Shown here: one piece after another, positions 1-64,000 of the stretch
How the letters are laid out: the number at the start of each line of letters is the position of its first letter
How positions within the stretch are numbered: the first letter of the stretch is position 1
NCBI GenBank assembly: GCA_964410865.1
Contig: CAYPIQ010000005.1
Coordinates: 7,037-71,036 of the forward strand
Reading direction: 5' to 3'
Length of the DNA: 64,000 nt
From: an uncultured Spirochaetales bacterium
Lineage (GTDB): Bacteria > Spirochaetota > Spirochaetia > JAFGDJ01
Notes under the pieces: generated by a model
Databases searched by the model: none
The model's input: the letters and a program-made list of their open reading frames with translations, nothing else
What the model was told of the DNA's origin: nothing
Translations under genes and position numbers: made by a program

Positions 1-921
1 GACCCCCGGAAGAAACTTTGGATACCCTTTATGCAAGTGATAGACCGGTCTCATGCTCGTTTTTTTGTTATGGAAAACGTTCCACAGCTTTTAGGTTCCC
101 TTGAATATAATGAGATTGAAGATTGGGCTTTTAGAAGAGGATTTAACGTATGGTCCGGGGTATTGTTAGCAGCCGATTATGGTGTAGCCCAGACAAGAAA
201 AAGAGCTTTTATCATTGGAGCAAAAGATGCCGATCCTAACTTATTTTTCCCGCCGGTTAAAACGCATTACAATCCTGAAAAACGACCCGATCAGCTAACC
301 CTTTTCACCGGTGCGTATGCGATGGACGCAGAAAGATGGCGAACTGTTCGAGATGTTATAGGAGATCTTCCCCTACCGGTTGGGACCGACATCAGAAATG
401 AACCACCTCCTCTTAATTTACATTTTGGAAGAAATCCGACGGAAAAGAGTTTAAGGCGGTATAAAGCGATACCGGAACAAGGTATGAACAGATTCGATTT
501 GCAGCGCATTGCTCCTGAATTGACCCCTGACTGTTGGATACATAAGAAATCAGGAGGAACTGATTTATTCGGTAGGTTATGGTGGGACAGGCCGGCTTTT
601 ACTATTCGTACGGAATTTTATAAACCGGAAAAGGGCAGATACCTGCATCCCGAGCAGCATCGGCCTATAACACACAGAGAAGCCGCAAGGTTTCAGTCTT
701 TTCCGGATGATTTCATTTTTAAAGGGACAAAGATTGAAATAGCCCGACAGATAGGAAACGCTGTTCCGCCTGTTCTGGCAAAGGCAATAGCCGATCAGGT
801 TTACAGAATGTGGGCTTATACCCATAATATAAAAATCGATGGATATATTTACAGAGAAGAAACGGCGAGAGATTATGTCTCGTGTCAAAAATCGCAATAC
901 GAGACAGGAGCTATTAGTTAG
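1..921 (+). CDS. dcm: DNA (cytosine-5)-methyltransferase, 5'-partial (frame open from base 1)
   Basis: C5-MTase motifs ENV (VI), RxR (VIII), T.REAARFQSFP (IX) and QIGNAVPP (X); catalytic PC motif lies upstream of the window. Confidence 0.93.
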   Translation, partial: DPRKKLWIPFMQVIDRSHARFFVMENVPQLLGSLEYNEIEDWAFRRGFNVWSGVLLAADYGVAQTRKRAFIIGAKDADPNLFFPPVKTHYNPEKRPDQLTLFTGAYAMDAERWRTVRDVIGDLPLPVGTDIRNEPPPLNLHFGRNPTEKSLRRYKAIPEQGMNRFDLQRIAPELTPDCWIHKKSGGTDLFGRLWWDRPAFTIRTEFYKPEKGRYLHPEQHRPITHREAARFQSFPDDFIFKGTKIEIARQIGNAVPPVLAKAIADQVYRMWAYTHNIKIDGYIYREETARDYVSCQKSQYETGAIS

Positions 922-1261
922 ATCGCTCCTACATAATCTAGGTTTTCGGTTTCGTCTTCATCGAAAAGATCTGCCTGGAACACCGGACATTGTACTTCCA
1001 AAATATAAAACCGTTGTATTTGTAAACGGCTGTTTCTGGCACGGCCATTCCTGTTCGCGTGGTAAATTGCCTGAATCAAATACATATTTCTGGGAGGCAA
1101 AAATTGAAAAGAATAAGAGGCGAGATCAAGGTAATTACAAACAGTTAAAAGCCCTTGGTTGGAAAATAGTAATAGTATGGACATGTGAAACCACATCAAC
1201 AGCCAAGTTAATTGAACTGGGGCATCGTTTATCGAAGGAAATTCCTCGAAACCTGGACTAA
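839..1261 (+). CDS. vsr: Very short patch repair endonuclease
   Basis: MDIFT...RREIMSRVK, GFRFRLH, LPGTPDIV, FVNGCFWHGH motifs; overlaps the 3' end of the MTase. Confidence 0.95.
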   Translation: MDIFTEKKRREIMSRVKNRNTRQELLVRSLLHNLGFRFRLHRKDLPGTPDIVLPKYKTVVFVNGCFWHGHSCSRGKLPESNTYFWEAKIEKNKRRDQGNYKQLKALGWKIVIVWTCETTSTAKLIELGHRLSKEIPRNLD

Positions 1262-1355
1262 GCCGCGAATTGGAATCAGGTAGAGCTTAAGGAGCGATGA
1301 AGAGGATGGGAAGAAAGGCCCTATTTGTATTCATCGATTTTTGCTGAGATTCTTT

Positions 1356-2204
1356 TCAAGGGAACTTCTCCCCGTGTTGGGCAAAGATGTCCCTTGCCCG
1401 GGAAAAGAGTTCCTCGTACACGGCAACGGCGTCATCATCCAGGCCGAGTTTTTCTATATGTTTGCGGTATCGCCTTGTCTTTCGCAGTAGCGGGTTAAGG
1501 AACAACCCGGCGTTGAATGAACGGGTCAACGCGCGCATAACGGTAAAGAATTGTTTTGTATTCAGCACTTCGTTTTGCAGTAGCTCGGTTATATTCAAGT
1601 GTTTTACCAGCCATGCGGATTCAAGCTCGATGTCATCGGCTATATCCTCTCCTTCATCGAGTAGTCGTTCGGGACGGGCTCGGAAATGAATCGCCCGGTA
1701 AATCATTGACAGCACGGGGTCCGGAGTGACATCCGCGGTCCGGATGTTTTCTATTATACCATTTATACAGTTTCTGTAGGGCTCTACCTGCCGGTTAAGG
1801 GCATACGATCCCAGTGCGGCCACTAAGCCGCCGCCGATTAGAAGAACTGCCTCATCAAGGAACGGTAAAGGATCTGGTACGAAGATATTGAGAAAGCCAA
1901 GTACGGCGGAAATGATGCCGGAGGAAAAGAAGAGCCGCATTCGGGAGGCAAATTTTTCCGCCCGGGCTTTGAATTCCGATGAAAGGCCGTCTTTGACCTT
2001 TTCTATCGAAGAATCCGGACAACCTTCATAGGTCTTGATATGGAATGACTGCCGCAGAAGGATGAACTCCCCGCCTTTTTGCAGGGACCGGGGTGTAAGG
2101 GCCTGATATCGGTCGGATTGTTCCGATACGGGTGCCAGGTAGATTTCGATCTCTTCTTCCCAGGGCGGCAGAATTCCCCGGGACCTGAAAATACCGTATT
2201 TCAT
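1356..2204 (-). CDS. Hypothetical protein with central hydrophobic hairpin
   Basis: 282-aa ORF directly downstream of the TetR gene; hydrophobic segments FFSSGIISAVLGFLNIF and VLLIGGGLVAALG. Confidence 0.6.
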   Translation of the reverse strand: MKYGIFRSRGILPPWEEEIEIYLAPVSEQSDRYQALTPRSLQKGGEFILLRQSFHIKTYEGCPDSSIEKVKDGLSSEFKARAEKFASRMRLFFSSGIISAVLGFLNIFVPDPLPFLDEAVLLIGGGLVAALGSYALNRQVEPYRNCINGIIENIRTADVTPDPVLSMIYRAIHFRARPERLLDEGEDIADDIELESAWLVKHLNITELLQNEVLNTKQFFTVMRALTRSFNAGLFLNPLLRKTRRYRKHIEKLGLDDDAVAVYEELFSRARDIFAQHGEKFP

Positions 2205-2216
2205 CGCTGCATCGAC

Positions 2217-2852
2217 CTACCACTGGAGATACTTCGGCAGTTTGTTCCGTTTTTCGATTTTCTCATTGCGTTTCCTGATGCGTATTTTACGCCTTATCCC
2301 CCTCTGTAGGAGCAAAAGGATATCACTGATGAGGGCGGCGCTGTTCTCCTCGTCGTCGATATGCAGGAGAATGGCTTCGAAGAGTGCTGAGATGAGCAGC
2401 CTGGGGTTATGATAAATCCCTATTCTGAAATGTCTGGTCATGCCCCCCCTTCTGATTATCTCCGCCAGGTGGGTTTTTATATGCTTTTCAAGGCTTTCTT
2501 CCCTCCTGCTCCACTCATAATATCCGGGAAAGAGGTATTTCTTGTTTCCTGTCATGACACCTTTCAGAATCGGACTGTTCTTCAGCCCCAGGGTGGTAAA
2601 GTGATAAAGGGCTTTGAGTTGATTCATGGGGGAGGTGACTTTGATAACGATCTTATCAGCCTCGAGTTTTCCCTGGTTCTCGATCGTTTCGAGGATAGCG
2701 ACATAGAAATCCTTTTTACTGTGAAAATAAGTATAAAAGCTTCCGGTGCTCAGGCCCGCGTGCCGGACAATATCATCTATACTGACATTCTTGTAGCCAT
2801 ACTCCGAGAAGAGACTGTTTCCTATTGTAAGCAGTTGATTTTTCTTTTCCAT
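2217..2852 (-). CDS. TetR/AcrR family transcriptional regulator
   Basis: N-terminal HTH LFSEYGYKNVSIDDIVRHAGLSTGSFYTYFHSK; start moved to ATG 2852 (MEKKNQLL). Confidence 0.9.
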   Translation of the reverse strand: MEKKNQLLTIGNSLFSEYGYKNVSIDDIVRHAGLSTGSFYTYFHSKKDFYVAILETIENQGKLEADKIVIKVTSPMNQLKALYHFTTLGLKNSPILKGVMTGNKKYLFPGYYEWSRREESLEKHIKTHLAEIIRRGGMTRHFRIGIYHNPRLLISALFEAILLHIDDEENSAALISDILLLLQRGIRRKIRIRKRNEKIEKRNKLPKYLQW

Positions 2853-2955
2853 ACCCCGTGAAGTAATAGTATACCATGGTTTTTCTCCATTCCTCAATAT
2901 TGCCTTGACAAGAAGCTGAAAGATTGTATCCTGACACGATACAGGGAGGAATGCC

Positions 2956-4218
2956 ATGGATCTGTTTGATAAATGTAACACCGACGCCGGTTATTTCGGG
3001 CGTTTCAGGCACCAGGGCGACAGTTACTTTACCCGGCCGGTTTTGGACCCCCAGCCGGGTAACAGGATGCTGTTCCACGGGAAAAAGCATATCATGTGGT
3101 CGGTCAATAATTATATAGGACTGGCCGGTCATGAAGAAATACGTAAAGAAGCCCTGGAAGCGGTGAAGGAATTCAGTGTAAGTGCTCCGATGGGTTCGAG
3201 AATGATGAGCGGAAATACCGAATACCATCTGGCTCTGGAAAATAAACTGGCGGATTTTTCCCGGAAAGAAGCCGCTTTTCTGTTCAATTATGGATACCTG
3301 GGAGTAATCGGCACTATTTCCTCTCTGGTTGGGCCGGAAGATACGGTCGTGATGGATAAACTGTCCCATGCATCCATCGTAGACGGTGTATTGCTTGCCA
3401 AGGCTTCGGGAGCAAAGATGAGGGTATTCAGGCATAACGACGCCTCTAATCTGGAGATGGTCCTCAAACGGGAAACCCGGGAAGGAAAGGGCGGTATTCT
3501 TGTTGTCGGTGAAGGCGTGTACGGTATGACGGGCGATCTGGCCGATCTGCCGGCGATAACGGAGGTCTGTAAAAAGTACGGCGCCCGGTTATTTATCGAC
3601 GACGCCCACGGATGGGGTGTTATGGGCGAGAACGGCCGAGGTACTGCCGATTACTTCGGGGTCCAGGATAAGGTCGATATTTATTTCGGAACCTTTGCAA
3701 AGGCTTTCGCTTCTATCGGCGGTTTTGCCGCGTCTTCCAAAAACGTGATCGACTGGATTATTTATAACGCCAGGACCCAGGTTTTTGCCAAGAGTCTGCC
3801 GATGGTCTATGTCCGGAGTCTTAAAAAGACCTTCGAGCTCGTCAAGGCCGGTGATGACCTCAGGGAAAAGATGTGGCAGAATTCCAACAAGCTCAAGGAA
3901 GGTATACGAGCCCTGGATTATTATGTCGGTGAAGGCGCTTCACCCATATGTGCCGTTTTTACCCCCAGCGGTAATGAAGAAGAAGGGCAGAAAATGGTTG
4001 CCTACCTCAGGGAGAAGGGGATTTTCGTTACCGCCGTTATTTATCCTGTAATTCCCCGGGGATTGATTATGTTCAGGATGATACCGACCGCCGTTCATAC
4101 GGATGAAGACATAGAAGTGACCATCAAGGTTTTCGCTGAAATGAAAACCGATCTCAAACTGAATCTTCCCGTCTCAACGGAAAACCTGGCAAATATTAAG
4201 AGAGCTTACGGGAAATAG
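2956..4218 (+). CDS. PLP-dependent alpha-oxoamine synthase; motifs resemble the cysteate acyltransferase (SulA/CapB) subfamily
   Basis: NNYIGL, SHASIVDG, DDAHG, GTFAK (PLP Lys249); subfamily-type motifs PMGSRMMSG, RTQVFAKSLPM, VIYPVIP..RMIPTA. Confidence 0.88.
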   Translation: MDLFDKCNTDAGYFGRFRHQGDSYFTRPVLDPQPGNRMLFHGKKHIMWSVNNYIGLAGHEEIRKEALEAVKEFSVSAPMGSRMMSGNTEYHLALENKLADFSRKEAAFLFNYGYLGVIGTISSLVGPEDTVVMDKLSHASIVDGVLLAKASGAKMRVFRHNDASNLEMVLKRETREGKGGILVVGEGVYGMTGDLADLPAITEVCKKYGARLFIDDAHGWGVMGENGRGTADYFGVQDKVDIYFGTFAKAFASIGGFAASSKNVIDWIIYNARTQVFAKSLPMVYVRSLKKTFELVKAGDDLREKMWQNSNKLKEGIRALDYYVGEGASPICAVFTPSGNEEEGQKMVAYLREKGIFVTAVIYPVIPRGLIMFRMIPTAVHTDEDIEVTIKVFAEMKTDLKLNLPVSTENLANIKRAYGK

Positions 4219-4222
4219 AACA

Positions 4223-5272
4223 TCAATCCCGAACTCTGCCCAGGGCAAGCAATTTAACAAGAAAATCGGGAAGAGGATTCTTTGTCTTCCTCTTCCTGAG
4301 ATCCAGATGCCACCCCAGTGATTTAATGATCGGGATTCGATGGGTCTCTACGAATTCTATAAGGGTTCCGTCGGGGTCTTCAATATAGGAAAAACGCCCG
4401 GCCGCTTCTCCCATATCGAAGGAGGTTCCACTGTCTACCGTGAAGGGGTGCCCCCCCCTTTCGCAACGGTTTTTCAGTTCATCCATGCCGTTGACGTCGA
4501 AGCAGAGGTGAATAAACCCCGCGTCCCCCCAGAACCTGTTCTCGAAGATCTTTCGCGGGGTTCTGTCTCTGCATTCTATAAGCTCTATGCGGCTTTTTCC
4601 GAATACATTCCCGAAAGCCCCTGAAGGCGGAACCGAGGGTTCCATGATAACCCGGCGGACTTTCTTTTCACCGCCGGGTACCGAAGCAATGTCCGGAAAA
4701 ACGGCGTCGGAGTCCAGCAGAACCCGGTCAAAGCCCAGAATTTCTCCATAGAAGGGCATGGCTTTGTCCATGTCACTGACACCGATGACACATCCGAAGG
4801 GACCCCCTGTGCAGCTTCGCCGAGATCCGAACCACTCGTCGTGTTCACACACTTCGAACATCAATCCGTTGGGATCTTTCAGATAGAAATGATACTTACC
4901 CCGGGGGTTTTGATTGAGTCCCCCTAGGAGTTCAACACCGCTTTTTTCGAAAGAAGCATAACAGGAAGCTATGTCCCGGCTCTTTATTTTGACAATATTG
5001 ATGCCCAGATCTCCGAGCTCGATCTGAAAAGGTACTGGAGTTGTCTTGCGGCTCGTGAACTGCCATATTTCGAAACCGCTGCCGCCGCTGAGGTTTATCG
5101 CCAGTACGGCATTCCTGGACTGCACTTCTCCCCCGGTATACTGAGTCATGAAGGGCGCTTCCGCTTCGTCCTGGAAAACCGGCACGTCCATACCGAAATG
5201 TTTGCGGTACCATTTCCACGATGATTCGACGTTATCCACCCCGATGCCGATCTGTTGTATTCCGCTTATCAT
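4223..5272 (-). CDS. Two-domain VOC (glyoxalase-like) family protein
   Basis: GIQQIGIGV, FYLKDPNG, IHLCFDV, SYIEDPDGTLIEFVE; start ATG 5272 or 5284. Confidence 0.85.
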   Translation of the reverse strand: MISGIQQIGIGVDNVESSWKWYRKHFGMDVPVFQDEAEAPFMTQYTGGEVQSRNAVLAINLSGGSGFEIWQFTSRKTTPVPFQIELGDLGINIVKIKSRDIASCYASFEKSGVELLGGLNQNPRGKYHFYLKDPNGLMFEVCEHDEWFGSRRSCTGGPFGCVIGVSDMDKAMPFYGEILGFDRVLLDSDAVFPDIASVPGGEKKVRRVIMEPSVPPSGAFGNVFGKSRIELIECRDRTPRKIFENRFWGDAGFIHLCFDVNGMDELKNRCERGGHPFTVDSGTSFDMGEAAGRFSYIEDPDGTLIEFVETHRIPIIKSLGWHLDLRKRKTKNPLPDFLVKLLALGRVRD

Positions 5273-5308
5273 GATAACCCCCAATTACATTACAAGTTTT
5301 TTACGTTC

Positions 5309-5872
5309 CTAGAGAAACTGTATGGGTGGAATCAATGGTCCTGTTTCAACGATTTCCACCCCCAGATGGAGCGCTCGAATGTTCAATTTTTCATTTGCCC
5401 CGGAAAATCTGGTTTTGAGTACTTTTTCCAGAGATGACGGCTGTACCAGCCCTACAAGCCGGGATAATGAACCGAGAAGGCATATATTCATCGGAAGCGT
5501 GGTGCCCAGCTTTTCCAGACAGTTTTCATAGAGAGGAAGTTCCACCTGCCGGGCGTCCACCGTCCGCTTCGTTTTAATCACGTGCGGATCGATGAATACA
5601 ACTCCACCGGGGCGAACGCTCCAGGTATATTTACTGTACGCCAGGCTGCTGAGACAGACGAGCACATTCGGCTGCTCTACCTTGGGATACTGTATCGCGT
5701 AGGAAGAAAGAATGACGTCGGAACGCGCCGCACCGCCGCGGGCTTCAGGGCCGTAGCTCTGGGTCTGTACGGCATTCAAACCTTCGTGATACACCGCCGC
5801 TTCCGCCAATACGATTGCCGCGGTGATAATTCCCTGTCCTCCTAAGCCGGAGAAGACAAACCTGCATATCAT
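5309..5872 (-). CDS. korC: 2-oxoacid:ferredoxin oxidoreductase gamma subunit
   Basis: SGLGGQGII, QTQSYGPEARGG; overlaps the beta subunit stop. Confidence 0.92.
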   Translation of the reverse strand: MICRFVFSGLGGQGIITAAIVLAEAAVYHEGLNAVQTQSYGPEARGGAARSDVILSSYAIQYPKVEQPNVLVCLSSLAYSKYTWSVRPGGVVFIDPHVIKTKRTVDARQVELPLYENCLEKLGTTLPMNICLLGSLSRLVGLVQPSSLEKVLKTRFSGANEKLNIRALHLGVEIVETGPLIPPIQFL

Positions 5873-6672
5873 ACTGATCCGACCCTTTCCATAATTGCCC
5901 TGTACTGATCGCAGTATTCAGGCTCGTCTTTCTCCACAAAGACTCCGATAGCCTTTTTGTCTCCCGCCTGGGTAGGATCAATTGAACCTACCTTATAGGT
6001 GTGGCTTTTAAACCATTTCATCATATCCACCGCATCTCCTAGGTTGTTCTTCCGACCGTAATAGGTAGGGCACTGGGACAGGATTTCGACTACTGAAAAG
6101 CCCTTGTGTTTAATAGCCTTTTTCAATATTTCGATCATTTGATGGATATGATAGGTTGTAGTCCGGGCAATAAATGTCGCCCCCGCGGCTTCGGCGATAG
6201 AGACAGTATCGAACGGCCGGTCTATTGTTCCGTCCGGGGCCGTGGTTGCCAGTTTTCCGCGATCGGTCATGGGTGAAAACTGTCCTCCGGTCATGCCGTA
6301 GATATTGTTGTTCATTACAATAGCCGTTATATCTATATTGCGGCGGGCTGCATGTATAAAATGGTTCCCGCCTATGGCCAGGGCGTCGCCGTCACCCATG
6401 GGTACGAGAATCTTCAGTTCGGGCCTGCCGAATTTTACCCCCGTGGCAAAGGCCAGGGCCCGCCCGTGAAGGGTATGCAGGGTATGAAAATCCACGTATC
6501 CCTGTATTCTGGACGAGCAGCCTATCCCGGAAACCATGACCAGTTCATTTTTATCAATACCGAGTGCATCGATGGCCCGTAAAAGCCCTGACAACACAAT
6601 CCCGTGTCCACATCCGGGACACCAGATATGAGGCATAAATCTGGTCCGTAAATATGTAGTCATGGAACCCAT
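5869..6672 (-). CDS. korB: 2-oxoacid:ferredoxin oxidoreductase beta subunit
   Basis: WCPGCG, SGIGCSSR, HGRA, TPP-binding GDGDA...NNNIYGMTGGQ; start ATG 6672. Confidence 0.94.
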   Translation of the reverse strand: MGSMTTYLRTRFMPHIWCPGCGHGIVLSGLLRAIDALGIDKNELVMVSGIGCSSRIQGYVDFHTLHTLHGRALAFATGVKFGRPELKILVPMGDGDALAIGGNHFIHAARRNIDITAIVMNNNIYGMTGGQFSPMTDRGKLATTAPDGTIDRPFDTVSIAEAAGATFIARTTTYHIHQMIEILKKAIKHKGFSVVEILSQCPTYYGRKNNLGDAVDMMKWFKSHTYKVGSIDPTQAGDKKAIGVFVEKDEPEYCDQYRAIMERVGSV

Positions 6673-6673
6673 G

Positions 6674-7825
6674 TCACATACCCCTTCCATGGATAATCCT
6701 GAGCACATCCTTGATGTCCGTCGGTCTTATCATCTGTCCGTCCACGCGGTTTGCCAGATATACACTGTCGGAGTGGGTTACCGAGGCCTTTACCTCGTTT
6801 TCGATCTGTCCCATGTTCATCTCCACAACAACAATGTACTTGGCCTTCTCCGCTTTTTCCCTGACCAGCTGCCGGGGAAAGGGCCAGAGGGTTTGGAGTT
6901 CGAGCATGCCTATCTTCATTCCTACCTGCCGTCGGTTTTCCATGATATGCAGGGCCGATCGTGCGGCGGAACCGTAGGATATCAGGAGTGTTTCGGCGTC
7001 GTCGATATAATATTCTTTCCAGCGCTGGATAAGGTTTACCCGGTTTTCTATCTTGTTTACCAGGTGATGCATCAGGTCGTTGGTTATATCCGGCTTGTCC
7101 GTAGGGAAGCCCCACATGTCGTGAAACAGACCGGTGACATTATACCTGTGGCTGCCGCCGAAATCGGACATGGGGAGCCTGCCGTCTTCCCGGGGAAAGT
7201 AAGGATGATAGTCCGTTCCACGGGGGACAGAGGTCGTGAGCCGGTCGACAATCTGCAGGTCTCCCTGTTTCGGGTATATGATCTTCTCCCGCATGTGGGC
7301 AAGCACTTCGTCGAACAGCAGGATCACCGGAGTCCGGAAGGTTTCGGCAAGGTTGAAGGCTTCCACCGTCATGGAGAACATGTCCTGATGGTTCGAAGCC
7401 GTCAGGGTGATAATCGAGTGGTCTCCATGGGTGCCCCAGCGGGCCTGCATAACATCACCCTGGCTTACGCGGGTTGGCAGCCCTGTAGACGGCCCGCCCC
7501 GCTGAACGTCTACGATAACGCACGGAATCTCCGCCATAACGGCGTACCCGATGGATTCCTGCATAAGGCTGAATCCGGGACCGCTGGTCGCCGTCATCAC
7601 CTTCAATCCCGTTAAAGACGCGCCGATAATTGCGCACATGGAGGATATTTCGTCTTCCATCTGGATGAATTTGCCCCCCGCCCGGGGCAGCAGGTAAGAC
7701 AACCGTTCGGCCGTTTCGGTGGAAGGGGTTATGGGGTAGCCGGCGAAAAACTTCAACCCGGCGTACATCGCAGCCTCGGCGATTACCTCGTTCCCCTGGA
7801 GAAAGTAGATGTTGTCCCTAGACAT
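6674..7825 (-). CDS. korA: 2-oxoacid:ferredoxin oxidoreductase alpha subunit
   Basis: AGYPITPS, QMEDE, ATSGPGFSLMQE, VQRGGPSTGLPT. Confidence 0.95.
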   Translation of the reverse strand: MSRDNIYFLQGNEVIAEAAMYAGLKFFAGYPITPSTETAERLSYLLPRAGGKFIQMEDEISSMCAIIGASLTGLKVMTATSGPGFSLMQESIGYAVMAEIPCVIVDVQRGGPSTGLPTRVSQGDVMQARWGTHGDHSIITLTASNHQDMFSMTVEAFNLAETFRTPVILLFDEVLAHMREKIIYPKQGDLQIVDRLTTSVPRGTDYHPYFPREDGRLPMSDFGGSHRYNVTGLFHDMWGFPTDKPDITNDLMHHLVNKIENRVNLIQRWKEYYIDDAETLLISYGSAARSALHIMENRRQVGMKIGMLELQTLWPFPRQLVREKAEKAKYIVVVEMNMGQIENEVKASVTHSDSVYLANRVDGQMIRPTDIKDVLRIIHGRGM

Positions 7826-8018
7826 TCTCTTTCTCCTTTATCACCTCGATCGCAAAATCGGGGCACCGGAGTTCACAGAGCATGCAGTAGATACACTCCT
7901 TTTCTCTCGGCGCCGTTACGATCCCTTCTTCATCGAGTTCGAGCACCTTCTTCGGGCAGAAGGCGACACAGATCCCGCAGCCTTTACACCAGTAACGGTT
8001 GATCTGAATCATGGTCAC
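7818..8018 (-). CDS. korD: 2x[4Fe-4S] ferredoxin, oxidoreductase delta subunit
   Basis: CKGCGICVAFCP and CIYCMLCELRCP; first gene of the delta-alpha-beta-gamma operon. Confidence 0.92.
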   Translation of the reverse strand: MTMIQINRYWCKGCGICVAFCPKKVLELDEEGIVTAPREKECIYCMLCELRCPDFAIEVIKEKENV

Positions 8019-8300
8019 TTATTATGGAATACCTTTGCCCCTTCATCAAGACTCTTTTTCATCAACTTGCCCGATTACTGGAAGTGTAGCCTGATTAGTA
8101 TTCGGTTCCACGATTGAAGGGGAATCGGACATTCCATTCGGTTCCGTCGGAACGGTTGTACTCCAGGGAGCTCTCCGAGCTTTATCCTTTATATTAGCAT
8201 ACGGTAAGGATATAATAATCCGGATACCGATGCAAATTTACTGAAGCCGGCTTACATTCCAACAGAAGGCCGGGTATACTGGGTAACCGGAGGTATCCGT

Positions 8301-8897
8301 GTGTTGATTCCCGACGGGACTGCAGAGTATGAACTGGTTGTAAAAAGGTCCCGGTTTCTCGCATGGGCAGGTTATATCGAATCCACGGAAGCAGCCAGGG
8401 ATGAGGTCAAACGGCTCAAGGGATTTTATAGCGACGCGACCCACGTGGTCCATGCCTGCATAACCGGCCCCGCCGGCGACCTGTTCAGTGTGAGCGACGA
8501 CCGGGAACCCTCGGGTACCGCGGGACGGCCGGTGCTGGATATTCTTAAAGGGAGCGGTATTACCAATATCCTGGTGACGGTAACCCGCTGGTTCGGCGGA
8601 ACAAAGCTTGGTACAGGCGGTCTGGTAAAGGCCTACGGCGATGCGGCCCGGAGCGTACTGGAACGGCTGCCGGTACGGGAACTGGAGGTTCGCCGGGATT
8701 TTACGGTGCGGTTGGTATACCGCTATTACGAACCCGCGGTCCGTTTGCTGGAGCAGCATGGTGGTACGGTAACAGCCAACGAGTTTGCCGAAGAAGTGGT
8801 TCTGCGGGGAACAATCGGGGAAGCCGCCGCAGAGCGTTGGGAACAGGATGTTAAAGATTTGACCGGCGGGGGAAGTGAGGTGAAGTGGAAAAGGTAA
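8301..8897 (+). CDS. yigZ: YigZ/IMPACT family protein
   Basis: VKRSRF, ATHVVHA, SDDREPSGTAGRP, VTRWFGGTKLGTGGLVKAY. Confidence 0.92.
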   Translation: MLIPDGTAEYELVVKRSRFLAWAGYIESTEAARDEVKRLKGFYSDATHVVHACITGPAGDLFSVSDDREPSGTAGRPVLDILKGSGITNILVTVTRWFGGTKLGTGGLVKAYGDAARSVLERLPVRELEVRRDFTVRLVYRYYEPAVRLLEQHGGTVTANEFAEEVVLRGTIGEAAAERWEQDVKDLTGGGSEVKWKR

Positions 8898-8934
8898 AAT
8901 AGCCCGTCGCGTCAATACTAAATCTAGTTCGCTT

Positions 8935-9185
8935 TATTTCGCTGCGGTGTTCGGTTACCTCTATCTCTATCGGGGGAATGTCAAAGACCTGCCGCCGTCG
9001 GTAATCTACTACCGGCTCCTGCGAGAGATCATTCCTACAGTGGCTGCACACAGAATGATGGTGCTCTATTATCCTGTCGGGATTCTCGACCATCTTGAGT
9101 GTCGAGCCTTTGTGCCCCTCATGGCCTCCGGGTTTTTTCCCCGATCGTTTCCTGCTCTGTTTCGGCGGTTTTTTCATTCAGTCGG
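8935..9185 (-). pseudogene. IS66-family transposase N-terminal fragment
   Basis: KKPGGHEGHKG and zinc finger CSHC...RRQVFDIPP..EVTEHR typical of IS66 TnpC; truncated at both ends. Confidence 0.8.
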
Positions 9186-9188
9186 AAA

Positions 9189-9231
9189 TGGTAAACTAAA
9201 TTGACCCCCGGGTGAAAAATAAAATTGACCA
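9189..9231 (+). mobile_element. IS21-family terminal sequence stub
   Basis: TG-initiated end with tandem AAATTGACC motifs at 9198-9206 and 9222-9230; no transposase follows. Confidence 0.5.
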
Positions 9232-9487
9232 GGTAGTGGAGAAAAAGGGGTCCAACCTTGTTCCCCGCCAGGAGAAGTTTCCGCTTTTAAGCTAAACTTG
9301 CCGATACTCATTTCCGTAGACTGACAGAAAGTTTTTCTCCCTCGTCCGACCTGAAAGAAAAAAGAGGGCACCCCCTGTTTACGCAGGTGAACGGGGGATG
9401 AGGTAACTGTGGTTAGAGCACAGTCGAATACAGTTTCGTTACTTCCGTCGGGCGAAAACGCTCGGGCGGCAGTACACGAAGCGGCTT

Positions 9488-9780
9488 TTACCGGACTTTC
9501 TCATTCCCTTTGCCCGTATGAGACTCGACAAGGTGATAGAGGCGGGTCGGGAGAGAGCCGGCGGGAGCACTGTCGAGGCCGTGTTGCCGTATCACGGATG
9601 TAATGCAGACCGATTCGGCCCTGCGGGTGTAGAGCATCACCCCGGTGGCGTAGCCCCAGATGGCCGCATAGGTCATGTGTCCCACAACGGTCAGCACCGA
9701 GCGAACGAGAAACACCTCGATTCCATAGATCGAGTAGAGGATGTTTTCGATGATGGCGAAGGCCAGGGCTACCCTTCGAC
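9488..9780 (-). pseudogene. PrsW-family intramembrane protease fragment
   Basis: Frame reads VALAFAIIENILY...RSVLTVVGHMTYAAIWGY (PrsW ENxxY and R...H motifs); N- and C-termini missing. Confidence 0.65.
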
Positions 9781-9863
9781 GTCGTGTTTTTGCACCCAGG
9801 TCGCACGGTCTCCCTGTTCAAGGAAAATCATTCTTTCCCTTGCGCCCCCCGGGAAATAGGCTT

Positions 9864-9885
9864 ATTATGTAGGTGAAAACATAAT
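9864..9885. promoter_or_regulatory. Palindromic operator candidate upstream of intI
   Basis: ATTATGT-N8-ACATAAT perfect 7-bp arms, ending 14 nt before the intI ATG. Confidence 0.45.
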
Positions 9886-9899
9886 TTTGGATAAGCAGT

Positions 9900-11084
9900 A
9901 TGGTTTTGGAAATCAGTGGAGACGGTAAAAAATCACTCCAGATAAAAACCCCATATCATGAATCTGTCGTAAATGCCATGCGCACCATTCCGGGGAGACA
10001 TTGGTCTGCCGTAAAAAAGGTTTGGTTAATCCCGGATACACCCTTTCACCGTGAAAAGCTGCTTTCTTCCCTGTATGAAACGAAACTCTTTACCTATCAG
10101 CCGAACCGGAAAGATGATTCAACTAATCAGAAGCATCTGTACCTTCGATTCCATCAGGCTGCCCGTACCCGTCATTTTAGCTCGAGGACGGAAAAGAGTT
10201 ACCGACAATGGATACAAAGATACCTCCACTACTATAACGGGCTCGAACCGGAAAATCTCACAGGGTCACATATCAACAAATTCCTTTCGTATCTTGCCGT
10301 GAAAAGAAAGGTAAGTCCCTCTACCCAGAATCAGGCTTTGGCTGCGCTTTTCTTCCTCTATAAACAGGTGCTCAACAAAAAGGTTGATGATCCTGATTCG
10401 ATCATTCGAGCGGAAAAACCTAAACGGCTTCCTGTTGTTTTAAGCAAAACAGAAGTGAAAAAGGTCATCTCACATGTACCCGAGGACAAAAAGCTAATAG
10501 CCGCTCTTCTGTATGGAACCGGAATGAGGTTGATGGAGTGTTTACAGCTCCGCGTAAAGGATATTGATTTAGAGTGTAATGAAATACGAATCAGGGATGC
10601 GAAAGGCGCAAAGGACCGGATCACGATGATCCCGGAATCACTGAAAACAGAATTGAAAAAGCAATTAACTCGCTCACAGTTGATTCACAAGCAGGATCGT
10701 TCTGCAGGGTGGGGCCGTGTACAGCTTCCCTATGCAATTGAGCGAAAATATCCGAATGCATCTGCAGAATGGCAATGGCAATGGGTCTTTCCCCAGCAAA
10801 AGCGATGGAACAATCCTGAGACTGGAGAAGAAGGAAGACACCACATAGATCCCTCTCTCGTGCAGAAAGCAGTAAAGAAAGCCGTTCTTGCAAGTGGAAT
10901 AACCAAGCGAGCCTCCTGCCATACATTCAGGCACTCATTTGCAACACATCTTTTGGAAGACGGCTATGACATACGAACAGTTCAAGAGCTGTTGGGCCAC
11001 AGTGATGTAAAAACAACAATGATCTATACCCATGTGCTGAATCGAGGTCCACAAGGAGTAAAAAGCCCCCTGGATGGGTTATGA
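9900..11084 (+). CDS. intI: Integron integrase with N-terminal extension (394 aa)
   Basis: SAM-like domain (SPSTQNQALAAL), GMR, KGAKDR, HTFRHSFATHLL, LGH, IYTH, plus the IntI-specific insertion GWGRVQLPYAIERKYPNA..WQWQWVFP. Confidence 0.96.
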   Translation: MVLEISGDGKKSLQIKTPYHESVVNAMRTIPGRHWSAVKKVWLIPDTPFHREKLLSSLYETKLFTYQPNRKDDSTNQKHLYLRFHQAARTRHFSSRTEKSYRQWIQRYLHYYNGLEPENLTGSHINKFLSYLAVKRKVSPSTQNQALAALFFLYKQVLNKKVDDPDSIIRAEKPKRLPVVLSKTEVKKVISHVPEDKKLIAALLYGTGMRLMECLQLRVKDIDLECNEIRIRDAKGAKDRITMIPESLKTELKKQLTRSQLIHKQDRSAGWGRVQLPYAIERKYPNASAEWQWQWVFPQQKRWNNPETGEEGRHHIDPSLVQKAVKKAVLASGITKRASCHTFRHSFATHLLEDGYDIRTVQELLGHSDVKTTMIYTHVLNRGPQGVKSPLDGL

Positions 11085-11266
11085 TATTAAGACATTGGAA
11101 AAGGAGAATTATACGGACCCGGATAAAATGGTTCTTTATTATGTGGGAAACCTATACTGTTTCTGAGAAGTGAATTACACAGTAACCAGAATATATTCAT
11201 AGCAGATTATACGGACAAATGGATACCAACCGGTGTTTATACGGGTCAGTAGAATTTATGTTATAT
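11085..11266 (+). other. attI region of the integron
   Basis: Core G/TTATAT at 11260-11266; GTTATATAGCAA is the exact reverse complement of TTGCTATATAAC at the end of cassette 1; three TTATACGG direct repeats upstream. Confidence 0.8.
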
Positions 11267-11316
11267 AGCAAAAAAAATTAAAGTAATATAATGAATAATT
11301 TAATAAGGGAATATAG

Positions 11317-12369
11317 ATGATAGAAATCTATTTTGATGAAGCAGGTAACACTGGACATGATTTATTAAATTCTGAGCAGCCCCTCTATGTTCTAAGTTCA
11401 ATAAAAATATTAAATGATGTAGCAAAGCAAAAATTAGAAAGTAGTTTTACTGATATTGATCTATTGCATTTTAAAAGGAAAAAGAATTCTGCCTCTGGAA
11501 GAAAAGAGATTCTTGATTTTTGGGATAAAAACTTTGATTTTTTGAACGAAAATAGTAAAAGTATAGTAATCCATAAAAAATACATGATTGTCTGTCAAAT
11601 GTTAAATTATTTGGTAGAACCACAGTTATATGAAGATGGAATTGATTATTATGATGCCGGGATGAATATTGGTCATTCAAATATGATGTATATGTGCATT
11701 CCTGGTTTTTGTGGTAGTGGTTTAGCCAATATGCTTTATAAAGCATTTATAAATATGTTTAAAATTAAAGATCAAAAATCAATAATTACATTTTATAAAC
11801 TATTAGATTTAATGGAGAAAAAATCTAGTTCGGAAGAATTTAAAACTGATATATTCATTCTTAAAAGATCGATAACAGAAATAAGTGAAACTCTACAAAT
11901 TGTCAATAAATATGTTTTAGATCCTTCTATGCATTCATTAATTTCTTTGATTACTCTATGGAATAATGAATTAGAAGAGGAATTCAATGTATTTCATGAT
12001 AGATCAAATACAATATTGAATCAAAAAGAAATCTTGGATTTTCTCAACGATATAGAAGGTGATGAACAAAGTATTGGATATGGAGAGTTTAAAGCAACAT
12101 TTCCTATCAAAATGGATAGCTTTCGATTTATTAGTAGTGATAACTTTTCAATAAAAATAGTAGATATAATTAGCAGCAGCTTATTATATGTATCAATAAA
12201 TGATGATGATTTTGCTAAAGAGCTTAATAAAATAATATCTAATTGGAAGTGGACTAATAATATTATGCCTTCTTCAAATGTAGAACCTATTCCAGAAAGA
12301 ATAAAACGACAAGGAGATATTGATTCATTAGATTTCTTTGCAAAAAAGATAATTGAAAAAGGATTGTAA
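11317..12369 (+). CDS. Integron cassette 1: DUF3800-like (RNase H fold) protein
   Basis: N-terminal IYFDEAGNTG and C-terminal IKIVDII motifs; very AT-rich; bounded by attI and attC1. Confidence 0.78.
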   Translation: MIEIYFDEAGNTGHDLLNSEQPLYVLSSIKILNDVAKQKLESSFTDIDLLHFKRKKNSASGRKEILDFWDKNFDFLNENSKSIVIHKKYMIVCQMLNYLVEPQLYEDGIDYYDAGMNIGHSNMMYMCIPGFCGSGLANMLYKAFINMFKIKDQKSIITFYKLLDLMEKKSSSEEFKTDIFILKRSITEISETLQIVNKYVLDPSMHSLISLITLWNNELEEEFNVFHDRSNTILNQKEILDFLNDIEGDEQSIGYGEFKATFPIKMDSFRFISSDNFSIKIVDIISSSLLYVSINDDDFAKELNKIISNWKWTNNIMPSSNVEPIPERIKRQGDIDSLDFFAKKIIEKGL

Positions 12370-12376
12370 AATTGCT

Positions 12377-12511
12377 ATATAACAACCACTTGGAGTTGAC
12401 CTGGCGGTGAATATGGCAAAGAGATTGTTGATTTGGAGAACAGGGGTTACAATGGTTAAAGTGATAGGGCTAAGTAAGGACAGCGCCAGGCAACTCAAGT
12501 GAACGTTATCT
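12377..12511 (+). repeat. attC1 (135 bp)
   Basis: R'' ATATAAC, L'' CACTTgGAGTTGaCCTGGCG, L' CGCCAGGCAACTCAAGTG, R' GTTATCT; two extrahelical bases. Confidence 0.93.
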
Positions 12512-12530
12512 TGAAAAAAGAGGAATATAG

Positions 12531-13445
12531 ATGAATAACTTACCTATTAAAATATGTCCAAAATGTAAAAATAATATGATTAATAATAATGAAGATGTTA
12601 TAACAGCTCAATCTTACAATGATTGTATAAGAAAATGTTTAAGATGCGGAATTGGATATTCAAACGCAAAATACAATCCCAAAATAATTTATAAGAATAT
12701 TGAAGATAATATCGCTAATGAAATCAAAGATAAGAATATTGAAGATATTATCAATAAATCTCTAAACATCAGAAATAGACCAACAAAATTAAATAAAGCT
12801 AAAATTTCGACATCAGAAGATGCATTAACCTATTCTTTTATGAAATATCTAATAGAAAGTAATCAAATAACAAAGCTGATAAAAATAATTGATTCTACAA
12901 TAAAAGAATTTAATAATATTGAAGTATACTTATGGGGAGTAAATATCGTTAATAATAATATTGAAAAGATTGAGACCCTTAAGACTATCTTAGTTAAAAA
13001 ATATAAGGAAAATTTAAATTCATTATCTGAACCGGATATAATAATTACAGGAGATACATTTACTATAATTATTGAAGTAAAATATAAAAGTCCAAATGAA
13101 GTGAAAAATACAAATAGTCTTCATAAATATATACGCAATAATTTTTATGATGATTTAGAAAAAGCAATAGAATGTGAGCATTATGAGTTAATAAGAAATT
13201 GGACAATACTAAATGAATTAGAAGAAGACAATGCAATATTAGTCAATTTAGGGGATATAAAACTATTTAATGATAAAAATAAATTAAAGCTAGAATATTT
13301 TGAAAAATCATTAAACCAAAATAATAAAAGAAAATTTATAAAATTAAAATGGGAAGAATTATTTCATTCTGATATATATTTCTCAGATACAATGAAAAAA
13401 TATTTAAAGAAGAAATTTTTCAAGATAACAACCACTTGGAGCTGA
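12531..13445 (+). CDS. Integron cassette 2: Zn-ribbon plus PD-(D/E)xK nuclease
   Basis: CPKC and CLRC pairs; SEDALT; SEPDIII...IIIEVKYKS; stop codon falls inside attC2. Confidence 0.75.
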   Translation: MNNLPIKICPKCKNNMINNNEDVITAQSYNDCIRKCLRCGIGYSNAKYNPKIIYKNIEDNIANEIKDKNIEDIINKSLNIRNRPTKLNKAKISTSEDALTYSFMKYLIESNQITKLIKIIDSTIKEFNNIEVYLWGVNIVNNNIEKIETLKTILVKKYKENLNSLSEPDIIITGDTFTIIIEVKYKSPNEVKNTNSLHKYIRNNFYDDLEKAIECEHYELIRNWTILNELEEDNAILVNLGDIKLFNDKNKLKLEYFEKSLNQNNKRKFIKLKWEELFHSDIYFSDTMKKYLKKKFFKITTTWS

Positions 13446-13555
13446 CATGGCGGTGAATGTGGCAAAGACATTGTGTTTTTGAAGGACTGGAGTTACAATT
13501 GCTAAGAAAGTGTTTTACTCGATGCGGCGCCATGCAGCTCAAGTGAACGTTAAAT
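13423..13555 (+). repeat. attC2 (133 bp)
   Basis: R'' AGATAAC, L'' CACTTgGAGCTGaCATGGCG, L' CGCCATGCAGCTCAAGTG, R' GTTAAAT; homologous to attC1 with compensatory changes. Confidence 0.93.
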
Positions 13556-13800
13556 TTCAAGATTGTGTACTAAATCAAGGCAAAAGAACGACGGTAGTCA
13601 GTGAGCTGGTAAAAGTGGTTACCTTATGGGTTTTCACTAATACAAAATATTTTATTTGTTTCTTATAGTACCACTTTTCCTAGCTCATCGGGGATAAGCT
13701 CTGATAGTACATCTCTTTCGATTTTGCCTTTGTTTACATTCATTCTTTATGAACGAACGTAGTCTTTCGAGATATCGATGAACGCTTTCGAGATCTTGAA
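13550..13800 (+). other. Integron cassette 3 body: ORF-less, internally palindromic
   Basis: Start GTTAAATTTCAAGAT matches the reverse complement of ATCTTGAAATTTAAC at 13793-13807; no long ORF; nested inverted repeats 13577-13730. Confidence 0.8.
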
Positions 13801-13952
13801 ATTTAACATGTCGTTGGAACAGCCAAAACCTTTTGTCACGGTTTTTGCGGTTCTTCTTTAGGAATGCTTGTTGTAACAACGCGGCAAAAACCGCGCCAAT
13901 CCTTCGGCCTCTCGGCCTCAGGCCGGTTTTGCTGCTCAACTCGTCGTTATGT
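13801..13952 (+). repeat. attC3 (152 bp, different family from attC1/2)
   Basis: R'' ATTTAAC, GTTGgAACAGCcAAAACC pairing with GGTTTTGCTGCTCAAC, inner stem CGGTTTTTGC/GCAAAAACCG, R' GTTATGT. Confidence 0.85.
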
Positions 13953-13978
13953 TGACGCCTTCGGCGCGGAGGAGAAAA

Positions 13979-14194
13979 ATGAAGAAGATGATTTGCTTTA
14001 CCTTATTTTTTCTATCAATGGGAGTGTATGCACAAGATATACAAACAACCACAATCTCAATATTCCAGAAAGCGTATAATGTTAAATTTATTGTCATATC
14101 AGGGGACGCATATATAAACTGGACAGATTTTATGGCCAATCAGCAAGGTAACAACTTAGATATCAACAAATTACATTTGTTTAACTCAACATAA
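13979..14194 (+). CDS. Integron cassette 4: small secreted protein (71 aa)
   Basis: GGAGG SD then MKKMICFTLFFLSMGVYA|Q signal peptide; cassette start GTTATGTTGA matches end TCAACATAAC. Confidence 0.7.
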   Translation: MKKMICFTLFFLSMGVYAQDIQTTTISIFQKAYNVKFIVISGDAYINWTDFMANQQGNNLDINKLHLFNST

Positions 14195-14215
14195 CAATAA
14201 AGCGGTAAAATTGTG
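14189..14215 (+). repeat. Truncated attC4 (R'' arm only)
   Basis: R'' ACATAAC present; no complementary L'/R' arm found downstream. Confidence 0.55.
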
Positions 14216-14242
14216 GAATCTTAATTCTTTCGGAGGATTTTT

Positions 14243-14319
14243 ATGAAAAAGATTCCATTAACTGAATTAGTGGAGGCAGTAGCCGCTGATTTGCGCCGAA
14301 CAAACTATACGCCGCGGAG
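14243..14319 (+). pseudogene. N-terminal stub of a tyrosine recombinase-like gene
   Basis: GGAGGA SD plus MKKIPLTELVEAVAADLRRTNYT, reminiscent of RIT-type recombinase N-termini; breaks after about 25 aa. Confidence 0.3.
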
Positions 14320-14592
14320 GATTGGTGGTCTATTAAAACTACCCTTTCCACCCACCAGAGAATGACGGTCGAGTATGTTACTAAAGATACCGAAGGAAGT
14401 CGTTTTCTCAATACCCTTAGGACGAACTCCCGGCTGGAGCCAGCGCATCTGGAGATATTTACGAAGCTGGGCTTGTCCGGCAGACCGCTGAACCGCCGTT
14501 TGTTAAAACGGAAAATCGGTAGTGATAACAAAAATAACCAACCTATTTTACAGGAGTGACTTAGCCTCTTTTTTGGCAAAGTTGGGTTAGGT
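14320..14592 (+). mobile_element. IS1634-like transposase C-terminal fragment and right end
   Basis: WSIKTTLSTHQRMTVE...EPAHLEIFTKLGLS; ends AAGTTGGGTTAG. Confidence 0.6.
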
Positions 14593-14705
14593 CTATTTGC
14601 CCGGTTTGAGGTACTTTGAAGACCAACAGGAGGTGCCTGTTCGCTCCAGAACGACGATTTCTGTCGATTTTAGGCGGAATGTCCCCATTTTCCCTGGTTT
14701 TCTCC

Positions 14706-14734
14706 TTGACACATAGGATCACTTTTCTTACAAC
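14706..14734 (+). promoter_or_regulatory. Sigma70-type promoter candidate for the fakA operon
   Basis: TTGACA-17 nt-TACAAC, ending 27 nt upstream of the ATG. Confidence 0.5.
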
Positions 14735-14761
14735 TTTTTACACGGATTTAGGTAAACTTCT

Positions 14762-16573
14762 ATGACGCAAACAGAAAATACGACAGCGGTAATAAGAGAT
14801 AGGATAGAGAATATATACAAGTATCTCTATCTACACAAAGAATACATAAACAGGTTGAATGTTTTTCCTGTTCCAGATGGCGATACCGGTCTTAATATGG
14901 CGCTGACCATGCAAGGTGCTTTGGCAAATATGCGCGATTATGAAGAAGCATCAATGCCGGCGGGAGAATATTTGAAAAATTTTGCTGAACAAATGCTGCT
15001 CAACAGTAGAGGGTGTTCAGGAGTCATCTTATCCCTTTACTGTCAGGGCGTCTCACAAGTAATTGAGAATAACGACTTTTCTAAAGAAAATATATATAGA
15101 GCTCTTGAAAACGGATATAAAAACGCGTACGAGGGCACCGAAGATCCGAGGGAAGGAACCATGCTTACGTTAATGCGTGAACTTAAAGACAAGTATGGTG
15201 AACTTATGAAGGGAGACGATGACCCTGTAAATATCACGAAACAATGTATCCCGTATTTAAAAGACGTTCTCAACAAAACTCCCGATATGTTGCCGGTACT
15301 AAAACAAGCCGGAGTTGTAGATTCCGGTGGCGCGGGATTCCTGATTATTCTCGAGGGAATTAATAGAAAGTTAAAAGGCAACGAATTGACTCTTAGAAGC
15401 TTGCCGGTTTCAATTATACTGAATATAAATAAAATTGCAAAAAAGTATCTCGACGGCAGACTTTCAAAATTAAATAAAAAAACTATCGAAGCTCTGCTTA
15501 CAAATATTGAGACCGAAAAGTTGCATAATTCTCGGTTGTCCAAAATAATGGAAGATATTGGGGGGGTCGTTCGGAATCTGCAGGATAATGGGAATCGATT
15601 GTCGAAGAAAGAAACAATTATTAATAGTCTAGAGGATATGGATGGTTCATGGAATCCTGAAATTAAATTCAAATATTGTACGGAATTCGTTTTAGAAACA
15701 GACCGAATATCATCAAAAGAGCAAATAAAAGGAATCATCGGCGGATACGGAGATAGTCTGATAATACTCAACAGCGGCGATAAATATAAAGTTCATATAC
15801 ACACCGATAAACCGGAAGCGGTTTTTAAAGATGTTTCAAAATACGGCAACCTTATATTTACCAAAGTCGATGATATGAACAAACAACACAAAAATCTCGT
15901 GAGTAACGATTCAATCGATTACGAACGAGAGAAAAGTGTTTTTTGTTTAGTTTCCGGAAAAGGATTTGCCGAAATCCTGAAAAAGCTCGGGGCCGATGAT
16001 GTATTCTGCTACGGAAAAAACAAGCCGTCCGTGGAACGGATCGTTAAAGAGCTAGACAGACTGAGAACCAAAAATATAATCGTCGCTGCCGACGACAAAG
16101 ATATTCTGATGGCGCTCAAATATGCTGGTTCGCTGAGTAAGTCGAATATACACATTGTCGAAGCCGATAATGTAATCTCGCTTATTAGCATGTTGCTAAA
16201 TATTTCAAAGGATTTAGATATTACCAATACAATTGAATCGATAATGAATAGTCTGAATAATATTCGTTTTTTTGGAATTGCTAAGGCCGTCAGAAATACT
16301 GCAACGGAATATGGTATAAAAGTTAATAAAAATGAGTTTTTTGCAATGTACAACGGCTCAATTATTCTTTCCGACAAGAACCTGAAAACACTGATGATTA
16401 AGGCAATTCAAAAACTGAGAAAAGATGAAAGTCTGATATCGTTATACCGGGGCGTCCGTGCCAAAAGAGAAAAGAGTTTTATTCCGAAACTGAAAGAAAC
16501 GTTTCCCGATTGTGAAATTGAAGAATATTACGGTGGGCAATATAAATTCGATTATTACGTAACCTTGGAGTGA
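14762..16573 (+). CDS. fakA: DAK2-domain fatty acid kinase catalytic subunit
   Basis: LNVFPVPDGDTGLNM, PREGTMLT, VVDSGGAG, YCTEF, KVHIHT, KVDDM, YYGGQ. Confidence 0.92.
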   Translation: MTQTENTTAVIRDRIENIYKYLYLHKEYINRLNVFPVPDGDTGLNMALTMQGALANMRDYEEASMPAGEYLKNFAEQMLLNSRGCSGVILSLYCQGVSQVIENNDFSKENIYRALENGYKNAYEGTEDPREGTMLTLMRELKDKYGELMKGDDDPVNITKQCIPYLKDVLNKTPDMLPVLKQAGVVDSGGAGFLIILEGINRKLKGNELTLRSLPVSIILNINKIAKKYLDGRLSKLNKKTIEALLTNIETEKLHNSRLSKIMEDIGGVVRNLQDNGNRLSKKETIINSLEDMDGSWNPEIKFKYCTEFVLETDRISSKEQIKGIIGGYGDSLIILNSGDKYKVHIHTDKPEAVFKDVSKYGNLIFTKVDDMNKQHKNLVSNDSIDYEREKSVFCLVSGKGFAEILKKLGADDVFCYGKNKPSVERIVKELDRLRTKNIIVAADDKDILMALKYAGSLSKSNIHIVEADNVISLISMLLNISKDLDITNTIESIMNSLNNIRFFGIAKAVRNTATEYGIKVNKNEFFAMYNGSIILSDKNLKTLMIKAIQKLRKDESLISLYRGVRAKREKSFIPKLKETFPDCEIEEYYGGQYKFDYYVTLE

Positions 16574-17454
16574 GTAGCAGAATGGATAAGAGGATTTTGA
16601 TCATTACCGGTGATAATCTGGGCCTTTCGAGGGATCAAATAGATTACCCGGATGTAGAGATTTTAAAATTTCCGGTGGTCGTAGGCGATAAAGAATATCG
16701 GGAAAGCAGCGAATATACGGCACAATGGCTCAATGAGAAATTTCTGAAGGAAAAAGTCGTTGCAAAGTCGTCTGCGATCGTAAGCGGAGAGCTGGTCGAA
16801 ATAGTAGAAAGAAATAAGGATAAGTATGACTTGATAATCCATGTCGTGATGAGCAGCGTGATGTCGGCAACGACCTTGGCTATAGCAAACAAGGTGAAGG
16901 ACATGTATGAAAATACCATTCCGATCATCAATATCGACAGCCGGCAGGTTATGGGGGGCACGGGGAATGTAGTCTTGGGTGTCGTCGATATAATCAAGGA
17001 AACAACCAATGCGGATGATATTATAAAATTGGCGCAGGAGCTTGTTCACAATACCTTTAGCTATTTTGTTTTGGCGGATCTGAACTATCTCTATAAGGGC
17101 GGCAGAATCGGAAAAGCACAAGCGTTGATGGGTTCTGTTTTGCGTATTATTCCGATTGTTGGACTGATGGGGGATGATAGAGACGGCCAAATAGTCCCCG
17201 TGGGAAGAGGAAGAACCTTCAAACAAGCAAATTCACACATCCTCGAGTTAATAAATGCCAAAATGAAGGAAAAATCGGCAAGGGGAGTGAAAAGATTGAA
17301 TATGATCGGGTTTGACGATAATAAAGATGCAGTTGCCGATTTGGAAACAAAGTTAAAAACAATTCCCTGTGACGATTTCGTTGTGGGGAAGGCGGATCTT
17401 GTCGGTGCCGTGTACGCAGGGCCGAAATCGTATGCGGTGTCTGTAACTCTTTGA
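16570..17454 (+). CDS. fakB: DegV-family fatty acid binding protein
   Basis: SSVMSAT, IDSRQ, DLNYLYKGGRIGKA..LMGSVL.IIPI, VYAGP; overlaps the fakA stop. Confidence 0.88.
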   Translation: MSSRMDKRILIITGDNLGLSRDQIDYPDVEILKFPVVVGDKEYRESSEYTAQWLNEKFLKEKVVAKSSAIVSGELVEIVERNKDKYDLIIHVVMSSVMSATTLAIANKVKDMYENTIPIINIDSRQVMGGTGNVVLGVVDIIKETTNADDIIKLAQELVHNTFSYFVLADLNYLYKGGRIGKAQALMGSVLRIIPIVGLMGDDRDGQIVPVGRGRTFKQANSHILELINAKMKEKSARGVKRLNMIGFDDNKDAVADLETKLKTIPCDDFVVGKADLVGAVYAGPKSYAVSVTL

Positions 17455-17455
17455 A

Positions 17456-18067
17456 ATGGGAAATATGACCATGTATTTGACCTATGTGATATGTTTATTA
17501 TCAGGGTATCTCACAGGTTCGATATTGTTTGCCTATGTGATTACCAAATTGGTAAAAGGCGAAGATATAAGGAATCTGGGTAACCACAATCCGGGAGCGG
17601 CGAACACTTTTAAAAGCACGGGCAAGTTTTGGGGTATCTTGACGGGAGTTTTGGACGGTTCAAAGGCATTAATACCAATGCTCTTTGCAAGCCGTTTCTT
17701 TGAGGTATCCACGATTTCCGTTGGGCTCATCGGTATCGGAGCAATAATCGGGCATGGTTATCCGCTCTTTTTTAATTTCAAGGGAGGACGTGCCGCTGGG
17801 ACCTTAATGGGAATATATTTATTTTTTATTCCTAAAGAACTGCTAATTGCTTTTGTTATTATCCCATCGTTGGTTTTTTCGCTGATTAAAAAATACCGAA
17901 GTTTTTGGACGCCGTTTGGGATAATCGTGTTCAGTGCTGTCACATCGTTGTTTCTTGATCACACCACAGACGTAAAAATCATGGTTTGCGCGAGCGGCAT
18001 TGTTGGATTGTATTTTAATAGACATTTTCTCCCAAAAATAGTAAAAGCACTCACGCGACACGGATGA
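17456..18067 (+). CDS. plsY: Acyl-phosphate:glycerol-3-phosphate acyltransferase
   Basis: GSILFAY, DIRNLGNHNPGAAN, DGSKA, GHGYPLFFNFKGGRAA. Confidence 0.9.
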   Translation: MGNMTMYLTYVICLLSGYLTGSILFAYVITKLVKGEDIRNLGNHNPGAANTFKSTGKFWGILTGVLDGSKALIPMLFASRFFEVSTISVGLIGIGAIIGHGYPLFFNFKGGRAAGTLMGIYLFFIPKELLIAFVIIPSLVFSLIKKYRSFWTPFGIIVFSAVTSLFLDHTTDVKIMVCASGIVGLYFNRHFLPKIVKALTRHG

Positions 18068-18119
18068 TGAAGAACTGTTGTCGATTGCCCCTGCGTGAAC
18101 TATCCTGTTCCCCGCGAAG

Positions 18120-18169
18120 TGCCGGCGGGGAAACTCGAACTCCCACACCCGTGCGGGCGGCGGATTTTT
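18120..18169 (-). pseudogene. 3' half of a tRNA-Leu-like gene (att-type remnant)
   Basis: Minus strand AAAATCCGC-CGCCCGCACGGG-TGT-GGGAG TTCGAGT TTCCC-CGCCGGC-A: anticodon 3' arm, long variable arm, T arm and acceptor 3' strand; 5' half absent. Confidence 0.7.
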
Positions 18170-18233
18170 ACCCATCTTCGACAATTTGATTTTACAACTA
18201 CTTTTGGCGTAATAAATTAGATATAGAACGGAC

Positions 18234-18400
18234 CGCATTCAAAGAGTCAAAGCAACACTTGAGGCATATTCCAGTGGAGTGAGATAGCCGAAGCGCTTCC
18301 TCGGTCGTGTGTTTAACCTGTATTCGAGCATAGCAATTTCTTCATCGGATAACAAGGCATAATCGGTTTTTTTCGGCCATTCCCTCAGTGTTAACCCGAT
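18234..18400 (-). mobile_element. IS30-family transposase C-terminal fragment and right end
   Basis: PKKTDY..LSDEEI..LEYRLNTRPRKRFGYLTPLE..VAL. Confidence 0.8.
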
Positions 18401-18439
18401 TGCTTTCTCCACACTGCCTTTGGACAAAGCTGTCAAATA

Positions 18440-18850
18440 CACATGATCCGGTCGATGAATAATACGTTCGGATTACTCAAAGATTTGCTGGAACTTGAAC
18501 GCTTGTTGAGAGGAGAATCGGAATGACCGAGAAATGTCAAGGAAATTACGTACATATTGTCAAGATAAACTCCAGCGTACCCGAAGAAGCAATTATTGAA
18601 GGAAGGATGGGTGTGGCTCCCCACTCCCCAGGAGACGATTCTGGAAGCCCGAGCCGAACTGGAAAACGCAGTAGGTTCAGTTGTTGATACCGACCAGTGG
18701 ATGAAAGATCATCCGCCATCGGTGGTATTCGGACCGGGGACCGGATCACTGGCCCACCAAACGGATGAATATATCGAAATAGATAAGATTAAAGAGGCTG
18801 CAGGGATAATGGCCGGTACCATTCTCGACTGGTGCGGCTATGAAAAATAG
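18440..18850 (+). pseudogene. M20/ArgE-family deacylase remnant
   Basis: SSVPEEAIIEGRMGVAP, frameshift, ETILEARAELE...VFGPG...AHQTDEYIEI; stops and deletions. Confidence 0.7.
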
Positions 18851-18992
18851 AGGAGCCTGGGGCTTTCCGGAAAAGGTGCCTGTAATGCTCAGGCGGCTCC
18901 GGAAGTTGGAAAAGCAGCAGCCTTGACATTTATGACCCTGACGGTACAATGGGGGTAGATGTAAGATTACCCATCAAATCAAGGAGAAACAG

Positions 18993-20177
18993 ATGAATGT
19001 AGAAAGTCTTGTTGCCGACAGGGTCAGGATTATAAAGCCCAGCGCCATACGGGAGATTCTCAAGGTCGTAGGAAAGCCCGGGATGGTTTCGCTGGCCGGG
19101 GGGATACCGGCCCCCGACAGTTTCCCCATGGACATCATGGAAGATCTCGTTCAAAAGGTTTTCATGAAATATGGCTCTACAGCACTTCAATACGGAACCA
19201 CCGAAGGCTTTATGCCCCTCCGGGATGCCCTGGCCGTATACCTCGGTAAGAAGGGAATAAAAACCACCGGCGAACAGATATGCATCACCAGCGGCTCCCA
19301 GGGATGCCTCGATGCTATAGGCAAGGTTTTCATTAATCCCGGCGATAAAATCGCTATTGAAGCCCCCACATATTTGGCGGCCCTGCAGGCCTTCAATCCC
19401 TACGGGCCTGAATATGTAAGTATAGAAACGGACGAGAACGGCGTAATACCGGAATCGCTGAACGAGGTTCTTACCAAGAATAAGATAAAATTCATATACA
19501 TTATCCCGACATTTCAGAATCCTACCGGAAGGACAATACCCCTGGAAAGAAGGAAACAGATCACAGACATCATTCGGCACCATGATGTCCTGACTGTTGA
19601 GGATGACCCCTACGGTGAACTCCGTTTTCGGGGAGAAGTACAACCGCCGATCGCCACCATGGCACCGGACCAGGTGATGTACCTCAGTACGTTTTCGAAG
19701 ATCTTTGCCCCGGGCTTAAGGCTGGGATTCTATGTTGCTCCCGGTGGTGTCAATAACTGGCTCGTACGGGTCAAACAGGGGATAGATCTGCATACCAGTA
19801 CCTTTAACCAGGCCCTGGCGGCGGAGTATCTCTCCGGAGGATACCTGGAAAAGCAGCTGCCGAAGATCGTCAGTCTCTACGCTCCCAAGCAGAAAGCTAT
19901 GCTAAAAGGGCTGGATGATTTCTTCCCCGATTCTTTCACCTGGTCGAAACCGGAGGGCGGAATGTTTATTTGGGCCGAGGGACCCGAAGGTTTTGACGCC
20001 GAGGAGATGTATCCAAAGGCCATCGAGAAGAATGTAGCCTACGTTCCGGGTAAGTTTTTCTATGCGAATCCGGAAGACGGTCCCGGAACAATGCGGCTTA
20101 ACTTTACCATGTCAACGGCGGAAGAGGTATATGAAGCCGTAAAGACCCTGGGGGGGGTTATAAAGGCGGAGTTGTGA
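18993..20177 (+). CDS. PLP-dependent aminotransferase, class I (2-aminoadipate transaminase/MocR-like, no HTH)
   Basis: SAIREIL, SLAGGIP, ITSGSQ, FQNPTG, EDDPYGEL, STFSKIFAPGLRLG, PEGGMF. Confidence 0.92.
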   Translation: MNVESLVADRVRIIKPSAIREILKVVGKPGMVSLAGGIPAPDSFPMDIMEDLVQKVFMKYGSTALQYGTTEGFMPLRDALAVYLGKKGIKTTGEQICITSGSQGCLDAIGKVFINPGDKIAIEAPTYLAALQAFNPYGPEYVSIETDENGVIPESLNEVLTKNKIKFIYIIPTFQNPTGRTIPLERRKQITDIIRHHDVLTVEDDPYGELRFRGEVQPPIATMAPDQVMYLSTFSKIFAPGLRLGFYVAPGGVNNWLVRVKQGIDLHTSTFNQALAAEYLSGGYLEKQLPKIVSLYAPKQKAMLKGLDDFFPDSFTWSKPEGGMFIWAEGPEGFDAEEMYPKAIEKNVAYVPGKFFYANPEDGPGTMRLNFTMSTAEEVYEAVKTLGGVIKAEL

Positions 20178-20180
20178 AGT

Positions 20181-21509
20181 TCAGCCTTCAAGGGCTGACG
20201 TGATAAAAAACAGCATAAACACGGTTGCAAAGGTATACACCGAACTCAACGGTAGCTTCAGCAGATGGAAAATCAGCGCGGCGGCGGAGCCCCCGCAGAG
20301 GGTTACTATAGCGGTTATCCTCCCGCCCCGTTTCCAGTGGAACAAACCGAATATAAGCGGGAGAAAGCACAGAAGTATCGCCGAAGATGAAACGGAAAGC
20401 TCTACGATGTACCCGGGGCGGGTGAGAGAGAATAGAAGGACCGCCAGGGACAGTCCCAGGATTAGCAGCTTTCCGATCCATAGTCTCGAGTTCTTCCCGG
20501 TGATACTTCTCTGTACCATGGAGCTGAGTGTAAGGATTATAGAGTTGGCCGTTGAAACCGCTGCGAATATTATACTGAAAGCTATGGGAAGGGCTATCCA
20601 TCGGGCCAGGGAATCCATAACGGCATTAATGACATTGTCCCGTCCGGCTATTGCCGCGAGACGGCCTGTTTCGTGAGCATACCTTGCGGCAAATCCGATA
20701 AAGCAGACGATGCATGTATAAAGAATCCCGAACACGGTAAAAAGTAGAATCATTCTATTCAAAGAATGCCGGTCCCTTGGAATAAAAATTCGCTGAAGCA
20801 CCTGTGGATTGGTAAGGGCAAAAAAGAACCAGGGGAGTGTAAGATTAATAAAATGTATCGGAGTCCAGAAGGCGTTTGGGAATGTATCGAAATGAAATCC
20901 ACCGAACTCTTTGTGGCTCAAGACTACCGCTAAAACAGCAACAACTACCATGAAGACGCCCTGTATTGCATCCGTAATAGCCACACCCCGCAGGCCGCCT
21001 ATGGAAGCCCATAGCGCTATGGTACCGACGGCTATCGCTACGGCGGCGGTAAAGGAAATACCACCGTACATTTCAAATACAATCGATATTCCAATAACCT
21101 GGCTGGCCGTATAGGGAATCAAGGCCACAAGGGCGATAATAGCTGAAATGCCTCCTGTGGGGCTACCGTACCTGTCGGTGAAAAGGTCGGCGGGTGAAAT
21201 GATACCCTTTTCTTTTGACATGAGCCAAAGCCTTTTTCCGTATATGGAAAGAAGAATAACCGTCCCGGCAAGGTAGGTCAGTTCGAATATCATGGCACCG
21301 ATTCCGGAAGCAAAGGCGAGACCCACCAGGCCGACCATCATGAAAGCCGAGTAGGTCGTGGCTGCATAGGTCAGGGAGGATAGAACCCCGCTAAACCGGC
21401 GGCCTCCAAGATAGAATTCATCCTGAGTTTGTTTGCTCCTGTGGACTATCAGAGCAACCGCGGTTCCCAGACCGAGATAGGTTGAAAGAATAATAATAAA
21501 AGCCGTCAT
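20181..21509 (-). CDS. Sodium:solute symporter family transporter
   Basis: FYLGGR, ATTYSAFMMVG, GGLRGVAITDAIQG, AAVSTANS; multiple TM segments. Confidence 0.9.
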   Translation of the reverse strand: MTAFIIILSTYLGLGTAVALIVHRSKQTQDEFYLGGRRFSGVLSSLTYAATTYSAFMMVGLVGLAFASGIGAMIFELTYLAGTVILLSIYGKRLWLMSKEKGIISPADLFTDRYGSPTGGISAIIALVALIPYTASQVIGISIVFEMYGGISFTAAVAIAVGTIALWASIGGLRGVAITDAIQGVFMVVVAVLAVVLSHKEFGGFHFDTFPNAFWTPIHFINLTLPWFFFALTNPQVLQRIFIPRDRHSLNRMILLFTVFGILYTCIVCFIGFAARYAHETGRLAAIAGRDNVINAVMDSLARWIALPIAFSIIFAAVSTANSIILTLSSMVQRSITGKNSRLWIGKLLILGLSLAVLLFSLTRPGYIVELSVSSSAILLCFLPLIFGLFHWKRGGRITAIVTLCGGSAAALIFHLLKLPLSSVYTFATVFMLFFITSALEG

Positions 21510-21553
21510 ACAAGACTCCTCTCTTTTTAATATCTATACAGACTGATTCGCAC

Positions 21554-21644
21554 GCGGGATTCATACCCCGCGGCTTGCCGCGCTTTTCGGAGCCGAGCCG
21601 GCTGACTGCCTCGACAACGGTTGCGGTACGGGGTATGAATCCCG
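21554..21644. repeat. Palindromic REP/IS200-IS605-like element
   Basis: 14-bp inverted repeats GCGGGATTCATACC / GGTATGAATCCCGC enclosing the hairpin CGCGGCTTGCCGCG. Confidence 0.6.
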
Positions 21645-21668
21645 CATAAAATCCATACCTTGCAGAAC

Positions 21669-21705
21669 CAACATACCCCGCCCCTTGGGGCGGTGTATGT
21701 TGATT
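21669..21705. repeat. REP-like hairpin, copy A
   Basis: CAACATACCCCGCCCC-TT-GGGGCGGTGTATGTTG-ATT; same family as 36492-36527; may also terminate the DUF2804 transcript. Confidence 0.65.
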
Positions 21706-22741
21706 ACCACCGGTTTTTAACTTTCTCGGCAAAACCGAGCAGGTTTTTTATCTCGAGAACACTACCGTCATCCAGAACAGCCTTCCCGGAAAACCGGCCG
21801 AATACCTGGTGCTGACATGAACGAATGATGAGCGCATTTGTATCGGAGAACCTGTCAAGAATCGGCATAAAATCCATCTCAAACCTCCCGTCACTGCTGG
21901 TGAAGGTCCATGGCAGGAGGAACTCGGGTTCCGGTATGTTAAATGTTACCTCGTCGAGCTTATGGGCCTTGCCTTTATAAAACAGCATGTTCTCCGTGGC
22001 TGCCGAGGTGTCACCAAAGCCATAGCCGATATTAAAACCAAAGAGTTCACCCCCCACTATTCCGGAGGCGGATCCCCAGTACCAAGTATTTGCGTAGGTC
22101 CAGACACCCCGTCCCCAGTCCAGGACACCGAAGTCTGTCGAAGGATCAAATAACAATGCTCTATCCCCGTACTCCAGGCTTCCTTCGGCCCTCAGGCAGT
22201 TAACCTTCTGGTTATAATAAAAAGCCCGACGATTTTCCTGAAAGGGAGTTGCAATAACCATGGAATCCATGTCCTCCGGTTGAATGAGTCGAAGGGTGCC
22301 CGTAAGATTCCGACCCTCGTGAAAGGAGGGGATATCCACCGTAATGGTCCTCTCTCCCGATTTTCGGCGAATTTTAATAAAGACTCCCTTTTTGCGGAAG
22401 ATTACATCACCTTTGCGGGATGTTTCCGGCATCCGGAAAGAGCCCAGGGGGAAAGGGGTCATAACGGTTTTTGTCGTTTCTTCCTTTTTTATCAGATCCA
22501 ATATGGTAACCGAGACAAAGCCGAGATAACCATTATCAGCAACTGTAAAGGCGACCCCATAGTTCTCTGAAAGGATGCAGTAATAGTCCCACTCCTTGAT
22601 CCTGAAACCCGGGACCTTGATACGGCTACGATCATATTTCAGCAGGAGGTCCGTAGCCCAGCCGGGTTCGGTTAAGGTTCCGTCCGGGTTTAAGAGAGGC
22701 CCCGGCATCGAGATACGATGTTGTGTATGGTTTGTTTTCAT
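21704..22741 (-). CDS. DUF2804-family protein
   Basis: GPLLNPDGTL.EPGW, RIKEWDYY, FYYNQK, LDWGRGVW, FGFNIGYG, HQVFG. Confidence 0.85.
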   Translation of the reverse strand: MKTNHTQHRISMPGPLLNPDGTLTEPGWATDLLLKYDRSRIKVPGFRIKEWDYYCILSENYGVAFTVADNGYLGFVSVTILDLIKKEETTKTVMTPFPLGSFRMPETSRKGDVIFRKKGVFIKIRRKSGERTITVDIPSFHEGRNLTGTLRLIQPEDMDSMVIATPFQENRRAFYYNQKVNCLRAEGSLEYGDRALLFDPSTDFGVLDWGRGVWTYANTWYWGSASGIVGGELFGFNIGYGFGDTSAATENMLFYKGKAHKLDEVTFNIPEPEFLLPWTFTSSDGRFEMDFMPILDRFSDTNALIIRSCQHQVFGRFSGKAVLDDGSVLEIKNLLGFAEKVKNRW

Positions 22742-22857
22742 GGGGAGAGTATATGATGTTCCGGGCAGTGTTTCAACGATACTTATGCGGTCCCTGTAGT
22801 GGCTTTTTTACTAAAAAGGTTGTGGACCTTTTCTTTTTCATTCTTTATAATGCGCTC

Positions 22858-24144
22858 ATGTTCAGGCTCCAGTGTGTACTTTTGTGTTTGGTAATGACTG
22901 TGTGTAGTGCCCTTGGCCTCCCGGCCCTTGAGCCTATAGGATTGTTGATCCTTCCCTTTGAACCCCTGCTCGCGGATGGGAATGTGCCCCCGGAAGCGGA
23001 GCAACTGGTCCGGGACGTCCTCGTCGATTCTCCGGTTTTTCTGGTGAGAGACCCGGCTTATTATGATTCCTTCAAGAAAGAGGTCATGCTTCGACTCTCC
23101 GGCCTTACCGGGGAGGAGGAGGCGAGTCTGCCGGAAAGGGAGGATGTCGTATGTACCGGAAAAGTATTGGAAGAAGGGGGCGTAATCCGTCTGGAGCTTA
23201 CCCTTTCATCTCCCGGCCGGGAAGACTTGTTTCGTTCATGGAGGGGTTTTGGGCGCCGGGAAGCAGAGACTTGGGTGGCTACCGCCGAGGCATGGGTTAC
23301 CGGAGGAGAGGATTCGCTCGCGGGTTCCCTCGGAAGCCTTCGGGTATCTACAGAACCATCGGGTGCGTATGTGTGTATCCAGTCGGCCTTCGTGGGGGAA
23401 ACTCCATGGGAGGGTTCACTTCAGGAGGGATCCTGCCGGGTACTGACGGTCAAGCAGGGATATGACCCGGTGGTTGAGTATGTTAATATATTGCCTGGTG
23501 AAGATCACCTCCTCCATATAGATCTACAGGAGGCCGATTACGGATCGGAGGACTATCAGTTCGATTATTACAGGGATTATTTCTTTATCCCCTCCTTTTA
23601 TCTCGGAACGGTATCACACTTTTTTTTCAATGCCTGGGGATTCTACGGCCTTCTCGATGACCTGGGAGGGGTACCACAGAATCGTTTGGGCTTTATTTAC
23701 GGTCAGGGTATTGAAGCAACAATGTTCTCCCGGGGATTTCTCACGGGGATAAAGGCGATAACCTGTTTACCTTTCAGGGATCAAGTGGGAACTGTCCCGG
23801 GTCACCCCTGGCTTGTGGATGTCCACATCTCGCCCCTGCTGAACGGAGTGGTGAAACTGGGAAACATAACCCTTCTTTCCGCTCTTACCCTCCACGCACA
23901 GCTCATGGCGGACCGTTTTTTTACACCTTCGGAAATAAGCATAATGGAAATTCAAGCGGGAGTTCATTTCAGCAATTATTTTAACCTTCCGGTATCTCCG
24001 ACCCGGGCTTGGTATATCCAGCTCGATGTAGGGGCTGTATATGGACTGCTGCGATATCTGAACGGCGAGCAATATATCCAGGATACCGAAATCCTGTTTC
24101 CAAGCGGGTATTTCCAGATAACCCTGGGTCGTTCGTTCTACTAA
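22858..24144 (+). CDS. Secreted PEGA-domain protein
   Basis: Signal peptide from ATG 22858; PEGA-like LRVSTEPSGAYV...GETP...KQGY; aromatic C-terminal beta-rich region ending in FY. Confidence 0.7.
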   Translation: MFRLQCVLLCLVMTVCSALGLPALEPIGLLILPFEPLLADGNVPPEAEQLVRDVLVDSPVFLVRDPAYYDSFKKEVMLRLSGLTGEEEASLPEREDVVCTGKVLEEGGVIRLELTLSSPGREDLFRSWRGFGRREAETWVATAEAWVTGGEDSLAGSLGSLRVSTEPSGAYVCIQSAFVGETPWEGSLQEGSCRVLTVKQGYDPVVEYVNILPGEDHLLHIDLQEADYGSEDYQFDYYRDYFFIPSFYLGTVSHFFFNAWGFYGLLDDLGGVPQNRLGFIYGQGIEATMFSRGFLTGIKAITCLPFRDQVGTVPGHPWLVDVHISPLLNGVVKLGNITLLSALTLHAQLMADRFFTPSEISIMEIQAGVHFSNYFNLPVSPTRAWYIQLDVGAVYGLLRYLNGEQYIQDTEILFPSGYFQITLGRSFY

Positions 24145-24156
24145 GAGAGGAAAAAT

Positions 24157-25479
24157 TTGTTCCGTTCTATAAAAAAACCATTGTATATCGTCCTTGCCTG
24201 TATACTGTTCGGTCTGTCCCCCTTCATAGCGGCCGATGAAGCTCCCGGACCAGTGTCGGTGGTGGTACCCGTCCCCGGGACTACCTTTGGAGTGAGCGAT
24301 ATTCGCGGGAAACAGTGGTTCGAACTGCTGGATGAATGCATTAGAGAGATTCCGGACCTGACGTTGGCAGAAAAAAAGATCGATCTAGATTTCGAAGGAC
24401 CCGGATACCGGGCGGATTACTTTATTAAGGCCGACCTGGTGTACATCGATCACAGGTATCATTATACGCTGCTCCTTACCGAGATAGAAACAGGAGTAGC
24501 CGTACATATGGTGGAGGGAAGTTTTTTGTCCTGGGAGAAAGGGGAGGAAGCCCTGGCTGAAGGACTGGCAAACCTCGCCGGTCCTGAAACAGTTCCGACC
24601 GGCGACACGGGAACCTTGATCTTGTCGAGCTACCCCTCCGGAGCCCATTTCTTTATTAACGGCCGGTACGGGGGGCGTACACCCCTTCGCATACATCTTC
24701 CACCGGGGCGGTATGAAGGGTTGCTGGTCGCGGAAGGTTACCGGTACTATGTTTCTTTATTTCCGCTGCAAGCCGGGAGCACCCTTACCATGAGCCCGGT
24801 GATGGAATCGATAGAAAATCCTCTTATTAGGAATTTCGATTACACCGACTATCTTTTTACTCCTTCCACCGGAATCGGTGTGTTTGCTTCTGATGTCCTG
24901 GTTTCCTTCCCCGTATACGACGCCCTGTTCAACCACGACCTGCCCGAGGCACCCCGCCATTCTCTACCTGTTTCAGGTCTGGAGGTTTCCTGGTACCGTA
25001 AACACTGGCTCACCGGCTTAAGACTCGGCATTCCATTCCTGGAGAACCCCCATACCCTGGGAACAAGCCCCTTCGATCCTGATTCCGCCGGTATCTGGGC
25101 CGAGCTGCTCCTTTCTCCCATGGCTTCGGTTCCCCTGCGTTTCTATAATCTAACGGTAATGCCGAGTTTTCAGGTTGGGCTGCAGTTCCTCTGGGATGCC
25201 ACACTGTATCCGAACACAGGCGATACTCTGGATATACGCATTCTCTCAGGAATTGCCGGAGGAGAATTCTACGTGTATATCCCGGACAAAGATAATGAGT
25301 CCTCGTGGTATATCAAACTGGGTGCCTATGCCGGGTTTCCCTTCATTCAAGAGGTGCAAATGGCCGGGAGTGCTCTGGACCTTGTCCAATTTGCCACTGA
25401 TGAAACCAAATCATGGGACGGTACGTCGTACTGGTGGCCCACAGCCCACATTTTTCTGTCTGTCGGCAGAGCACGATAG
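24157..25479 (+). CDS. Secreted PEGA-domain protein
   Basis: Signal peptide; LILSSYPSGAHFFING..GGRTPL..L.PGRY...AEGY; paralogous architecture to the upstream gene. Confidence 0.75.
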   Translation: MFRSIKKPLYIVLACILFGLSPFIAADEAPGPVSVVVPVPGTTFGVSDIRGKQWFELLDECIREIPDLTLAEKKIDLDFEGPGYRADYFIKADLVYIDHRYHYTLLLTEIETGVAVHMVEGSFLSWEKGEEALAEGLANLAGPETVPTGDTGTLILSSYPSGAHFFINGRYGGRTPLRIHLPPGRYEGLLVAEGYRYYVSLFPLQAGSTLTMSPVMESIENPLIRNFDYTDYLFTPSTGIGVFASDVLVSFPVYDALFNHDLPEAPRHSLPVSGLEVSWYRKHWLTGLRLGIPFLENPHTLGTSPFDPDSAGIWAELLLSPMASVPLRFYNLTVMPSFQVGLQFLWDATLYPNTGDTLDIRILSGIAGGEFYVYIPDKDNESSWYIKLGAYAGFPFIQEVQMAGSALDLVQFATDETKSWDGTSYWWPTAHIFLSVGRAR

Positions 25480-25488
25480 GAGGTCATC

Positions 25489-26709
25489 ATTAACAAGCAC
25501 ATACGTACGGCGGCTATACTATTACTCCCGGTTCTTATCGGCGGCTGCACAACGGTGCAGCAATTCGGACAGGCCTGTAAAGAGGGAAATACCGATTATG
25601 TTCTTTCCTTCCTTGATAGGGGAGGAGACCCGAACGAAGTTATCAACGGTTGGCATGAAAGAGCTCTCCACCTGGCGGCCTCCCGGGGCAATTTGAGTGT
25701 TATCCCCGTCCTGCTCGAGTACGGGGCCGATACCGAGGCCAGAGATTACCGGGGGCAGACGCCCCTTTCAGTCGCTGCTTGGTGGGGAAACACCGAAGCA
25801 TGTAAACTCCTGTTGGCCGGTGGAGCTGTGGTGGATGCGCAGGACAACAGGGGAGCCACGCCCCTCTGGTACGCGGCTCGTAACGGTCACCATCAGGTAG
25901 TAGAGCTCCTGCTTAAACATGGGGCGTCTACTGTTTCCGCCGAAAGCGACGACGGCAGCGGACCTCTGTCCCCACTTGAGGCCGGAGTCCTGAGCGGTGA
26001 TCGAAGAACCTGCAGATCTTTGATACAAGCAGGTATGGATCCCGATGGATCGGATGAATCTTTCTGGTCGCCCCTCACTCTAGCCGTACAGAGGGAGATG
26101 CCGGACATGGTAGAACTGCTCCTGTCACTGGGCGCCGATCCCGGGCGGCCTGATCCCGGGGGGCGATACCCCCGCAAACTGGCGGAAGAGAGCAAAGACG
26201 GTATCATGCTCCGCCTGCTCGAAGATGAGTGGGCCGAGATCAGTCCTTCGGCGGCCCAGGCCTTTACCGGCAGACTCCTGAGCCACGGTAGGATAGCCCT
26301 CTGGATAGCTCCCGTAACGCGGTTGGGAAGGGAGAATTACGAGTCGGATAGCCCGATGGATAAGCGCCTTGAGGGTATTTTAAGCTCAATCATTTTCTCC
26401 AGCGGTGATTACACCCTGCTGAATCGTGAAGATATAGACGCTTACGCAAGGGAAATGGAATGGCAGCTTTCCGGCTTCGGTTCCGAGGATGAGGGAGCCG
26501 GTATAGGAAAACTGCTGGGGGCAGAGTTCATTCTGGTTCCCGAATTATTGTACCAGGAGACTGGAATCTTTCTTGCTGTGAAACTTTACGATCTAGAGAG
26601 AGCAGCGACGGCCGGAACTGCCCTGGTCGAGCTCGACAATCCCCCTGATCTCCGGGAATCGGCTAGGAAGGCCATGGAAGAAGCCGGTCTCCTTACAAGG
26701 GGCTTATAA
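25489..26709 (+). CDS. Ankyrin-repeat lipoprotein with C-terminal CsgG/TolB-N-like domain
   Basis: Ankyrin repeats (ALHLAA, GQTPLSVAA, GATPLWYAA); LNREDID...IGKLLGAEFIL; lipobox LIGG-C if the start is ATT 25489 after AGGAGG. Confidence 0.75.
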   Translation: MNKHIRTAAILLLPVLIGGCTTVQQFGQACKEGNTDYVLSFLDRGGDPNEVINGWHERALHLAASRGNLSVIPVLLEYGADTEARDYRGQTPLSVAAWWGNTEACKLLLAGGAVVDAQDNRGATPLWYAARNGHHQVVELLLKHGASTVSAESDDGSGPLSPLEAGVLSGDRRTCRSLIQAGMDPDGSDESFWSPLTLAVQREMPDMVELLLSLGADPGRPDPGGRYPRKLAEESKDGIMLRLLEDEWAEISPSAAQAFTGRLLSHGRIALWIAPVTRLGRENYESDSPMDKRLEGILSSIIFSSGDYTLLNREDIDAYAREMEWQLSGFGSEDEGAGIGKLLGAEFILVPELLYQETGIFLAVKLYDLERAATAGTALVELDNPPDLRESARKAMEEAGLLTRGL

Positions 26710-27122
26710 GACGGCGGGAGGTTCTTCCAGTAATGCGTCTGATGACAGATCCTCCATCAGCTCACCATAGGACATCTTGTCCAAAAGCTTCGCCTGGCTC
26801 GCTTTTTTCACCATCCTGGAAGTAATGAGTGATCGATATGGTTCCCTGGAAACACCTCGGCGAAAAGCGGCTCCATGGCCTCTAGGTAATACGCCTAGAG
26901 CACCGATACGTCTTTGCATCCCTTTACCCGAGCTCTGTATGAGTACGCCGAAAGGTCATTCACCGTGCCGGGGTCCCGCTTCAAGGTTCCGTCGATGGTG
27001 ATGTGGTGTTCTGCCGCAACCCGGCTGATCCGGTTTGCATAGAAGGCCTTCCGTTTTCCGCCATCCATTCCAAGTTTCTTGAAGAGTGCTCCGACGGTAT
27101 TCTTGCTCAGTACCACCTTGGG
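26704..27122 (-). pseudogene. IS4/IS1634-like DDE transposase remnant with internal deletion
   Basis: LSKNTV..F...HHITIDGTLK...DLSAYSYRARVKG..DVSVL*AY..EAMEP..AEVFPGN; in-frame stop, then a C-terminal piece. Confidence 0.7.
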
Positions 27123-27192
27123 ATAGTTGCTCATGCCGCCGCGCGGCAGCCGAAACGATGAAAATAGGCGGATACCGCTATTTTCGTATTAG
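27123..27192 (-). repeat. MITE-like double-hairpin repeat, copy 1
   Basis: Reverse complement CTAATACGAAAATAGCGGTATCCGCCTATTTTCATCGTTTCGGCTGCCGCGCGGCGGCATGAGCAACTAT. Confidence 0.85.
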
Positions 27193-27533
27193 TGAGAATC
27201 GGGTACAAGTATCAGTTTAACCCGCTGGTAGCAAAAAATTCCTTCATATACCCAACTCGGCATGGCAGCTATTCTTCCGTGCAAAACATTGGAGGTTGAT
27301 CCGACTCCCATGCAAGCCCGTTGTGATGGAATCCCGGCCAACGGGCTGGGAGGGCGGCAGAAAGTGCTCGACGCCTGGGAACAAGCACGACGGAATACTT
27401 TTAAAGCGAAGGCTTTTTATATTAAACAGTTTCTTGATCTACCTAAGTCAGAACAGTGCCTCGTTTGGGTAAAGGGGTAAAAATTTTAACACATATGAAA
27501 CAAAAATAAAAAATCCTCGGCAATGATAGTAGC

Positions 27534-28553
27534 TCAGCTCAGAATTTTTTTATAGACATCCAGATATCCTTTGATCATCTCTTTTATGGTAAACCTTGAC
27601 ATTGCCCAGGTATGACATTTTCTTCGGTCGATTAGTTCCGGGGTCTTGCTCAAGCTTTGAACTTTTTCAACCGCCTCGTCGATTGAGGGAACGAGAAAGC
27701 CGGTCTCCCCTTCCCGAATGAGTTCGGGCATGGACCCTCGACGAAAGGCGATCACGGGAGTGCCGCAGAGCATTGACTCGGCGACGCTTAAGCCGAAGGG
27801 TTCGTCGAAGTTGATGGGATGGAGCAAAGCAAGGGCGCCGCCGAGGAGGCGGTTTCTTTGAACCGGGCCCGCTTCTCCAAGGAATCGAATGCTTTGCCCA
27901 TCGATCTCAGGTTTCACATAGCTATCGAAATAGGCTTGATCCTGAATTATGCCGGCGATGAAAAGTGGAAGTCCGGCTTTTCGCGCAATGCTGATCGCCT
28001 CCCTGGTCCCCTTGTCGTGGTGGATTCGCCCTAAAAAAAGTAAATATTCTCCCGGCCTTTCCCTGAATGTGAAGTACTTCGGATCGATTCCATTATACAC
28101 TGTCGCGATATAATTCAGATCCGGGTGTCGATTTGCATCGCTGATTGACACGTAATGAACCACGGAGTCGTACTTCTTGTACACCGGCACTATTTTTGGT
28201 GATGAAAATCCGTGGATCGTGGTGACCATCGGTACATCGATAAGTTTGGAAAAAATCAAAGGCATAAAGTCAAAATGGTTGTGTATGATATCGAATCTAT
28301 GGGCCTGTTCCATCAGGTATGAGATATGGAGGGCCTCCCAGACTTTCGGATCGAGATTTTTATTTTCCTCGTACGGGTTGGGACAGACCGCCTCAAGATT
28401 ACCTGCTGTAATCGAATCGGCGGTTGCAAACAAGGTAACCTCATGGCCTTCGCGCACGAGGCCCTCGGCATGGTTCGAGGCCACCTGCTCCCAGGGCCCA
28501 TAATGCCTTGGAGGAGTTCTCCATGCGATGGAGGAGAGAATTGCGATATGCAT
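27534..28553 (-). CDS. Glycosyltransferase family 4
   Basis: PPRHYGPWE, FLGRIHHDKG, EPFGLSVAESMLCGTPV. Confidence 0.9.
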   Translation of the reverse strand: MHIAILSSIAWRTPPRHYGPWEQVASNHAEGLVREGHEVTLFATADSITAGNLEAVCPNPYEENKNLDPKVWEALHISYLMEQAHRFDIIHNHFDFMPLIFSKLIDVPMVTTIHGFSSPKIVPVYKKYDSVVHYVSISDANRHPDLNYIATVYNGIDPKYFTFRERPGEYLLFLGRIHHDKGTREAISIARKAGLPLFIAGIIQDQAYFDSYVKPEIDGQSIRFLGEAGPVQRNRLLGGALALLHPINFDEPFGLSVAESMLCGTPVIAFRRGSMPELIREGETGFLVPSIDEAVEKVQSLSKTPELIDRRKCHTWAMSRFTIKEMIKGYLDVYKKILS

Positions 28554-28694
28554 TCCTCAAATACCTCACTCCCGGGTATGGATGAATGAAAAGATAGCCT
28601 GGAGGCTAAGGATAGTCAAGTTTCTATTCTGTTTGCCCTTCGGGTTTCGTTTGTGTATTTTTTACTATATATACAACGTGAGAGGTCTGTGCGC

Positions 28695-30173
28695 ATGGGA
28701 TTATCGTCTCTACGTAGATCTGATATAGTGTTGAAACCGAATGCATCGAGAGTTCTTATTCGTTCTCATGCTATTCACAATAGAGAGCGGCAGCTTCGAA
28801 TTATTTCCCGCATACTCACGATGCCTCTCTCCGAGGCGAAAAGGGCGGCGGCCAAAGCTTTTGAAAAATTTGAAGATCGGCACAAAAACCTGAGCGAGTT
28901 TCTTCTGCAGAATTATCACACGGTTGAAGCTTTGGTTCCCACTGATCGTGAGTTGCCGGATGAATACAGGCTCTTGATTGGAGCAGCCTTCTCCCAGGAG
29001 TATGCCGTTGAGTCGTCGGCACTCTTCAATCCTTCCATTGTCCCGCATCCCGATCAGGGAGCTGTCCCGCCCGGAAGCCTCCGTTTTGTTTTGAGTCTGC
29101 GGGCAACCGGAGAAGGGCATGTCTCCAGCCTCGAGTTCCGCGAAGGGATAATTCATGAAGATGGAAAAATAGAAATCCAACCGGTATCGAAATTCGTGAC
29201 AGAGGGAGCTATTGCGGATAATCCCGTCTTCGGTAAAGAGGTTCTTCGAGACAAGCTGTTGGATTTGGGGGAGTTGAACGATTTTTCAAAACAGATCCTC
29301 GCCGAACTTCCACAACGGTTCAGTCTAAAGGAAATAGAAGCTGTTCTTGACTCGAACGAACGAATGAATCGACAGGTTTCTTTGGTATGGGGCCCGACGA
29401 TCAACAGGATGCGGACACTCCTTAGATCTCATTACACCGTGAGCTTTGACGAAAGTCGTCCGATATCGGAACGGGTAATCTACCCAAAAGCTCCGACTGA
29501 AAGAGGCGGTATAGAAGATGCGCGTTTTGTTCGCTTTGTAGAAGAGGATGGAAGTGCTGTCTATTACGGGGTATACACCGCCTTTGACGGAACGGTGATT
29601 CTTCCCCAGCTCATTTCCAGTAAAGATTTTCTGAACTTCAATATAAGCACACTCAATGGACCGCAGATCGAGAATAAAGGCCTGGCTCTCTTCCCGCGGA
29701 AGGTGAACGGGCGCTACGCAATGGTAGGGAGGCAGGATAATGAGAACCTCTACCTGATGTATTCCGATCGCCTCCTGTTTTGGCATTCCAGGGAACTTTT
29801 ATTGCGCCCCACATATATTTGGGAGACCGTGCAAATCGGCAACTGTGGGTCTCCAATTGAAACCAAATGGGGCTGGCTCCTTCTTACTCATGGAGTCGGC
29901 CCCATGCGTACCTATTCAATTGGCGCTGTGTTGCTCGATCTTGAAAATCCCTCGAAGGTGACCGGTCGTTTAACGAAGCCGCTCTTAGAACCCATCAAGC
30001 GTGAAAGGGACGGATATGTTCCCAATGTGGTCTATAGTTGTGGGGCTTTAATACATCGGGACAGACTGGTTTTACCCTATGCAATGAGCGATTATTCTAC
30101 AGGATTCGCTACTGTGGACTTGGAGGAGTTGATACATGAACTGAGGCGCCGGGGAGGTGAAGAACATGGATAA
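28695..30173 (+). CDS. GH130-related glycosidase/phosphorylase
   Basis: ALFNPS, GEGHVSS, GGIEDARF, YTAFDG, NKGLALFP, QIGNCGSP, VPNVVYSCG; start ATG 28695. Confidence 0.85.
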   Translation: MGLSSLRRSDIVLKPNASRVLIRSHAIHNRERQLRIISRILTMPLSEAKRAAAKAFEKFEDRHKNLSEFLLQNYHTVEALVPTDRELPDEYRLLIGAAFSQEYAVESSALFNPSIVPHPDQGAVPPGSLRFVLSLRATGEGHVSSLEFREGIIHEDGKIEIQPVSKFVTEGAIADNPVFGKEVLRDKLLDLGELNDFSKQILAELPQRFSLKEIEAVLDSNERMNRQVSLVWGPTINRMRTLLRSHYTVSFDESRPISERVIYPKAPTERGGIEDARFVRFVEEDGSAVYYGVYTAFDGTVILPQLISSKDFLNFNISTLNGPQIENKGLALFPRKVNGRYAMVGRQDNENLYLMYSDRLLFWHSRELLLRPTYIWETVQIGNCGSPIETKWGWLLLTHGVGPMRTYSIGAVLLDLENPSKVTGRLTKPLLEPIKRERDGYVPNVVYSCGALIHRDRLVLPYAMSDYSTGFATVDLEELIHELRRRGGEEHG

Positions 30174-32487
30174 GATCAGAAGAATTGCTATTGTTGGTGA
30201 CTATATTCCACGTCATTGTGGTATTGCAAAATTTACCCATGATCTATATAAAGCGATAAAACTACAGGCACCGAAAACCGACGTCCAGATAGTTACGGTA
30301 AATGATACAAAAAACGGGTATTCCTACCCGGAGGAGGTCTGTTTTGAGATCGGCGAAGAGATCCGGGAAGAGTATGAACGTGCGGCGGATTATCTGCACG
30401 TCAACAACATCGATGTCGTCTCCCTCCAGCACGAGTTCGGAATTTACGGGGGAAGTTGGGGTAGCCACATTCTTCCTTTTTTAAAATCGCTTCGCATTCC
30501 GGTAGTTACCACGCTTCATACCATCCTCCAGGAACCGAATGTCGAGCAAAGGCACATTCTTCGGGAAATTGGAAGGACCTCCACTTTTCTAGTTACCATG
30601 GCGGAGAAAGGACGAGAGATGTTGAAGGATGTGTATGATCTCGAAGCAGGAAAGATCGAAGTAATACCCCATGGGATCCCCGATATGCCTTTTGTTGATC
30701 CGAATTTTTACAAGGATCAATTTGGAGTAGAGGGAAAACATGTCATCTTAACGTTTGGTCTTCTCTCCCCGAACAAGGGCATAGAGCAGATGATCGAAGC
30801 TCTCCCGAAGATCATCCAAGAGGTACCGGATACCGTTTACATCGTGCTGGGAGCTACCCATCCCCATCTTATTCGCAGAGACGGTGAGGCCTATCGATTG
30901 AGTCTCACCCGCCTGGTCGAGCGCCTGGGAGTGAAGGACAATGTGATTTTTTACAACCGTTTTGTCTCTGATGAGGAGCTGCGGGAGTTTCTTGGAATGG
31001 CAGATGTGTATGTGACCCCATACCTCAATGAAGCTCAAATTACCTCAGGAACTCTCTCCTTCGCTTTTGGATGTGGAAAAGCGGTGGTTTCTACACCCTA
31101 CCGACATGCTGTTGAACTCCTTGGCGGCAACAAAGGAATCCTTGTCCCCTTTAAGGATTCTCGGGCTATGGCAAATGCGATTGTTCGTCTTCTTAAAAAT
31201 GAATCGGAACGACACGCCATGCGCAAGCGCGCCTACCTTCTGGGAAGAGAGATGACCTGGGCCCAGGTAGGAGGCAGATATGTAGAGTTGTTCGAACGTG
31301 CGAGGAAGAGCGCGCCGGAACGGGCCACTACTCGCCACTTTGCGGTTCGTACATTGGCGAACAGTCCACGACGTCTTCCGGAGTTGAAACTGGATCATCT
31401 GAAACGGTTCACCGACGATACCGGTCTTCTACAGCATGCAAAGTATTCAATACCCAATCGCTTTGAAGGATACTGTACCGATGACAACGCTCGGGCTTTG
31501 GTGCTTATGGAAATTCTCAAAGAGCTTGGGATCCGAAATGAAGATCTGACTTTTATGGAATCCGTGTATGCCGCATTTTTAAACCATGCTTTTGATTCCG
31601 GGACAAGGGTCTTTCGAAATTTTCACTCCTATGATCGCCGGTGGATAGATGAACAAAAATCCGAGGATTGCCAGGGGAGGGCCTTATGGGCCCTGGGAAC
31701 CGTAATCGGCCGATCGGAAGATGAGGAACTTGTTTCATGGGCAGTTGAGATTTTTAACGCTGCCTTACCTGTTGTGCTTGAATACCCGTCAATTAGGGCC
31801 TGGGCTTTTACTGCTCGGGGTATTTACGAGTATGTGCAAAGGTTCCAGGGAGACAGGACAATTCGGTTGGCTGCCCACCAACTTACGGATCGTTTTATGG
31901 ATGCTTTTCAAAATGAGTCGACGCTTATCTGGAAATGGTTCGAAGATAGACTAACCTATGAGAACGCCAGGTTATCGGAAGCACTCATTCTTCTATCTAT
32001 ACTTACTGAACGGCAGGACGCCCTGGAAATCGGACTTGAGAGCTTGCGATGGCTTGATAGTGTTCAGCAATCTGATCAGAGCAACTTCAGACCAATCGGG
32101 AACAAGGGTTTTTACCCTAGCGGTGGATCTCCGGCCTACTATGACCAGCAACCGGTGGAGGCAGCCGCTATGGTATCCGCTTCCATTGCCGCGTATATTG
32201 CCTCGGAAGATGATCGGTGGGGAGAGACCGCCCACCGGAGCTTTGAGTGGTTTCTCGGCAGGAATGACCTATCTATTCCTCTCTATGATCCCAGGACGGG
32301 AGGCTGTTTTGATGGCCTGATGGTAGACAGGGTAAACCGCAATATGGGAGCAGAATCAACCCTTTCGTTTTTACTTTCCCTGGCCGAAATAAAGCTGCTG
32401 GAAAACCGGCTTGCCACGTATGAAAGCGCAAAGGAGCCGGTAATGAAGGAGAAGACTATCGCCGGACTTGAAATGATAGAGCAATGA
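30166..32487 (+). CDS. GT4 glycosyltransferase fused to a C-terminal alpha/alpha glycosidase-like domain
   Basis: CGIAKFT, QHEFGIYGG, FGLLSPNKG, SGTL; C-terminal GLLQHA, YCTDDNARAL, YENARL, YDQQPVE, NMGAEST. Confidence 0.85.
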   Translation: MDKIRRIAIVGDYIPRHCGIAKFTHDLYKAIKLQAPKTDVQIVTVNDTKNGYSYPEEVCFEIGEEIREEYERAADYLHVNNIDVVSLQHEFGIYGGSWGSHILPFLKSLRIPVVTTLHTILQEPNVEQRHILREIGRTSTFLVTMAEKGREMLKDVYDLEAGKIEVIPHGIPDMPFVDPNFYKDQFGVEGKHVILTFGLLSPNKGIEQMIEALPKIIQEVPDTVYIVLGATHPHLIRRDGEAYRLSLTRLVERLGVKDNVIFYNRFVSDEELREFLGMADVYVTPYLNEAQITSGTLSFAFGCGKAVVSTPYRHAVELLGGNKGILVPFKDSRAMANAIVRLLKNESERHAMRKRAYLLGREMTWAQVGGRYVELFERARKSAPERATTRHFAVRTLANSPRRLPELKLDHLKRFTDDTGLLQHAKYSIPNRFEGYCTDDNARALVLMEILKELGIRNEDLTFMESVYAAFLNHAFDSGTRVFRNFHSYDRRWIDEQKSEDCQGRALWALGTVIGRSEDEELVSWAVEIFNAALPVVLEYPSIRAWAFTARGIYEYVQRFQGDRTIRLAAHQLTDRFMDAFQNESTLIWKWFEDRLTYENARLSEALILLSILTERQDALEIGLESLRWLDSVQQSDQSNFRPIGNKGFYPSGGSPAYYDQQPVEAAAMVSASIAAYIASEDDRWGETAHRSFEWFLGRNDLSIPLYDPRTGGCFDGLMVDRVNRNMGAESTLSFLLSLAEIKLLENRLATYESAKEPVMKEKTIAGLEMIEQ

Positions 32488-32557
32488 GGGGTACAACTAT
32501 CACCAGGGCTGTCTGAGGCGGCTTCTGCCGGAACATCTTTTGGTGAGGATTTTTTAA

Positions 32558-33994
32558 AATTATCGTTTTGAAAGAACCTTTATAGGAAAGATCGAGGATT
32601 TTGAGGATCTCGGGGAGGGATATTTCAGAACCGTTATCAGTTATGCCGTTGAAACGGCCGGCCGGGATATCGTTCAGTTTTTGAATGTGGTCTTCGGAAA
32701 TATAAGCATCAAACCCGGCATCAAGGTGGAACGGCTTCTTTTACCGGAGGATATGCTAAAAAATTTCATCGGACCTCGATTCGGCAGGGAAGGACTCCGG
32801 AGAAGACTGCGTATAAGCAACCGGCCGCTTATCTGCACCGCCCTTAAACCCATGGAACTCTCCGCCTCCGAACTGGCGGAAAAAGCGTACCGTTTTGCCA
32901 GGGACGGTATTGATATCATAAAGGACGATCACGGCCTGGCGGATCAGGTATTCTCGCCCTTTACCGGACGGGTAAAACGCTGCGCCGAGGCGGTGGCAAA
33001 GGCGAATGCAGAGACGGGAGGATCAACAATCTACATGCCCAATATCACGGCTCCCTTCGATCGGATCAGGGAGTGCTGTGAAACCGCCTTGCGGGAGGGT
33101 GCCGGGGGATTCCTGATCTGCCCAGGATTGTGCGGAATAAATACCATGCGGTATGTAACAGCATGTGATGAATTCGACGTTCTCGTAATGGCTCACCCGG
33201 CTTTTTCCGGAAGCTTTGTAACCTCCACTGAGAACGGACTGAGTCATTACATACTCTACGGACAGCTCATGAGGCCGGCGGGGGCGGAATTTCTGTCTTC
33301 ATATTTAAAGCCCAAATGCCGGATAGGCGTTGCCTGGAGCAGGACGGTGAGTTCGATGTTATCCTATGTTAAACCCTCCCAGGCGCATCCGGATTGCCGC
33401 ATCAATGAGCTTGCCGGGACCTACCTGGCTCCTCACATACCCTACAGTGTCAGCCGTCCCCTGGCGGAGAAGCTGAATATCCATCTGGAAAGCATCCCGG
33501 TGCCCGTCCTGCTAAAAAGTGAAGAAAAAATAAATATTATCCTTCAGGAAGAACTGATCCGTACCGCCCCGGCGAACGCCCTGGAGGTGGATGTTGCCCT
33601 GGTGGGTATCGGAAATATTTCATCCACCTCGAGCCTTGCAAGAACAGGGTATATAAGCCGGGAACACATGGACGAAATTCGATTAAAGAAGGCCGTCGGC
33701 GATATCCTCATGCGTTATTTCGACAGCCGGGGCAGGCATTTCCCCATGTCCTTCGAAGACCGCATCGTTTCACTGAAGTGGGAAGAGATTATGAAACTCT
33801 CTTTTGTCATGGCCATGGCCTTCGGGGCGCAGAAAATCGAACCCATCAGGGGGGCTCTACGGGGTGGAATTATCCACGGATTGATAACCGACCGTGAAAC
33901 CGCCCTTCAGCTTCTCGACGAAGCGGCCGGGGACGAACGAAAAGACTCCGGCATGGATAATGGTATTCCGGGTCCATCGCCTAGTGGACCCTGA
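32558..33994 (+). pseudogene. Chimeric ORF: 5'-truncated RuBisCO-like protein (form IV) fused in frame to a SorC/DeoR sugar-binding domain
   Basis: GPRFG, ALKPM, IKDDHGLADQ, AHPAFSG, then IGVAWSRT...VALVGIG...GDILMRYFD...GALRGG...LITD; in-frame stop at 32555 and no start codon. Confidence 0.8.
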
Positions 33995-34011
33995 TAATAG
34001 GACCAGATTTC

Positions 34012-34625
34012 TCATGGAAACGGAACCTCGGTTTGGACGATCACACGAATCAGTTTCTGGTCGGAGCAAAAGAGGAGGGCGAGGCCCTCGGCTTAGAGGT
34101 GGACACTTTTATTACCAACGGGGAGGATGCAAATTCCAGGATTTCGTCAACCTTGTTATGAATCAGGACTACGACGGAGTCATCCTCTCCCATGGAAAGG
34201 ACCCCTATGCCACCGAAGCGGGCCTGGCCCACGCTCTGGTGGGGGCAAACGGTGCAGGCAAATCCACCCTTATGAAGGTGCTTTCCGGTGTATACGATCA
34301 TTATACCGGAAGCATCTCCCTTAACGGCCGGGAGCTCGACATCCGGTCTCCGCCCGCCTTCAAGGCCTTCGGTATCGGGACCGTATACCAGGAAGTGGAT
34401 ACCTCCCTGGGGGTGGATGTGGGCGCCAAGAGGGATATTTTCGAACTCGTCGGGAATCCGGCGGGGCAGGGTAAGGCGATTATCTACGCATCCTGTGAAC
34501 CGGCCGAAATAATGGGAATATCCGACCGGGTCTAGGTCATGTATAACGGTACAATAGTGAAAGAACTGAAGACCGAACAGACCAGTGAACAGGAACTGCT
34601 TTTTTATTCAACCGGAGGAAAGTAG
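34012..34625 (+). pseudogene. Collapsed sugar ABC transporter remnants (binding protein fused to ATPase)
   Basis: RNLGLDDHTNQF...FQDFVN..YDGVILSHGKDPY joined to HALVGANGAGKST...VYQEVDT joined to GVDVGAK...ISDRV*VMY. Confidence 0.75.
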
Positions 34626-34628
34626 CAC

Positions 34629-35078
34629 ATGAAGACGGAAAGTCCCAATATGCAGGGTGAGAAAAAATTCGATTTTTTCGACTTTCTCTATAGATGGGGA
34701 ACGATCATCACTATCGTTCTCCTGATTATTTTTTTCAGCGTTAAGACGAAATCCTTTCTTTCAACGAAGAACATAATCAATATTCTCCGTTCCATCTCGA
34801 TTGTGACGGTTATCGCCATCGGTGTATCCACTTTTATGGTAAACACCCTCCTGGACACCACCATGACGGATTCGGAACACCGGAAGCAGTTTACCGGCCG
34901 GCTGGAAGAAACCATCCGGGATGTGATGCGCCTGTTCGTGGAGAAGTGGAAGAAGAGGTGGGGAAAAAAGGTTTCCGAGGTAACGGCACGGTACGACGGC
35001 TTCGCCGAAGGGTATCTCTCGGATGTTCTCGCGGACACTGCCGGGGAGTATCCCCGGCCGGAGGGGATCGGCGCATGA
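34629..35078 (+). pseudogene. ABC permease N-terminus fused in frame to a methylthioribose kinase (MtnK) fragment
   Basis: FFSVKTKSFLSTKNIINILRSISIVTVIAIG followed by FTGRLEETI...YLSDVLADTAG. Confidence 0.6.
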
Positions 35079-36130
35079 AGAGTGTGTACGCGGTGGATGC
35101 GGTAAAACTGGACGATGAAGAAGACGTTCTCATTATTCTGGATCAGACCCTGCTGCCCGGAGAAAAACGGTACCTGCATCTCACCGAGCGCAGGGATATC
35201 TGGGAGGCAATCTATCAGCTCAAGGTGAGGGGCGCCCCGGCCATCGGTATTGCCGCAGCCTACGGAGTTTATCTCTGTACAAAAAAGGCCTCCGCAGCCG
35301 ACGGAAAGAAACTCTACGAAGAATTCCTGAAGGTCAAGGACTACCTGGCCGGTTCCAGGCCCACGGCGGTCAATCTCTTCTGGGCATTGGACAGGATGGA
35401 TCGGCGGTTTCAGGACGTCATAAACAGCCCGGTGGAGGAGATTATTCGAGCCCTGAAGGAAGAAGCCGATGCCATACGAACCGAAGACGAGGAAGTCTGC
35501 CGTAAAATAGGAGAAAACGGTCTGGAACTTCTCGATAAAGGATGGGGGCTCCTGACTCATTGCAACGCAGGCACCCTGGCTACGGCACGGTTCGGAACGG
35601 CAACTGCCCCTATGTACCTCGGGGCCGAACAGGGCTACGGATTCAAGGTCTATGTGGACGAGACCCGGCCGCTCTTACAGGGTGCCCGTTTGACGGCATG
35701 GGAACTCATGGAAGCGGGCATCGACGTAACATTGATATGCGACAACATGGCGTCCATCGTCATGAAGCAGGGCAGAGTGCAGGCCGTTCTGGTAGGATGT
35801 GATCGGGTGGCTGCCAACGGGGACAGTGCAAATAAAATCGGAACATCGGGCCTGGCCGTACTTGCTCGATACTACGGTATTCCATTCTACATTCACGCAC
35901 CCCTTTCAACGGTAGATCTGTCCTGCCCGGGAGGTGAGGATATCGTCATAGAGCAACGGAGCCCTGAAGAAGTGACGGAGAAGTGGTACTCGAAACGTAT
36001 GGCCCCGGAAAAAGTGCGAGTGTATAATCCTGCTTTTGACGTAACGGATGCCGAACTTATTACTGCCATTGTTACGGAGAAGGGTATTGCCCGTCCGCCC
36101 TATACCGAGTCATTGAAGGCGTTTTTCTAG
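35075..36130 (+). CDS. mtnA: S-methyl-5-thioribose-1-phosphate isomerase
   Basis: LDQTLLP, VRGAPAIG, RPTAVNL, LTHCNAG, DETRPLLQGARLT, NKIGT, NPAFDVT; start ATG 35075. Confidence 0.95.
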   Translation: MKSVYAVDAVKLDDEEDVLIILDQTLLPGEKRYLHLTERRDIWEAIYQLKVRGAPAIGIAAAYGVYLCTKKASAADGKKLYEEFLKVKDYLAGSRPTAVNLFWALDRMDRRFQDVINSPVEEIIRALKEEADAIRTEDEEVCRKIGENGLELLDKGWGLLTHCNAGTLATARFGTATAPMYLGAEQGYGFKVYVDETRPLLQGARLTAWELMEAGIDVTLICDNMASIVMKQGRVQAVLVGCDRVAANGDSANKIGTSGLAVLARYYGIPFYIHAPLSTVDLSCPGGEDIVIEQRSPEEVTEKWYSKRMAPEKVRVYNPAFDVTDAELITAIVTEKGIARPPYTESLKAFF

Positions 36131-36636
36131 AAAATCCTCACGGGGATACGGCCTCGGCGGCCCGCCCTTAAGAAGAGTCCCGTACACCGCCGATGGTCTG
36201 TGCAGGGTTCCGGCCGTTTCGATATAGCGGTCCATGGGTAACGGCCGCTGCAAAGACGGTATACCCGCGGCTTCCAGGAGGTCCTGACGGTAGACAACCG
36301 TCTGCACCTCGGCAAAGGTCGGTATCCGCTTACTCCATCCAGGGCCTGATCTCGACATCCACCTTTATTATGTCCGGCGGATTTAATACCCCGCAGTTTT
36401 CTGCGTAATCTTCCGAGATTACGAAAAGGTTAGAAGTTGTAAGGATAAGCGGGGTACTAAAGCCCGCCAACAGTCCAATTCTTTACATATCCAACATACC
36501 CCGCCGCTTGCGGCGGGGCTGTTGATTCCTGTTTTTCCGTCCACGAACCTGTGAGCGGGCCACTGCTTCGGTAGAGTTCCGAAGCCGGATCGCCAATGGC
36601 GAGGATTCTGATATATGTCTCTTTGCTTGTTTTCAT
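36131..36636 (-). pseudogene. Sugar ABC solute-binding protein remnant interrupted by a hairpin element
   Basis: MKTSKETYIRILAIGDP at 36636; downstream VVYRQDLLEAAG fragment; frameshifts. Confidence 0.5.
36492..36527. repeat. REP-like hairpin, copy B
   Basis: CAACATACCCCGCCGC-TT-GCGGCGGGGCTGTTG-ATT. Confidence 0.65.
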
Positions 36637-36715
36637 AACGATCCTTTCTTTACCGGCCCGGCCGTCCGCGTTGTTCCGGGAGTCCGGCTGTCCTTATTTT
36701 CATATTTTACTATAG

Positions 36716-37069
36716 ATGCCCGAGCGAATTGCTTTCAATAAAGTGTTTACTGTTCCGGTCTTAGAAGCAAAATACATAAACTCCCAGTTACTCATATACA
36801 GGGGGCATCGGATAACCGGGCACCCGGAAAGTGTAATCAAGGAGGTACATACTTTGAAAAAGAAATCGCAGGAGAGGAGAGAGAGGCGGCGTCTGGAGCC
36901 TAAGCTTTCATGCATACCGGAAGATGCGTTGAAAAAGATTTTCGAATGGGAGCGCCTGCTGGATGAAAACCCCGAGCAGACTCCCAGGATACTGGAACTC
37001 CAGTGGAAGGACAGGGGCTGTCTGCTCGCCGGTATCACCATAGAGAGGATTTCCCCGGAGGGTGATTAA
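36716..37069 (+). CDS. Hypothetical protein
   Basis: 117-aa ORF in an otherwise empty gap; no recognised motif. Confidence 0.3.
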   Translation: MPERIAFNKVFTVPVLEAKYINSQLLIYRGHRITGHPESVIKEVHTLKKKSQERRERRRLEPKLSCIPEDALKKIFEWERLLDENPEQTPRILELQWKDRGCLLAGITIERISPEGD

Positions 37070-37124
37070 AACCTCACCCTGTGTGTCGAGGTTTTTCATC
37101 GCTTCTCCGGCGGAGAGGCGAATC

Positions 37125-38048
37125 CTATTCCCAGAGCTGGTTGGAGTTTACAAGCCCCAGGTTGTCATAGATTTCTATGGTGGGTCGACTGCGGTTAAGG
37201 GTATAGAAATGTATGCCGTCCACGTCGTATGCCAGCAGGTCGAATACCTGCTGGGCGGCCCAGTGTATGCCGACGTTACGGACTTTCTCTTCCTCTACCC
37301 GGTGTATAGCTTCCAGCAGTCCGGAGGGAAATCGCGTGCCGGGTGAGAGTTCGGCCATTCTTGTCAGGCCCTTCCGGCTGGTTATGGGCATGATGCCGGC
37401 GAGAATAGGCACATTGATTCCCCAGAAATCACACCGGGCTTTGAAATCGTAGAATTCGTAATTGTCGAAGAACATCTGGCTTGTAAGGTAATCTACTCCT
37501 GCATCCACCTTCTCTTTTAAACGATCCATTTCGGTAAGCCGGTTGGGAGTATCTTTATGACCTTCGGGGTAACAGGCGGCTCCTATTCCCATATCCGGGA
37601 ATTCGCGCTTGATAAACCTGATAAGATCCGTTGCATACGCAAAGCCGTCTTTTTCAGGGACGAATTCTTTCTGTCCCTCCGGCGGGTCTCCGCGCAGGGC
37701 CAGAATATTCTTTATCCCCGCGTCATTATAGGTGCCGAGGATTTCGTATATTTCATGTTTACTCGAACCTACACAGGTGAGATGGGGAACCACGGTAAGC
37801 CCCGTCATTTTCTTGATTTTTAATACCAGTTCATGGGTGAGCTTCCGGGTCGTTCCCCCGGCCCCGTAGGTCACACTTACAAATGTCGGATGAAGGGGTA
37901 TTAGTTTTTCGATATTCCCGTAGAGTTCTTCCGCGCTTTTCTCGGTCTTCGGCGGGAAAAACTCAAAGCTGATACTTGTCTTTACTTTTTTGAGGATATC
38001 TTTGACCTTCATTCCCTTTATTTCGTTGTGTACGTCTTCAGCTCTCAT
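37125..38048 (-). CDS. metF: 5,10-methylenetetrahydrofolate reductase
   Basis: SFEFFPPK, SVTYGAGG, HLTC, ALRGDPP, YPEGH, SQMFF, HFYTLNR; ATGA overlap with the upstream gene. Confidence 0.96.
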   Translation of the reverse strand: MRAEDVHNEIKGMKVKDILKKVKTSISFEFFPPKTEKSAEELYGNIEKLIPLHPTFVSVTYGAGGTTRKLTHELVLKIKKMTGLTVVPHLTCVGSSKHEIYEILGTYNDAGIKNILALRGDPPEGQKEFVPEKDGFAYATDLIRFIKREFPDMGIGAACYPEGHKDTPNRLTEMDRLKEKVDAGVDYLTSQMFFDNYEFYDFKARCDFWGINVPILAGIMPITSRKGLTRMAELSPGTRFPSGLLEAIHRVEEEKVRNVGIHWAAQQVFDLLAYDVDGIHFYTLNRSRPTIEIYDNLGLVNSNQLWE

Positions 38049-39058
38049 TTGTTTACCCCCGCGTGAGATAGTGTGTCCATACTACCCCGGACCTTTTCCC
38101 GTTCTTCGGCAAAATCGAATCCCGTCCAGATTCCGATAGAATTCAGAATAGAATCCTGGGGATGATACGACCGGAATATTTTATAATAATAGGCCGCTTC
38201 TTTGCTGTTGATTACGGCCTTTGGATTGGTTTCCTTGATCTTCATATATTCATCATCCGATATTTCCTCTTCGGCCAGTCGTTGGCCAAGGCTCTCACAT
38301 CCGGCTCCCTGGGTATATTGTACCTTAAAACGCCATAAAATATCATCAGGAAGATAGCCTGTGCCCTCAAATGCCTTCCTGAGGATCCACTTCTCTATTT
38401 TTGTCCCCTCCACCTCGCGGATTTTGAGTTCCGCCGGAATCTGCTGAGCCAGGGCGAGCATGTCCGCGTCGAGGAAAGGTACCCTCAGTTCCAGGCTGAA
38501 AAACATACCCATGCGGTCCGCCCGCTGCAGGTTGATGTTATGAAGATTCCTGATACAGCGGCGGGCTTCCTCCTGTATCCTCTCCAGGGGGAAGTTTTTC
38601 ATGTACTGATATCCGGCAAACACCTCATGATACCCGTAATAGAGGGGTTTGATACCCACGGGGTCACGGGCAAGCATGACATCCTCACCGTCTATAACTG
38701 CAAAGGCAAACATACCGTCGAGATCGTGTATGCAATCCGGTCCCTTCTGACGGTAGAGATTCAGGACAGCTTCGGTATCGGAATTGGTTTCAAAGGGTAT
38801 ACGGGATGATATATTCTTTTGAATCTCTTTGAAGTTATAGATTTCTCCATTACAAACAATGCCGGTTTTTCCATTATTTCTGACCATGGGCTGGTGCCCC
38901 CCGGCAACGTCGACAATGGATAAACGCGTGTGGCCGAGGACCCCGCCGGGGAATGTGTAGGTGCCGCGATCGTCCGGTCCACGATGGAGAAGAGCGTCGA
39001 GCATCCGGTCTATTTTTGCAACATCTTTTTTCCCGATACAACCTGCTATTCCGCACAT
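38045..39058 (-). pseudogene. Asparagine synthetase (AsnB)-like amidotransferase with a large in-frame internal deletion
   Basis: MCGIAG, HRGPD, RLSIVD, NGEIYN, RDPVGIKPLYY joined directly to EVFAGY...LQRADRM...ELRVPFLD; SGGLDS ATP-binding region absent. Confidence 0.8.
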
Positions 39059-39115
39059 ATCATTCCCCCTTGCTTCTTTTTGCGTGAACCATATACATCT
39101 GTCGGTGGAACGAAC

Positions 39116-40588
39116 TCATCCCTTGTCCGGGGATTTCAGAATTCTGTCTACCTCGGTAAAGTCTAGGTCTCCTTCGATACGGCTGCCCTGGTAGAGGACT
39201 CCCCGCCTCAGGGGTCTGCGCGCTCCTTTCATGAAGACGTTACTGCCCATCCTCGAGGTACAGGCACTTTGAATTGCTTCGAACTGCTTATCCGCGTTTT
39301 CCCGGGTATAGTCGTCCTTTTTTTCGTATATGAAGTCGATTCTCCTTACGATTTCCTGCCGTATCGAATCGTTTACCGATATACCGAAGGTAGAAAGGGA
39401 TTTTTCCGCTGAGGACGCCGCAAACCGGGGAAGCTCCTCCGGAGGGATATCCGACAGGTTTTCTTTTATCTGCCCGAGAATGATATCGTCTATCACGTAC
39501 TGTTCGGGGCTCACCGTCATAACCTGTTCCAGCATACCCAGGGCGCTGTTGATATAATGGGCTCCGGTGGCTCCTTCGAATATCCAGCTCAGGGTCTTTT
39601 CCGCAATACCCTGGGCGGTGGGTTCCTTTTCGTCCGAAACAGCTGCCGTCCCGCAGCAGGGAATGCCGTAGTAGCGACACATTTCGGCTGCCAGGGCTAC
39701 CCGCCGGATACTGTCCGGCCGGCACCAGCGGGGGGATCCGTCGTGCAGCAGGTCGGAGGTGATGGGTATGCCCCGGTAAAAGACTTTTGCCCCCGGATGA
39801 ACGGCGTTGGCCAGAACGAAACCCGTGAGTACCTCGGCGTTGACCTGGGCCAGTTCGCCCAGTTCGGAGAGGGGGGCTGTGGCGCCGCCCTGGGGGCAGC
39901 TTGAAATACATACCGTCATGTCGTGCCCGGCAATTGCTTCCAGCTTGTCGGCCGCACCGTAGTCTATGGAAAGCGGGCTTACCACCAGGCAAACGATAAA
40001 AGAAAGGAGGTCCTTGTTACCGACAATATCGATGATGTCGTCGAGCTTTTCCGGTTTGACAAGGTTTGCCAGGTTTATCGGTTTTGTCGTATTCTCAGCA
40101 AAGATCTTCATCTTCTCCACGTCCATGACCTCGGCATCGACCTGCGGCTCCACGGGACGGGTTACAAAATCGACATTGGGAAGCCTTTCGCAGAGGCGTA
40201 AAATGTTCCTGAGGTCTTCGCCGTCCGCCGATTTTCGGACGAATTTTCCGTCCTTCCGGCTTAGTACATAAAGGGCCTGGCCGCCGGTTCCGTAGTTAAT
40301 GGCACTGGCTGAGGATTCCACGGTGAAAGAGAACCCCTCGTCCAGTGCGGGAAAGTGGACCGTTTTCGCCGTGAGGTCCAGGGTTTTCCGTACCGTGCCC
40401 CCGGGTACTAGGACCCGGTCTTCTTTAACCTCACATCCGGCCTGGGTAAGATATTCGATGGTCCGTTTGTTCTTTACCTTTACCCCGACTTCCGAGAGGA
40501 TCCTCATGGATGTTTCATGAATAAGGTCCTTTTCTTCCTTCGTTAAAAGAGAAAATGGCCGTACACTGTATGGCGTTTTCATCATCAA
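39116..40588 (-). CDS. MttB-superfamily (non-pyrrolysine) methyltransferase, divergent paralogue 1
   Basis: IHETSMRILSEVGV, YGTGG, VSPL, GATAPLS..GELAQ.NAEVL, LGMLE...SPEQYVIDD; Lys at the Pyl-equivalent position (GIAEKT). Confidence 0.85.
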   Translation of the reverse strand: MMMKTPYSVRPFSLLTKEEKDLIHETSMRILSEVGVKVKNKRTIEYLTQAGCEVKEDRVLVPGGTVRKTLDLTAKTVHFPALDEGFSFTVESSASAINYGTGGQALYVLSRKDGKFVRKSADGEDLRNILRLCERLPNVDFVTRPVEPQVDAEVMDVEKMKIFAENTTKPINLANLVKPEKLDDIIDIVGNKDLLSFIVCLVVSPLSIDYGAADKLEAIAGHDMTVCISSCPQGGATAPLSELGELAQVNAEVLTGFVLANAVHPGAKVFYRGIPITSDLLHDGSPRWCRPDSIRRVALAAEMCRYYGIPCCGTAAVSDEKEPTAQGIAEKTLSWIFEGATGAHYINSALGMLEQVMTVSPEQYVIDDIILGQIKENLSDIPPEELPRFAASSAEKSLSTFGISVNDSIRQEIVRRIDFIYEKKDDYTRENADKQFEAIQSACTSRMGSNVFMKGARRPLRRGVLYQGSRIEGDLDFTEVDRILKSPDKG

Positions 40589-40600
40589 TCCCCCGTTTTC

Positions 40601-41284
40601 TCAGACGGCTTTCCGGTAACTGTTCAGCTTCTCTACCGCCTCGAAGGCGTCGTGACAGTGAGCGTCGGCTCCAATCTTTTCTGCAAATTCCGGGGATGTT
40701 GGTGCGCCGCCGATGAATATCTTGATGTCCTTAAAACCGGATTTTCTGATTTCCCGGATGATGTGTTCCATCTCCGTCATTGTCGTGGTAAGGAGGGACG
40801 AGAGGCCGACATAATCCGGCTTGTATTCCTCTATCGTTTTCAGGATGTCTTCCGCCGAAACATCGATACCCATGTCCTTTACTTGATAGCCTGCCCCTTT
40901 CAGCATGGTGCCGACAATGTTCTTGCCGAGGTCGTGGAGGTCTCCCTTTACCGTGGCAATAAGGAATTTGCCTTTTTTCTGTTCATTCCCCCTGGCCAGG
41001 TGGGGTTCCACGATATCCATGGCTTCGCCTACGCATTCGGCCCCGGCGAGCATGTCCGGGAGGAGGAACTCTCCTTCTTCGTATTTCTGCCCGACCACAT
41101 CCATGGCGCTGTTAAAGGCGGTGAGAATATCTTCGGCCTTTACACCGTTTTCCAGCGCTTCTTCCACCAGTTCCACCGTTCCGGGCTGTCCCTCCATCTC
41201 GCCGTCGAAACCTTCGTCCGTTGCATCCAGGTGTCCCATAATTATGGCGTTCTGGATTTTTGCTAACATATCTTCCTTATTCAT
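40601..41284 (-). CDS. Cobalamin-binding (corrinoid) methyl-carrier protein
   Basis: MDVVGQKYE.GE..LP.ML, TVKGDLHDLGKNIV, SSLLTTTM, IGGAP; start ATG 41284. Confidence 0.93.
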   Translation of the reverse strand: MNKEDMLAKIQNAIIMGHLDATDEGFDGEMEGQPGTVELVEEALENGVKAEDILTAFNSAMDVVGQKYEEGEFLLPDMLAGAECVGEAMDIVEPHLARGNEQKKGKFLIATVKGDLHDLGKNIVGTMLKGAGYQVKDMGIDVSAEDILKTIEEYKPDYVGLSSLLTTTMTEMEHIIREIRKSGFKDIKIFIGGAPTSPEFAEKIGADAHCHDAFEAVEKLNSYRKAV

Positions 41285-41291
41285 TGCTCTT

Positions 41292-42845
41292 TTACCTTCC
41301 TTCTGTTTCAAAAAAATTATTCAGTTCCAGTAATCCGGGCACTTCCCGGTACATCTCTTCTATTGTTTCCTGTGGAAGGATTTCTCCGGGTCCCCGGAGT
41401 ATCTCTTCCAGTTTTTCCTGAGCCCTGATAAGTACATTGTCCGTGTCGGCATCCTCGGCAAAGGCGTAGGCATCAGATACCACACCCCTGCGCAGTTGTT
41501 TTCGTATGCCCCGGGCAAAGATTCCGGAAGAAGCGGTGATCTTCCTGATTTCGTTCAGGGCTGCTTCCGTGTCTTCCGTGTCAAAGCGGGGAAGGCGCAG
41601 CACATTTTTCAGCATGCCCAGGGTTGCGTTGTCCAGCACGGCCTGGAGGGGTGAGAACAAATTGGTCCGTTCCAGGAGCCCCAGGGCGTAATGGATATAC
41701 TGGGGTCCGGCGGAAGCAACCCCCATGAGTACGGGTACTTTTTCCATCAGGGCCTGCATGCCGGGGCGTTTGGCGTCTCCCACCCCTGCGCTCGAATAGC
41801 AGGGAATCCCGTAGTACCTGGCCATCTGGGCGCAGTCCATATTATAGTGGATAAACTCGGGGGCGCCATAGAAATCGTGAAGATTATCAGTCCGTGCCCT
41901 TACCGGAACAGCACCGTACAGTACGGGAGCCCCAGGCCGGACTATCTGGGTAAGGACGATATTGGCAATGATTTCCGCGTTTATCTGCATGACAATGCCC
42001 TCTTCCTGCACCGGTGCGGTGGAGCCGCCCTGGGGGGAGGAGGAGAGCACCAGGGGTAACCCGGTTTTTACCAGTTCCACAACCTTTTCCGATGTATCCT
42101 TTACCATCTGCAGGGGGCTCTTGATGGGACAGGCAATGAATGAAATAAGGGGGTTTTTCTGTAATGCTTCCTTACCCCCGGCTAGGATTTCCGCCAGTTT
42201 CATGACATGACCCAGTTTCTTTATGTCGGTGATGCCGGCTTGCACATGTTTCGTCATGTACAAAAGAGAGGCGAAGAACACATTTACGTCTTTATTCTCT
42301 TCTCGAATTGCTTCATCCTGAGGATTCACATTTCTGATGAAAAAATCCACATGATCAAGGGAGTTGCAGATCCGGGCCGAACGGGCCAGTTTTGCTATAC
42401 TGCCCCTTGTTTCCGAATAGACCGGGCAGGTAATGGTGTGTTCCGGGGTTTCCACGGACCTGAATTGTTCCAGGTGGGATTCGAGAAATATATTTGTCTC
42501 GGAACCTGTTCCGAAATATACGTAGGGTCTCGCCGAGTCCAGCGTCAGGGCGTTGGACGGATTCCTGGCACCCAGCACGATGTTTGAAGGCACGGAATCA
42601 AGGGCGTTTCGGATAACCTTGTCCGGTATCCTGACCGTCCAGGATTTCTTCGACTCTTTGGGCTCAACAGTACATCCGGCATCCCGGTATATACCGGCCA
42701 CCGGCTCAGAGAAGCAGGTTATCCCCGGGTCGGCTAACAGTTCCCTCGACCTCCTGTCCAGGTCCTGAAGGCTTTCCTTTGAAAGCCGTTCTACCGGTGC
42801 TACCTCCAGGCCGGGCTTGAATGTTCTTTCTTCTGTTTCATTCAT
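41292..42845 (-). CDS. MttB-superfamily (non-pyrrolysine) methyltransferase, divergent paralogue 2
   Basis: FGTGSE, SPLQ, GGSTAPV, QINAE, YGAPE, MARYYGIP, ALGLLE; Lys at the Pyl-equivalent position (LMEKV). Confidence 0.85.
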   Translation of the reverse strand: MNETEERTFKPGLEVAPVERLSKESLQDLDRRSRELLADPGITCFSEPVAGIYRDAGCTVEPKESKKSWTVRIPDKVIRNALDSVPSNIVLGARNPSNALTLDSARPYVYFGTGSETNIFLESHLEQFRSVETPEHTITCPVYSETRGSIAKLARSARICNSLDHVDFFIRNVNPQDEAIREENKDVNVFFASLLYMTKHVQAGITDIKKLGHVMKLAEILAGGKEALQKNPLISFIACPIKSPLQMVKDTSEKVVELVKTGLPLVLSSSPQGGSTAPVQEEGIVMQINAEIIANIVLTQIVRPGAPVLYGAVPVRARTDNLHDFYGAPEFIHYNMDCAQMARYYGIPCYSSAGVGDAKRPGMQALMEKVPVLMGVASAGPQYIHYALGLLERTNLFSPLQAVLDNATLGMLKNVLRLPRFDTEDTEAALNEIRKITASSGIFARGIRKQLRRGVVSDAYAFAEDADTDNVLIRAQEKLEEILRGPGEILPQETIEEMYREVPGLLELNNFFETEGR

Positions 42846-42862
42846 AATAATCCACCTTGTCC

Positions 42863-43678
42863 TTACGCGTCGAAGAGGCCGGACCTGTAAGCCCTGGAAA
42901 ACGAACGGCAGAAACGGTCGTTCCCCGCGATGAGTTCACCCAGTACCACGGCCTGCTTGAGCAGCGGCTTCCTGGGGTCACAGATGGCCGAATCGAGTCC
43001 GTATGTAATGGCAATGGAAAGGAAGGTACTGTTGATGTGTAACCGTTTTTTAAGGCCGTGAGAAACATTGGAGAGTCCCATGGTGGTTTTTACCTTCGGG
43101 TATTTCTCCTTTATTCCCTGGATCGTATGAAAGGTTACCATTCCCTGGGTAATATCCGCGGATATGGGCAGCGCCAGGGGGTCGAAGAAGAGGTTCCGGT
43201 CTTCTATTCCCCTGGAGGCTGCTTCATCCCGGATGTGTGAACAAATCTCTATTCGTTTGTCGGCATCGGGGGGTATACCGTCTTTATCCATGGCCAGGGC
43301 AATGAGGGGGACCTGGTAAGAAGAAGCCAGGTCCATGATAGCCTTCATGTCGTCGGAAAAGTCTCCCTTGATGGAATTCAGCATCCAGTCTCTCCGGTTA
43401 TCAAGATGGGCGGCCGCCTTTTTGAGGACCTCTGGTCCGGAGGCGTCGAGGACGAGCTTTTTCCGGGTGCACTCCAGGGCTATATCTATAAGCCGGCAGA
43501 GGTCGTCGATTTCCCTCTGCTCGTCCCCCATACCGGTACCGGCATTCAGGTCAATATAGTGAGCTCCGGCTTCGTCCTGGCTCTTGATCTGCGAGATAAT
43601 GGCGTCTTTGTCCTTTTCCAGAATCGCCTTTTTAATACTCTTTCGCGTTGCGTTAATGCATTCACCGATAATAATCAT
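42863..43678 (-). CDS. Methyltetrahydrofolate:corrinoid methyltransferase (pterin-binding, AcsE-like)
   Basis: IIGECINATRK, IDLNAG, LDAS, LNSI, FFDPL, GLSNVSHG, LDSAICDP. Confidence 0.92.
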   Translation of the reverse strand: MIIIGECINATRKSIKKAILEKDKDAIISQIKSQDEAGAHYIDLNAGTGMGDEQREIDDLCRLIDIALECTRKKLVLDASGPEVLKKAAAHLDNRRDWMLNSIKGDFSDDMKAIMDLASSYQVPLIALAMDKDGIPPDADKRIEICSHIRDEAASRGIEDRNLFFDPLALPISADITQGMVTFHTIQGIKEKYPKVKTTMGLSNVSHGLKKRLHINSTFLSIAITYGLDSAICDPRKPLLKQAVVLGELIAGNDRFCRSFSRAYRSGLFDA

Positions 43679-43712
43679 ACCAAATCTTATCCTTACAATG
43701 TATATTCTTCAT

Positions 43713-45143
43713 TTATGATAACGGCCCCCAGGTTTTCTTGATCCGATCCTGCAGTTCCCGGTCGAGGTAGCAGCGTTCTTCGCTTTCAAGAATTTCCTTT
43801 ACCTTTGCATGGGCCCTTTCCTGGGCGGAGAGAGAGCCGTTTTTCTCCCAGACGGACCGCTGGTCCCGGTCACTCAACCGCGGATGGTAATGTTCCGTGC
43901 GCATGAACTTACGGGTATGCTGGGAGGTAAGAAAATTTCCGCCCGGCCCGGCACGCTTGATTTCCCGCACCGCCAGGGTCGTGTCGTTGACATCAATCCC
44001 GCGTATAGCCCTGTCGGCCATGCCGAGGATCTCGTTGTCGATCACGAGTTTTTCAAGACTCACGGTCATGGCGAATTCCATGAGTCCGGCGGCATCGTGA
44101 ATGAAATCCGCACCGGCCAGCCCTACGAGCAGATTGTTTATAGCCGACTCGTACCCGCACTGGGCGTCAAGGGTCTTGGAATCGCTTATGCCCGCGGTGG
44201 CGTAGTAGGGCAACCTGTAAAAATGGGTCATCTGCGCCACCGCGGCGTTTATCATACCGCTTTCCACCGGTCCGCCGAGATATCCAAGGTTTCGCAGGTC
44301 CGTGGAGGTGGATACACACCCGTATATGACCGGTGTTCCCGGGTTGACGAGCTGGGTCAGCATAACATTGATCAGGGCGTCGCAGTTCTGTATCAGGATA
44401 TTCCCTGCCAGTGACATGGGCGAGGTAGCTCCGCAGAGAGGTTCGGCCGGAACCGCCAGGGGTATTCCTTCCCGGGCAATCTGGATCATGTAGCTTCCGT
44501 ATTTGCTATCCAGTTTTAGGGGACTTATTCCGCAGGTGATCATGGATATAAAGGGCCGTCGGCGTAATTCCTCCGGAGAGCCGGCTATTTCTTCGGCCAT
44601 GCGAATCACATCGTGGATTCCCTTCGATGTATAGACGCCGCCCATTATATGTTTACCCGTATATTTGAGTCCCGTATAGAAGCGGTTTATGTCCACTACA
44701 TCGATCTCAAGATCGTTGGGATATGTCGGGAGGAGAAGCAGATGAACGTAGTCCAGCTTGTCGGTTACCCGCGTGACATGCTCCAGATCCTTTAATGTTG
44801 CCGGCCTTCTCGTATCACCGGGAAAGTCCAGGATATTCAAGGCTGTTCCCCCGGTGCCGTAATAAACGTTTCCGGAGCCGAGTCTGCACTCCCGGCCATC
44901 TTCCAGGCCGTAAAGGGTGATTTTTTCGGGGGCCTTGTCGATCAATTCACGTACCGTTGATTCAGAAAGATGGACAATGCGTTTTTCCGTGTCCACCTTT
45001 GCGGCTACCTTACTGAAGAGTTCCCAGGCTTCCTTTTCGTGGACTTCGAATCCGGTTTCCGACAGGATATCCATTGTCGCAGCATCGATGTTGCGTATTT
45101 CCCGGTCGCTTAGTGGTTTGTACTGATGAATTCGTTTCTCCAT
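43713..45143 (-). CDS. MttB-superfamily (non-pyrrolysine) methyltransferase, paralogue 3
   Basis: ISPL, GATSPMSLAG, PGTPVIYG, SDSKTLDAQCGYESA, HDAAGLME...SLEKLVIDNE; Ser at the Pyl-equivalent position. Confidence 0.9.
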   Translation of the reverse strand: MEKRIHQYKPLSDREIRNIDAATMDILSETGFEVHEKEAWELFSKVAAKVDTEKRIVHLSESTVRELIDKAPEKITLYGLEDGRECRLGSGNVYYGTGGTALNILDFPGDTRRPATLKDLEHVTRVTDKLDYVHLLLLPTYPNDLEIDVVDINRFYTGLKYTGKHIMGGVYTSKGIHDVIRMAEEIAGSPEELRRRPFISMITCGISPLKLDSKYGSYMIQIAREGIPLAVPAEPLCGATSPMSLAGNILIQNCDALINVMLTQLVNPGTPVIYGCVSTSTDLRNLGYLGGPVESGMINAAVAQMTHFYRLPYYATAGISDSKTLDAQCGYESAINNLLVGLAGADFIHDAAGLMEFAMTVSLEKLVIDNEILGMADRAIRGIDVNDTTLAVREIKRAGPGGNFLTSQHTRKFMRTEHYHPRLSDRDQRSVWEKNGSLSAQERAHAKVKEILESEERCYLDRELQDRIKKTWGPLS

Positions 45144-45159
45144 ATGTGTCTTCCTTCTC

Positions 45160-45230
45160 TATTAGCTGCTCATGCCGCCGCGCGGCAACCGAAAGGATGA
45201 AAATAGGCGGACACCGCCATTTTCGTATTA
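45160..45230 (-). repeat. MITE-like double-hairpin repeat, copy 2
   Basis: Near-identical to copy 1; TA at both ends. Confidence 0.85.
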
Positions 45231-45243
45231 TCTGTTAAATAAA

Positions 45244-45957
45244 TTAGTAAACGGGTTCAAACAGGGATGATGTGCGTCGGAAGGGGCATCGAGTTTTTCC
45301 GCAGGATAAACATGCGTTTCCTTCTTCACGAATCACATCTTCTTCTCCAACTCCCAGTACCGCCGTGATGGATTTTCTGGGATTCATAAGGCATGACTCA
45401 TTCAGTGTCAGACCGATGCGGTCGGTTGAGAGAAATCTGAATACATGCTTTTGTTGACTGACGTGCCAGTCACAGTACCCGGGGCTGTAACGGTGTGTCA
45501 CAATATACTCGGGTAGTGCTTCATAATATAAGCGGGTATGAAGGGTATCCATGCAGCTCTCCACCGCTACGGAAGCTACCGTATCGAGTACCAGCCTGTC
45601 CCCGGTGGTCAGATCCGGGTTGTGAAGGATATCGTCTACATCCGGCCCGAGGGTTACCGCAAATACAACGGCATAGGAGGCATTACGGAGAACCGATGAT
45701 ATTTTCCTGCTTTTTACCGGAAAATCGAGGTCGTCGAGGTACATGCCCGTCTCATCGGACAAAATAGAGGCATATCTCCACATACCGCGAGGGTCGGCCG
45801 CCTTTCTGATTTCGGACACAGCGTCGTCGACCATTTTTCTCAGCCGGACGGATACGGTGGCGTTGTCTCCCCCTAATTTTTTGTACACTATACTATTTAA
45901 TAGTTCGTAGGCTAATATATTAGTTGTCTGTATACGTTTCTTTTCAAGAACTAACAA
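45244..45957 (-). CDS. Stand-alone methionine synthase activation-domain-like protein
   Basis: FAVTLG, RYSPGYCDW, IGLTL.ESCLM.PRKSITAVLG, C-terminal CxxC...C; TTG start uncertain. Confidence 0.82.
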   Translation of the reverse strand: MLVLEKKRIQTTNILAYELLNSIVYKKLGGDNATVSVRLRKMVDDAVSEIRKAADPRGMWRYASILSDETGMYLDDLDFPVKSRKISSVLRNASYAVVFAVTLGPDVDDILHNPDLTTGDRLVLDTVASVAVESCMDTLHTRLYYEALPEYIVTHRYSPGYCDWHVSQQKHVFRFLSTDRIGLTLNESCLMNPRKSITAVLGVGEEDVIREEGNACLSCGKTRCPFRRTSSLFEPVY

Positions 45958-46172
45958 GAATCATTCTCCTTTTTGTTGAAAAAATACTAGTAAGTATATA
46001 TAATATAAGTAATTATTAGCTTACTCGTATATAAATAACAAGCAAACCTCATTATTTGATACATTATGCTTTCTGAAGTTAAAAATAATATTTAGTTCAA
46101 TAACAAACATCAGTTCTATTTATTTAGACATCTAATCAATTATTTGTCAAGAGGACGTGGAAAAAATAAAGA

Positions 46173-47942
46173 TTATTTTTTCAAGCTCCTCACCCATAGA
46201 ATGGTACGGATAAGTATGTAAATACTGATGAGAGAGAGGCCGATGGCCAGAATGTAGAGCACAATGTCGGTCATAGTACCGGCGGCACCACCCAGGGGAG
46301 GCCAGGCCTTCTGGACATCAGAACCGGTTTTGACCAGAACGGCGATCAAGAGCAATACGACCGCACTGCCTAGGATAACCAGGTCCGTATTTTTGACCCT
46401 GGCCGGTTTTTCTTTACTCTCGAATATTTCCCTGAAGACAGGTCCGATTCTTTCCGGCCTGTAAGGGGCGACCCAGCTCATGAGAAGGTATATCACGAAT
46501 CCTATGGCCAGCCCGATAAAGATAGCAGGAACACCCCCGATGCCGGCTCCGTTGAATACCGCCATACCGCCTCCGGAATAGAATACCAGCGCCAGGGTTA
46601 CGCCTCCGCTTATAAGACAGCCCCAGAACGCCGCGGCTTCCGTCATTCTCTTCCAGTAGGTAGATAGAAGAATCAGCGGGGACACCGCCGCGCAGAGGAC
46701 GATTTGGGCGGTAATGGCAGTGGCGAAAACACCGGCGTTGCGTACGGAGGGCGCAAAACTCAAGGCTGCAAGGGCTACCACCGGGATCATGATACGTATA
46801 AACCGAATCATCTGCCGGTCGTCGGCATCCTTTTTTATAAACTGCTTGTATATGTTCTTGGTAATAATGGCCGCCGTGGCATTCAGGTAGGTAGAGACGG
46901 TACTCATAACTGCAGCGGTAATGGCCGTAACAAAGATGGCCATTCCGATACCCGGCATGGCGGTATTGGCTATGAGTAGAATAATGGAATCGGTAACCTG
47001 GATGCCGGGGAAGAGTTGTCCGCCCATGACACCCATGGCAACCATGATACAGGCCCACAGGGTAACAATGAGCAAAAATCCCAGACTGGCTTTGCGGCCT
47101 TCCAGCGGGTTCTTGGCTGCAAGCATTCGCTGCATAAAACCAAGATCTATAGGAATCCACAGAGAACCGGCCAAGCCCATGGCGATGAGCGAGATAGGTG
47201 TTACCCCTGCAAAGGACGGCAGAGAGAACAAGTCCGTATACCCAGGCCAGACGTTGGCTCCCTCCACCGGAGTATAACCGGTATTGCCAAGGAGGGCACC
47301 GAAGAATTCGGAGAAGGTCCCGAATTTGCTGAAGACCGCGGGAACCAGGAAGGCCGTGCCGAAGATGATTATCAGCCACTGGATAGTGTCGGTGAATACG
47401 ACCCCGTTCAAGCCTCCCATCATGCAGTAAAAAACCGTTATGACACCCACGATGAGAATTGCCGGCCACATGGGTATCCCGAACACAGTCTCTATCACCA
47501 GAGCACCACCGAAGAAGCAGATGGCCGTAGAGACGACACCCCAGGCGATCTGCCAGATCGCCAGCAGAATCGTGGTCCTACCCGAACCCGGATACCGCGC
47601 CTGGGCCAGGTCGACGATGGTGTCGAAGTTGAGGTGCCGGTAGCGGGACCCGAGCCTGACGAGGAGCGGATAGATGAAGATGTTCACCAGGATGAAGAAC
47701 CAGATCATGGGGGACAGACCCAGGGCGTAACTGGTGCCGGCTATGCCCAGAGTCTGCTGGGCATTAGCCAGGGTGGCCAGCATGGTCATGGCAATGACGA
47801 ACCACGGGATGCCCCGGTTGCCCAGGATGAAGTCGGCGAAATTATTTACCCGGTTTTTGAAATAGAAGCCAAGGTAGAACATGAATGCGAGATACACGCC
47901 CAGAACGATTAGTACAAGGGTAGAATTGAATTCCATGTTCAT
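46173..47942 (-). CDS. Sodium:solute symporter family transporter
   Basis: DFILGNR.IPW, MGGLNGVVFTDTIQ, MQRMLAAK, AAVMSTVSTYLN. Confidence 0.92.
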   Translation of the reverse strand: MNMEFNSTLVLIVLGVYLAFMFYLGFYFKNRVNNFADFILGNRGIPWFVIAMTMLATLANAQQTLGIAGTSYALGLSPMIWFFILVNIFIYPLLVRLGSRYRHLNFDTIVDLAQARYPGSGRTTILLAIWQIAWGVVSTAICFFGGALVIETVFGIPMWPAILIVGVITVFYCMMGGLNGVVFTDTIQWLIIIFGTAFLVPAVFSKFGTFSEFFGALLGNTGYTPVEGANVWPGYTDLFSLPSFAGVTPISLIAMGLAGSLWIPIDLGFMQRMLAAKNPLEGRKASLGFLLIVTLWACIMVAMGVMGGQLFPGIQVTDSIILLIANTAMPGIGMAIFVTAITAAVMSTVSTYLNATAAIITKNIYKQFIKKDADDRQMIRFIRIMIPVVALAALSFAPSVRNAGVFATAITAQIVLCAAVSPLILLSTYWKRMTEAAAFWGCLISGGVTLALVFYSGGGMAVFNGAGIGGVPAIFIGLAIGFVIYLLMSWVAPYRPERIGPVFREIFESKEKPARVKNTDLVILGSAVVLLLIAVLVKTGSDVQKAWPPLGGAAGTMTDIVLYILAIGLSLISIYILIRTILWVRSLKK

Positions 47943-47957
47943 TCCTCCTAAAAAAGA

Positions 47958-47967
47958 TTGTATACAA
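47958..47967. promoter_or_regulatory. GntR-type palindromic operator candidate
   Basis: Perfect palindrome TTGTATACAA, 15 nt upstream of the symporter start. Confidence 0.35.
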
Positions 47968-48104
47968 GGTTATATCATGAGTTGTGAACAGGAGACAACT
48001 TTTTTTTTACAGCAATGTAACATGTTCTTTGAGATGTTGGTTTTAAAAGACGGGAATTGCCGATTTTGGCCTGTTTCAGCTCTCTTTTTCTGAATTTTGG
48101 CAAA

Positions 48105-48131
48105 GTTGGTTTAAGGGTACCTGAATAGTTA
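48105..48131 (+). mobile_element. IS66-like terminal stub
   Basis: GGGTACCTGAATAGTTA resembles IS66-family right ends (..CTGAATAGTTAC). Confidence 0.3.
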
Positions 48132-48157
48132 TTCCGGCGTTTCTACAACCGCTCAAA

Positions 48158-48335
48158 GATGAGGGTGTGAAAATCAACATGGATGGTAAAGGCCGCACGC
48201 TGGACAACGAGATCATTGAGTGGTTTTGGCGAACAATCAAGTATGGCTAAGTGTACCTCAACGATTACACATCACCGGCAGAAGCACGACAACGGATCGA
48301 TCGGAAGATAACTTACGCGCCTTCAACCGGGTAAC
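48158..48335 (+). pseudogene. IS3-family transposase (rve) fragment
   Basis: MDGKGRTLDNEIIEWFWRTIKYG*VYLNDY. Confidence 0.8.
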
Positions 48336-48343
48336 TGGAAACG

Positions 48344-48547
48344 CTAGGCATATTCGTCCAGGGAATAGCCTCGATAGGTATCATCCGGGACCTCTTCCCG
48401 TTCTTTTTCCGGTTTCTCTTCAGACTTCTCCGGGGGTTTCTCCTGGCGAACCTTTTCTTCTTCCTCTTCAGGAGGAGGCGGTTTTTGCTTGCGAGGCGGT
48501 TCAACGGGTGGTTCCTGTTCTACCGGTTCTACCGACATATCATTCAC
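48344..48547 (-). CDS. Small Pro/Glu/Lys-rich protein
   Basis: Strong SD AAGGAGG upstream; low complexity; ends GYSLDEYA. Confidence 0.6.
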   Translation of the reverse strand: MNDMSVEPVEQEPPVEPPRKQKPPPPEEEEEKVRQEKPPEKSEEKPEKEREEVPDDTYRGYSLDEYA

Positions 48548-48828
48548 CTCCTTTTACACATACATTGTGCCCCGAAGCTTATTGTTTTTTTGTATATGCT
48601 GTACTACCTTTCGCTGTGCGGCCTTATGGTGGCCTCGGCAGAATGAACCATAAGCTTTTGAGCACCGGGTAAAATTTACTGTTGAATGGCTCCTTAGGTC
48701 AAATTTAATGCAGGACCGGGAGTATTTTTTATCTATTCCCATGAAGCCGCCCCGCCGTCCTTGAAAAAAAATCTTTTCATGTGTATGGTAGCAGTGTTCG
48801 TATAGGTTCACATTTATACGTAATTTTA

Positions 48829-48900
48829 CTATTACGAAAATTGCGGTAACCGCCTATTTTCATCGTTTTGGTTGCCGCGCAGCGGCATGAGCAACTATTA
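48829..48900 (+). repeat. MITE-like double-hairpin repeat, copy 3
   Basis: CTATTACGAAAATTGCGGTAACCGCCTATTTTCATCGTTTTGGTTGCCGCGCAGCGGCATGAGCAACTATTA. Confidence 0.85.
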
Positions 48901-48980
48901 TGTAAAAGGAATCCCAATGTTTCCATATAAGAGCCGGCCGGCGGCAGATAGAATTCCGGTTAATCTCAAAGAGTAACAGA

Positions 48981-50036
48981 ATGAATTTTTATTATGCTCT
49001 ATATGCGGCCCTGGGAGGTAGTGTTCTTGCCATGGGGTTCGCTTTATTTAAAACACGCTGGATTTATCGGCAAAAGGTTGAAAGCCTGGAATTGGCGAAG
49101 ATTGCCTGTTTTGTACAGGAAGGCGCAATGGCGTTTCTTTCGAGGGAATACAGAACCCTTGTTCCTTATGTAGCAATTGTCGCGGTATTTCTTGCCCTTC
49201 CCGGCGGTACCGTTATGGGGATGAGCGTCGTCGGCCTTTCGTTACTCGGTATTTTTATCGTTCTTCTTGTGTTTATACGACTGGCCGGCAGCGGTGTCCC
49301 TGAACTCAAGACTCCGGTGTTTCCCCTCCTTTCAGGCTTCTCCCTGGGGGCATCGTCTATTGCTCTGTTTTCCAGGGTGGGTGGAGGTATATTCACCAAG
49401 GCGGCGGATGCAGGGGCCGATCCGGTTGGAAAAGTAGAAGCCGGTATTCCTGAAGACGATCCGCGTAACCCGGCCACCATTGCGGATAATGTGGGCGATA
49501 ACGTGGGTGACGTTGCCGGTATGGGAGCCGACCTCTTCGAGTCCTTTGTAGGTTCTATTGTCGGAGCGATGATTCTCGGACTCTCGGTAAGTGCTTCCGA
49601 CGATCTGCGTATAAAACCGGCGGCGGTTTCGCTGCTGCTTGCCGTTACAGGCCTAGGCGTAGGTATGATGTCCGCCTTTCCTGTGGTGATACTCATCGGC
49701 TCCGCCATGGTGCTGAGCAACCTCCCAGCCGGTCTATATGGAATAGCGATTTCCGCCGTCGGCATGCTGGTAACCCTGGGTATTCAGCTGGCGGTGGATG
49801 CCTACGGACCCATCGCGGATAACGCCGGCGGGGCCTGGGACAATGCAAAGAAGATGATAGAGAGCGGCAACCTGGGTGGGAAAGCATCGGAAGCCCACAA
49901 GGCAGCAGTGGTGGAAGACACCGTCGGAGATCCCTTTAAAGACACCGCCGGCCCGTCGTTGAATATACTGATAAAGTTGAAGTCGGTGGTATCCCTCGTC
50001 ATTGCACCTATGCTAAAAACATTTCATGGATTATAA
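48981..50036 (+). pseudogene. Collapsed membrane pyrophosphatase paralogue (351 aa, at least 3 in-frame deletions)
   Basis: HppA motifs [28 protein letters not shown] retained but large blocks missing; conserved residues altered (GADPVG, VVEDTVG, IKLKS). Confidence 0.85.
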
Positions 50037-50069
50037 ATCCATGTAAAAAATATTGAAGGAGAACCAAGT

Positions 50070-52265
50070 ATGCTGAATAATTTATTCTGGATCGTCCCCT
50101 GTTGTGCCTTTCTGGCACTCATGTTCGCCCTCGTATTCTACATCCAGATGAAAAAAAAGAGCGAGGGAACGGACCAGATGATCAAGATCGCCTCGTATGT
50201 CCGGAAAGGAGCCATGGCGTATCTCAAGCAGCAGTACAAAGTCGTTATCATTGTGTTTGCTGTTCTGACGGTTTTTTTCGCCCTGCTGGCGTATGTATTC
50301 AAGGTACAGAACCCCTGGGTCCCCGGAGCTTTTCTTACCGGGGGATTCTTCTCGGCCCTGGCCGGTTTTTTCGGTATGAAGACCGCTACTTATGCCTCCG
50401 CCAGGACGGCCAATGCCGCCAGGGAGTCTCTGAATGGTGGTCTCAAGATTGCCTTTCGCAGCGGCGCCGTCATGGGACTCGTGGTGGTCGGCCTTGGTCT
50501 TCTGGACATTTCCATCTGGTTCATCGTTCTGAATGCAGTGTATCCCGCTGCTGCCAACGACACGCATAATCTGACTATGATCACCACCACCATGCTCACC
50601 TTCGGTATGGGTGCCTCGACGCAGGCATTATTTGCCAGGGTAGGCGGCGGTATTTTTACCAAGGCGGCCGACGTAGGGGCCGACCTGGTCGGTAAGGTAG
50701 AAGCGGGTATTCCCGAAGACGATCCGCGTAACCCGGCTACCATCGCCGATAATGTCGGAGATAATGTCGGTGATGTCGCCGGTATGGGAGCCGACCTCTA
50801 CGAGTCATATTGCGGTTCGATCCTGGCAACCGCGGCCCTCGGTGCGGCCGCCTTTACCGGTAGTGTGGATATGCAGTTCAGGGCGGTTATTGCTCCCATG
50901 CTTATCGCCGCGTTCGGTACAATTCTTTCGATCATCGGGATTTTCGCCGTACGGACACGGGAGGATGCGGATCAACGACTTCTTTTAAAGGCCCTCAACA
51001 GGGGTATCAACCTCAGTTCCGTCCTGATCGTGGTAGTCTCCTTTTTTGTACTGCGGGTCCTGGATATCCCCAATTCCCTCGGTATCTGGGGCTCCATAGT
51101 CACCGGCCTTCTGGTCGGTATTGGTATCGGAAAGGTCACCGAATATTTTACCTCCTCTTCTTATAAACCCACCCAGGAAATATCCAGGAACGCCCAAACG
51201 GGACCGGCTACGGTTATTATAGCCGGGCTGGGCACCGGTATGATCTCCACCGCTCTTCCGGTGCTTTTTATCGTTATCGGGACAATCATGGCGTTTCTCT
51301 TTTCTTCCGGATTCGATATGGCAAACATGAGCATGGGGCTCTACGGGATCGGTATTGCAGCTGTAGGGATGCTCTCCACCCTGGGGATAACTCTGGCTAC
51401 CGACGCCTACGGACCCATTGCCGATAATGCGGGAGGAAACGCGGAGATGTCCGGCCTGGGCAAGGCCGTACGAAACCGTACGGACGCCCTGGATTCCCTG
51501 GGGAATACCACCGCGGCCACCGGAAAGGGTTTTGCCATCGGTTCGGCCGCCCTGACCGCCCTGGCTCTTCTTGCCTCTTATATAGAAGAGCTTAAAATAG
51601 GACTGATACGCATCGGCCAAACCACCCTGGAGTTCGGAAACGGCCGGATGGTCGAAACGGCAAAGGCAACCCTGATGGACTTTATGAATTATTACGAAGT
51701 AAACCTTATGAACCCCCGGGTGCTGGTGGGTATGTTTACAGGGTCCATGCTCGCCTTTCTTTTCTGTGGTTTGACTATGAATGCCGTGGGAAGCGCGGCG
51801 GGTAAAATGGTTGAGGAGGTCCGCAGACAGTTTAAAACTATCAAGGGAATTCTCGAGGGGCAAGCGGAACCCGATTACGCTCGATGTGTCGAGATATCGA
51901 CTAAAGGAGCGCAGGCGGCCATGCTGATCCCCTCTCTCCTGGCTATTGTTGCTCCAATTATCATGGGATTTTTCTTCGGAGTAGCCGGTGTTATGGGGTT
52001 ACTGGTAGGCTGCCTGGCTGCAGGATTTGTTCTTGCAATTTTTATGGCTAATTCCGGCGGGGCCTGGGACAACGCAAAGAAATTTATCGAAGAAGGCAAC
52101 TTTGGAGGCAAAAACTCCGAATCCCATAAAGCCGCCGTTATAGGTGACACGGTGGGTGACCCGTTCAAGGACACGTCAGGGCCGTCGCTTAACATTCTTA
52201 TCAAGTTGATGACTATGGTTTCAATCGTCATGGCCGGCTTGACTGTTGCGTTCTCGATCCTATAA
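50070..52265 (+). CDS. hppA: Membrane-bound ion-translocating pyrophosphatase, K+-dependent type
   Basis: [26 protein letters not shown] (Ala of the K+-dependent group), [15 protein letters not shown]. Confidence 0.96.
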   Translation: MLNNLFWIVPCCAFLALMFALVFYIQMKKKSEGTDQMIKIASYVRKGAMAYLKQQYKVVIIVFAVLTVFFALLAYVFKVQNPWVPGAFLTGGFFSALAGFFGMKTATYASARTANAARESLNGGLKIAFRSGAVMGLVVVGLGLLDISIWFIVLNAVYPAAANDTHNLTMITTTMLTFGMGASTQALFARVGGGIFTKAADVGADLVGKVEAGIPEDDPRNPATIADNVGDNVGDVAGMGADLYESYCGSILATAALGAAAFTGSVDMQFRAVIAPMLIAAFGTILSIIGIFAVRTREDADQRLLLKALNRGINLSSVLIVVVSFFVLRVLDIPNSLGIWGSIVTGLLVGIGIGKVTEYFTSSSYKPTQEISRNAQTGPATVIIAGLGTGMISTALPVLFIVIGTIMAFLFSSGFDMANMSMGLYGIGIAAVGMLSTLGITLATDAYGPIADNAGGNAEMSGLGKAVRNRTDALDSLGNTTAATGKGFAIGSAALTALALLASYIEELKIGLIRIGQTTLEFGNGRMVETAKATLMDFMNYYEVNLMNPRVLVGMFTGSMLAFLFCGLTMNAVGSAAGKMVEEVRRQFKTIKGILEGQAEPDYARCVEISTKGAQAAMLIPSLLAIVAPIIMGFFFGVAGVMGLLVGCLAAGFVLAIFMANSGGAWDNAKKFIEEGNFGGKNSESHKAAVIGDTVGDPFKDTSGPSLNILIKLMTMVSIVMAGLTVAFSIL

Positions 52266-52297
52266 CGTATACTAACAGTAAGAAGGAGGAGCTGTTT

Positions 52298-53083
52298 ATG
52301 GAGTACCGGAATCACCTTTACATGATTTTACATCCGAATCCCTCACTTGTCGCTTCGCAGTATAACCCGGACCAGTTCGCGACGCACTATATGTCGGGGT
52401 CGACGAGACACTATAACGGCAAGGTTATCTTTGCAGAAATAGATATCAACTATCGTCATGATTATCTGAATATAGACCGGGGCTTGAAAGAACTGGTGCC
52501 GCACGACGACGGAAGTCCCAAGGCGACCAAGTTTATTTCCACATACCGGGTACTGGAACACATAGATTTCGACGCTATCCAGCGCCTGTACCTGACAACC
52601 CCTTCGGCTATTGTCCTGGGTCTAGATCCGGCGCCGTATACAACGGTCCATCAGCCCGGTTTTATCAGGATATTCGCGGAAATAACCCCCATGAGGATGC
52701 TGGTCCTTACAAAATTAAACTTTCCGGAATTCGGCCGGTATATTACGGACCCGGATAATCCGAAAGGGGCTCCCAAGATTTTCTATACGCAGATCGATTT
52801 CGATATCGAGTATTTCATGCGGGAAATAAAGGAGAATCCCTTCCTCAATACTCCCCTGCCCAGCGTTCATTCTTCAAAGCTGCGGGACGCAATTATTGAG
52901 TTGCAGAATAATCCGGAGAAGAGGACTAAGGGCTTGAGCCTTGACAGCAATCTGAACCGTAAATCCTATAAATACCTGAAACACGGATTCATGTTTGCCT
53001 CCCAGAAAGGAACAAAGTTTTTCCCCATACCTCCTCTGGACGTTATCGAGGAAACGAATTATAAATTCTGGAAGGAAATGTGA
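52298..53083 (+). CDS. Hypothetical protein
   Basis: 261-aa ORF with AGGAGG SD, directly downstream of hppA. Confidence 0.75.
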   Translation: MEYRNHLYMILHPNPSLVASQYNPDQFATHYMSGSTRHYNGKVIFAEIDINYRHDYLNIDRGLKELVPHDDGSPKATKFISTYRVLEHIDFDAIQRLYLTTPSAIVLGLDPAPYTTVHQPGFIRIFAEITPMRMLVLTKLNFPEFGRYITDPDNPKGAPKIFYTQIDFDIEYFMREIKENPFLNTPLPSVHSSKLRDAIIELQNNPEKRTKGLSLDSNLNRKSYKYLKHGFMFASQKGTKFFPIPPLDVIEETNYKFWKEM

Positions 53084-53101
53084 TTGATCCGAATGTATCG
53101 A

Positions 53102-53160
53102 TGACTCCCCTGAAAAAAGAGGACTGGGAAAATGGGCAAATTCCTTAGTTAGGGGAGTCA
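53102..53160. mobile_element. 59-bp miniature IS3-type element
   Basis: TG...CA ends, TIR TGACTCCCCT/AGGGGAGTCA, flanked by a 4-bp direct repeat TCGA (53098-53101, 53161-53164). Confidence 0.65.
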
Positions 53161-53290
53161 TCGATTTTTAAAACCCCGCTCAAAAGGGGGGTGCACGACA
53201 ATTTCGTTTTCACCAACCACATTAAGCTCTTTTCCGTGCGGGCTTTGACATTCGGATAGATATATGTAAAATAAAGTGCTAAGGTGAAGT

Positions 53291-53548
53291 ATGAAAAAAA
53301 ATCTTTTTTCCATTATAGGCATTATCCTCCTTGTCGCCGGAGTGACAGCCTTGGTATATGGTCTGACAACCTATACCCAATTGCAGGATGACATTGCCAA
53401 CCGGTTCGCCAAGGCAATCTCGGGTTCCAGTAATCAGGAGACCCAGGCCCTGTATATCACCATTACCGGAGGGGCGGGAATACTGGTGGGGCTTATTCTC
53501 ATGATCGCTAATCGAAAAAAAAAGAGCAGAAAGAAGCGCAGGCGCTGA
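53291..53548 (+). CDS. Small two-TM membrane protein (DUF3185-like)
   Basis: SIIGIILLVAGV.ALVYG...ISGS...GGAGILVGLIL with basic tail. Confidence 0.75.
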   Translation: MKKNLFSIIGIILLVAGVTALVYGLTTYTQLQDDIANRFAKAISGSSNQETQALYITITGGAGILVGLILMIANRKKKSRKKRRR

Positions 53549-53555
53549 GGTATTC

Positions 53556-54089
53556 ATGAGGAAAAGGTATGCAGCGTTTCTTTTTCTCATTCTACTGGCA
53601 ACCTCCGGGCTCTATGCCGGAGAAAAGGAGCCGGCGGCTTTCTCCGCCGAAATCAGCGGCGGGTCCTGCCTGTTCATTCCCCATACGGCCGTTCTCCTCA
53701 ATATCTCATTTCCCCTTGGCTCGACTCATTTTCGTATTGCCGCCCAGGCAGGGTGCAATTATCTCTTTAATGTCTGGGACGCGGTGCATGCCGGAAATTT
53801 TTATTTTCCCATGGGGTTCGAATTATCCTATATCCCCATGCATCTCGGTTTTTCATGTCTTTACCATATGTCCCTTTCAGATATAACAGGGGAAGGGATT
53901 ATCGAAACCTCATTCCGAACCTATCTTGACCTGGTGATAAAGCCGCGTTTCGAATTTCAACTGTTTTTTTCGCTGGGACTCTCCGCCTTCTGGGATTATA
54001 ACACCCAGCCGGTGTTCCCGGTTACCGCTGACATCGGACTCCGGTTTCGCTTTCCCTTTCGAAAAAGTACTGGGTCGGACAGTACCTAA
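53556..54089 (+). CDS. Hypothetical secreted or outer-membrane protein
   Basis: Signal peptide MRKRYAAFLFLILLATSGLYA; alternating beta-strand-like pattern. Confidence 0.65.
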   Translation: MRKRYAAFLFLILLATSGLYAGEKEPAAFSAEISGGSCLFIPHTAVLLNISFPLGSTHFRIAAQAGCNYLFNVWDAVHAGNFYFPMGFELSYIPMHLGFSCLYHMSLSDITGEGIIETSFRTYLDLVIKPRFEFQLFFSLGLSAFWDYNTQPVFPVTADIGLRFRFPFRKSTGSDST

Positions 54090-54191
54090 TCGGAAAGACT
54101 CATAACCGACAACTCATTCGTTGTCCTGCCGCCTGCTTGACACCTTTTTTTAAACATTATATATTACACCCGCTTTTGAAAATATAATCCC

Positions 54192-54276
54192 GCTGCAGTG
54201 GTGGAATTGGTAGACACGCTAGCTTGAGGGGCTAGTGAGTATTGCACTCGTGGAGGTTCAAGTCCTCTCTGCAGCA
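54192..54276 (+). tRNA. tRNA-Leu(GAG)
   Basis: Acceptor GCTGCAG/CTGCAGC-A, D loop GGAATTGGTAGAC, anticodon stem CTAGC-TTGAGGG-GCTAG, long variable arm, GGTTCAAGTCC. Confidence 0.96.
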
Positions 54277-54305
54277 TAACAAAACCTTGAATAACAAGGA
54301 AATAC

Positions 54306-54335
54306 AAACCACCCTAAGCAACAGGGTGGTTTTTT
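54306..54335 (+). terminator. Rho-independent terminator after the tRNA
   Basis: AAACCACCCT-N7-AGGGTGGTTT followed by a T run. Confidence 0.75.
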
Positions 54336-54399
54336 AGTGTGCCCAGCATGGGTGATAACTTGGCGGTGAAAGTCCGCTACATTCTTGTTCGTTGATGTT

Positions 54400-54678
54400 G
54401 GTCAAATATCCATGCCCAATTCGATGATCACGATTCAATAATTTTTCTATACGTGCGTTCATCGTTGAGAGCAGTTTATCCAAATCGATTTCTTCCACCG
54501 CATGTGGAGATTCAGCAAGTACAGTTGGATCAGGCTCCATTTCAATAAAAGAAAATCTTCTCTTTAGAGCGGTATCTAAAGCCTCAACACTACGGTCGGC
54601 TGTATTCATTGTTCCGATTATGTTGAGATTGTTGGGGATTACAAACTCTTCACCTGAGTATGGCAGTTTCACCTTCAT
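54400..54678 (-). pseudogene. McrB-like AAA+ GTPase fragment
   Basis: LPYSGEEF.IP.NL.IIGTMNTADRS...LDTALKRRF...IGHGY; both ends missing. Confidence 0.8.
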
Positions 54679-54928
54679 GGAGTTGGATTATGATGATATT
54701 ATAGGGCGGAAGTGTTATGAACTTGTTCATGATACGAAGGAGCCCATCTCTGCGTGTCCCTGTGCGCAAGGTCTTAAGACCGGTGAGTCAGCAATCAATG
54801 AATATGAGGAGAACGGCAGGGCCTACGAACTAGCTGCCTGGCCCATATTTGACCCTGTTGATAATAGTATAAAATCATTTGTTTATATTGTGAGAGACAT
54901 TACTGAGAAGAATGAAACGGCACTATAA
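54677..54928 (+). pseudogene. Isolated PAS-domain fragment
   Basis: IIGRKCYEL.H.....CPC...L.TG...WPIFD...VYIVRDITE; abuts the McrB fragment back-to-back. Confidence 0.6.
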
Positions 54929-54980
54929 AACTAAAAAAAGTACAAATCCTATGTTTATCATTCGATTGGGAGAGGACTAT

Positions 54981-55160
54981 ATGGCAGAAAAAATAGGAGA
55001 TAACCTCGTAAAAATAGGAGCAATGACCCAAGAGCAAGTCAACAATATCATCCAAAGACAGAGAGATGGAGATACACGGCTGTTCGGGGAAATCGCTATT
55101 GAGCAAAATTATATAGATGATGATGTTCTCGCTAAATATTTAGAACGTAAAGAAACTTGA
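54981..55160 (+). CDS. Stand-alone MshEN-like domain protein (59 aa)
   Basis: KIGDNLVKIGAMTQEQVNNIIQRQ and LFGEIAIEQNYIDDDVL match the tandem RLGxxLxxxG...Q MshEN motif; SD GAGAGGA. Confidence 0.75.
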   Translation: MAEKIGDNLVKIGAMTQEQVNNIIQRQRDGDTRLFGEIAIEQNYIDDDVLAKYLERKET

Positions 55161-55170
55161 TGAAACAGTC

Positions 55171-56157
55171 GTGTTCAATGGCTCAATATGGTATATTCGA
55201 ACTGTGTTGAATTTACTCTTGCTCATTATAGGGTTTCTTCCGCTGATTTTCGGGGCTCGCTTATTAGTCGATGGAGCATCATCCGTCGCCACCCGTTTCA
55301 ATGTTCCTAATATAGTCATAGGCCTCACCATTGTTGCCTTTGGCACGTCCGCCCCAGAATTGGTAGTTAATCTGATAGCTGCTATCAATCAAAACTCTTC
55401 GCTTGTATTGGGAAATGTGCTTGGCAGCAATATCTTCAATATTTTGGGGATAATCGGCATTGCAGCCCTCATCTACCCGCTGCAGGTAAAGAGCCGAACC
55501 ACCTGGATAGAAATCCCCCTGAGCTTCCTGGCCGCAGTGGTTCTGTTGGTTATAGCACATAAGCAGCTTATTGACGGAACGCCATTCAACAGCATTGTGA
55601 GAACCGACGGTATTGTATTGCTGTTGTTCTTTAGCATATTTATTGCCTACAGCTTCCATTCCATTTCAAGCGATTCAACTCCTGAAAAAGTTGAAGTACA
55701 CAAATTTTCCACGCTGCATTCCGTTCTCTACATACTCATCGGTCTTGGATTGCTCATTGTAGGTGGACGAGTGATTGTCCAATCGGCTGTACGCTTCGCT
55801 CAAAGGATAGGTCTCCCAGAACGGATAATTGCCCTTACTATTGTCTCAATAGGTACTTCTCTGCCCGAATTGGCTACATCAGCTGTCGCCGCATTCAAAA
55901 AAAATGTAGACATTGCCATAGGGAATATTGTCGGTTCGAATATATTCAACGTCTTTTTTATCCTCGGTCTATCGGCTGTGGTATATCCTGTAAAAGTAAC
56001 GACATCCTCAGCGCTCGATCTCTTGGTGCACACCGGAACGGCAGTACTACTATTTGCCGTCATCTTTATAGGAAAAGGACGAAAAGTCGACCGTTGGGAA
56101 GGAGCAATTTTTATCGGCCTTTACATTGCATATATAACAGTTCTTCTTACAGTTTGA
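55171..56157 (+). CDS. Calcium/sodium antiporter (YrbG/CaCA family)
   Basis: Two alpha repeats AFGTSAPE...GSNIFN and SIGTSLPE...GSNIFN; exact start uncertain. Confidence 0.92.
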   Translation: MFNGSIWYIRTVLNLLLLIIGFLPLIFGARLLVDGASSVATRFNVPNIVIGLTIVAFGTSAPELVVNLIAAINQNSSLVLGNVLGSNIFNILGIIGIAALIYPLQVKSRTTWIEIPLSFLAAVVLLVIAHKQLIDGTPFNSIVRTDGIVLLLFFSIFIAYSFHSISSDSTPEKVEVHKFSTLHSVLYILIGLGLLIVGGRVIVQSAVRFAQRIGLPERIIALTIVSIGTSLPELATSAVAAFKKNVDIAIGNIVGSNIFNVFFILGLSAVVYPVKVTTSSALDLLVHTGTAVLLFAVIFIGKGRKVDRWEGAIFIGLYIAYITVLLTV

Positions 56158-56191
56158 TGCTCCCATAATAATTGATGTCGTATCATTAAGC

Positions 56192-56596
56192 TCATCTCTT
56201 CTCTCTCAGTAGATCCCTTATTTCCGCTAACAACAATTCCTGTGATGAAGGTGCAGCCGGAACTTCCTCCTGTGCTTCTTCTCTCCTTCTCAGGGAATTG
56301 ATAGCTTTAACCACAAAGAAGATTACAAAGGTAATAATTGCAAAATCAACTACCGTTTGTATAAACCTGCCGTACCCAATTACAACAGCAGGAACCTCAT
56401 CTGTTGCTTTTTGTATAGTAATGGATAGACGAGTAAAGTTAACTCCACCGATTAGCACGCCAATGGGAGGCAATATAATATCATTAACTAAGGAAGTTAC
56501 GATGCGGCTGAAGGCTGATCCAATAATAATTCCGATAGCCATATCAACAACATTTCCTCGGATAGAGAACTCTTTAAGTTCTTTCATAATCTTCAT
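56192..56596 (-). CDS. mscL: Large-conductance mechanosensitive channel
   Basis: KEFSIRGNVVDMAIGIIIG.AF..IV.SLVNDII.P, YG.FI, LLAEIRDLL; start ATG 56596. Confidence 0.95.
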   Translation of the reverse strand: MKIMKELKEFSIRGNVVDMAIGIIIGSAFSRIVTSLVNDIILPPIGVLIGGVNFTRLSITIQKATDEVPAVVIGYGRFIQTVVDFAIITFVIFFVVKAINSLRRREEAQEEVPAAPSSQELLLAEIRDLLREKR

Positions 56597-56824
56597 ATTT
56601 CCTACTCCTCTTATATGTTCATGGATCAAATGTAATGGATAACGGACCTTTTATTAAGCATCAATAAAGATGTAGAGTGTGTCTACTTGTCTCTCAGCTT
56701 TCTAAATAGATACTGGACAGCCACGATAGGATGCCTATGCATCATTCTTGGTCCGGAGAATCGCATAACTTCCTTAATACGCTCTTTCATTTTAGGTTAC
56801 ACTGAATTACAGTGCACTTACATT

Positions 56825-56910
56825 CTAATACGAAAATAGCCGCACCGGAATAGCCGCACCCGGCTGTTTTCATCCTTTCGGTTGCCGCGCAGCGGCATGA
56901 GCAACTATTA
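56825..56910 (+). repeat. MITE-like double-hairpin repeat, copy 4
   Basis: Same core with an internal tandem duplication of AATAGCCGCACC. Confidence 0.85.
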
Positions 56911-57103
56911 TAAAAATATAAAAGATCGAAGGGGTGCAGGACGGGCGAGGATTGCACTTATCAGGAAATTATGTGGAGTAATGCGAAGGATGCTCCCGGA
57001 TGGTGAACCATTGAGGGATATCCATATTGAACTGTACAACAAGAAAATCAGTCAGTTTGACCGGACTATAAAAAGAATTGAACAGGATAAAAAAATCGCT
57101 TGA
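56911..57103 (+). pseudogene. IS110-family transposase C-terminal fragment
   Basis: KDRRGAGRARIALIRKLCGVMRRML..GEP. Confidence 0.65.
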
Positions 57104-57203
57104 CTTTTATCGTAGTGGGTAAAGAAAATACTCCCCCGTCCCTAATTTATTTAAACAGAAGCTTCTGCTTTTACCGGCAACGTAAAAGGCTCAGTTCCAA
57201 GAG

Positions 57204-58787
57204 TTACCGCCTCTTGGGTTGATTTCGTACAGCTCCATAAAGGTATTCATACGTTCCAGTGATATCGGTGTTTGTAGTTGGGGCTTCATGTATTACAAGT
57301 CGTGTCAGCCATGGATTTTTCGTGGTTGAAGGGTCTTTTCCTGATCTGCGTACATAGATCGTGCCCTGGGGTATATTCAGGATAACTTTTCCGAAGGGAA
57401 ACCTCTTTCCAGTCCGCTCATCCTTTAGGATCGAAACAGTGGGTATGGGTGAACCAAGATAGCTGAATACACGGCCGACATACACATGGGTCCCCTCATC
57501 TTCGGGGGGAGAAATGTAGACCTTTTCTCCTTGGCTATAGGGACGAAGGATCTCTTTCAGGTTATTAAGTAGATTTTCATCAAACCTGGGACTGTATACC
57601 TTTGTATCTCGACGATAGGAATAGGTTCCACTGGATTCTTCGATGTGCATGAGAGCCTTGTGGCGACTGAAAGCCGTTTTGCCAAGGACGGGATTGGTCA
57701 GTTCGTCCCATGTATCGATGATATGGAAAAGCCGGATGAATTCATGAAGAAAGTTATTTCGATCTATGGGAGGATATCCAGTCCCGTCCGGATAATCGTA
57801 CTGACCGGTAATCATCATGCGTGAGATCGGTGATATATCCTCGCGGTTGCGCACAAGATTTTTTACGACGTTGTAGTTTCGTCTGAGTATTTTTATTATT
57901 TCCAGTTCGCGCTTGCTCCCTCCTGTAAGAACGGGCTTGGTCGACATGACTTCATGAACCGTAACATGACAAAAACCCAGTGCATGTATAAGAATTCCCA
58001 GGCCTGCCTGGATAATTAGGTCCCTGTCGTAGTAATATATATCTTTCTGAAAAGAAGGTTTTTCGGGGTTGAACCGGGTTGTTGAAAGTTTCCCGCCGGA
58101 TTTAATTCTGTTGCGGTTAATCTGGGCCATGGAGAGCATAAAAAGGAGGGCTGAATCCACAGCATGCCATACCAGGGCATCTCCGACCGACTGTAGTCTC
58201 CCGGAATTGAAAATACTGTGTAACCTGATAGAATGGAGCCCCGTAGGTAGTTTCTTCTCATTTACCTTACCACCGTCTTCTTTAGAAGGGATAATTCCTT
58301 CGATGTATTCATACAAACGGTCGAGATCGGTTTTCAGGTTCTGTAGTACGGCCGGAGTCAGGATTGTTTGGCTCCCGGCATCTATATCGCCCTGATAGAG
58401 AGGGCCTGGCTCTGGAGATAGGAGAATATCTGCGGTGATCTGCTTTTTCCTTCCTCTGGCACAGAAGCCCCTGTCCAACTCGGAGAAAGGTACATAGACA
58501 GAACGCAGCTGTTCGACGAGTCGGGATCGAAATCTGTCAACGGCGGTTCCTCTGGCCCCGATTACTTCGAGGATGAACTTGTTTTCATCCATCCCGGTGG
58601 CTTTTATACGTGCGCGTTCTTCATAGGTCGGATTGATTACTGTTACAACCGCTGCTTTATGGGTTCCCAGGAGACGAATAAGCTTTTCATCCACCTGTCT
58701 GCCTGCACGGGCAAGTATCCCGGCATCTACAAACAAGCGGTCACCCCCGCCAAGTCGGTCAATACTCTTTCTTTCTATAGATGGCAT
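57204..58787 (-). CDS. Protein with a degenerate HD-GYP-like domain
   Basis: WHAVDS, GILIHALG (HD replaced by HA), YDYPDGTGYP, IIDTWDEL; GGAGA SD before ATG 58787. Confidence 0.75.
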   Translation of the reverse strand: MPSIERKSIDRLGGGDRLFVDAGILARAGRQVDEKLIRLLGTHKAAVVTVINPTYEERARIKATGMDENKFILEVIGARGTAVDRFRSRLVEQLRSVYVPFSELDRGFCARGRKKQITADILLSPEPGPLYQGDIDAGSQTILTPAVLQNLKTDLDRLYEYIEGIIPSKEDGGKVNEKKLPTGLHSIRLHSIFNSGRLQSVGDALVWHAVDSALLFMLSMAQINRNRIKSGGKLSTTRFNPEKPSFQKDIYYYDRDLIIQAGLGILIHALGFCHVTVHEVMSTKPVLTGGSKRELEIIKILRRNYNVVKNLVRNREDISPISRMMITGQYDYPDGTGYPPIDRNNFLHEFIRLFHIIDTWDELTNPVLGKTAFSRHKALMHIEESSGTYSYRRDTKVYSPRFDENLLNNLKEILRPYSQGEKVYISPPEDEGTHVYVGRVFSYLGSPIPTVSILKDERTGKRFPFGKVILNIPQGTIYVRRSGKDPSTTKNPWLTRLVIHEAPTTNTDITGTYEYLYGAVRNQPKRR

Positions 58788-58826
58788 AGTATCTCCAGAT
58801 GCACAATATATATTAAACACACACTC

Positions 58827-59498
58827 TTACTGTTGTAATCTTTTACCGGTCCATTCGGCTATCTTTCTGAACAGGATACCTTCGTTCAAAGGTTTAGATA
58901 TAAAATCATCAATTCCCACTTTATAGCGGCTTTCGATGTCTGATTGATAGACCTGGGTGGTAAGAGCTATAATTGTTGTCCGTGGCCAGTCGTATTGTTC
59001 TTTCTCTTTCCGGATCTCCTCTACAGTTTCAAGGCCGCCCGGAACAGACATGCCAAGAACCATGAGAAGCGGGTCAAATTTTTTCACCGCCCAAGCCTCC
59101 ACAGCATACCCACCATTTCATACGGTTGTAACAAAAAAACCTCTGCTTTTCAAGATTCGGTGAATAAAAAGCCGGTTGATTGCCTCATCTTTCGTTATCA
59201 GGACATGTACCGGGGATTTATCACTTTCTTCAGTGAGAGATTCTCCCGTTTCTTCCTCCGGTATTGAATCCATATCCAACTGTCTGCAAGGGCAAAAGAA
59301 CGGTAAATACGGTTCCCTTTCCGGGATAGCTGTTTATTGACACTTTACCGTTCATGAATAAGCAGAGTTGTTTGACTGTTGAAAGCCCCAACCCGGCACC
59401 CTTGTTGCGCTTGCTCTGTCCCGTGGGTAGTTGTATAAACCGGTCAAATATTTTCTCTTATTTATCCTCGGGAATACCTGGACCGGTATCAATCACTT
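58827..59498 (-). pseudogene. Hybrid histidine kinase remnant (HATPase plus receiver)
   Basis: DTGPGIPEDK*EKIFDRF, GAGLGLS, GKGTVF, then a receiver with IIALT and SKP; truncated at repeat copy 5. Confidence 0.8.
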
Positions 59499-59570
59499 CT
59501 AATACAAAAATAGCCGCACCCGGCTGTTTTCATCGTTTCGGTTGCTGCGCGGCGGCATGAGCAACTAATA
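59499..59570 (+). repeat. MITE-like double-hairpin repeat, copy 5
   Basis: CTAATACAAAAATAGCCGCACCCGGCTGTTTTCATCGTTTCGGTTGCTGCGCGGCGGCATGAGCAACTAATA. Confidence 0.85.
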
Positions 59571-59643
59571 GGACAATTCGATTGCAAATCTTATCGTTTC
59601 ACTATACCATCTCCGAATATAATAAGAATTGGTAGGACGAAAC

Positions 59644-61398
59644 ATGATAGGAATATCTCTTTCAGAAATTCCGGATTTTACATATAGTAATTTCCAAGAA
59701 ATGCTCATAGCTTCGGCTGCTCGATACCCGAAAAATATAGCTCTACGTATGAAAAACCCATCAGGTATCTATGATGAATGGACCTATGGTCAGTTGAAAG
59801 ATGAGGTGTGGACCCTCGCATCATTTCTCTATACAAAGGGATTGAAAAAGGGTGAACATCTTGGTCTGCTATCGGAAAACCGCCCCCAGTGGTGCATCGC
59901 TTATCTTGCAGCGGTAGTATCAGGTATTATTATTGTTCCTTTTGACAGTCTCATGGAGGAAGAAAGCTGCGCCATGGTTGCCGAGATAAGCGACCTCGAC
60001 GCTCTTTGTGTTTCCGGACGGTTAGCCGGCCGTGTTCCCGCAGTTAAAAAAAGGTCGAAGGGTCTACGGTTCGTTATCGATTTTGACCTTGATGAAGACA
60101 GGGGAACGGATTTCCTGAGTTACAGGAAAATTATGACCGCTACCAACGGGGACATAGGAACCTTCCCCGGTATTTCCGAGATTGCCGAACACGACCCTGC
60201 TTCTATAATCTTTACCTCCGGCACTACCGGTACGGCCAAGGGAGTCGTTCTGAGTCAACGGGGAATAATTGCCAATGCTTCGGCATCCATCAATGCACTC
60301 CCCATCGACGAACACGACAACTTTATCGCCGTTATCCCATTCTATCATACCTATCCTACCACCTGTAGTTTTATCTCTCCCCTTATGGTCGGGGCTGCCG
60401 TAACAATTGCTGAAAAAATAATCGGGGCTAAGATCATAGCTAATATAAAAGATACCGGCGGAACCATTCTTATCAGTGTGCCCCTGCTTTTCGACAAGAT
60501 TGCCGCCGGATTACAGGCAAATTTTCGAAAACTTCCCTTTCCCGCACGTCCCCTTGTCATGACGCTTCTGAGTGTTTCCGGTTTTTTCTACAGGTTTCTG
60601 AAAATTCCTGCGGGTAAACTCCTCATGAAATCGGTGCGGAAAAAGGCGGGGCTTGCATCGATGCGGCTGTTTGTAGCAGGAGGGGGGCCTCTGGCCGCCG
60701 AGACGGCCAGGTTTTTCGAAGCCATGGGTTTCGACATCGTCCAGGGATACGGAATGAGTGAGAACGGACCACTTATTTCCACAAACACCCGGAAGAAAAA
60801 GGACAATACATCTGTCGGTCTGGTGGTTAGGAATACTGAGGTAGACATAAGTAATCCTGATGCTGAAGGTAACGGTGAAATTATCGTTAAATCACCTTCC
60901 TTGATGCTGGGGTACTATAAAAATCCTGACGCTACGGCGGAAATGTTCACTGAAGACGGATTCCTCAAGACAGGGGATATAGGCCGTTTCGACAAACGCG
61001 GTTTTCTCTACATTACGGGAAGAATAAAAAATATTATCGTTACACCGGGGGGTAAGAATATCTATCCCGAGGAGATCGAGGCCCTTTTCGGCGGTTCCCA
61101 GGTCATAACTGAAGTCATGATAACAGGACGGAAGATCTCCGCATCTGATACGGGGGAGGCCATTATAGCGGTTATCTACGTTGACAGGGAACACCTGAAG
61201 GAACTCTATCCGGAGCAAGAGATAACCGCGGAATTCGTGGAGAACCTGGTAAAGCAGGAAATATCATCCGTGAATAAACACCTGGCAACATACCAGAAAA
61301 TTACCGGACATATTCTCCGGGATGAGGAGTTCGAAAAAACCGCCTCCGGTAAAATCAAACGGTTTCTTTACCGGGATTACGGAAAACCGAAAGTATAG
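59644..61398 (+). CDS. Long-chain fatty acid--CoA ligase (AMP-binding)
   Basis: FTSGTTGTAKGV, QGYGMSE, LKTGDIG..D..GFLYITGRIK, GKNIYPEEIE. Confidence 0.92.
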   Translation: MIGISLSEIPDFTYSNFQEMLIASAARYPKNIALRMKNPSGIYDEWTYGQLKDEVWTLASFLYTKGLKKGEHLGLLSENRPQWCIAYLAAVVSGIIIVPFDSLMEEESCAMVAEISDLDALCVSGRLAGRVPAVKKRSKGLRFVIDFDLDEDRGTDFLSYRKIMTATNGDIGTFPGISEIAEHDPASIIFTSGTTGTAKGVVLSQRGIIANASASINALPIDEHDNFIAVIPFYHTYPTTCSFISPLMVGAAVTIAEKIIGAKIIANIKDTGGTILISVPLLFDKIAAGLQANFRKLPFPARPLVMTLLSVSGFFYRFLKIPAGKLLMKSVRKKAGLASMRLFVAGGGPLAAETARFFEAMGFDIVQGYGMSENGPLISTNTRKKKDNTSVGLVVRNTEVDISNPDAEGNGEIIVKSPSLMLGYYKNPDATAEMFTEDGFLKTGDIGRFDKRGFLYITGRIKNIIVTPGGKNIYPEEIEALFGGSQVITEVMITGRKISASDTGEAIIAVIYVDREHLKELYPEQEITAEFVENLVKQEISSVNKHLATYQKITGHILRDEEFEKTASGKIKRFLYRDYGKPKV

Positions 61399-61399
61399 A

Positions 61400-62092
61400 T
61401 CAGTCGTCCTTCACCGATTCCAGATAACGACGGTAATACGACCCGGCGTTGTATATCAGGGCCAGGGGGTTGTGTCCGAGGACACGATCTTTCACGGCAA
61501 AAACAGTGGTATAGGCTTGCGCGTGTTTGATGAACAGAGAGTCATGTCCCACACAGAGTCCTAGAAGGATATTCAGCTCTGTTCCCGCTTCATTACAGAT
61601 TTCCGCCTGGGCTATGGGGTTACACATTGGTTCGAACTCTTCACGAATTATCTTATGATCCGGCTCCAGGCCTATTTTTTCTTTCGGTATGCCTCCGACA
61701 CAGCACATAACCGACACCACCTCGAAACCGTGTTTGGTTAGAATCAACGCGGTTGTCCTGGCCTCTGTCTTGAGACCTTCACAAAAAGCGAGCCCAAGCC
61801 TTCGGAAGGACATCCTCCCGGCGAATTCGATGATTTCCTGCAGGCGGGGTTTTACAGGTCTCATGACAAAGGGTCTTTTATGCCGGTCCGCGTAGCATTC
61901 GGCCTCCTGGATAGAAGCCTGCCGAGCAAAATTCAATATTACCGGATCATTGAGCTTATCAAGGCTACCGTTTATTACGTTTTTTTTATTCAATGTTGGA
62001 CAGAACTCCGGTCCTCTGCCTGAAGGGTTCTGACAGATGCGTTCGCCCGCCGGTATGGGGCAGAATGCACACTGGGGGTAGTCTTTTTTCAT
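61400..62092 (-). CDS. DUF1847-family Cys-rich protein
   Basis: RLQEIIEFA, GLAFCEGL, MCNPIAQA, GLCVGHDSLF. Confidence 0.85.
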   Translation of the reverse strand: MKKDYPQCAFCPIPAGERICQNPSGRGPEFCPTLNKKNVINGSLDKLNDPVILNFARQASIQEAECYADRHKRPFVMRPVKPRLQEIIEFAGRMSFRRLGLAFCEGLKTEARTTALILTKHGFEVVSVMCCVGGIPKEKIGLEPDHKIIREEFEPMCNPIAQAEICNEAGTELNILLGLCVGHDSLFIKHAQAYTTVFAVKDRVLGHNPLALIYNAGSYYRRYLESVKDD

Positions 62093-62251
62093 AGCCGTTT
62101 CCTTTTGTTGTCGTTGATGCCAGTATACACAATTACCTTTTTTATACCAACACCCGGCTTTTGAAGATGAGCCTACCCTTCGTTAAGGAAACGGGCGTCC
62201 CGCCGGATTATCTCCGGTAGAATCGCCCGTCTGGTACAGTTGTCCCTGTTT

Positions 62252-63523
62252 TCAGGTAGCCGTATGGAGGTTCTCCGCCGCAATAACGCCGATACCCGCC
62301 CTGGTAAGGGCGTCGGCGGTGGCGTTCAGGGCTTCGTGTTTATCCAGGTAGTTATCCCTGAGTGTATCCATAAGCCCCTTTTCCAGAATTTCCTCTTTCG
62401 AAAGAAAGTATTCGAGAATGTCGCTGGGGTGTTCCCTCGTGCTGTCGATCTCGGGATCGGCACCCTCATGTTTGGCTGATATGTTGGGCACATCCGCGGC
62501 TACTTCAACCAGTTCGTCCCTCCGGTTATATGGTTGCCGGACGATGGATTTATAGGTCTCGGTGATATGATGCTCGAAACGGACGTTCTCTGTGAGGGAC
62601 ATAGCACGACGTATGACATCGGAATCGCGAATGGTTGTATTGTTTACGCTGTTGGAAAAGTTTAACCCGATAAGGCTCGTAGATCCGTCGTCCCGTGAAA
62701 AAAGACGGGCTCCGATAAGGGTCCATAAAACGGCAAAGGGATTGTCGCTTCCCATATAGACGGAAATCTTGAACTGGTTGTCGATACCGAGTTTGTGGAG
62801 CATGTAGCCGAGGAGTACCGTACCCGCATTTACATTCAAGATCTGACGAATTCCATAGGTGGTGTAGTAGTTGAGGTATTCGTCGGCCCATTTCAGCGGG
62901 TAGTCATTAGGCTCCCCAACCCCTCCGAAGTAGCCGGTTATGGTTTCCGGCCCGCCCAGGTGGACGTTTGACCCGTCGGTCCCCTTTGTGTCCATGGTTT
63001 CGACATAACTGGCCCCTACAATCTGCATGGCCGCCGCCACCGCCAGGGTGTCCCCATTATCTGCCGTCTGCTCCGCCATGTTACGCACGCGGATGAATCT
63101 CCCCGGCATGAGCTGCCCTTTTTCTATGGCCCGCTCGGCCTGGTCCCTCAGCCAAGGGAAAAACTGCAGGGCGGATATCTCCAGGGTAACCGCGTTTTTC
63201 ATGTTTATATCCGCATCGGAGACCTCTTTTCCCGTTACCCTTCGGCGGTATTCGGGGATTGAAATAAAGCGGTGTGTATCCCTCATTTCCATGAGCCACC
63301 GGACATCGGCAAGATAAGGCGAATCCTGCTCTTCGAGCCTTCCGAGCAGGTTCTCCAGTTTTCGTGCCTCCGCCGCTTTACGGTTTATCTCCTCCGGACC
63401 GCCGTACCGCTCTACCAGGTTCAGTAGGTCATTCACGAGTTTGTTGTGCGGATCCAGGAGAAAGGCGTTGACCTCTTCTACCCTTGTAAGGGATATGGCA
63501 AGCTTCTTCTGTAGATCAGACAT
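62252..63523 (-). CDS. Uncharacterised enzyme-like protein co-transcribed with panB
   Basis: 423-aa ORF 12 nt downstream of panB; dense conserved-looking motifs (ETMDTKGTDGSNVHLGG, FKISV, EHH, KHEG). Confidence 0.8.
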   Translation of the reverse strand: MSDLQKKLAISLTRVEEVNAFLLDPHNKLVNDLLNLVERYGGPEEINRKAAEARKLENLLGRLEEQDSPYLADVRWLMEMRDTHRFISIPEYRRRVTGKEVSDADINMKNAVTLEISALQFFPWLRDQAERAIEKGQLMPGRFIRVRNMAEQTADNGDTLAVAAAMQIVGASYVETMDTKGTDGSNVHLGGPETITGYFGGVGEPNDYPLKWADEYLNYYTTYGIRQILNVNAGTVLLGYMLHKLGIDNQFKISVYMGSDNPFAVLWTLIGARLFSRDDGSTSLIGLNFSNSVNNTTIRDSDVIRRAMSLTENVRFEHHITETYKSIVRQPYNRRDELVEVAADVPNISAKHEGADPEIDSTREHPSDILEYFLSKEEILEKGLMDTLRDNYLDKHEALNATADALTRAGIGVIAAENLHTAT

Positions 63524-63535
63524 CCTGGGGTCCTC

Positions 63536-64000
63536 CTACTTGTATTCCTTGAACAAGGCCTGGATTTTTTCATCCTCGTCGGAGAGAATGTGGTAACAGT
63601 GCTCATCCTGCGGGAAATCGCCTGCTTTGACATCCTTTACATACTCACCCATTGCACCGGTAATGACTTCGGCAATATTTGCATACTTTTTGACGAACTT
63701 GGGAGTAAAAGCCTGAAACTGGCCTAGGAGGTCGGATACAATGAGGAGTTGACCGTCGCAGTTCATCCCTGCGCCGATGGAGTACACGGGGATAGAGAGC
63801 TTCTGTGCGATAAAACCCGAGACCTCCGGTGGGACGGCTTCCAGCAAGAGCAGCTGGGCACCTGCTTCTTCGATGGCCAGGGCGTCTTCGATAACCAACC
63901 GGGCCGAATCAGCCGTGCGGCCCTGGGCTTTATGCCCTCCCAGCTGACCGGAGCTCTGGGGTGTAAGCCCGATATGACCGCATACCACGATGCCCGCATC
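63536..64000 (-). CDS. panB: 3-methyl-2-oxobutanoate hydroxymethyltransferase, 5'-partial
   Basis: GHIGLTPQ, QGR, AGA.LLLLEAVP, IGAG..CDGQLL..DLLG, PKFVKKY, FPQDEH. Confidence 0.93.
   Translation of the reverse strand, partial: DAGIVVCGHIGLTPQSSGQLGGHKAQGRTADSARLVIEDALAIEEAGAQLLLLEAVPPEVSGFIAQKLSIPVYSIGAGMNCDGQLLIVSDLLGQFQAFTPKFVKKYANIAEVITGAMGEYVKDVKAGDFPQDEHCYHILSDEDEKIQALFKEYK

What the first reader, a model, noticed from the sequence alone, without database searches (positions are those of the whole stretch)
2956..4218. Sulfonolipid-type (cysteate acyltransferase, SulA/CapB-like) enzyme in an apparently non-Bacteroidota genome
Seen: an alpha-oxoamine synthase fold with PLP Lys249 (GTFAK) and a second Lys279 in RTQVFAKSLPM, plus PMGSRMMSG and VIYPVIP..RMIPTA. 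Recalled: these motifs match the Flavobacterium/Alistipes cysteate acyltransferase subfamily. There a Lys about 30 residues after the PLP lysine binds the cysteate sulfonate; SPT, BioF and Kbl have small residues at that position. Inference: this organism may make capnine-type sulfonolipids, which are mainly described in Bacteroidota.
Basis: partly seen in the sequence, partly recalled or inferred. Interest (0 to 1): 0.72.

Follow-up and report, generated by a model that had tools for sequence, protein, structure and literature searches.

The report
Sulfonolipid-type condensing enzyme in a spirochaete
A free-living spirochaete carries a well-conserved gene for the enzyme that starts sulfonolipid (capnine) synthesis in Bacteroidota, which points to a lipid pathway never reported for spirochaetes; the gene that supplies its substrate cysteate is missing from this locus.

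Summary
ORF 2956-4218 (+) encodes a 420-aa alpha-oxoamine synthase with PLP Lys249, Lys279 and the quoted motifs. It belongs to the SulA/CapB cysteate-C-fatty-acyltransferase branch:
- Bit scores are 355-360 to the two solved cysteate acyltransferases, against 230 or less for SPT, Kbl and BioF.
- Every SulA active-site residue is kept, including the discriminating Lys281.
- The grouping with SulA/CapB has 100% NJ bootstrap support.

The host is a Spirochaetales bacterium, and a large clade of free-living spirochaetes shares the gene. In 14 of 17 informative related loci a bona fide cysteate synthase lies directly upstream. In Oceanispirochaeta the two genes sit in an operon with cysD, cysNC and cysH. 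This is strong context evidence that the clade uses cysteate.

Three caveats apply:
- The window and its closest relatives have only TetR-AOS-VOC. No cysteate synthase or reductase occurs in the 64 kb.
- The published lipidome of Oceanispirochaeta M1/M2, apparently the strains that carry the full operon, lists no capnines.

Verdict: a new member of a known family in a new phylum. The substrate is well supported for the clade. The lipid product is unproven.

The parts
2956..4218 (+). sulA/capB-like gene: PLP-dependent alpha-oxoamine synthase, predicted cysteate-C-fatty acyltransferase (420 aa)
   Evidence: ORF. PDB phmmer gives 360 and 355 bits to 28eh and 7u7h, against 230 to SPT. All NCBIfam Kbl, BioF and SPT models score below their curated cut-offs. 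NJ tree with 100% bootstrap. The best Foldseek hit of the AF2 model is 7u7h.
3700..3702 (+). codon of Lys249, the PLP Schiff-base lysine (equivalent to SulA Lys251)
   Evidence: Motif position. Residue mapping to SulA. Invariant in 33 spirochaete homologues.
3790..3792 (+). [quoted passage not shown]
   Evidence: Alignments. SPT has Ala, BioF Thr and Kbl Asn at this column. Role according to PMC9304779.
3187..3201 (+). PMGSR loop: one-residue insertion shared with SulA/CapB and absent from SPT, Kbl and BioF
   Evidence: Column comparison of 46 sequences and of 50%-identity representatives.
2217..2852 (-). divergently transcribed TetR-family regulator (211 aa from the internal ATG)
   Evidence: Pfam TetR_N. 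Found in the same position in 17 related loci. Gene calls of 211 aa in L026 and L027.
2853..2955 (.). 103-bp divergent intergenic region. It holds a TTGACA...TATCCT promoter-like pair and the RBS. This is where the cysteate synthase gene sits in most relatives.
   Evidence: Sequence read. tblastn with cysteate synthase finds no remnant here or anywhere else in the window.
4223..5272 (-). convergent two-domain VOC/glyoxalase-superfamily protein (349 aa) of unknown function, a conserved neighbour of SulA-like genes
   Evidence: Pfam Glyoxalase x2. Adjacent to the AOS in 15 loci, including Bacteroidota L020 and L022, in Rhodothermaceae RA and in Oceanispirochaeta. The AF2 model gives only generic VOC fold hits.
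1356..2204 (-). 282-aa hypothetical membrane-associated protein downstream of the TetR gene. Conserved only in the window's own lineage, so its membership in the unit is uncertain.
   Evidence: Same position in L026 and L027. No family hit.

Best explanation
The ORF encodes a SulA/CapB-type cysteate-C-fatty acyltransferase in a Spirochaetales bacterium.

Proposed mechanism, by homology with Alistipes SulA:
- The enzyme is a homodimer with PLP held as an internal aldimine on Lys249.
- L-cysteate displaces Lys249 to give the external aldimine.
- A long-chain, probably iso-branched, acyl-ACP binds.
- His138 and Arg374/Asn51 assist Claisen condensation and decarboxylation.
- Lys279 from the partner subunit closes the active site.
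- The product is 3-ketocapnine (a 2-amino-3-oxo-alkane-1-sulfonate), the first committed intermediate of sulfonolipids.

The gene is transcribed divergently from a TetR regulator. It is paired with a conserved VOC-fold protein of unknown role.

Shown: family placement, catalytic residues, phylogeny, purifying selection, and physical linkage of the orthologues to cysteate synthase and sulfate activation in related spirochaetes.

Inferred: the cysteate substrate, the acyl donor, the product and its fate as a membrane lipid. In this lineage the cysteate synthase is not at the locus, so cysteate must come from another locus, another route or uptake.
For: 1. Sequence scores. The protein scores 360 and 355 bits against the two solved cysteate acyltransferases, and 230 bits or less against SPT, Kbl, BioF and ALAS. 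Every NCBIfam equivalog for Kbl, BioF and SPT falls below its curated cut-off.

2. Active site. All SulA active-site residues map one to one: N51, G113, Y114, H138, T246, K249, K279, R374. The PMG[AS]R insertion, AKSLPM and YPVIP signatures are shared with SulA/CapB and absent from SPT, Kbl and BioF.

3. Phylogeny. In an NJ tree with 300 bootstraps, the spirochaete clade has 100% support, the Bacteroidota SulA/CapB clade 100%, and their union against SPT, Kbl and BioF 100%.

4. Cysteate synthase linkage. In 14 of 17 informative spirochaete loci, a cysteate synthase lies immediately upstream on the same strand. It scores 467-478 bits against TIGR03844 (cut-off 324.9) and 487 bits against PDB 9k3c. 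The arrangement mirrors the adjacent capA-capB genes of Capnocytophaga, which have consecutive accessions.

5. Operon context. Oceanispirochaeta and a JGI contig carry cysD-cysNC-cysteate synthase-AOS-cysH. In Oceanispirochaeta a BCKDH-FabH fusion follows.

6. Selection. dN/dS is 0.02-0.10 within the window's lineage.

7. Structure. The top Foldseek hits of the AF2 model are the 7u7h chains.
Against: - No cysteate synthase, PAPS/APS genes or SDR-type reductase were found in the 64-kb window.
- The 84-95% identical relatives also lack the adjacent cysteate synthase.
- A check of nine spirochaete cysteate synthases found none in the accession block of the related MAG. This check is inconclusive.
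- Lys at the 279 position also occurs in uncharacterised AOS clades, for example FAAL-ACP-AOS fusions. The residue alone is therefore not proof of cysteate use.
- The intact polar lipids of Oceanispirochaeta M1T/M2 are reported as hexose-DAG, PC, PG, a phospho-sugar lipid and cardiolipins. No capnines are listed, although the same laboratory reports capnines in Bacteroidota.
- P0078 is annotated as shared by 'unclassified Oceanispirochaeta', a node that holds only sp., sp. M1 and sp. M2.
- No biochemical data exist for any spirochaete member.
Confidence: 0.68

Rival explanations
1. The enzyme belongs to the SulA-like branch, but in this lineage it condenses a different amino acid (serine, phosphoserine, homocysteate or another anionic amino acid). 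It would then make a sphingoid-like or other amino-ketone base rather than 3-ketocapnine. The loss of the linked cysteate synthase would mark this change of function.
For: - The cysteate synthase is absent from the locus in the window, L026, L027 and L028. It is also absent in L001, L012 and L024.
- Lys at the 279 column, or the PMG insertion, also occurs in uncharacterised clades with H, E or R variants and with fused FAAL-ACP modules. This shows that the branch is functionally diverse.
- How SulA selects cysteate is unresolved in the literature.
Against: - All 27 inspected active-site and signature columns are the same in the window lineage as in spirochaete orthologues that do have the adjacent cysteate synthase. 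The only exceptions are two variable columns (206 and 209) and Ser/Ala at 77.
- L012 and L024 lack the synthase yet are nested among very close relatives that have it. Adjacency is therefore simply variable.
- Strong purifying selection gives no sign of relaxed or shifted constraint.
Confidence: 0.16
2. The chemistry is as in the best explanation (cysteate plus acyl thioester). The product, however, is not a bulk capnine-type membrane sulfonolipid. It would be a conditionally made or low-abundance sulfonated metabolite, further modified by the conserved VOC enzyme. This rival concerns only the fate of the product and overlaps with the best explanation on the enzyme itself.
For: - No capnine appears in the published lipidome of Oceanispirochaeta M1T/M2, although a complete operon is present in 'unclassified Oceanispirochaeta' genomes.
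- A TetR repressor gene is next to the gene in 17 loci.
- The VOC partner is conserved across Spirochaetota, Bacteroidota and Rhodothermaceae and has no assigned role in the known four-step pathway.
Against: - The lipidome came from one growth condition (pyruvate medium) and reports positive-ion adducts only. Absence from a table is weak evidence.
- The operon context, with sulfate activation plus a branched-chain primer BCKDH-FabH fusion, looks like investment in a bulk lipid.
Confidence: 0.25
3. The protein is an ordinary housekeeping alpha-oxoamine synthase: glycine C-acetyltransferase (Kbl), as JGI annotates its relatives, or BioF.
For: JGI names many homologues 'glycine C-acetyltransferase'. 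The best NCBIfam hit by E-value is the Kbl model.
Against: - The Kbl model scores 313.7 bits against a cut-off of 460. BioF scores 310.9 against 426.45.
- Identity to E. coli Kbl and BioF is only 30-32%, against 43-47% to SulA/CapB.
- The tree separates the protein from Kbl and BioF with 100% support.
- No tdh or bio genes are adjacent.
- The characteristic residues differ at the 79-80 and 279 positions.
Confidence: 0.03

Closest known systems
SulA, cysteate acyl-ACP transferase of Alistipes finegoldii (alfi_1224; PDB 7U7H; Radka et al. 2022, PMC9304779)
   Same: - 44% identity over 396 aligned residues.
- Same length and same fold (Foldseek TM 0.85-0.89).
- Identical PLP-binding and catalytic residues.
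- Lys281 equivalent, PMGxR insertion and YPVIP motif all present.
   Different: - The host phylum is Spirochaetota, not Bacteroidota.
- Ala78 and Gly255, whose backbone carbonyls hold Lys281, are Ser76 and Ser253 here.
- The gene is flanked by TetR and VOC genes.
- No biochemical data exist for this protein.
CapB, cysteate-C-fatty acyltransferase (PDB 28EH/28FA; capA-capB pair of Capnocytophaga ochracea, Liu et al. 2022 as cited in PMC12927429)
   Same: - Best sequence match in the PDB (360 bits, 43% identity).
- In most related spirochaetes the gene is directly preceded by a cysteate synthase. In C. ochracea capA and capB have consecutive accessions.
   Different: - In the window itself the cysteate synthase partner is missing.
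- Some spirochaete operons additionally carry cysD, cysNC, cysH and a BCKDH-FabH fusion.
Bacterial serine palmitoyltransferase (Sphingobacterium multivorum 3A2B; Sphingomonas paucimobilis 2JG2)
   Same: Same fold and same catalytic cycle. The conserved Asn/His/Lys/Arg tetrad is present.
   Different: - Only 32% identity.
- SPT has Ala where this protein has Lys279 and lacks the PMG insertion.
- NCBIfam SPT equivalogs score 223-301 bits against cut-offs of 500-670.
- SPT lies on the other side of a 100%-supported split.
Uncharacterised FAAL-ACP-AOS fusion proteins (e.g. Rhodothermaceae bacterium RA, CP020382.1; representatives P0122, P0124, P0125)
   Same: - The AOS domain is 51-52% identical to the window protein, closer than characterised SulA.
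- It carries PMGSR and FAKSLPM.
- In Rhodothermaceae RA it is followed by the same VOC protein family.
   Different: - These are 1050-1130-aa fusions with an N-terminal fatty-acyl-AMP ligase and a carrier domain.
- In Rhodothermaceae RA a fatty-acid hydroxylase lies next to the gene.
- Their function has not been tested.

Membership tests
SulA/CapB cysteate-C-fatty acyltransferase | Fold-type I PLP alpha-oxoamine synthase with a Schiff-base lysine | tested here: met
   PF00155 at E 1e-42. Lys249 aligns with SulA Lys251. The AF2 model matches 7u7h with TM 0.85-0.89.
SulA/CapB cysteate-C-fatty acyltransferase | Conserved catalytic set Asn53, His140, Arg376, plus PLP contacts Gly115, Tyr116 and Thr248 (SulA numbering) | tested here: met
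   These map to N51, H138, R374, G113, Y114 and T246. All are invariant in 33 spirochaete homologues.
SulA/CapB cysteate-C-fatty acyltransferase | Lys at the SulA-281 position (Ala in SPT), proposed by Radka et al. as the discriminator | tested here: met
   Lys279 lies in FAKSLPM. SPT has A, BioF and ThAOS have T, and Kbl has N. Caveat: Lys also occurs in uncharacterised neighbouring clades.
SulA/CapB cysteate-C-fatty acyltransferase | Groups with biochemically characterised members to the exclusion of SPT, Kbl and BioF | tested here: met
   NJ tree of 46 sequences and 417 columns. The split has 100% support in 300 bootstraps. There is a 125-130-bit gap in the PDB phmmer scores. No maximum-likelihood tree could be run.
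SulA/CapB cysteate-C-fatty acyltransferase | A cysteate supply in the same genome (cysteate synthase CapA/Cys) | tested here: inconclusive
   Met for orthologues: 14 of 17 informative loci, plus L034 and L035, have an adjacent TIGR03844 cysteate synthase. Not found in the 64-kb window or on the contigs of the closest relatives. The rest of the genome is not available.
SulA/CapB cysteate-C-fatty acyltransferase | Specific condensation of L-cysteate with acyl-ACP to give 3-ketocapnine | not testable with these tools
   This needs an enzyme assay. It has been done only for the Alistipes, Flavobacterium, Chryseobacterium, Capnocytophaga and Algoriphagus enzymes.
SulA/CapB cysteate-C-fatty acyltransferase | Sulfonolipid or capnine present in the organism | not testable with these tools
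   No culture of this organism is available. The only relevant literature datum is negative: the Oceanispirochaeta M1T/M2 polar-lipid table lists no capnine.
Serine palmitoyltransferase (bacterial SPT) | Passes the NCBIfam SPT equivalog cut-offs and has a small residue (Ala) at the SulA-281 column | tested here: not met
   Scores of 301, 290 and 223 bits against cut-offs of 500, 640 and 670. The protein has Lys, not Ala. It is separated from SPT by a 100%-supported split.
Glycine C-acetyltransferase (Kbl) / 8-amino-7-oxononanoate synthase (BioF) | Passes the NCBIfam equivalog cut-offs and has tdh or bio gene context | tested here: not met
   Kbl scores 313.7 against 460, and 267 against 493. 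BioF scores 310.9 against 426.45. No tdh or bio genes are nearby. Identity to the E. coli enzymes is 30-32%.

The most novel reading that the evidence does not exclude
Free-living spirochaetes (Oceanispirochaeta, Alkalispirochaeta, Spirochaeta and this lineage) make a cysteate-derived sulfonated long-chain base or lipid that standard lipidomics has missed. The conserved two-domain VOC protein would be an undescribed extra step of sulfonolipid metabolism. It lies next to SulA-like genes in Spirochaetota, Bacteroidota and Rhodothermaceae.
Probability: 0.22. Interest if true: 0.75.

Novelty: new member of a known kind. Interest (0 to 1): 0.55.

Why it matters
Sulfonolipids (capnine, sulfobacins, RIFs) are treated as a hallmark of Bacteroidota. 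They matter for gliding motility, outer-membrane biology, host TLR4 signalling and choanoflagellate development.

A conserved SulA-type gene in a second, unrelated phylum would widen the taxonomic source of these lipids in marine, soda-lake and hypersaline settings. In that phylum the gene is often fused into an operon with cysteate synthase and sulfate activation. It would also caution against using sulfonolipids as Bacteroidota biomarkers.

The question can be tested directly, because cultured strains (Oceanispirochaeta, Alkalispirochaeta) carry the operon. The mismatch with the one published lipidome, and the unexplained conserved VOC partner, are concrete leads.

For the window's own organism the claim is weaker, because the cysteate source is unknown.

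Tried and rejected
- **Remnant of a cysteate synthase in the window.** tblastn over all 64 kb found nothing better than E 0.8.
- **Cysteate synthase in the related MAG GCA_016932135.1.** I compared NCBI accession blocks: P0004 is MBN2050888.1, against nine spirochaete cysteate synthases. None matched. Only the top 120 hits were visible, so the result is inconclusive.
- **Reductase, N-acyltransferase or sulfate-activation genes in the window.** Pfam scans of about 55 ORFs found none. Genes downstream in the Alkalispirochaeta loci are housekeeping: rpsB, tsf, frr, uppS, cdsA, rseP.
- **Function of the VOC partner.** There was no NCBIfam hit and no significant PDB sequence hit. The AF2 model (pLDDT 92.9) gave only generic two-domain VOC matches, with TM 0.58 or less and identity 16% or less. 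No function can be assigned.
- **Literature on spirochaetes.** Searches linking spirochaetes to sulfonolipids or cysteate synthase found nothing relevant.
- **Technical failures.** The Biopython distance bootstrap timed out and was replaced by a numpy implementation. One Pfam call failed on a bad coordinate.
- **Foldseek as a discriminator.** TM-scores do not separate SulA from SPT or Kbl; all are 0.82-0.89. The fold search adds little beyond the sequence evidence.
- **Horizontal-transfer signal.** I considered whether the gene's G+C content differs from its surroundings. Nothing stood out. The direction of transfer between phyla cannot be resolved with seven Bacteroidota sequences.
Full report
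**1. The observation**

The window has one ORF at exactly 2956..4218 on the + strand: 420 aa, ATG start. A GGAGG lies 7 nt upstream.
- GTFAK ends at Lys249.
- RTQVFAKSLPM spans 273-283 and contains Lys279.
- PMGSRMMSG is at 78-86.
- VIYPVIP starts at 361 and RMIPTA at 374.

Pfam assigns the aminotransferase class I/II fold (E 1e-42).

**2. Which alpha-oxoamine synthase is it?**

NCBIfam places the protein below the curated cut-off of every named family:

| Model | Score (bits) | Cut-off (bits) |
|---|---|---|
| Kbl | 313.7 | 460 |
| BioF | 310.9 | 426 |
| SPT (three models) | 301, 290, 223 | 500, 640, 670 |

Against all PDB sequences, two hits stand apart. They are 'Cysteate-C-fatty acyltransferase' 28eh (360 bits) and Alistipes finegoldii SulA 7u7h (355 bits). 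SPT follows at 230 bits, Kbl at 216 and BioF at 169.

The HMMER alignments put FAKSLPM opposite FAKSLPM (28eh) and YAKSLPM (7u7h). SPT has FSASMTP there.

A pairwise mapping to SulA numbering gives:

| SulA residue | Window residue |
|---|---|
| Asn53 | N51 |
| Gly115 / Tyr116 | G113 / Y114 |
| His140 | H138 |
| Thr248 | T246 |
| Lys251 | K249 |
| Lys281 | K279 |
| Arg376 | R374 |

In a 46-sequence alignment, all spirochaete homologues and all SulA/CapB-type sequences share three features: a one-residue insertion (PMG[AS]R), AKSLPM, and YPV[IV]P. SPT, Kbl, BioF and ThAOS lack all three. At column 279 those enzymes have A, N, T and T respectively.

The NJ tree used Kimura distances, 417 columns and 300 bootstraps. 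It gives 100% support for three groupings:
- the spirochaete clade;
- the Bacteroidota SulA/CapB clade;
- their union against SPT, Kbl and BioF.

Identities of the window protein:

| Compared with | Identity |
|---|---|
| SulA | 44.8% |
| CapB | 43.2% |
| a Bacteroidales homologue | 46.9% |
| SPT | 31.9% |
| Kbl | 31.8% |
| BioF | 29.6% |

An AlphaFold model (pLDDT 89.8) finds the 7u7h chains first in the PDB (E 3e-44). TM-scores do not separate the AOS subfamilies.

**3. What the literature says about the lysine**

Radka et al. [quoted passage not shown] The authors conclude that the side chain walls off the active site, and that how cysteate is selected remains open. They propose Lys281 as a marker to tell sulfonolipid from sphingolipid condensing enzymes. 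Its use of the residue as a marker is legitimate.

The exhaustive search of 50%-identity representatives shows that the marker is not exclusive. Neighbouring uncharacterised clades with the PMG insertion have K, H, E or R at this column. Several of them are 1050-1130-aa FAAL-ACP-AOS fusions.

**4. The organism**

- The closest proteins (84-95% identity) come from metagenomes and from a MAG named Spirochaetales bacterium.
- About a hundred further hits at 61-67% are Spirochaetaceae, Alkalispirochaeta, Spirochaeta and Oceanispirochaeta.
- Bacteroidota homologues are 43-47% identical.
- The MAG contig JAFGDJ010000169.1 is syntenic with the window: hypothetical, TetR, AOS, VOC, 2-oxoacid:ferredoxin oxidoreductase gamma/beta/alpha, IMPACT.

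'Non-Bacteroidota' is therefore confirmed.

**5. Genomic context: the strongest functional evidence**

I clustered the ORFs of 25 related loci. This shows a conserved unit: a divergent TetR gene, then a 430-450-aa gene, then the AOS on the same strand, then a convergent two-domain VOC protein.

The 430-450-aa gene is a cysteate synthase. It scores 467-478 bits on the equivalog model TIGR03844 (cut-off 324.9) and 487 bits to PDB 9k3c 'Cysteate synthase'.

- It is present directly upstream of the AOS in 14 of the 17 spirochaete loci that have upstream sequence.
- In C. ochracea, capA and capB have consecutive accession numbers, so the arrangement mirrors a characterised system.

In Oceanispirochaeta (GCA_013166645.2) and on a JGI contig the operon is larger: cysD, cysN-cysC, cysteate synthase, AOS, cysH-type PAPS reductase. 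The genes overlap by 4 nt or are separated by gaps of 1-114 nt. In Oceanispirochaeta a 1111-aa fusion follows, made of branched-chain 2-oxoacid dehydrogenase E1, a lipoyl domain and FabH. The VOC gene comes after it. This is a self-contained route from sulfate through PAPS, sulfite and cysteate to condensation with a (branched) acyl chain. It is hard to reconcile with any substrate other than cysteate for the clade.

**6. What is different in the window**

- The TetR gene (2217-2852, -) is separated from the AOS by only 103 bp. There is no cysteate synthase and no remnant of one anywhere in the 64 kb.
- The 95% and 84% relatives have the same stripped arrangement. So do L001, L012 and L024.
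- L012 and L024 are nested among very close relatives that do have the synthase. Adjacency is therefore evolutionarily labile.
- The gene is not decaying. dN/dS is 0.097 against L026 and about 0.03 against L027. The inspected active-site columns are unchanged.
- Pfam and NCBIfam scans of essentially all ORFs of 150 aa or more found no SDR reductase, PAPS reductase or sulfate adenylyltransferase.
- An attempt to locate a cysteate synthase in the related MAG through NCBI accession blocks was negative but inconclusive.

The source of cysteate in this organism is unknown.

**7. Evidence against a capnine-type lipid**

The protein P0078, which heads the full Oceanispirochaeta operon, is annotated as shared by 'unclassified Oceanispirochaeta'. 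That taxonomy node contains only Oceanispirochaeta sp., sp. M1 and sp. M2. Strains M1T and M2 (O. piezotolerans) were analysed by UHPLC-HRMS in Yadav et al. 2024 (PMC11129491).

- Their Table S46 lists hexose-DAG, PC, PG, acyl-hexose-DAG, an unknown phospho-sugar lipid and acyl/ether cardiolipins. It has no capnine and no sulfur-containing formula.
- The same paper reports capnines for Bacteroidota isolates.
- The major fatty acids of these strains are iso-C13:0, C14:0, iso-C15:0 and C16:0, which fits the branched-chain primer module.

The negative result comes from one medium and from positive-ion adducts, so it is weak. It still means that sulfonolipid production by spirochaetes is unproven. 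No paper in the searchable library links spirochaetes to sulfonolipids or cysteate synthase. NCBI's pipeline already names the spirochaete cysteate synthases, but it calls the AOS only a 'PLP-dependent aminotransferase family protein'. JGI calls it 'glycine C-acetyltransferase'.

**8. The VOC partner**

- The 349-aa two-domain VOC protein (4223-5272, -) lies next to the AOS in 15 loci here, including two Bacteroidota loci (47-49% identity).
- Its best homologues outside the lineage (53-60%) are from Rhodothermales, Bacteroidia and Lewinellaceae.
- In Rhodothermaceae bacterium RA it follows a FAAL-ACP-AOS fusion and a fatty-acid hydroxylase. The AOS domain of that fusion is 51% identical to the window protein and carries PMGSR and FAKSLPM.
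- In a Lewinellaceae genome the VOC gene is not next to an AOS.
- It has no NCBIfam or PDB sequence match. A confident model gives only generic VOC fold matches.

It is a candidate accessory enzyme of sulfonolipid-type pathways, with no assignable reaction.

**9. Verdict**

The gene is a new member of the SulA/CapB family in a new phylum.

- Best explanation: a cysteate-C-fatty acyltransferase that makes 3-ketocapnine (confidence about 0.68 for this gene, higher for the clade).
- Main rival: a changed amino-acid substrate in the lineage that lost the linked cysteate synthase (about 0.16).
- A housekeeping Kbl or BioF role is essentially excluded.
- Whether the product becomes a bulk membrane sulfonolipid is open.

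Interest is moderate, and the question can be tested directly in cultured relatives.

Noticed in passing
window 9900-13552: A chromosomal integron. The integron integrase at 9900-11084 (+) scores 453.5 bits on TIGR02249 (cut-off 265). An AT-rich stretch follows (34.5% G+C at 12-16 kb). It holds two orphan ORFs (11317-12369 and 12531-13445), each followed by a ~137-nt attC-like repeat (12372-12508 and 13418-13552, 82-92% identical). The cassettes lie downstream of intI, the 'inverted integrase' layout that I recall from Treponema-type integrons.
   Followed up: partly
window 4223-5272 (-); L020, L022, L031, L034: A two-domain VOC protein of unknown function is a conserved neighbour of SulA-like genes in Spirochaetota, Bacteroidota and Rhodothermaceae. 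It has no family or structure match that would suggest a reaction.
   Followed up: partly
L034 5905-16677 (Oceanispirochaeta, GCA_013166645.2); L035 5948-11982: Operon cysD - cysNC - cysteate synthase - SulA-like AOS - cysH. In L034 it is followed by a 1111-aa fusion of branched-chain 2-oxoacid dehydrogenase E1 (alpha and beta), a lipoyl domain and FabH (KAS III). I have not seen this fusion architecture described.
   Followed up: partly
L031 1692-7059 (Rhodothermaceae bacterium RA, CP020382.1): A FAAL-ACP-AOS fusion of 1126 aa whose AOS domain carries the SulA signatures. A fatty-acid hydroxylase and the VOC protein follow it. This could be the condensing module of halocapnine-type sulfonolipids known from Salinibacter relatives (my recollection, not tested).
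   Followed up: no
window 37125-45957 (-): A cluster of three MttB-family methyltransferases (39116-40588, 41292-42845, 43713-45143). With them are a corrinoid-binding protein (40601-41311), a pterin-binding methyltransferase (42863-43678), a Met_synt_B12-like protein (45244-45957) and MTHFR (37125-38048). A sodium:solute symporter lies at 46173-47942. This looks like a quaternary-amine (glycine betaine or TMA type) demethylation system. The best MttB scores 434 bits against the 525 cut-off of the TMA methyltransferase model.
   Followed up: partly
window 32681-36130: ORF 32681-33994 joins a RuBisCO-like/MtnW-like fragment (profile positions 89-291 only) to a DeoR/SorC-type sugar-binding domain. 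It may be a fusion, a frameshift or a pseudogene. An MtnA/eIF-2B-family isomerase lies nearby at 34946-36130.
   Followed up: no
window 48981-52265 (+): Two consecutive H+-pyrophosphatase ORFs. The first is 351 aa and matches the profile in four broken stretches. The second is full length (731 aa, 888 bits). This suggests a degraded duplicate next to an intact gene.
   Followed up: no
window 14762-18067 (+) and 59629-61398 (+): A FakA - DegV(FakB) - PlsY operon (fatty-acid kinase route to acyl-phosphate) and a long-chain fatty-acid-CoA ligase-like gene. These are possible sources of activated acyl chains. Neither is linked to the AOS locus.
   Followed up: no
window 31-1261 (+) and 7826-9177: A Dcm-type C5 cytosine methyltransferase (5' end cut by the window edge) overlaps a Vsr mismatch endonuclease at a site where relatives have a phosphofructokinase gene. 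The PAS histidine kinase found between the Kor genes and IMPACT in relatives is missing. ORF 8851-9177 (-) looks like an N-terminal fragment of an IS66-type transposase, judging by its sequence alone.
   Followed up: no

Follow-up and report, generated by a model that had tools for sequence, protein, structure and literature searches.

The integron integrase encoded in the window, the stretch of 64,000 nucleotides from an uncultured Spirochaetales bacterium that was analysed here, begins with a short domain (residues 1-66) that very probably represents a divergent member of the HARP family joined to a bona fide integron integrase, as judged from sequence profiles and from a predicted fold. Our overall best explanation, to which we assign a probability of roughly 0.55, is that the enzyme is an inverted-type IntI in which the HARP-family domain, held on a tether, would serve as an extra structure-directed grip on DNA.

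The intI gene (9900..11084, + strand) encodes a protein of 394 aa in which the open reading frame, TIGR02249 and Pfam together delimit a HARP-like domain, a linker, a SAM-like core-binding domain and a catalytic domain with the IntI-specific insertion. In the same frame a TAA at 9882-9884 is followed by no start codon before the ATG at 9900, so that no start further upstream is possible for this reading frame. The protein scores 453.5 bits against the integron integrase model TIGR02249 (cut-off 265), with residues 84-394 matching model positions 5-315 of 315 contiguously. Pfam places the SAM-like core-binding domain (Phage_int_SAM_4, E 7e-25) at residues 80-163 (10137..10388, + strand) and the tyrosine recombinase catalytic domain (Phage_integrase, E 4e-37) at residues 181-380 (10440..11039, + strand), the latter being covered also by the alignment with PDB entry 2a3v. 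This 320-aa chain, VchIntIA/IntI4, which is to our knowledge the sole solved IntI structure, aligns with residues 83-392 of the window integrase at an E-value of 2.5e-83. The catalytic residues R210, K235, H341, R344, H367 and Y376 all fall in invariant columns of an alignment with 47 homologues. The IntI-specific insertion, at about residues 259-320 (10674..10859, + strand; positions 176-236 of an IntI core HMM), contains AIERKYPNASAEWQWQWVFP and, with its AIERKYP...WQWQWVFP pattern, lies inside the contiguous TIGR02249 match and is invariant among the same 47 homologues. The SAM-like domain, the catalytic domain, the insertion and the catalytic residues are thus common to the window integrase, to VchIntIA/IntI4 (2A3V) and to the class 1 integrase IntI1. 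Pfam detects no SNF2 or helicase domain in the window protein, which does not therefore have the architecture of an annealing helicase. Judged from its sequence the gene product looks like a functional integrase of an 'inverted' integron, with an ordinary core, and its recombination chemistry would be that of an ordinary IntI.

The integrase part of the 394-aa protein begins at around residue 80-84, which leaves some 65-75 N-terminal residues that are extra with respect to classical IntI proteins; these are ~320-337 aa long, start at the equivalent of window residue ~75-80 and have no HARP-like domain. The preliminary description had counted about 65-70 extra residues in front of the SAM domain and had taken translation to begin at the upstream ATG. 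Both points are borne out, the former by the Pfam, TIGR02249 and 2a3v boundaries and the latter by the ~100 homologues from several phyla in which the domain is conserved from residue 1 onwards. The putative HARP-family domain itself (residues 1-66, 9900..10097, + strand), delimited with Pfam, profile searches, AlphaFold2/Foldseek and hhalign, includes at residues 13-46 the peptide quoted in that description, LQIKTPYHESVVNAMRTIPGRHWSAVKKVWLIPD, and is predicted to be made up of a strand (4-7), a second strand (12-16), a helix (21-28), two further strands (34-36 and 41-45) and a final helix (48-60), with the signature PY..vv.A(R/K).iPGR.W....K.W.iPD. It is followed by a linker (residues 67-82, 10098..10145, + strand) that is unconserved among the N-terminal segments of 120 homologues.

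These homologues, the best 120 of thousands of integron integrases retrieved in a database search with the full-length protein, range from 386 to 507 aa and are equivalent at both ends. The N-terminal segment is carried by 98 of them, in most cases with its own Met1 in an 'MxVxI' context, and the linker varies from ~10 to more than 100 residues and is often rich in Pro, Glu, Ala and Ser. An alignment of 73 of the segments gives the consensus MxVSI....G.L.V..PYD.....A....PGR.W....K.WL.PDT......LL..L..TGLF. Identity to the window domain is only 20-67% across these 73 N-domains and W35 and W42 are nonetheless invariant, with P18, P45 and L54 conserved in at least 90%. The best conserved polar sites are basic and flank the two tryptophans, K or R being found at position 28 in 95%, at position 33 in 68% and at position 40 in 77% of the 73 sequences. 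A conserved signature of basic and aromatic residues is consistent with nucleic-acid binding, and a linker this variable fits a flexible tether for what may be an accessory DNA-binding module.

No Shine-Dalgarno motif is obvious 5' of the ATG at 9900, which is what might be expected if the extension were an artefact, that is an untranslated leader, a mis-called start or a chance lengthening of the reading frame with the true start near residue 80. We consider this barely credible. Conservation of the 66 residues starts at residue 1 and is seen in ~100 independent assemblies from different phyla but does not extend into the linker, a difference that rules out both a mis-called start and an untranslated leader; AlphaFold2 folds the domain with a pLDDT of 91, and a start at the nearest internal methionine (M26) would halve that fold. 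Conservation at the protein level and the confident predicted fold effectively refute the artefact, and the N-terminal extension is, judged by this conservation, translated and under selection.

HARP (PF07443) is the sole non-integrase Pfam family matched at E<10, with an E-value of 0.0015 for residues 1-80. The score increases from 15.4 bits with the whole protein to 18.4 bits with residues 1-80 and 18.9 bits with the 66-aa domain, and the window domain thus lies under the Pfam gathering score for HARP of 25 bits. Among the 73 homologous N-domains 51 match HARP individually at E<0.1 (best E 2.7e-6) and 18 also touch DUF5710. When the single domain is searched against all PDB sequences the only match at E<10 is 4o66 (E 0.32), and a profile of the 73 N-domains ranks the same entry first at E 0.0028. 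PDB 4o66 is the HARP domain of SMARCAL1, described in the title of the entry as a 'substrate recognition domain', and it shares with the window domain the signature ...Y...l...(K/R).lP.R.(W/Y)....K.W.f; the conserved basic positions 28, 33 and 40 coincide in the alignments with its K..P.R.Y....K.W residues.

An AlphaFold2 model computed from the alignment (pLDDT 91.2) has the order strand, strand, helix, strand, strand, helix, which is the fold order of 4o66. Foldseek places 4o66_A and 4o66_C at the top of its PDB matches (probability 0.97, TM 0.61 and 0.60, 67 columns, full length), and the dsDNA-binding C-terminal domain of MotA is found at a similar TM-score of 0.61. Against BFVD the top matches, with a probability of ~1.0, include a phage 'HepA-related protein', a 'SWI/SNF-related ... 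regulator', SMARCAL1-like proteins and phage helicases, with MotA and DUF5710 lower in the list than the HARP-type matches. The resemblance of the N-terminus to HARP, initially proposed from a residue pattern, therefore holds at the level of profiles and of the predicted fold, and the Foldseek comparison suggested as a check returned the anticipated HARP structure as its top match.

An exhaustive HMMER search of 1.84 billion representative proteins with the N-domain profile gave 4333 matches at E<=1e-3, of which 692 reach E<=1e-10, and many of the matched proteins have 2-4 tandem copies. In Pfam scans of top matches HARP scores 27-55 bits, which exceeds the cut-off, and precedes SNF2-rel_dom and Helicase_C, the bacterial version of the classical HARP architecture. 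Comparison by hhalign of the IntI N-domains with 35 SNF2-linked HARP repeats, 21 of which match Pfam HARP individually, gives a probability of 99.6% and an E-value of 7e-24 over 57 columns, and the two sets have in common the signature FPYDP.LV.AVK.iPGRRWD...K.W.vP. The closest sequence relatives of the window domain are the bacterial and phage HARP-SNF2 ATPases (P0149, P0260 and P0122, and the phage 'HepA-related protein'), and the IntI domain is nearer to their repeats than to SMARCAL1, to which it is ~15% identical. These comparisons make the domain a homologue of the tandem HARP repeats found in SNF2 ATPases of bacteria and phages, with the HARP domain of SMARCAL1 a more distant relative. 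The arrangement differs: the HARP-SNF2 ATPases have two or three tandem copies ahead of SNF2 and Helicase_C and no recombinase domain, and SMARCAL1 has two copies directly upstream of its SNF2 motor, whereas the window protein has one copy on a bacterial tyrosine recombinase. A single copy so placed may behave unlike tandem copies beside a motor.

Among the best 150 profile matches 51 are tyrosine recombinases, most of which have 2-4 tandem HARP-like domains and no IntI-specific insertion, and 20 are SNF2 proteins. With NCBIfam these multi-HARP recombinases come nearest to XerA-type and IntI models, two passing the XerA_Arch cut-off and all falling below that for IntI; the insertion that these XerA-like proteins lack is present in the window integrase. 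Fusion of HARP to a recombinase is, going by these domain assignments, a recurrent architecture of which the integron integrase appears as the single-copy form. In the same best 150 matches the only identified enzymes to which the module is joined are DNA translocases and tyrosine recombinases, and as both types act on branched DNA we count this towards a role connected with DNA structure. Many of the remaining matches are proteins of 200-400 aa made up of three repeats alone, some of which may be fragments. Stand-alone tandem arrays of this kind could be scaffolds and would suit a module that makes protein contacts in place of DNA contacts, bringing about multimerisation, auto-inhibition or the recruitment of SSB, a replisome component or another host factor. 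We think such a regulatory role improbable, given that the conserved surface signature is basic and aromatic as for nucleic-acid binding and that the characterised members of the family bind DNA, according to the title of 4o66 and to the literature.

A structure-specific DNA-binding accessory is the functional reading we favour for the domain, by analogy with its relatives, and taken for itself we would place it at close to even odds, or slightly under. HARP domains give SMARCAL1 its preference for forks and for single-strand/double-strand junction DNA; they reportedly confer recognition of forks and junctions and are said to be what makes the SMARCAL1 motor an annealing helicase. A flexibly tethered module of this type would provide the integrase with additional, sequence-independent grip on branched or partly single-stranded DNA. 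One candidate target is the folded bottom strand of attC, at its base or at the junction of single- and double-stranded DNA at its loop; a second is the replication fork, lagging-strand template or gap at which attC folds; and a third is the atypical Holliday junction produced by attC x attI recombination and left for replication to resolve, replication being reportedly the route by which this junction is processed. With such a grip more integrase might be concentrated locally on the structured substrate, or the synapse might be stabilised. The match to the dsDNA-binding domain of MotA at a similar TM-score means that binding to duplex DNA is possible too.

The integron of the window is small, consisting of intI, an intergenic stretch of 178 bp and two cassettes, and the cassette block has a G+C content of 27-33% against ~50% in the flanks. 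The first cassette contains a DUF3800 ORF (11317..12369, + strand; 27-29% G+C) and is bounded by an attC site of 135 nt (12377..12511, + strand) with R'' ATAAC and R' GTTAT, called by the site finder and with a folding z-score of -3.2. The second contains an ORF without a Pfam match (12531..13445, + strand) and ends in an attC site of 133 nt (13423..13555, + strand), identified by the site finder and by folding and ~82% identical to the first over 88 nt. Both cassette ORFs are promoterless-looking and each is bounded by an attC-like site; housekeeping genes (FakA-like, DegV, PlsY) follow from 14762 onward. The bottom (-) strands of the two sites fold into an R-box stem, a gap of 2-3 nt and a stem of ~18 bp whose 3' arm has two bulged bases, and the centre of both, ~73-77 nt, has no stable structure, so that long attC sites with large unpaired loops, as first described, are confirmed for the two in the window. 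The R boxes ATAAC/GTTAT fall outside a strict search for RYYYAAC/GTTRRRY motifs plus duplex energy. Our calls come from a heuristic anchored-alignment finder that misses divergent sites and that, on shuffled controls, returns 0-1 sites per 64 kb with the loosest threshold and no sites with stricter ones; a possible third site near 13860-13950 lies outside its calls.

The presumed attI (11085..11262, + strand), a function inferred from sequence and repeats, lies 3' of the intI stop codon and contains three direct TTATACGG repeats at 11109-11116, 11207-11214 and 11237-11244 (+25, +123 and +153 from the stop codon) ahead of a likely crossover GTT at 11260-11262 (+176). A similar layout of repeats is found at the same offsets in other carriers of the domain, including those from other phyla. 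Many tyrosine recombinases have N-terminal arm-binding domains, lambda Int being an example, and the HARP-like module might likewise bind specific duplex sites in attI, such as the TTATACGG repeats, and connect these with the core site, in which case it would control the direction or the efficiency of attI recombination. The N-terminal position, the size of ~65 aa and the flexible linker mirror arm-binding domains, three repeats do occur in the interval from the stop codon to the crossover GTT, and the MotA domain found by Foldseek (TM 0.61) is a sequence-specific binder of dsDNA.

The same TTATACGG-type layout is however unchanged in the domain-less loci L001, L002, L006 and L011. Since the repeats occur without the domain they do not co-vary with it and are not its private target, and a simpler explanation for them is that of accessory core-type IntI sites, comparable to DR1 and DR2 of attI1. 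Moreover the window protein matches no arm-binding family in Pfam, and the relatives of the domain bind DNA by structure and not by sequence. Lambda Int thus offers a functional analogy, a small DNA-binding module in front of a tyrosine recombinase core, from which the window domain differs in lacking a Pfam match to the arm-binding families and in having candidate arm sites that do not co-vary. We reject the reading of TTATACGG repeats as the main explanation for the domain, and hold an arm-type role in general to be unlikely.

In classical integrons intI is divergent from the cassette array, whereas in the window the array lies downstream on the same strand, the previously described 'inverted integrase' layout that is also seen in the integrons of Treponema and of other non-proteobacterial phyla. 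Nine further carriers, located by exact-protein look-up, all have housekeeping genes upstream of intI and, on the downstream side, either same-strand cassette-like genes or the end of the contig 200-500 bp past the stop codon. Across twelve carrier loci the attC finder called sites upstream of intI in none and at least one downstream site in eight. Many inverted integrons differ from the window in having no such domain: domain-less loci with at least two attC sites on one side have the array upstream in 10 cases and downstream in 9. The domain is found only in inverted integrons and an inverted layout is possible without it. As an explanation of the inverted orientation the domain is rejected, 9 of the 19 domain-less loci with arrays being inverted too. 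For attC length, sites measure 123-134 nt in the three carriers that have real arrays, the median for domain-less loci being ~90 nt (p = 0.035, n=3), a difference that is not seen when all six carriers with sites are compared with the domain-less loci (p = 0.46), and domain-less integrons with attC sites of 125-144 nt also exist. In the preliminary description a junction-binding module would aid the folding or synapsis of such long sites; help with attC recombination is plausible, but longer sites or larger loops, the correlate to be anticipated, have no firm statistical support in these loci, which counts against the structure-directed reading.

The 'inverted integrase group' is a phylogenetic group (PMC3575428), and integrons of Treponema have been described, with an intI of 1233 bp encoding 410 aa in T. 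succinifaciens (PMC3607928). This size is compatible with an extension of the kind seen in the window, and an N-terminal domain is not mentioned in either of these accounts of inverted integrons (PMC3607928, PMC3575428).

Few integron integrases overall have the domain. When one genome was scanned per GTDB species, two carriers were found among 80 loci, the best 80 of ~590 confirmed, and a scan of JGI metagenome contigs likewise gave two among the best 80 of ~590; both samples are made up of the loci most similar to the query and so are non-random. The two carriers of the GTDB scan come from a Treponema MAG (L005), which has a HARP-like N-terminal domain as in the window, and from an Elusimicrobiota MAG (L078). 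In a neighbour-joining distance tree of 198 IntI cores, which is without bootstrap support and whose sampling favours relatives of the query, one pure clade is made up of 89 carriers, the window integrase among them, a second carrier clade comprises 12 sequences of Nitrospira type, and a larger clade unites 102 of the 103 carriers with 24 short integrases. The named sources of carriers are Treponemataceae, Rectinemataceae, Spirochaetales, Nitrospira, Omnitrophota and Paceibacterota. The pattern of the tree fits one or a few gains of the domain, which would have been followed by losses. Close relatives without the domain (P0055, P0089, L001 and others) lie inside the carrier clade and have an unchanged attI layout, which argues that the domain is dispensable for the basic reaction. 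A distinct integrase subclass, as proposed in the preliminary description, can be upheld in the phylogenetic sense, as a minority associated with a clade and always of the inverted type.

A full-text literature search, of incomplete coverage, returned no paper that ties HARP, SMARCAL1 or PF07443 to integron or tyrosine recombinases, and the precomputed Pfam annotations of the 120 best homologues list integrase domains alone. InterPro, PROSITE or similar resources may already flag some of the HARP-like copies. Both the domain and the enzyme are known and it is their combination that appears to be undescribed. With this finding HARP domains are known from a second class of enzymes, a help to annotation given that these copies are at present missed by Pfam, and a set of multi-HARP recombinases is brought to notice. 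A more far-reaching possibility, which we regard as rather doubtful, is that HARP modules in 1 to 4 copies mark an unrecognised XerA/IntI-like branch of recombinases that sense folded or branched DNA, within which IntI arose or from which it borrowed the module. If this were true, part of the IntI family would possess an accessory domain devoted to the single-stranded, structure-reading way of life of integrons, and the multi-HARP recombinases would point to unrecognised mobile elements in which structured DNA is recombined.

The textbook example of a recombinase that reads the shape of DNA, here the folded bottom strand of attC, instead of its sequence is the integron integrase, and all mechanistic work on IntI that we know of has been on short proteobacterial enzymes (IntI1 and VchIntIA). 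Here a sizeable environmental clade, which includes integrons of the Treponema type, has a module whose relatives recognise forks and junctions. This raises the questions as to whether the folding and capture of attC may in these bacteria be coupled to replication or to single-stranded DNA, whether the atypical Holliday junction may be handled with the help of the module, and whether the module may be portable, such that adding it to a short IntI would change the efficiency of that enzyme.

The layout of the presumed attI site is conserved among inverted integrons of several phyla, in which the cassette array lies downstream of intI. Three repeats resembling (C/T)TTAT(A/G)CGG lie within the first ~200 nt past the intI stop codon, near positions +20, +120 and +150 counted from it, and the probable crossover, GTT(A/G), is found near +170. 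This arrangement was found in the window (11085-11262) and in the integron loci L089, L082, L005 (a HARP-bearing Treponema MAG) and L087, as well as in the domain-less loci L001, L002, L006 and L011; it occurs whether or not the integrase carries the N-terminal HARP-like domain.

In the window the first cassette ORF, encoding a DUF3800 protein, lies at 11317-12369, and the G+C content of the cassette block is 27-33% as against about 50% in the flanks. A shorter attC-like palindrome at 13860-13950 (GTAACAACGCGGCAAAAACCG...CGGTTTTGCTGCTCAACTCGTCGTTAT), which falls below the threshold of our attC finder, is a possible third attC-like site. On the other side of the integrase, about 700 bp upstream of intI, an ORF of 108 aa (8851-9177, minus strand) encodes the zinc-finger of an IS66 transposase and looks like a transposase fragment; the roughly 700 bp of the window that follow it contain no convincing gene.

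The 452-aa HARP-bearing integrase of L087 (10001-11359) has an ABC transporter operon on one side and a secY/ribosomal protein operon on the other. As no cassettes were detectable beside this intI and the gene is wedged between the two operons, L087 may be an empty integron. In another HARP-bearing integron, L081, a reverse transcriptase of the group II intron type (RVT_1 + GIIM) occurs twice within the cassette array, at 14033-15292 and 18400-19659, and both copies lie between 127-nt attC sites. Downstream of the HARP-bearing intI of L083 a gene pair comprising a SAM_4 tyrosine recombinase (291 aa) and an IS91-type Y2 transposase is present in two copies (12860-14928 and 16635-18703). Just downstream of the domain-less intI of L066 we observed a weak HARP-like match (11149-11262, plus strand; 20 bits, E 3e-4) adjoining a strong attC-like site of 135 nt at 11305.

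Among the proteins matched by the profile of integrase N-domains, several of 200-400 aa, including P0121, P0123, P0125, P0130, P0131 and P0135, are made up entirely of three tandem HARP-like repeats, and Pfam and NCBIfam gave no match beyond these repeats. Such proteins would be HARP arrays that stand alone, provided that their genes are complete, but some of them may represent fragments of genes. Two HARP-like repeats also lie at the extreme C-terminus (residues 2676-2802) of the 2835-aa protein P0254. In tyrosine recombinases of 480-790 aa matched by the same profile, 2-4 tandem HARP-like domains precede SAM_4 and Phage_integrase (P0126, P0127, P0129, P0132, P0141, P0146, P0165 and P0168, among others). 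These multi-HARP recombinases are without the IntI-specific insertion, and their nearest NCBIfam families are the XerA-type recombinases and IntI.

Follow-up and report, generated by a model that had tools for sequence, protein, structure and literature searches.

The window, a 64-kb stretch of DNA from a spirochaete-like genome, carries an integron whose integrase gene, intI, lies on the same strand as its cassettes (the "reverse integron" layout) and whose IntI bears an N-terminal extension of about 80 aa. Cassette 1 starts at the crossover between G11260 and T11261. The third cassette after intI in array order, cassette 3, spans 13550–13946 on the plus strand as a mobile unit of 397 bp, comprising a body of 251 bp (13550–13800; also given as 250 bp) together with its own attC as far as the crossover G13946. 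An earlier description made without database searches (the sequence-only reading) had ended the cassette at 13800; its true end is 13946, and 13801–13952 is its own attC. As in the Treponema denticola integron, intI is co-oriented with the cassettes, and cassette 3 lies within the array, with a small gene cassette downstream of it. Table 1 lists the coordinates of the features.

Table 1. Integron features near cassette 3 and structural elements of the cassette body
Feature	Position	Strand	Remarks
intI, integron integrase gene	9900–11084	+	TIGR02249, 453.5 bits against a cut-off of 265; Pfam Phage_int_SAM_4 and Phage_integrase
attI core GTTATAT	11260–11266	+	Complementary to attC1 R'' ATATAAC (12377–12383); by sequence reading
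attC2, recombination site of cassette 2	13423–13555	+	Covariance model R1, 125.5 bits; nhmmer E = 9e-32; canonical bottom-strand fold
Outer stem, left arm	13549–13563		GTTAAATTTCAAGAT; 15/15 complementary to 13793–13807
Middle stem, left arm	13571–13585		TAAATCAAGGCAAAA; 87% complementary to 13722–13736; one G-T pair, one mismatch
Inner stem, left arm	13602–13619		TGAGCTGGTAAAAGTGGT; 89% complementary to 13670–13687
Apical region, A+T-rich, 50 nt	13620–13669		Small ACAAA/TTTGT pair near 13650; weak promoter-like TACAAA-17-TATAGT
26-codon ORF	13663–13743	−	Judged not a gene; no Shine-Dalgarno sequence; no protein or family match in any frame
Inner stem, right arm	13670–13687		ACCACTTTTCCTAGCTCA
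Middle stem, right arm	13722–13736		TTTTGCCTTTGTTTA
Two direct copies, ATGAACG...CTTTCGAGAT	13748–13794	+	CTTTCGAGAT at 13764 and 13785, 21 bp apart
Outer stem, right arm	13793–13807		ATCTTGAAATTTAAC; 15 nt, 100% complementary
attC3, own site of cassette 3	13801–13952 (152 nt)	+	Covariance model R1, 14.8 bits, E = 0.007; match boundaries identical to those listed

The start of cassette 3, TTAAAT (13550–13555), is complementary to its own R'' ATTTAAC, and the next crossover is G13946|TTATGT; the same G|TTRRRY crossover and complementarity between start and R'' hold for cassettes 1, 2, and 4. The boxes of attC2 are R'' AGATAAC (13423–13429) and R' GTTAAAT (13549–13555), the last six bases of the latter being the first six of cassette 3, and its bottom-strand fold shows two bulged bases, both on the 3' arm. 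attC3 has the R''-L''...L'-R' architecture, with R'' ATTTAAC (13801–13807), an L'' opening with GTTGGAACAG, an L' closing with CTGCTCAAC, and R' GTTATGT. Its bottom-strand DNA fold (13803–13950; z = −4.5) comprises an R stem, unpaired spacers of 4 nt, and an L stem with two bulges (extrahelical bases) on the 3' arm, and its G+C-rich loop contains terminator-like hairpins on both strands. The attC sites of this array measure 133 to 152 nt. Cassette 3, standing in an array with IntI and an attI core, is thus a real cassette with a canonical attC3, and the earlier description of it as bona fide is borne out by the G|TT crossovers, by the attC itself, and by the covariance model that places attC3.

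ORFs within the body alone reach at most 26 aa. A 52-aa ORF begins in the neighboring attC2, and an antisense ORF of 84 aa (255 bp, 13939–13685) with a TTG start crosses attC3 and has no ribosome-binding site; its length is above both published limits for ORF-less cassettes, namely, no ORF of >150 bp and no BLASTX match (Boucher 2006) and no ORF of >210 bp (Blanco 2024). Cassette 3 fits these definitions loosely rather than strictly. That either the 26-aa or the 84-aa ORF is a small-protein gene, or that a pseudogene persists in one frame, is very unlikely. Both ORFs do exist, and the longer one lies entirely within cassette 3; however, both lack the Shine-Dalgarno sequence that marks the three real cassette genes, where GGGAA, GAGGAA, and GGAGGAG precede the starts of cassettes 1, 2, and 4, respectively. 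Moreover, attC3 sequence accounts for 58% of the 84-aa ORF, whose product is very basic, while across the body each frame contains at least four stops, approximately the number expected (by estimate) from base composition. Translated in six frames, the body gave only two insignificant matches in Pfam and PHROGs (E = 0.07 and E = 0.03), a concatenated six-frame query gave none at E ≤ 10 among 5.8 billion protein clusters, and no gene is called at the body in the Logan assembly. The 251-bp body therefore holds no credible ORF, in agreement with the sequence-only reading.

Instead of a gene, the body contains three nested stems. The left arm of the outer stem consists of attC2 R' (7 nt) and an 8-nt extension, TTCAAGAT; the right arm consists of an 8-nt extension, ATCTTGAA, and attC3 R''. 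The middle stem includes the previously noticed arms AAGGCAAAA/TTTTGCCTT, the inner stem includes the TGAGCT and AAAAGTGGT arms, and a second AGCTC copy lies at 13697–13701. In the predicted fold, the direct copies of ATGAACG...CTTTCGAGAT form side hairpins. Reading of the sequence, its repeats, and its ORFs found every element that had been listed before (the arms, AGCTC, the CTTTCGAGAT repeat, and the 26-aa minus-strand ORF) in its place.

The pairing in the body is far beyond chance. RNA folds of 13550–13810 gave z = −4.8 for the plus strand and z = −5.6 for the minus strand, and none of 200 dinucleotide shuffles was equally stable. With DNA parameters, the body reached z = −7.1 and −7.0 on the two strands, at nearly equal energies of −42.4 and −42.5 kcal/mol. 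All predicted folds given here are minimum-energy models, whose frequency in the ensemble is close to zero. Folds without the outer arms still gave z = −3.2 and −4.5. In a scan of the whole window in 260-nt segments, the body ranked first of 247 in self-complementarity. These data show the body to be an inverted repeat that is symmetric between the strands and exceptionally strong, and the RNAfold check, significant on both strands, upholds the exceptional structure that had been proposed for it. Since the strand energies are equal and only two of the 48 positions in the named stems are G-T pairs, the element resembles a DNA palindrome rather than a strand-specific RNA. Two gene-less comparators from related integrons were not unusually structured (L002 at 3474–4056, z = −1.0; a 392-bp unit in L022, z about 0), so gene-less cassettes do not in general require strong palindromy.

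The 15-bp terminal complementarity had been taken as a mark of this cassette. A 7-bp R'/R'' pairing is present in every cassette by construction, and a further extension is common in the attC family to which cassette 3 belongs: across 15 cassettes, the median end complementarity was 9 bp, with a total of 9 to 15 bp in most, and the cassettes in the window showed 12, 14, 15, and 10 bp. The outer stem, in which attC2 R' pairs with attC3 R'' and the 8-bp extension follows, is thus a family-wide feature and not special; what is peculiar to cassette 3 is the two inner stems only. Because the cassette ends in this family generally pair past the 7-bp R box, outward pairing from that box is a maintained property, with cassette 3 as its extreme.

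A hairpin bordered by R boxes might have arisen as a degenerate second attC (a fused cassette) or as a miniature inverted-repeat transposable element. The overall shape would suit such an origin, and the 9-mers beside the R boxes resemble the ends of cassette 2 (TTTCAAGAT-tgt...gag-ATCTTGAAA versus TTTCAAGAT-AAC...GTT-ATCTTGAAA). Nevertheless, Smith-Waterman alignment with attC1 to attC3 was at chance level, nhmmer with the family profile found nothing even at E ≤ 1000, and the covariance model that detects the divergent attC3 gave no match in 13556–13800 on either strand at E ≤ 10. In addition, the AAC/GTT triplets are not in the required positions, and the body is single copy in the window, with no copies in viral, genome, metagenome, or plasmid collections. 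At the sensitivity used, this origin is already largely refuted, and we regard it as extremely unlikely. The inner arms were also considered as the L'-R' and R''-L'' halves of attC1/2 and were rejected, as the Smith-Waterman scores were at chance and both nhmmer and covariance model R1 were null.

No relative of the body was found in viral, genome, metagenome, plasmid, or 5.8-billion-protein collections. A blastn search against plasmids returned a single 34-nt chance match, exact two-arm and direct-repeat patterns had 0 matches in viral contigs, and multiseed queries built from the stop-as-X translation produced pattern matches and no confirmed relative in viral, genome (4 seeds), and metagenome (5 seeds) contigs. 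An attC3-type pattern gave six matches in metagenome contigs, all by chance in unrelated sequence without attC features, while blastn against 21 gathered loci (182 kb) gave nothing significant and the comparator array L022 contained no relative. Most contigs with the nearest IntI relatives (P0005, P0007, and P0014) end just past intI. Exact-protein look-ups with IntI and the cassette 2 and 4 proteins recovered no contigs other than two that match the window at 100% identity; accordingly, cassette 3 has identical copies in two independent Logan assemblies, one with the whole cassette (L001) and one with its first 74 nt (L018). The homologous cassettes on which the proposed covariation test would draw were not found, these identical copies being the sole others. 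No mention of the sample accessions SRR2187629 and SRR8186049 was found in the papers searched. Non-coding cassettes are a class already known, and cassette 3 is a genuine, though orphan, member of it.

This orphan status also suits a functionless relic, in which a gene was lost or never present and inverted duplication, together with templated quasi-palindrome "correction" of frequently single-stranded DNA, left the palindromy behind as an unselected by-product. The very unequal spacers between arms (7 versus 56 nt and 16 versus 34 nt) are reminiscent of decay or patchwork, the right half of the body contains scattered short direct repeats, and the strand energies are symmetric. Against it, the three nested stems with their side hairpins make the strongest fold in 64 kb, no frame bears a trace of a decayed ORF, and two independent samples carry identical copies, although this last point proves recent identity only. 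We consider a relic rather unlikely, though a serious contender.

Gene-less cassettes can also carry promoters, and here such a promoter would drive the downstream cassette 4 (sense) or interfere with upstream transcription (antisense). The precedents give this a strong prior: ORF-less cassettes MMB37 and TMB4 had promoter activity and MMU23 did not (Tansirichaiya 2019, PMC6557892), and Blanco 2024 (PMC11014356) reports activity for most of 29 Vibrio gene-less cassettes and describes in silico promoter prediction as unreliable for them. The co-oriented intI, as in Treponema, and the TACAAA-17-TATAGT sequence at 13641–13669 in the A+T-rich apical region are consistent with this. On the other hand, the best sigma-70-like matches in the body scored 8/12 on either strand, none attaining the tool's threshold of 9/12, and inside attC3, at 13912–13930 (+), a terminator-like GC hairpin with TTTT after it stands in the path of any sense transcript. 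A promoter would also leave the nested stems unexplained. The regulated promoter offered by the sequence-only reading thus has no positive evidence from these searches, and we hold it to be unlikely.

The same hairpin at 13912–13930 could end a structured body transcript, that is, a cassette-borne small RNA acting in trans or in cis like sRNA-Xcc1. Significant RNA folds on both strands and the precedent of sRNA genes in ORF-less cassettes (cited in PMC6557892 and PMC8876359) fit such a transcript. No terminator was found within the body itself. Rfam 15 includes sRNA-Xcc1, group II intron domains, HEARO, and type I/III antitoxin RNAs; nonetheless, 13550–13950 matched none of its families at E ≤ 10, and the only two Rfam matches over 9000–16000 were to eukaryotic families, at E > 5 and outside cassette 3. 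A small RNA is further disfavored by the lack of a recognizable promoter, by the absence of clear strand asymmetry, with z-scores stronger with DNA than with RNA parameters, and by the want of homologues for covariation. It seems to us distinctly improbable, and the searches gave no positive evidence for an sRNA or for the suggested decoy or antitoxin RNA. The latter had been linked to "neighboring nucleases"; of the neighboring cassette proteins, one is a DUF3800 protein and the other belongs to no family and has a weak PADLOC match alone, and neither could be identified as a nuclease by sequence searches of Pfam, NCBIfam, PADLOC, and PDB. As cassettes move independently, a functional link of cassette 3 to cassettes 1 and 2 is not expected.

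In the reading that we prefer, no protein, and probably no dedicated RNA, is made from the body. Among the functions suggested earlier, a DNA structure that modulates attC folding appears to fit best, because the Watson-Crick pairing of the fold is strand symmetric and R boxes make up its outer stem; that the RNA folds are significant on both strands too counts against a purely DNA-level reading. We tentatively favor, as possible rather than probable, a non-coding cassette whose imperfect palindrome acts at the DNA level, or simply exists, as a continuation of its own attC stem.

attC sites function in single-stranded DNA structure, as folded bottom-strand hairpins, and an excised cassette would persist as a single-stranded circle. 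In that circle, attC3 R'' would pair with the reconstituted R', and the 8-bp extension and two inner stems would lengthen the R-box helix into a branched rod with about 70% of its bases paired, which would keep the attC hairpin closed against melting. The predicted circular bottom-strand fold leaves attC3 with its R box, spacers, L box, and bulges, stacks an end stem of 14 to 15 bp on the R box, and pairs 70% of the bases. In the array, the stems may instead join attC2 R' and attC3 R'' in a perfect helix of 15 to 17 bp that would out-compete the native 5/7 R boxes of both sites and thereby reduce excision at each of them. When attC2, body, and attC3 are folded together as a linear bottom strand (z = −7.05), a 17-bp pairing forms between R'2 and R''3, and R'3 pairs with R''2. 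A tendency toward non-recombinogenic alternative structures reduces attC use (review PMC8946536). Without the constraint of a gene, the body would be free to evolve toward pairing, or to drift there by templated quasi-palindrome mutation, and the pairing might benefit the cassette (a selfish minimal cassette), benefit the array (a lock), or be neutral. In a more specific form, cassette 3 would be a minimal selfish cassette, composed of a recombination site and a body that evolved as the outward continuation of the attC stem, its "cargo" being a DNA structure that acts on recombination. The excised strand would then fold into a rod resistant to nucleases and SSB, with attC closed and reinsertion efficient, and in the array its pairing would lock the R boxes of the flanking attC sites and stabilize the neighboring cassettes. 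We view this specific form as a doubtful proposition.

Several known systems share parts of this arrangement. Like attC sites, the body hairpin is an imperfect palindrome whose outer stem is literally made of R boxes. Unlike them, its R box faces the wrong way, with GTT/AAC at the open end and not toward the loop, and it shows neither the L box, spacer, and bulge pattern nor a covariance-model match; at 259 nt, it is also about twice as long as the attC sites of its array. Frpo/ssi-type single-stranded-DNA promoters and priming sites of conjugative plasmids are imperfect hairpins of 250 to 330 nt, active only when single stranded. The resemblance to these is in shape only, as no −35/−10 pair can be placed in any stem of cassette 3 and no link to conjugation is evident. 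Like the sRNA-Xcc1 cassette of Xanthomonas campestris, cassette 3 is non-coding and could yield a structured transcript, whereas it differs in matching no Rfam family and in having no recognizable promoter. The promoter-active ORF-less cassettes of the Treponema-type oral metagenome (Tansirichaiya 2019) and the Vibrio superintegron (Blanco 2024) are likewise short and gene-less with a normal attC; in contrast, cassette 3 has no convincing in silico sigma-70 promoter, and its body is an exceptionally strong palindrome. The terms "hairpin" and "secondary structure" led to no mention of such a palindromic feature in the Blanco 2024 text (PMC11014356). Paralogous non-coding cassettes of Vibrio also have no long body ORF and no translated match, but usually have close homologues or paralogues (>80% identity), of which cassette 3 has none in the window or the collections searched (Boucher 2006, PMC1382264).

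Non-coding cassettes make up 6 to 49% of some arrays, and the functions proposed for them are selfish element, promoter, and transcribed RNA (Boucher 2006, PMC1382264). The roles tested so far are two only, promoters and one sRNA. As a single orphan sequence, cassette 3 carries small weight; if its palindromic body does alter attC folding, excision, or insertion, it would add a third role, that of a cassette acting on the recombination machinery through DNA structure, and it would provide a simple natural substrate for how sequence outside attC affects attC folding. Perhaps more useful is a by-product of the analysis, a spirochaete attC family in which cassette ends pair over 9 to 15 bp, well past the canonical 7-bp R box.

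The window contains a chromosomal integron whose integrase gene and cassettes occupy the same strand, which is the "reverse integron" layout of Treponema denticola (PMC6557892). The nearest relatives of the integrase, IntI, share only 50 to 69% identity with it, and most of those named by source derive from Treponemataceae, Rectinemataceae, and Spirochaetales MAGs. Cassette crossover points were read directly from the sequence. Each cassette starts with six bases that complement R'' of its own attC, a requirement of the recombination mechanism. Upstream of the crossover at 11260, the attI region holds two copies of TTATACGGAC and one of TTATACGGG (11109-18, 11197-206, and 11237-45), which, by analogy with DR1 and DR2 of attI1, are candidate accessory integrase-binding repeats. 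The protein of cassette 2 (ORF 12531-13445) has an N-terminal CxxC...CxxC zinc-ribbon-like motif and a D...E-x-K-like stretch, EPDIIITGD...IIEVKYK; its sole PADLOC match is weak (PDC-M15A, E = 7.5e-4), and on these motifs it may be a putative defense-type nuclease. The end of cassette 4 carries R'' ACATAAC (14189-95) and a hairpin, AGCGG...CCGCT, within 14189-14330, with no GTT-type R' box, and the attC covariance model finds no site there. The array appears to finish in a site that is degenerate and probably fixed, ahead of the housekeeping genes (YloV/FakA-type kinase) that begin at 14762.

Features of the integron, paired segments of its cassettes, and Logan contigs identical to the window (window coordinates)
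Feature	Coordinates	Strand	Description
Integron integrase ORF	9900-11084	+	TIGR02249, 453.5 bits (cut-off 265); Pfam Phage_int_SAM_4 and Phage_integrase
attI core	11260-66		GTTATAT
Cassette 1	11261-12505		350-aa DUF3800 protein
Cassette 2	12506-13549		304-aa protein, no known family
Cassette 3	13550-13946		Self-pairing ORF-less cassette
Cassette 4	from 13947		81-aa signal-peptide ORF
attC1	12377-12511		Very homogeneous 135-nt family
attC2	13423-13555		Same 135-nt family as attC1
Paired ends, cassette 1	11260-71/12372-83		12 bp, perfect
Paired ends, cassette 2	12505-18/13416-29		14 bp, perfect
Paired ends, cassette 3 (outer stem)	13549-63/13793-807		15 bp
Paired ends, cassette 4	13946-55/14186-95		10 bp, perfect
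Middle stem, cassette 3	13571-85/13722-36
Inner stem, cassette 3	13602-19/13670-87
Contig L001 (SRR2187629)	9572-14361		100% identical to the window
Contig L018 (SRR8186049)	12376-13623		100% identical to the window

When one genome per species was scanned by pattern, the attC1/2 family also turned up in a large array of a Spirochaetia MAG (JAXHMY01) and on contigs from four further MAGs; the family alignment, A1, has a mean column identity of 86%. The family covariance model, R1, gives scores of 157 and 125 bits to attC1 and attC2, respectively. For all three sites, attC1 to attC3, the minus (bottom) strand gives the canonical fold, with R and L stems, unpaired spacers, and two bulged bases on the 3' arm of the L stem. 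R1 also assigned the divergent attC3 the exact span 13801-13952 (14.8 bits, E = 0.007); therefore, cassette 3, already taken for a bona fide cassette in the sequence-only reading, is genuine and complete, with a length of 397 bp made up of a 251-bp body plus attC3. The attC3 variable loop (13833-13935) has a G+C content of 49%, versus 35% in the body, and on both strands carries terminator-like GC hairpins with T runs downstream (13912-30, plus; 13908-13885, minus). In the attC1/2 family, the "variable" loop shows strong conservation across genomes (A1 columns ~50 to 80; window 13471-13499) and holds TTGTTG-17-TACAAT (TTGTGT-17-TACAAT in attC2), a weak promoter-like motif inside the recombination site.

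Every arm and repeat that the sequence-only reading had described in cassette 3 is present where it was placed, and the nested self-pairing it proposed withstood both shuffled-fold tests and a scan of the whole window. The RNA fold of 13550-13810 gave z = -4.8 on the plus strand and z = -5.6 on the minus strand, and the fold of 13549-13807 with DNA parameters gave z = -7.0 and z = -7.1, respectively; none of 200 shuffles was as stable as the native sequence. These folds include the outer arms; without them (13564-13792), the RNA z-scores were -3.2 (plus) and -4.5 (minus). When the whole window was scanned in 260-nt steps, this stretch ranked lowest in combined z-score among 247 segments. The second most structured segment owes its rank to a 24-nt inverted repeat (ATCGATGACTCCCC...GGGGAGTCATCGAT, 53097-53165) just past the ORF at 52298-53083, which looks like an ordinary terminator hairpin. 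Two gene-less cassettes from related integrons served as comparators and were not unusually structured: a 583-nt body without a called gene (L002, 3474-4056) had z = -1.0, and a 392-bp cassette of L022, with one 15-nt long-range inverted repeat (GGCACATTCACATTT/AAATGTGAATGTGCC), had z between -0.4 and +1.1. Judged against these two, the strong palindromy is a peculiarity of cassette 3 and not a general feature of gene-less cassettes. L022, the contig of IntI relative P0014, carries five such 392-bp cassettes in tandem directly after attI (11420-14160), 94 to 100% identical and without a called gene, plus three copies of an ~537-bp unit; within each 392-bp unit lie a 35-codon Cys-rich ORF and a normal attC (GTAGAAC...GTTCTAC). 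These units are a paralogous short-cassette family with no called gene in a non-Vibrio integron.

The three stems of cassette 3 differ in what they owe to the cassette itself. The outer stem consists of attC2 R' paired with attC3 R'', extended by eight further pairs, and seven of its pairs are present in any cassette by construction. Comparable extensions occur in cassettes 1, 2, and 4, and across 15 cassettes of the same attC family the perfect end run has a median of 9 bp, whereas chance would add about one-third of a base pair to the 7 bp of the R box; the cassette ends of the window and of L002-L011 pair over 9 to 15 bp. Thus, the 15-bp end complementarity had been correctly noted, yet it is a family trait and not a mark of cassette 3, and this spirochaete attC family seems to maintain pairing that extends outward from the R box. 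An ~80-aa extension ahead of the SAM-like domain of IntI (residues 1 to 80; window 9900-10140), which matches the HARP domain weakly (E = 0.013), could relate to these longer R-box stems; the IntI relatives are similar in length. One 9-mer, TTTCAAGAT/ATCTTGAAA, lies directly against the R boxes at either end of cassettes 2 and 3, in swapped order (12508-16, 13418-26, 13555-63, and 13793-801; also 13765-73 and 13786-94), so that a direct repeat flanks attC2; TTTCRAGAT occurs eight times in the window versus 1.9 expected. What sets cassette 3 apart is its pair of nested inner stems, together with the side hairpins.

The longest internal ORF of the body has 26 codons, the minus-strand ORF already remarked on; a 52-codon ORF starts inside the neighbor's attC2, and an 84-codon TTG ORF is antisense and passes through attC3. 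None of the three has a Shine-Dalgarno sequence; each of the three real cassette genes is preceded by one. Six-frame conceptual translations matched no Pfam or PHROGs family better than E = 0.03 and none of 5.8 billion protein clusters at E ≤ 10, so that a small protein is largely excluded and very improbable. Still less probable, and likewise largely excluded, is a degenerate attC or MITE: the body gave chance-level Smith-Waterman scores against attC1 to attC3, no match to the attC family HMM even at E ≤ 1000, no R1 match on either strand of 13556-13800, and no extra copy within the window. A cassette-borne sRNA is doubtful; a terminator-like hairpin lies within attC3 on the plus strand, whereas no promoter, no Rfam family (Rfam 15, E ≤ 10), and no strand bias was found. 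An antitoxin or decoy for "neighboring nucleases" finds no support, as neither neighbor is demonstrable as a nuclease, and cassettes are independent mobile units, so that a functional link is not expected. A promoter cassette, unlikely though less so than an sRNA, has the strongest precedent among the rivals: two ORF-less cassettes of the Treponema study showed promoter activity and a third did not (PMC6557892), and a majority of 29 Vibrio gene-less cassettes were active (PMC11014356). However, cassette 3 offers it no sequence support, and the stems are left unexplained. A consensus scan of the body found neither promoter nor terminator, and the best matches of a laxer scan reached 8/12 (TACAAA-17-TATAGT, 13641-69, plus strand; TCGAAA-17-AAGAAT, minus strand).

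Several features argue for a role at the DNA level rather than through a product. The DNA-parameter folds are equal for the two strands (-42.4 and -42.5 kcal/mol), the base of the structure consists of recombination-site boxes, and outward pairing seems to be maintained in the family. DNA parameters also gave stronger z-scores than RNA parameters, and G-T pairs occupy 2 of the 48 positions in the three stems. In the predicted fold of the excised single-stranded circle (bottom strand, DNA parameters), attC3 keeps its canonical form, a 14- to 15-bp end stem stacks directly on the R box, the remaining body folds into a single long arm plus two small hairpins, and pairing involves 70% of bases. 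When the bottom strand is instead folded as a linear piece spanning attC2 to attC3, it gives a four-way structure (z = -7.05) in which attC2 R' pairs with attC3 R'' (17 bp) and attC3 R' with attC2 R'', replacing the native 5-of-7 R boxes. According to the integron literature, alternative non-recombinogenic structures reduce attC use (PMC8946536). From these folds and that precedent we tentatively infer that the body is a continuation of the attC palindrome, which would stabilize the recombination hairpin in the free circle and compete with proper folding of attC2 and attC3 in the array. Nearly as likely is a functionless relic that took its form through inverted duplication and quasi-palindrome mutation, consistent with the very unequal inter-arm spacers and with a right half that is a patchwork of short direct repeats. 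If the body does continue the attC palindrome, cassette 3 might even be a minimal "selfish" cassette whose cargo is a DNA structure acting on its own recombination, which we consider improbable.

Cassette 3 belongs to a known class, the ORF-less (non-coding, gene-less) integron cassettes, which make up 6 to 49% of Vibrio arrays (PMC1382264) and 20% of oral Treponema-type cassettes (PMC6557892). Unlike the described examples, cassette 3 is an orphan whose body forms an exceptional palindrome that merges with the recombination-site stems. No relatives of the body were found in PLSDB plasmids, or in IMG/VR, one genome per GTDB species, and JGI metagenomes, the latter three searched with conceptual translations as multi-seed queries (reach, DNA relatives at ~85 to 90% identity and above); all matches to a pattern derived from the attC3 arms were due to chance. 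The sole other copies are on two Logan contigs. One of these, L018, is an independent assembly that begins inside attC1 and breaks off immediately beyond the left arm of the inner stem. Assemblers tend to break at inverted repeats, and the extent of L018 suggests that short-read assemblies fail at the repeats and at the inverted repeat, which may be one reason why such cassettes are under-represented in databases.
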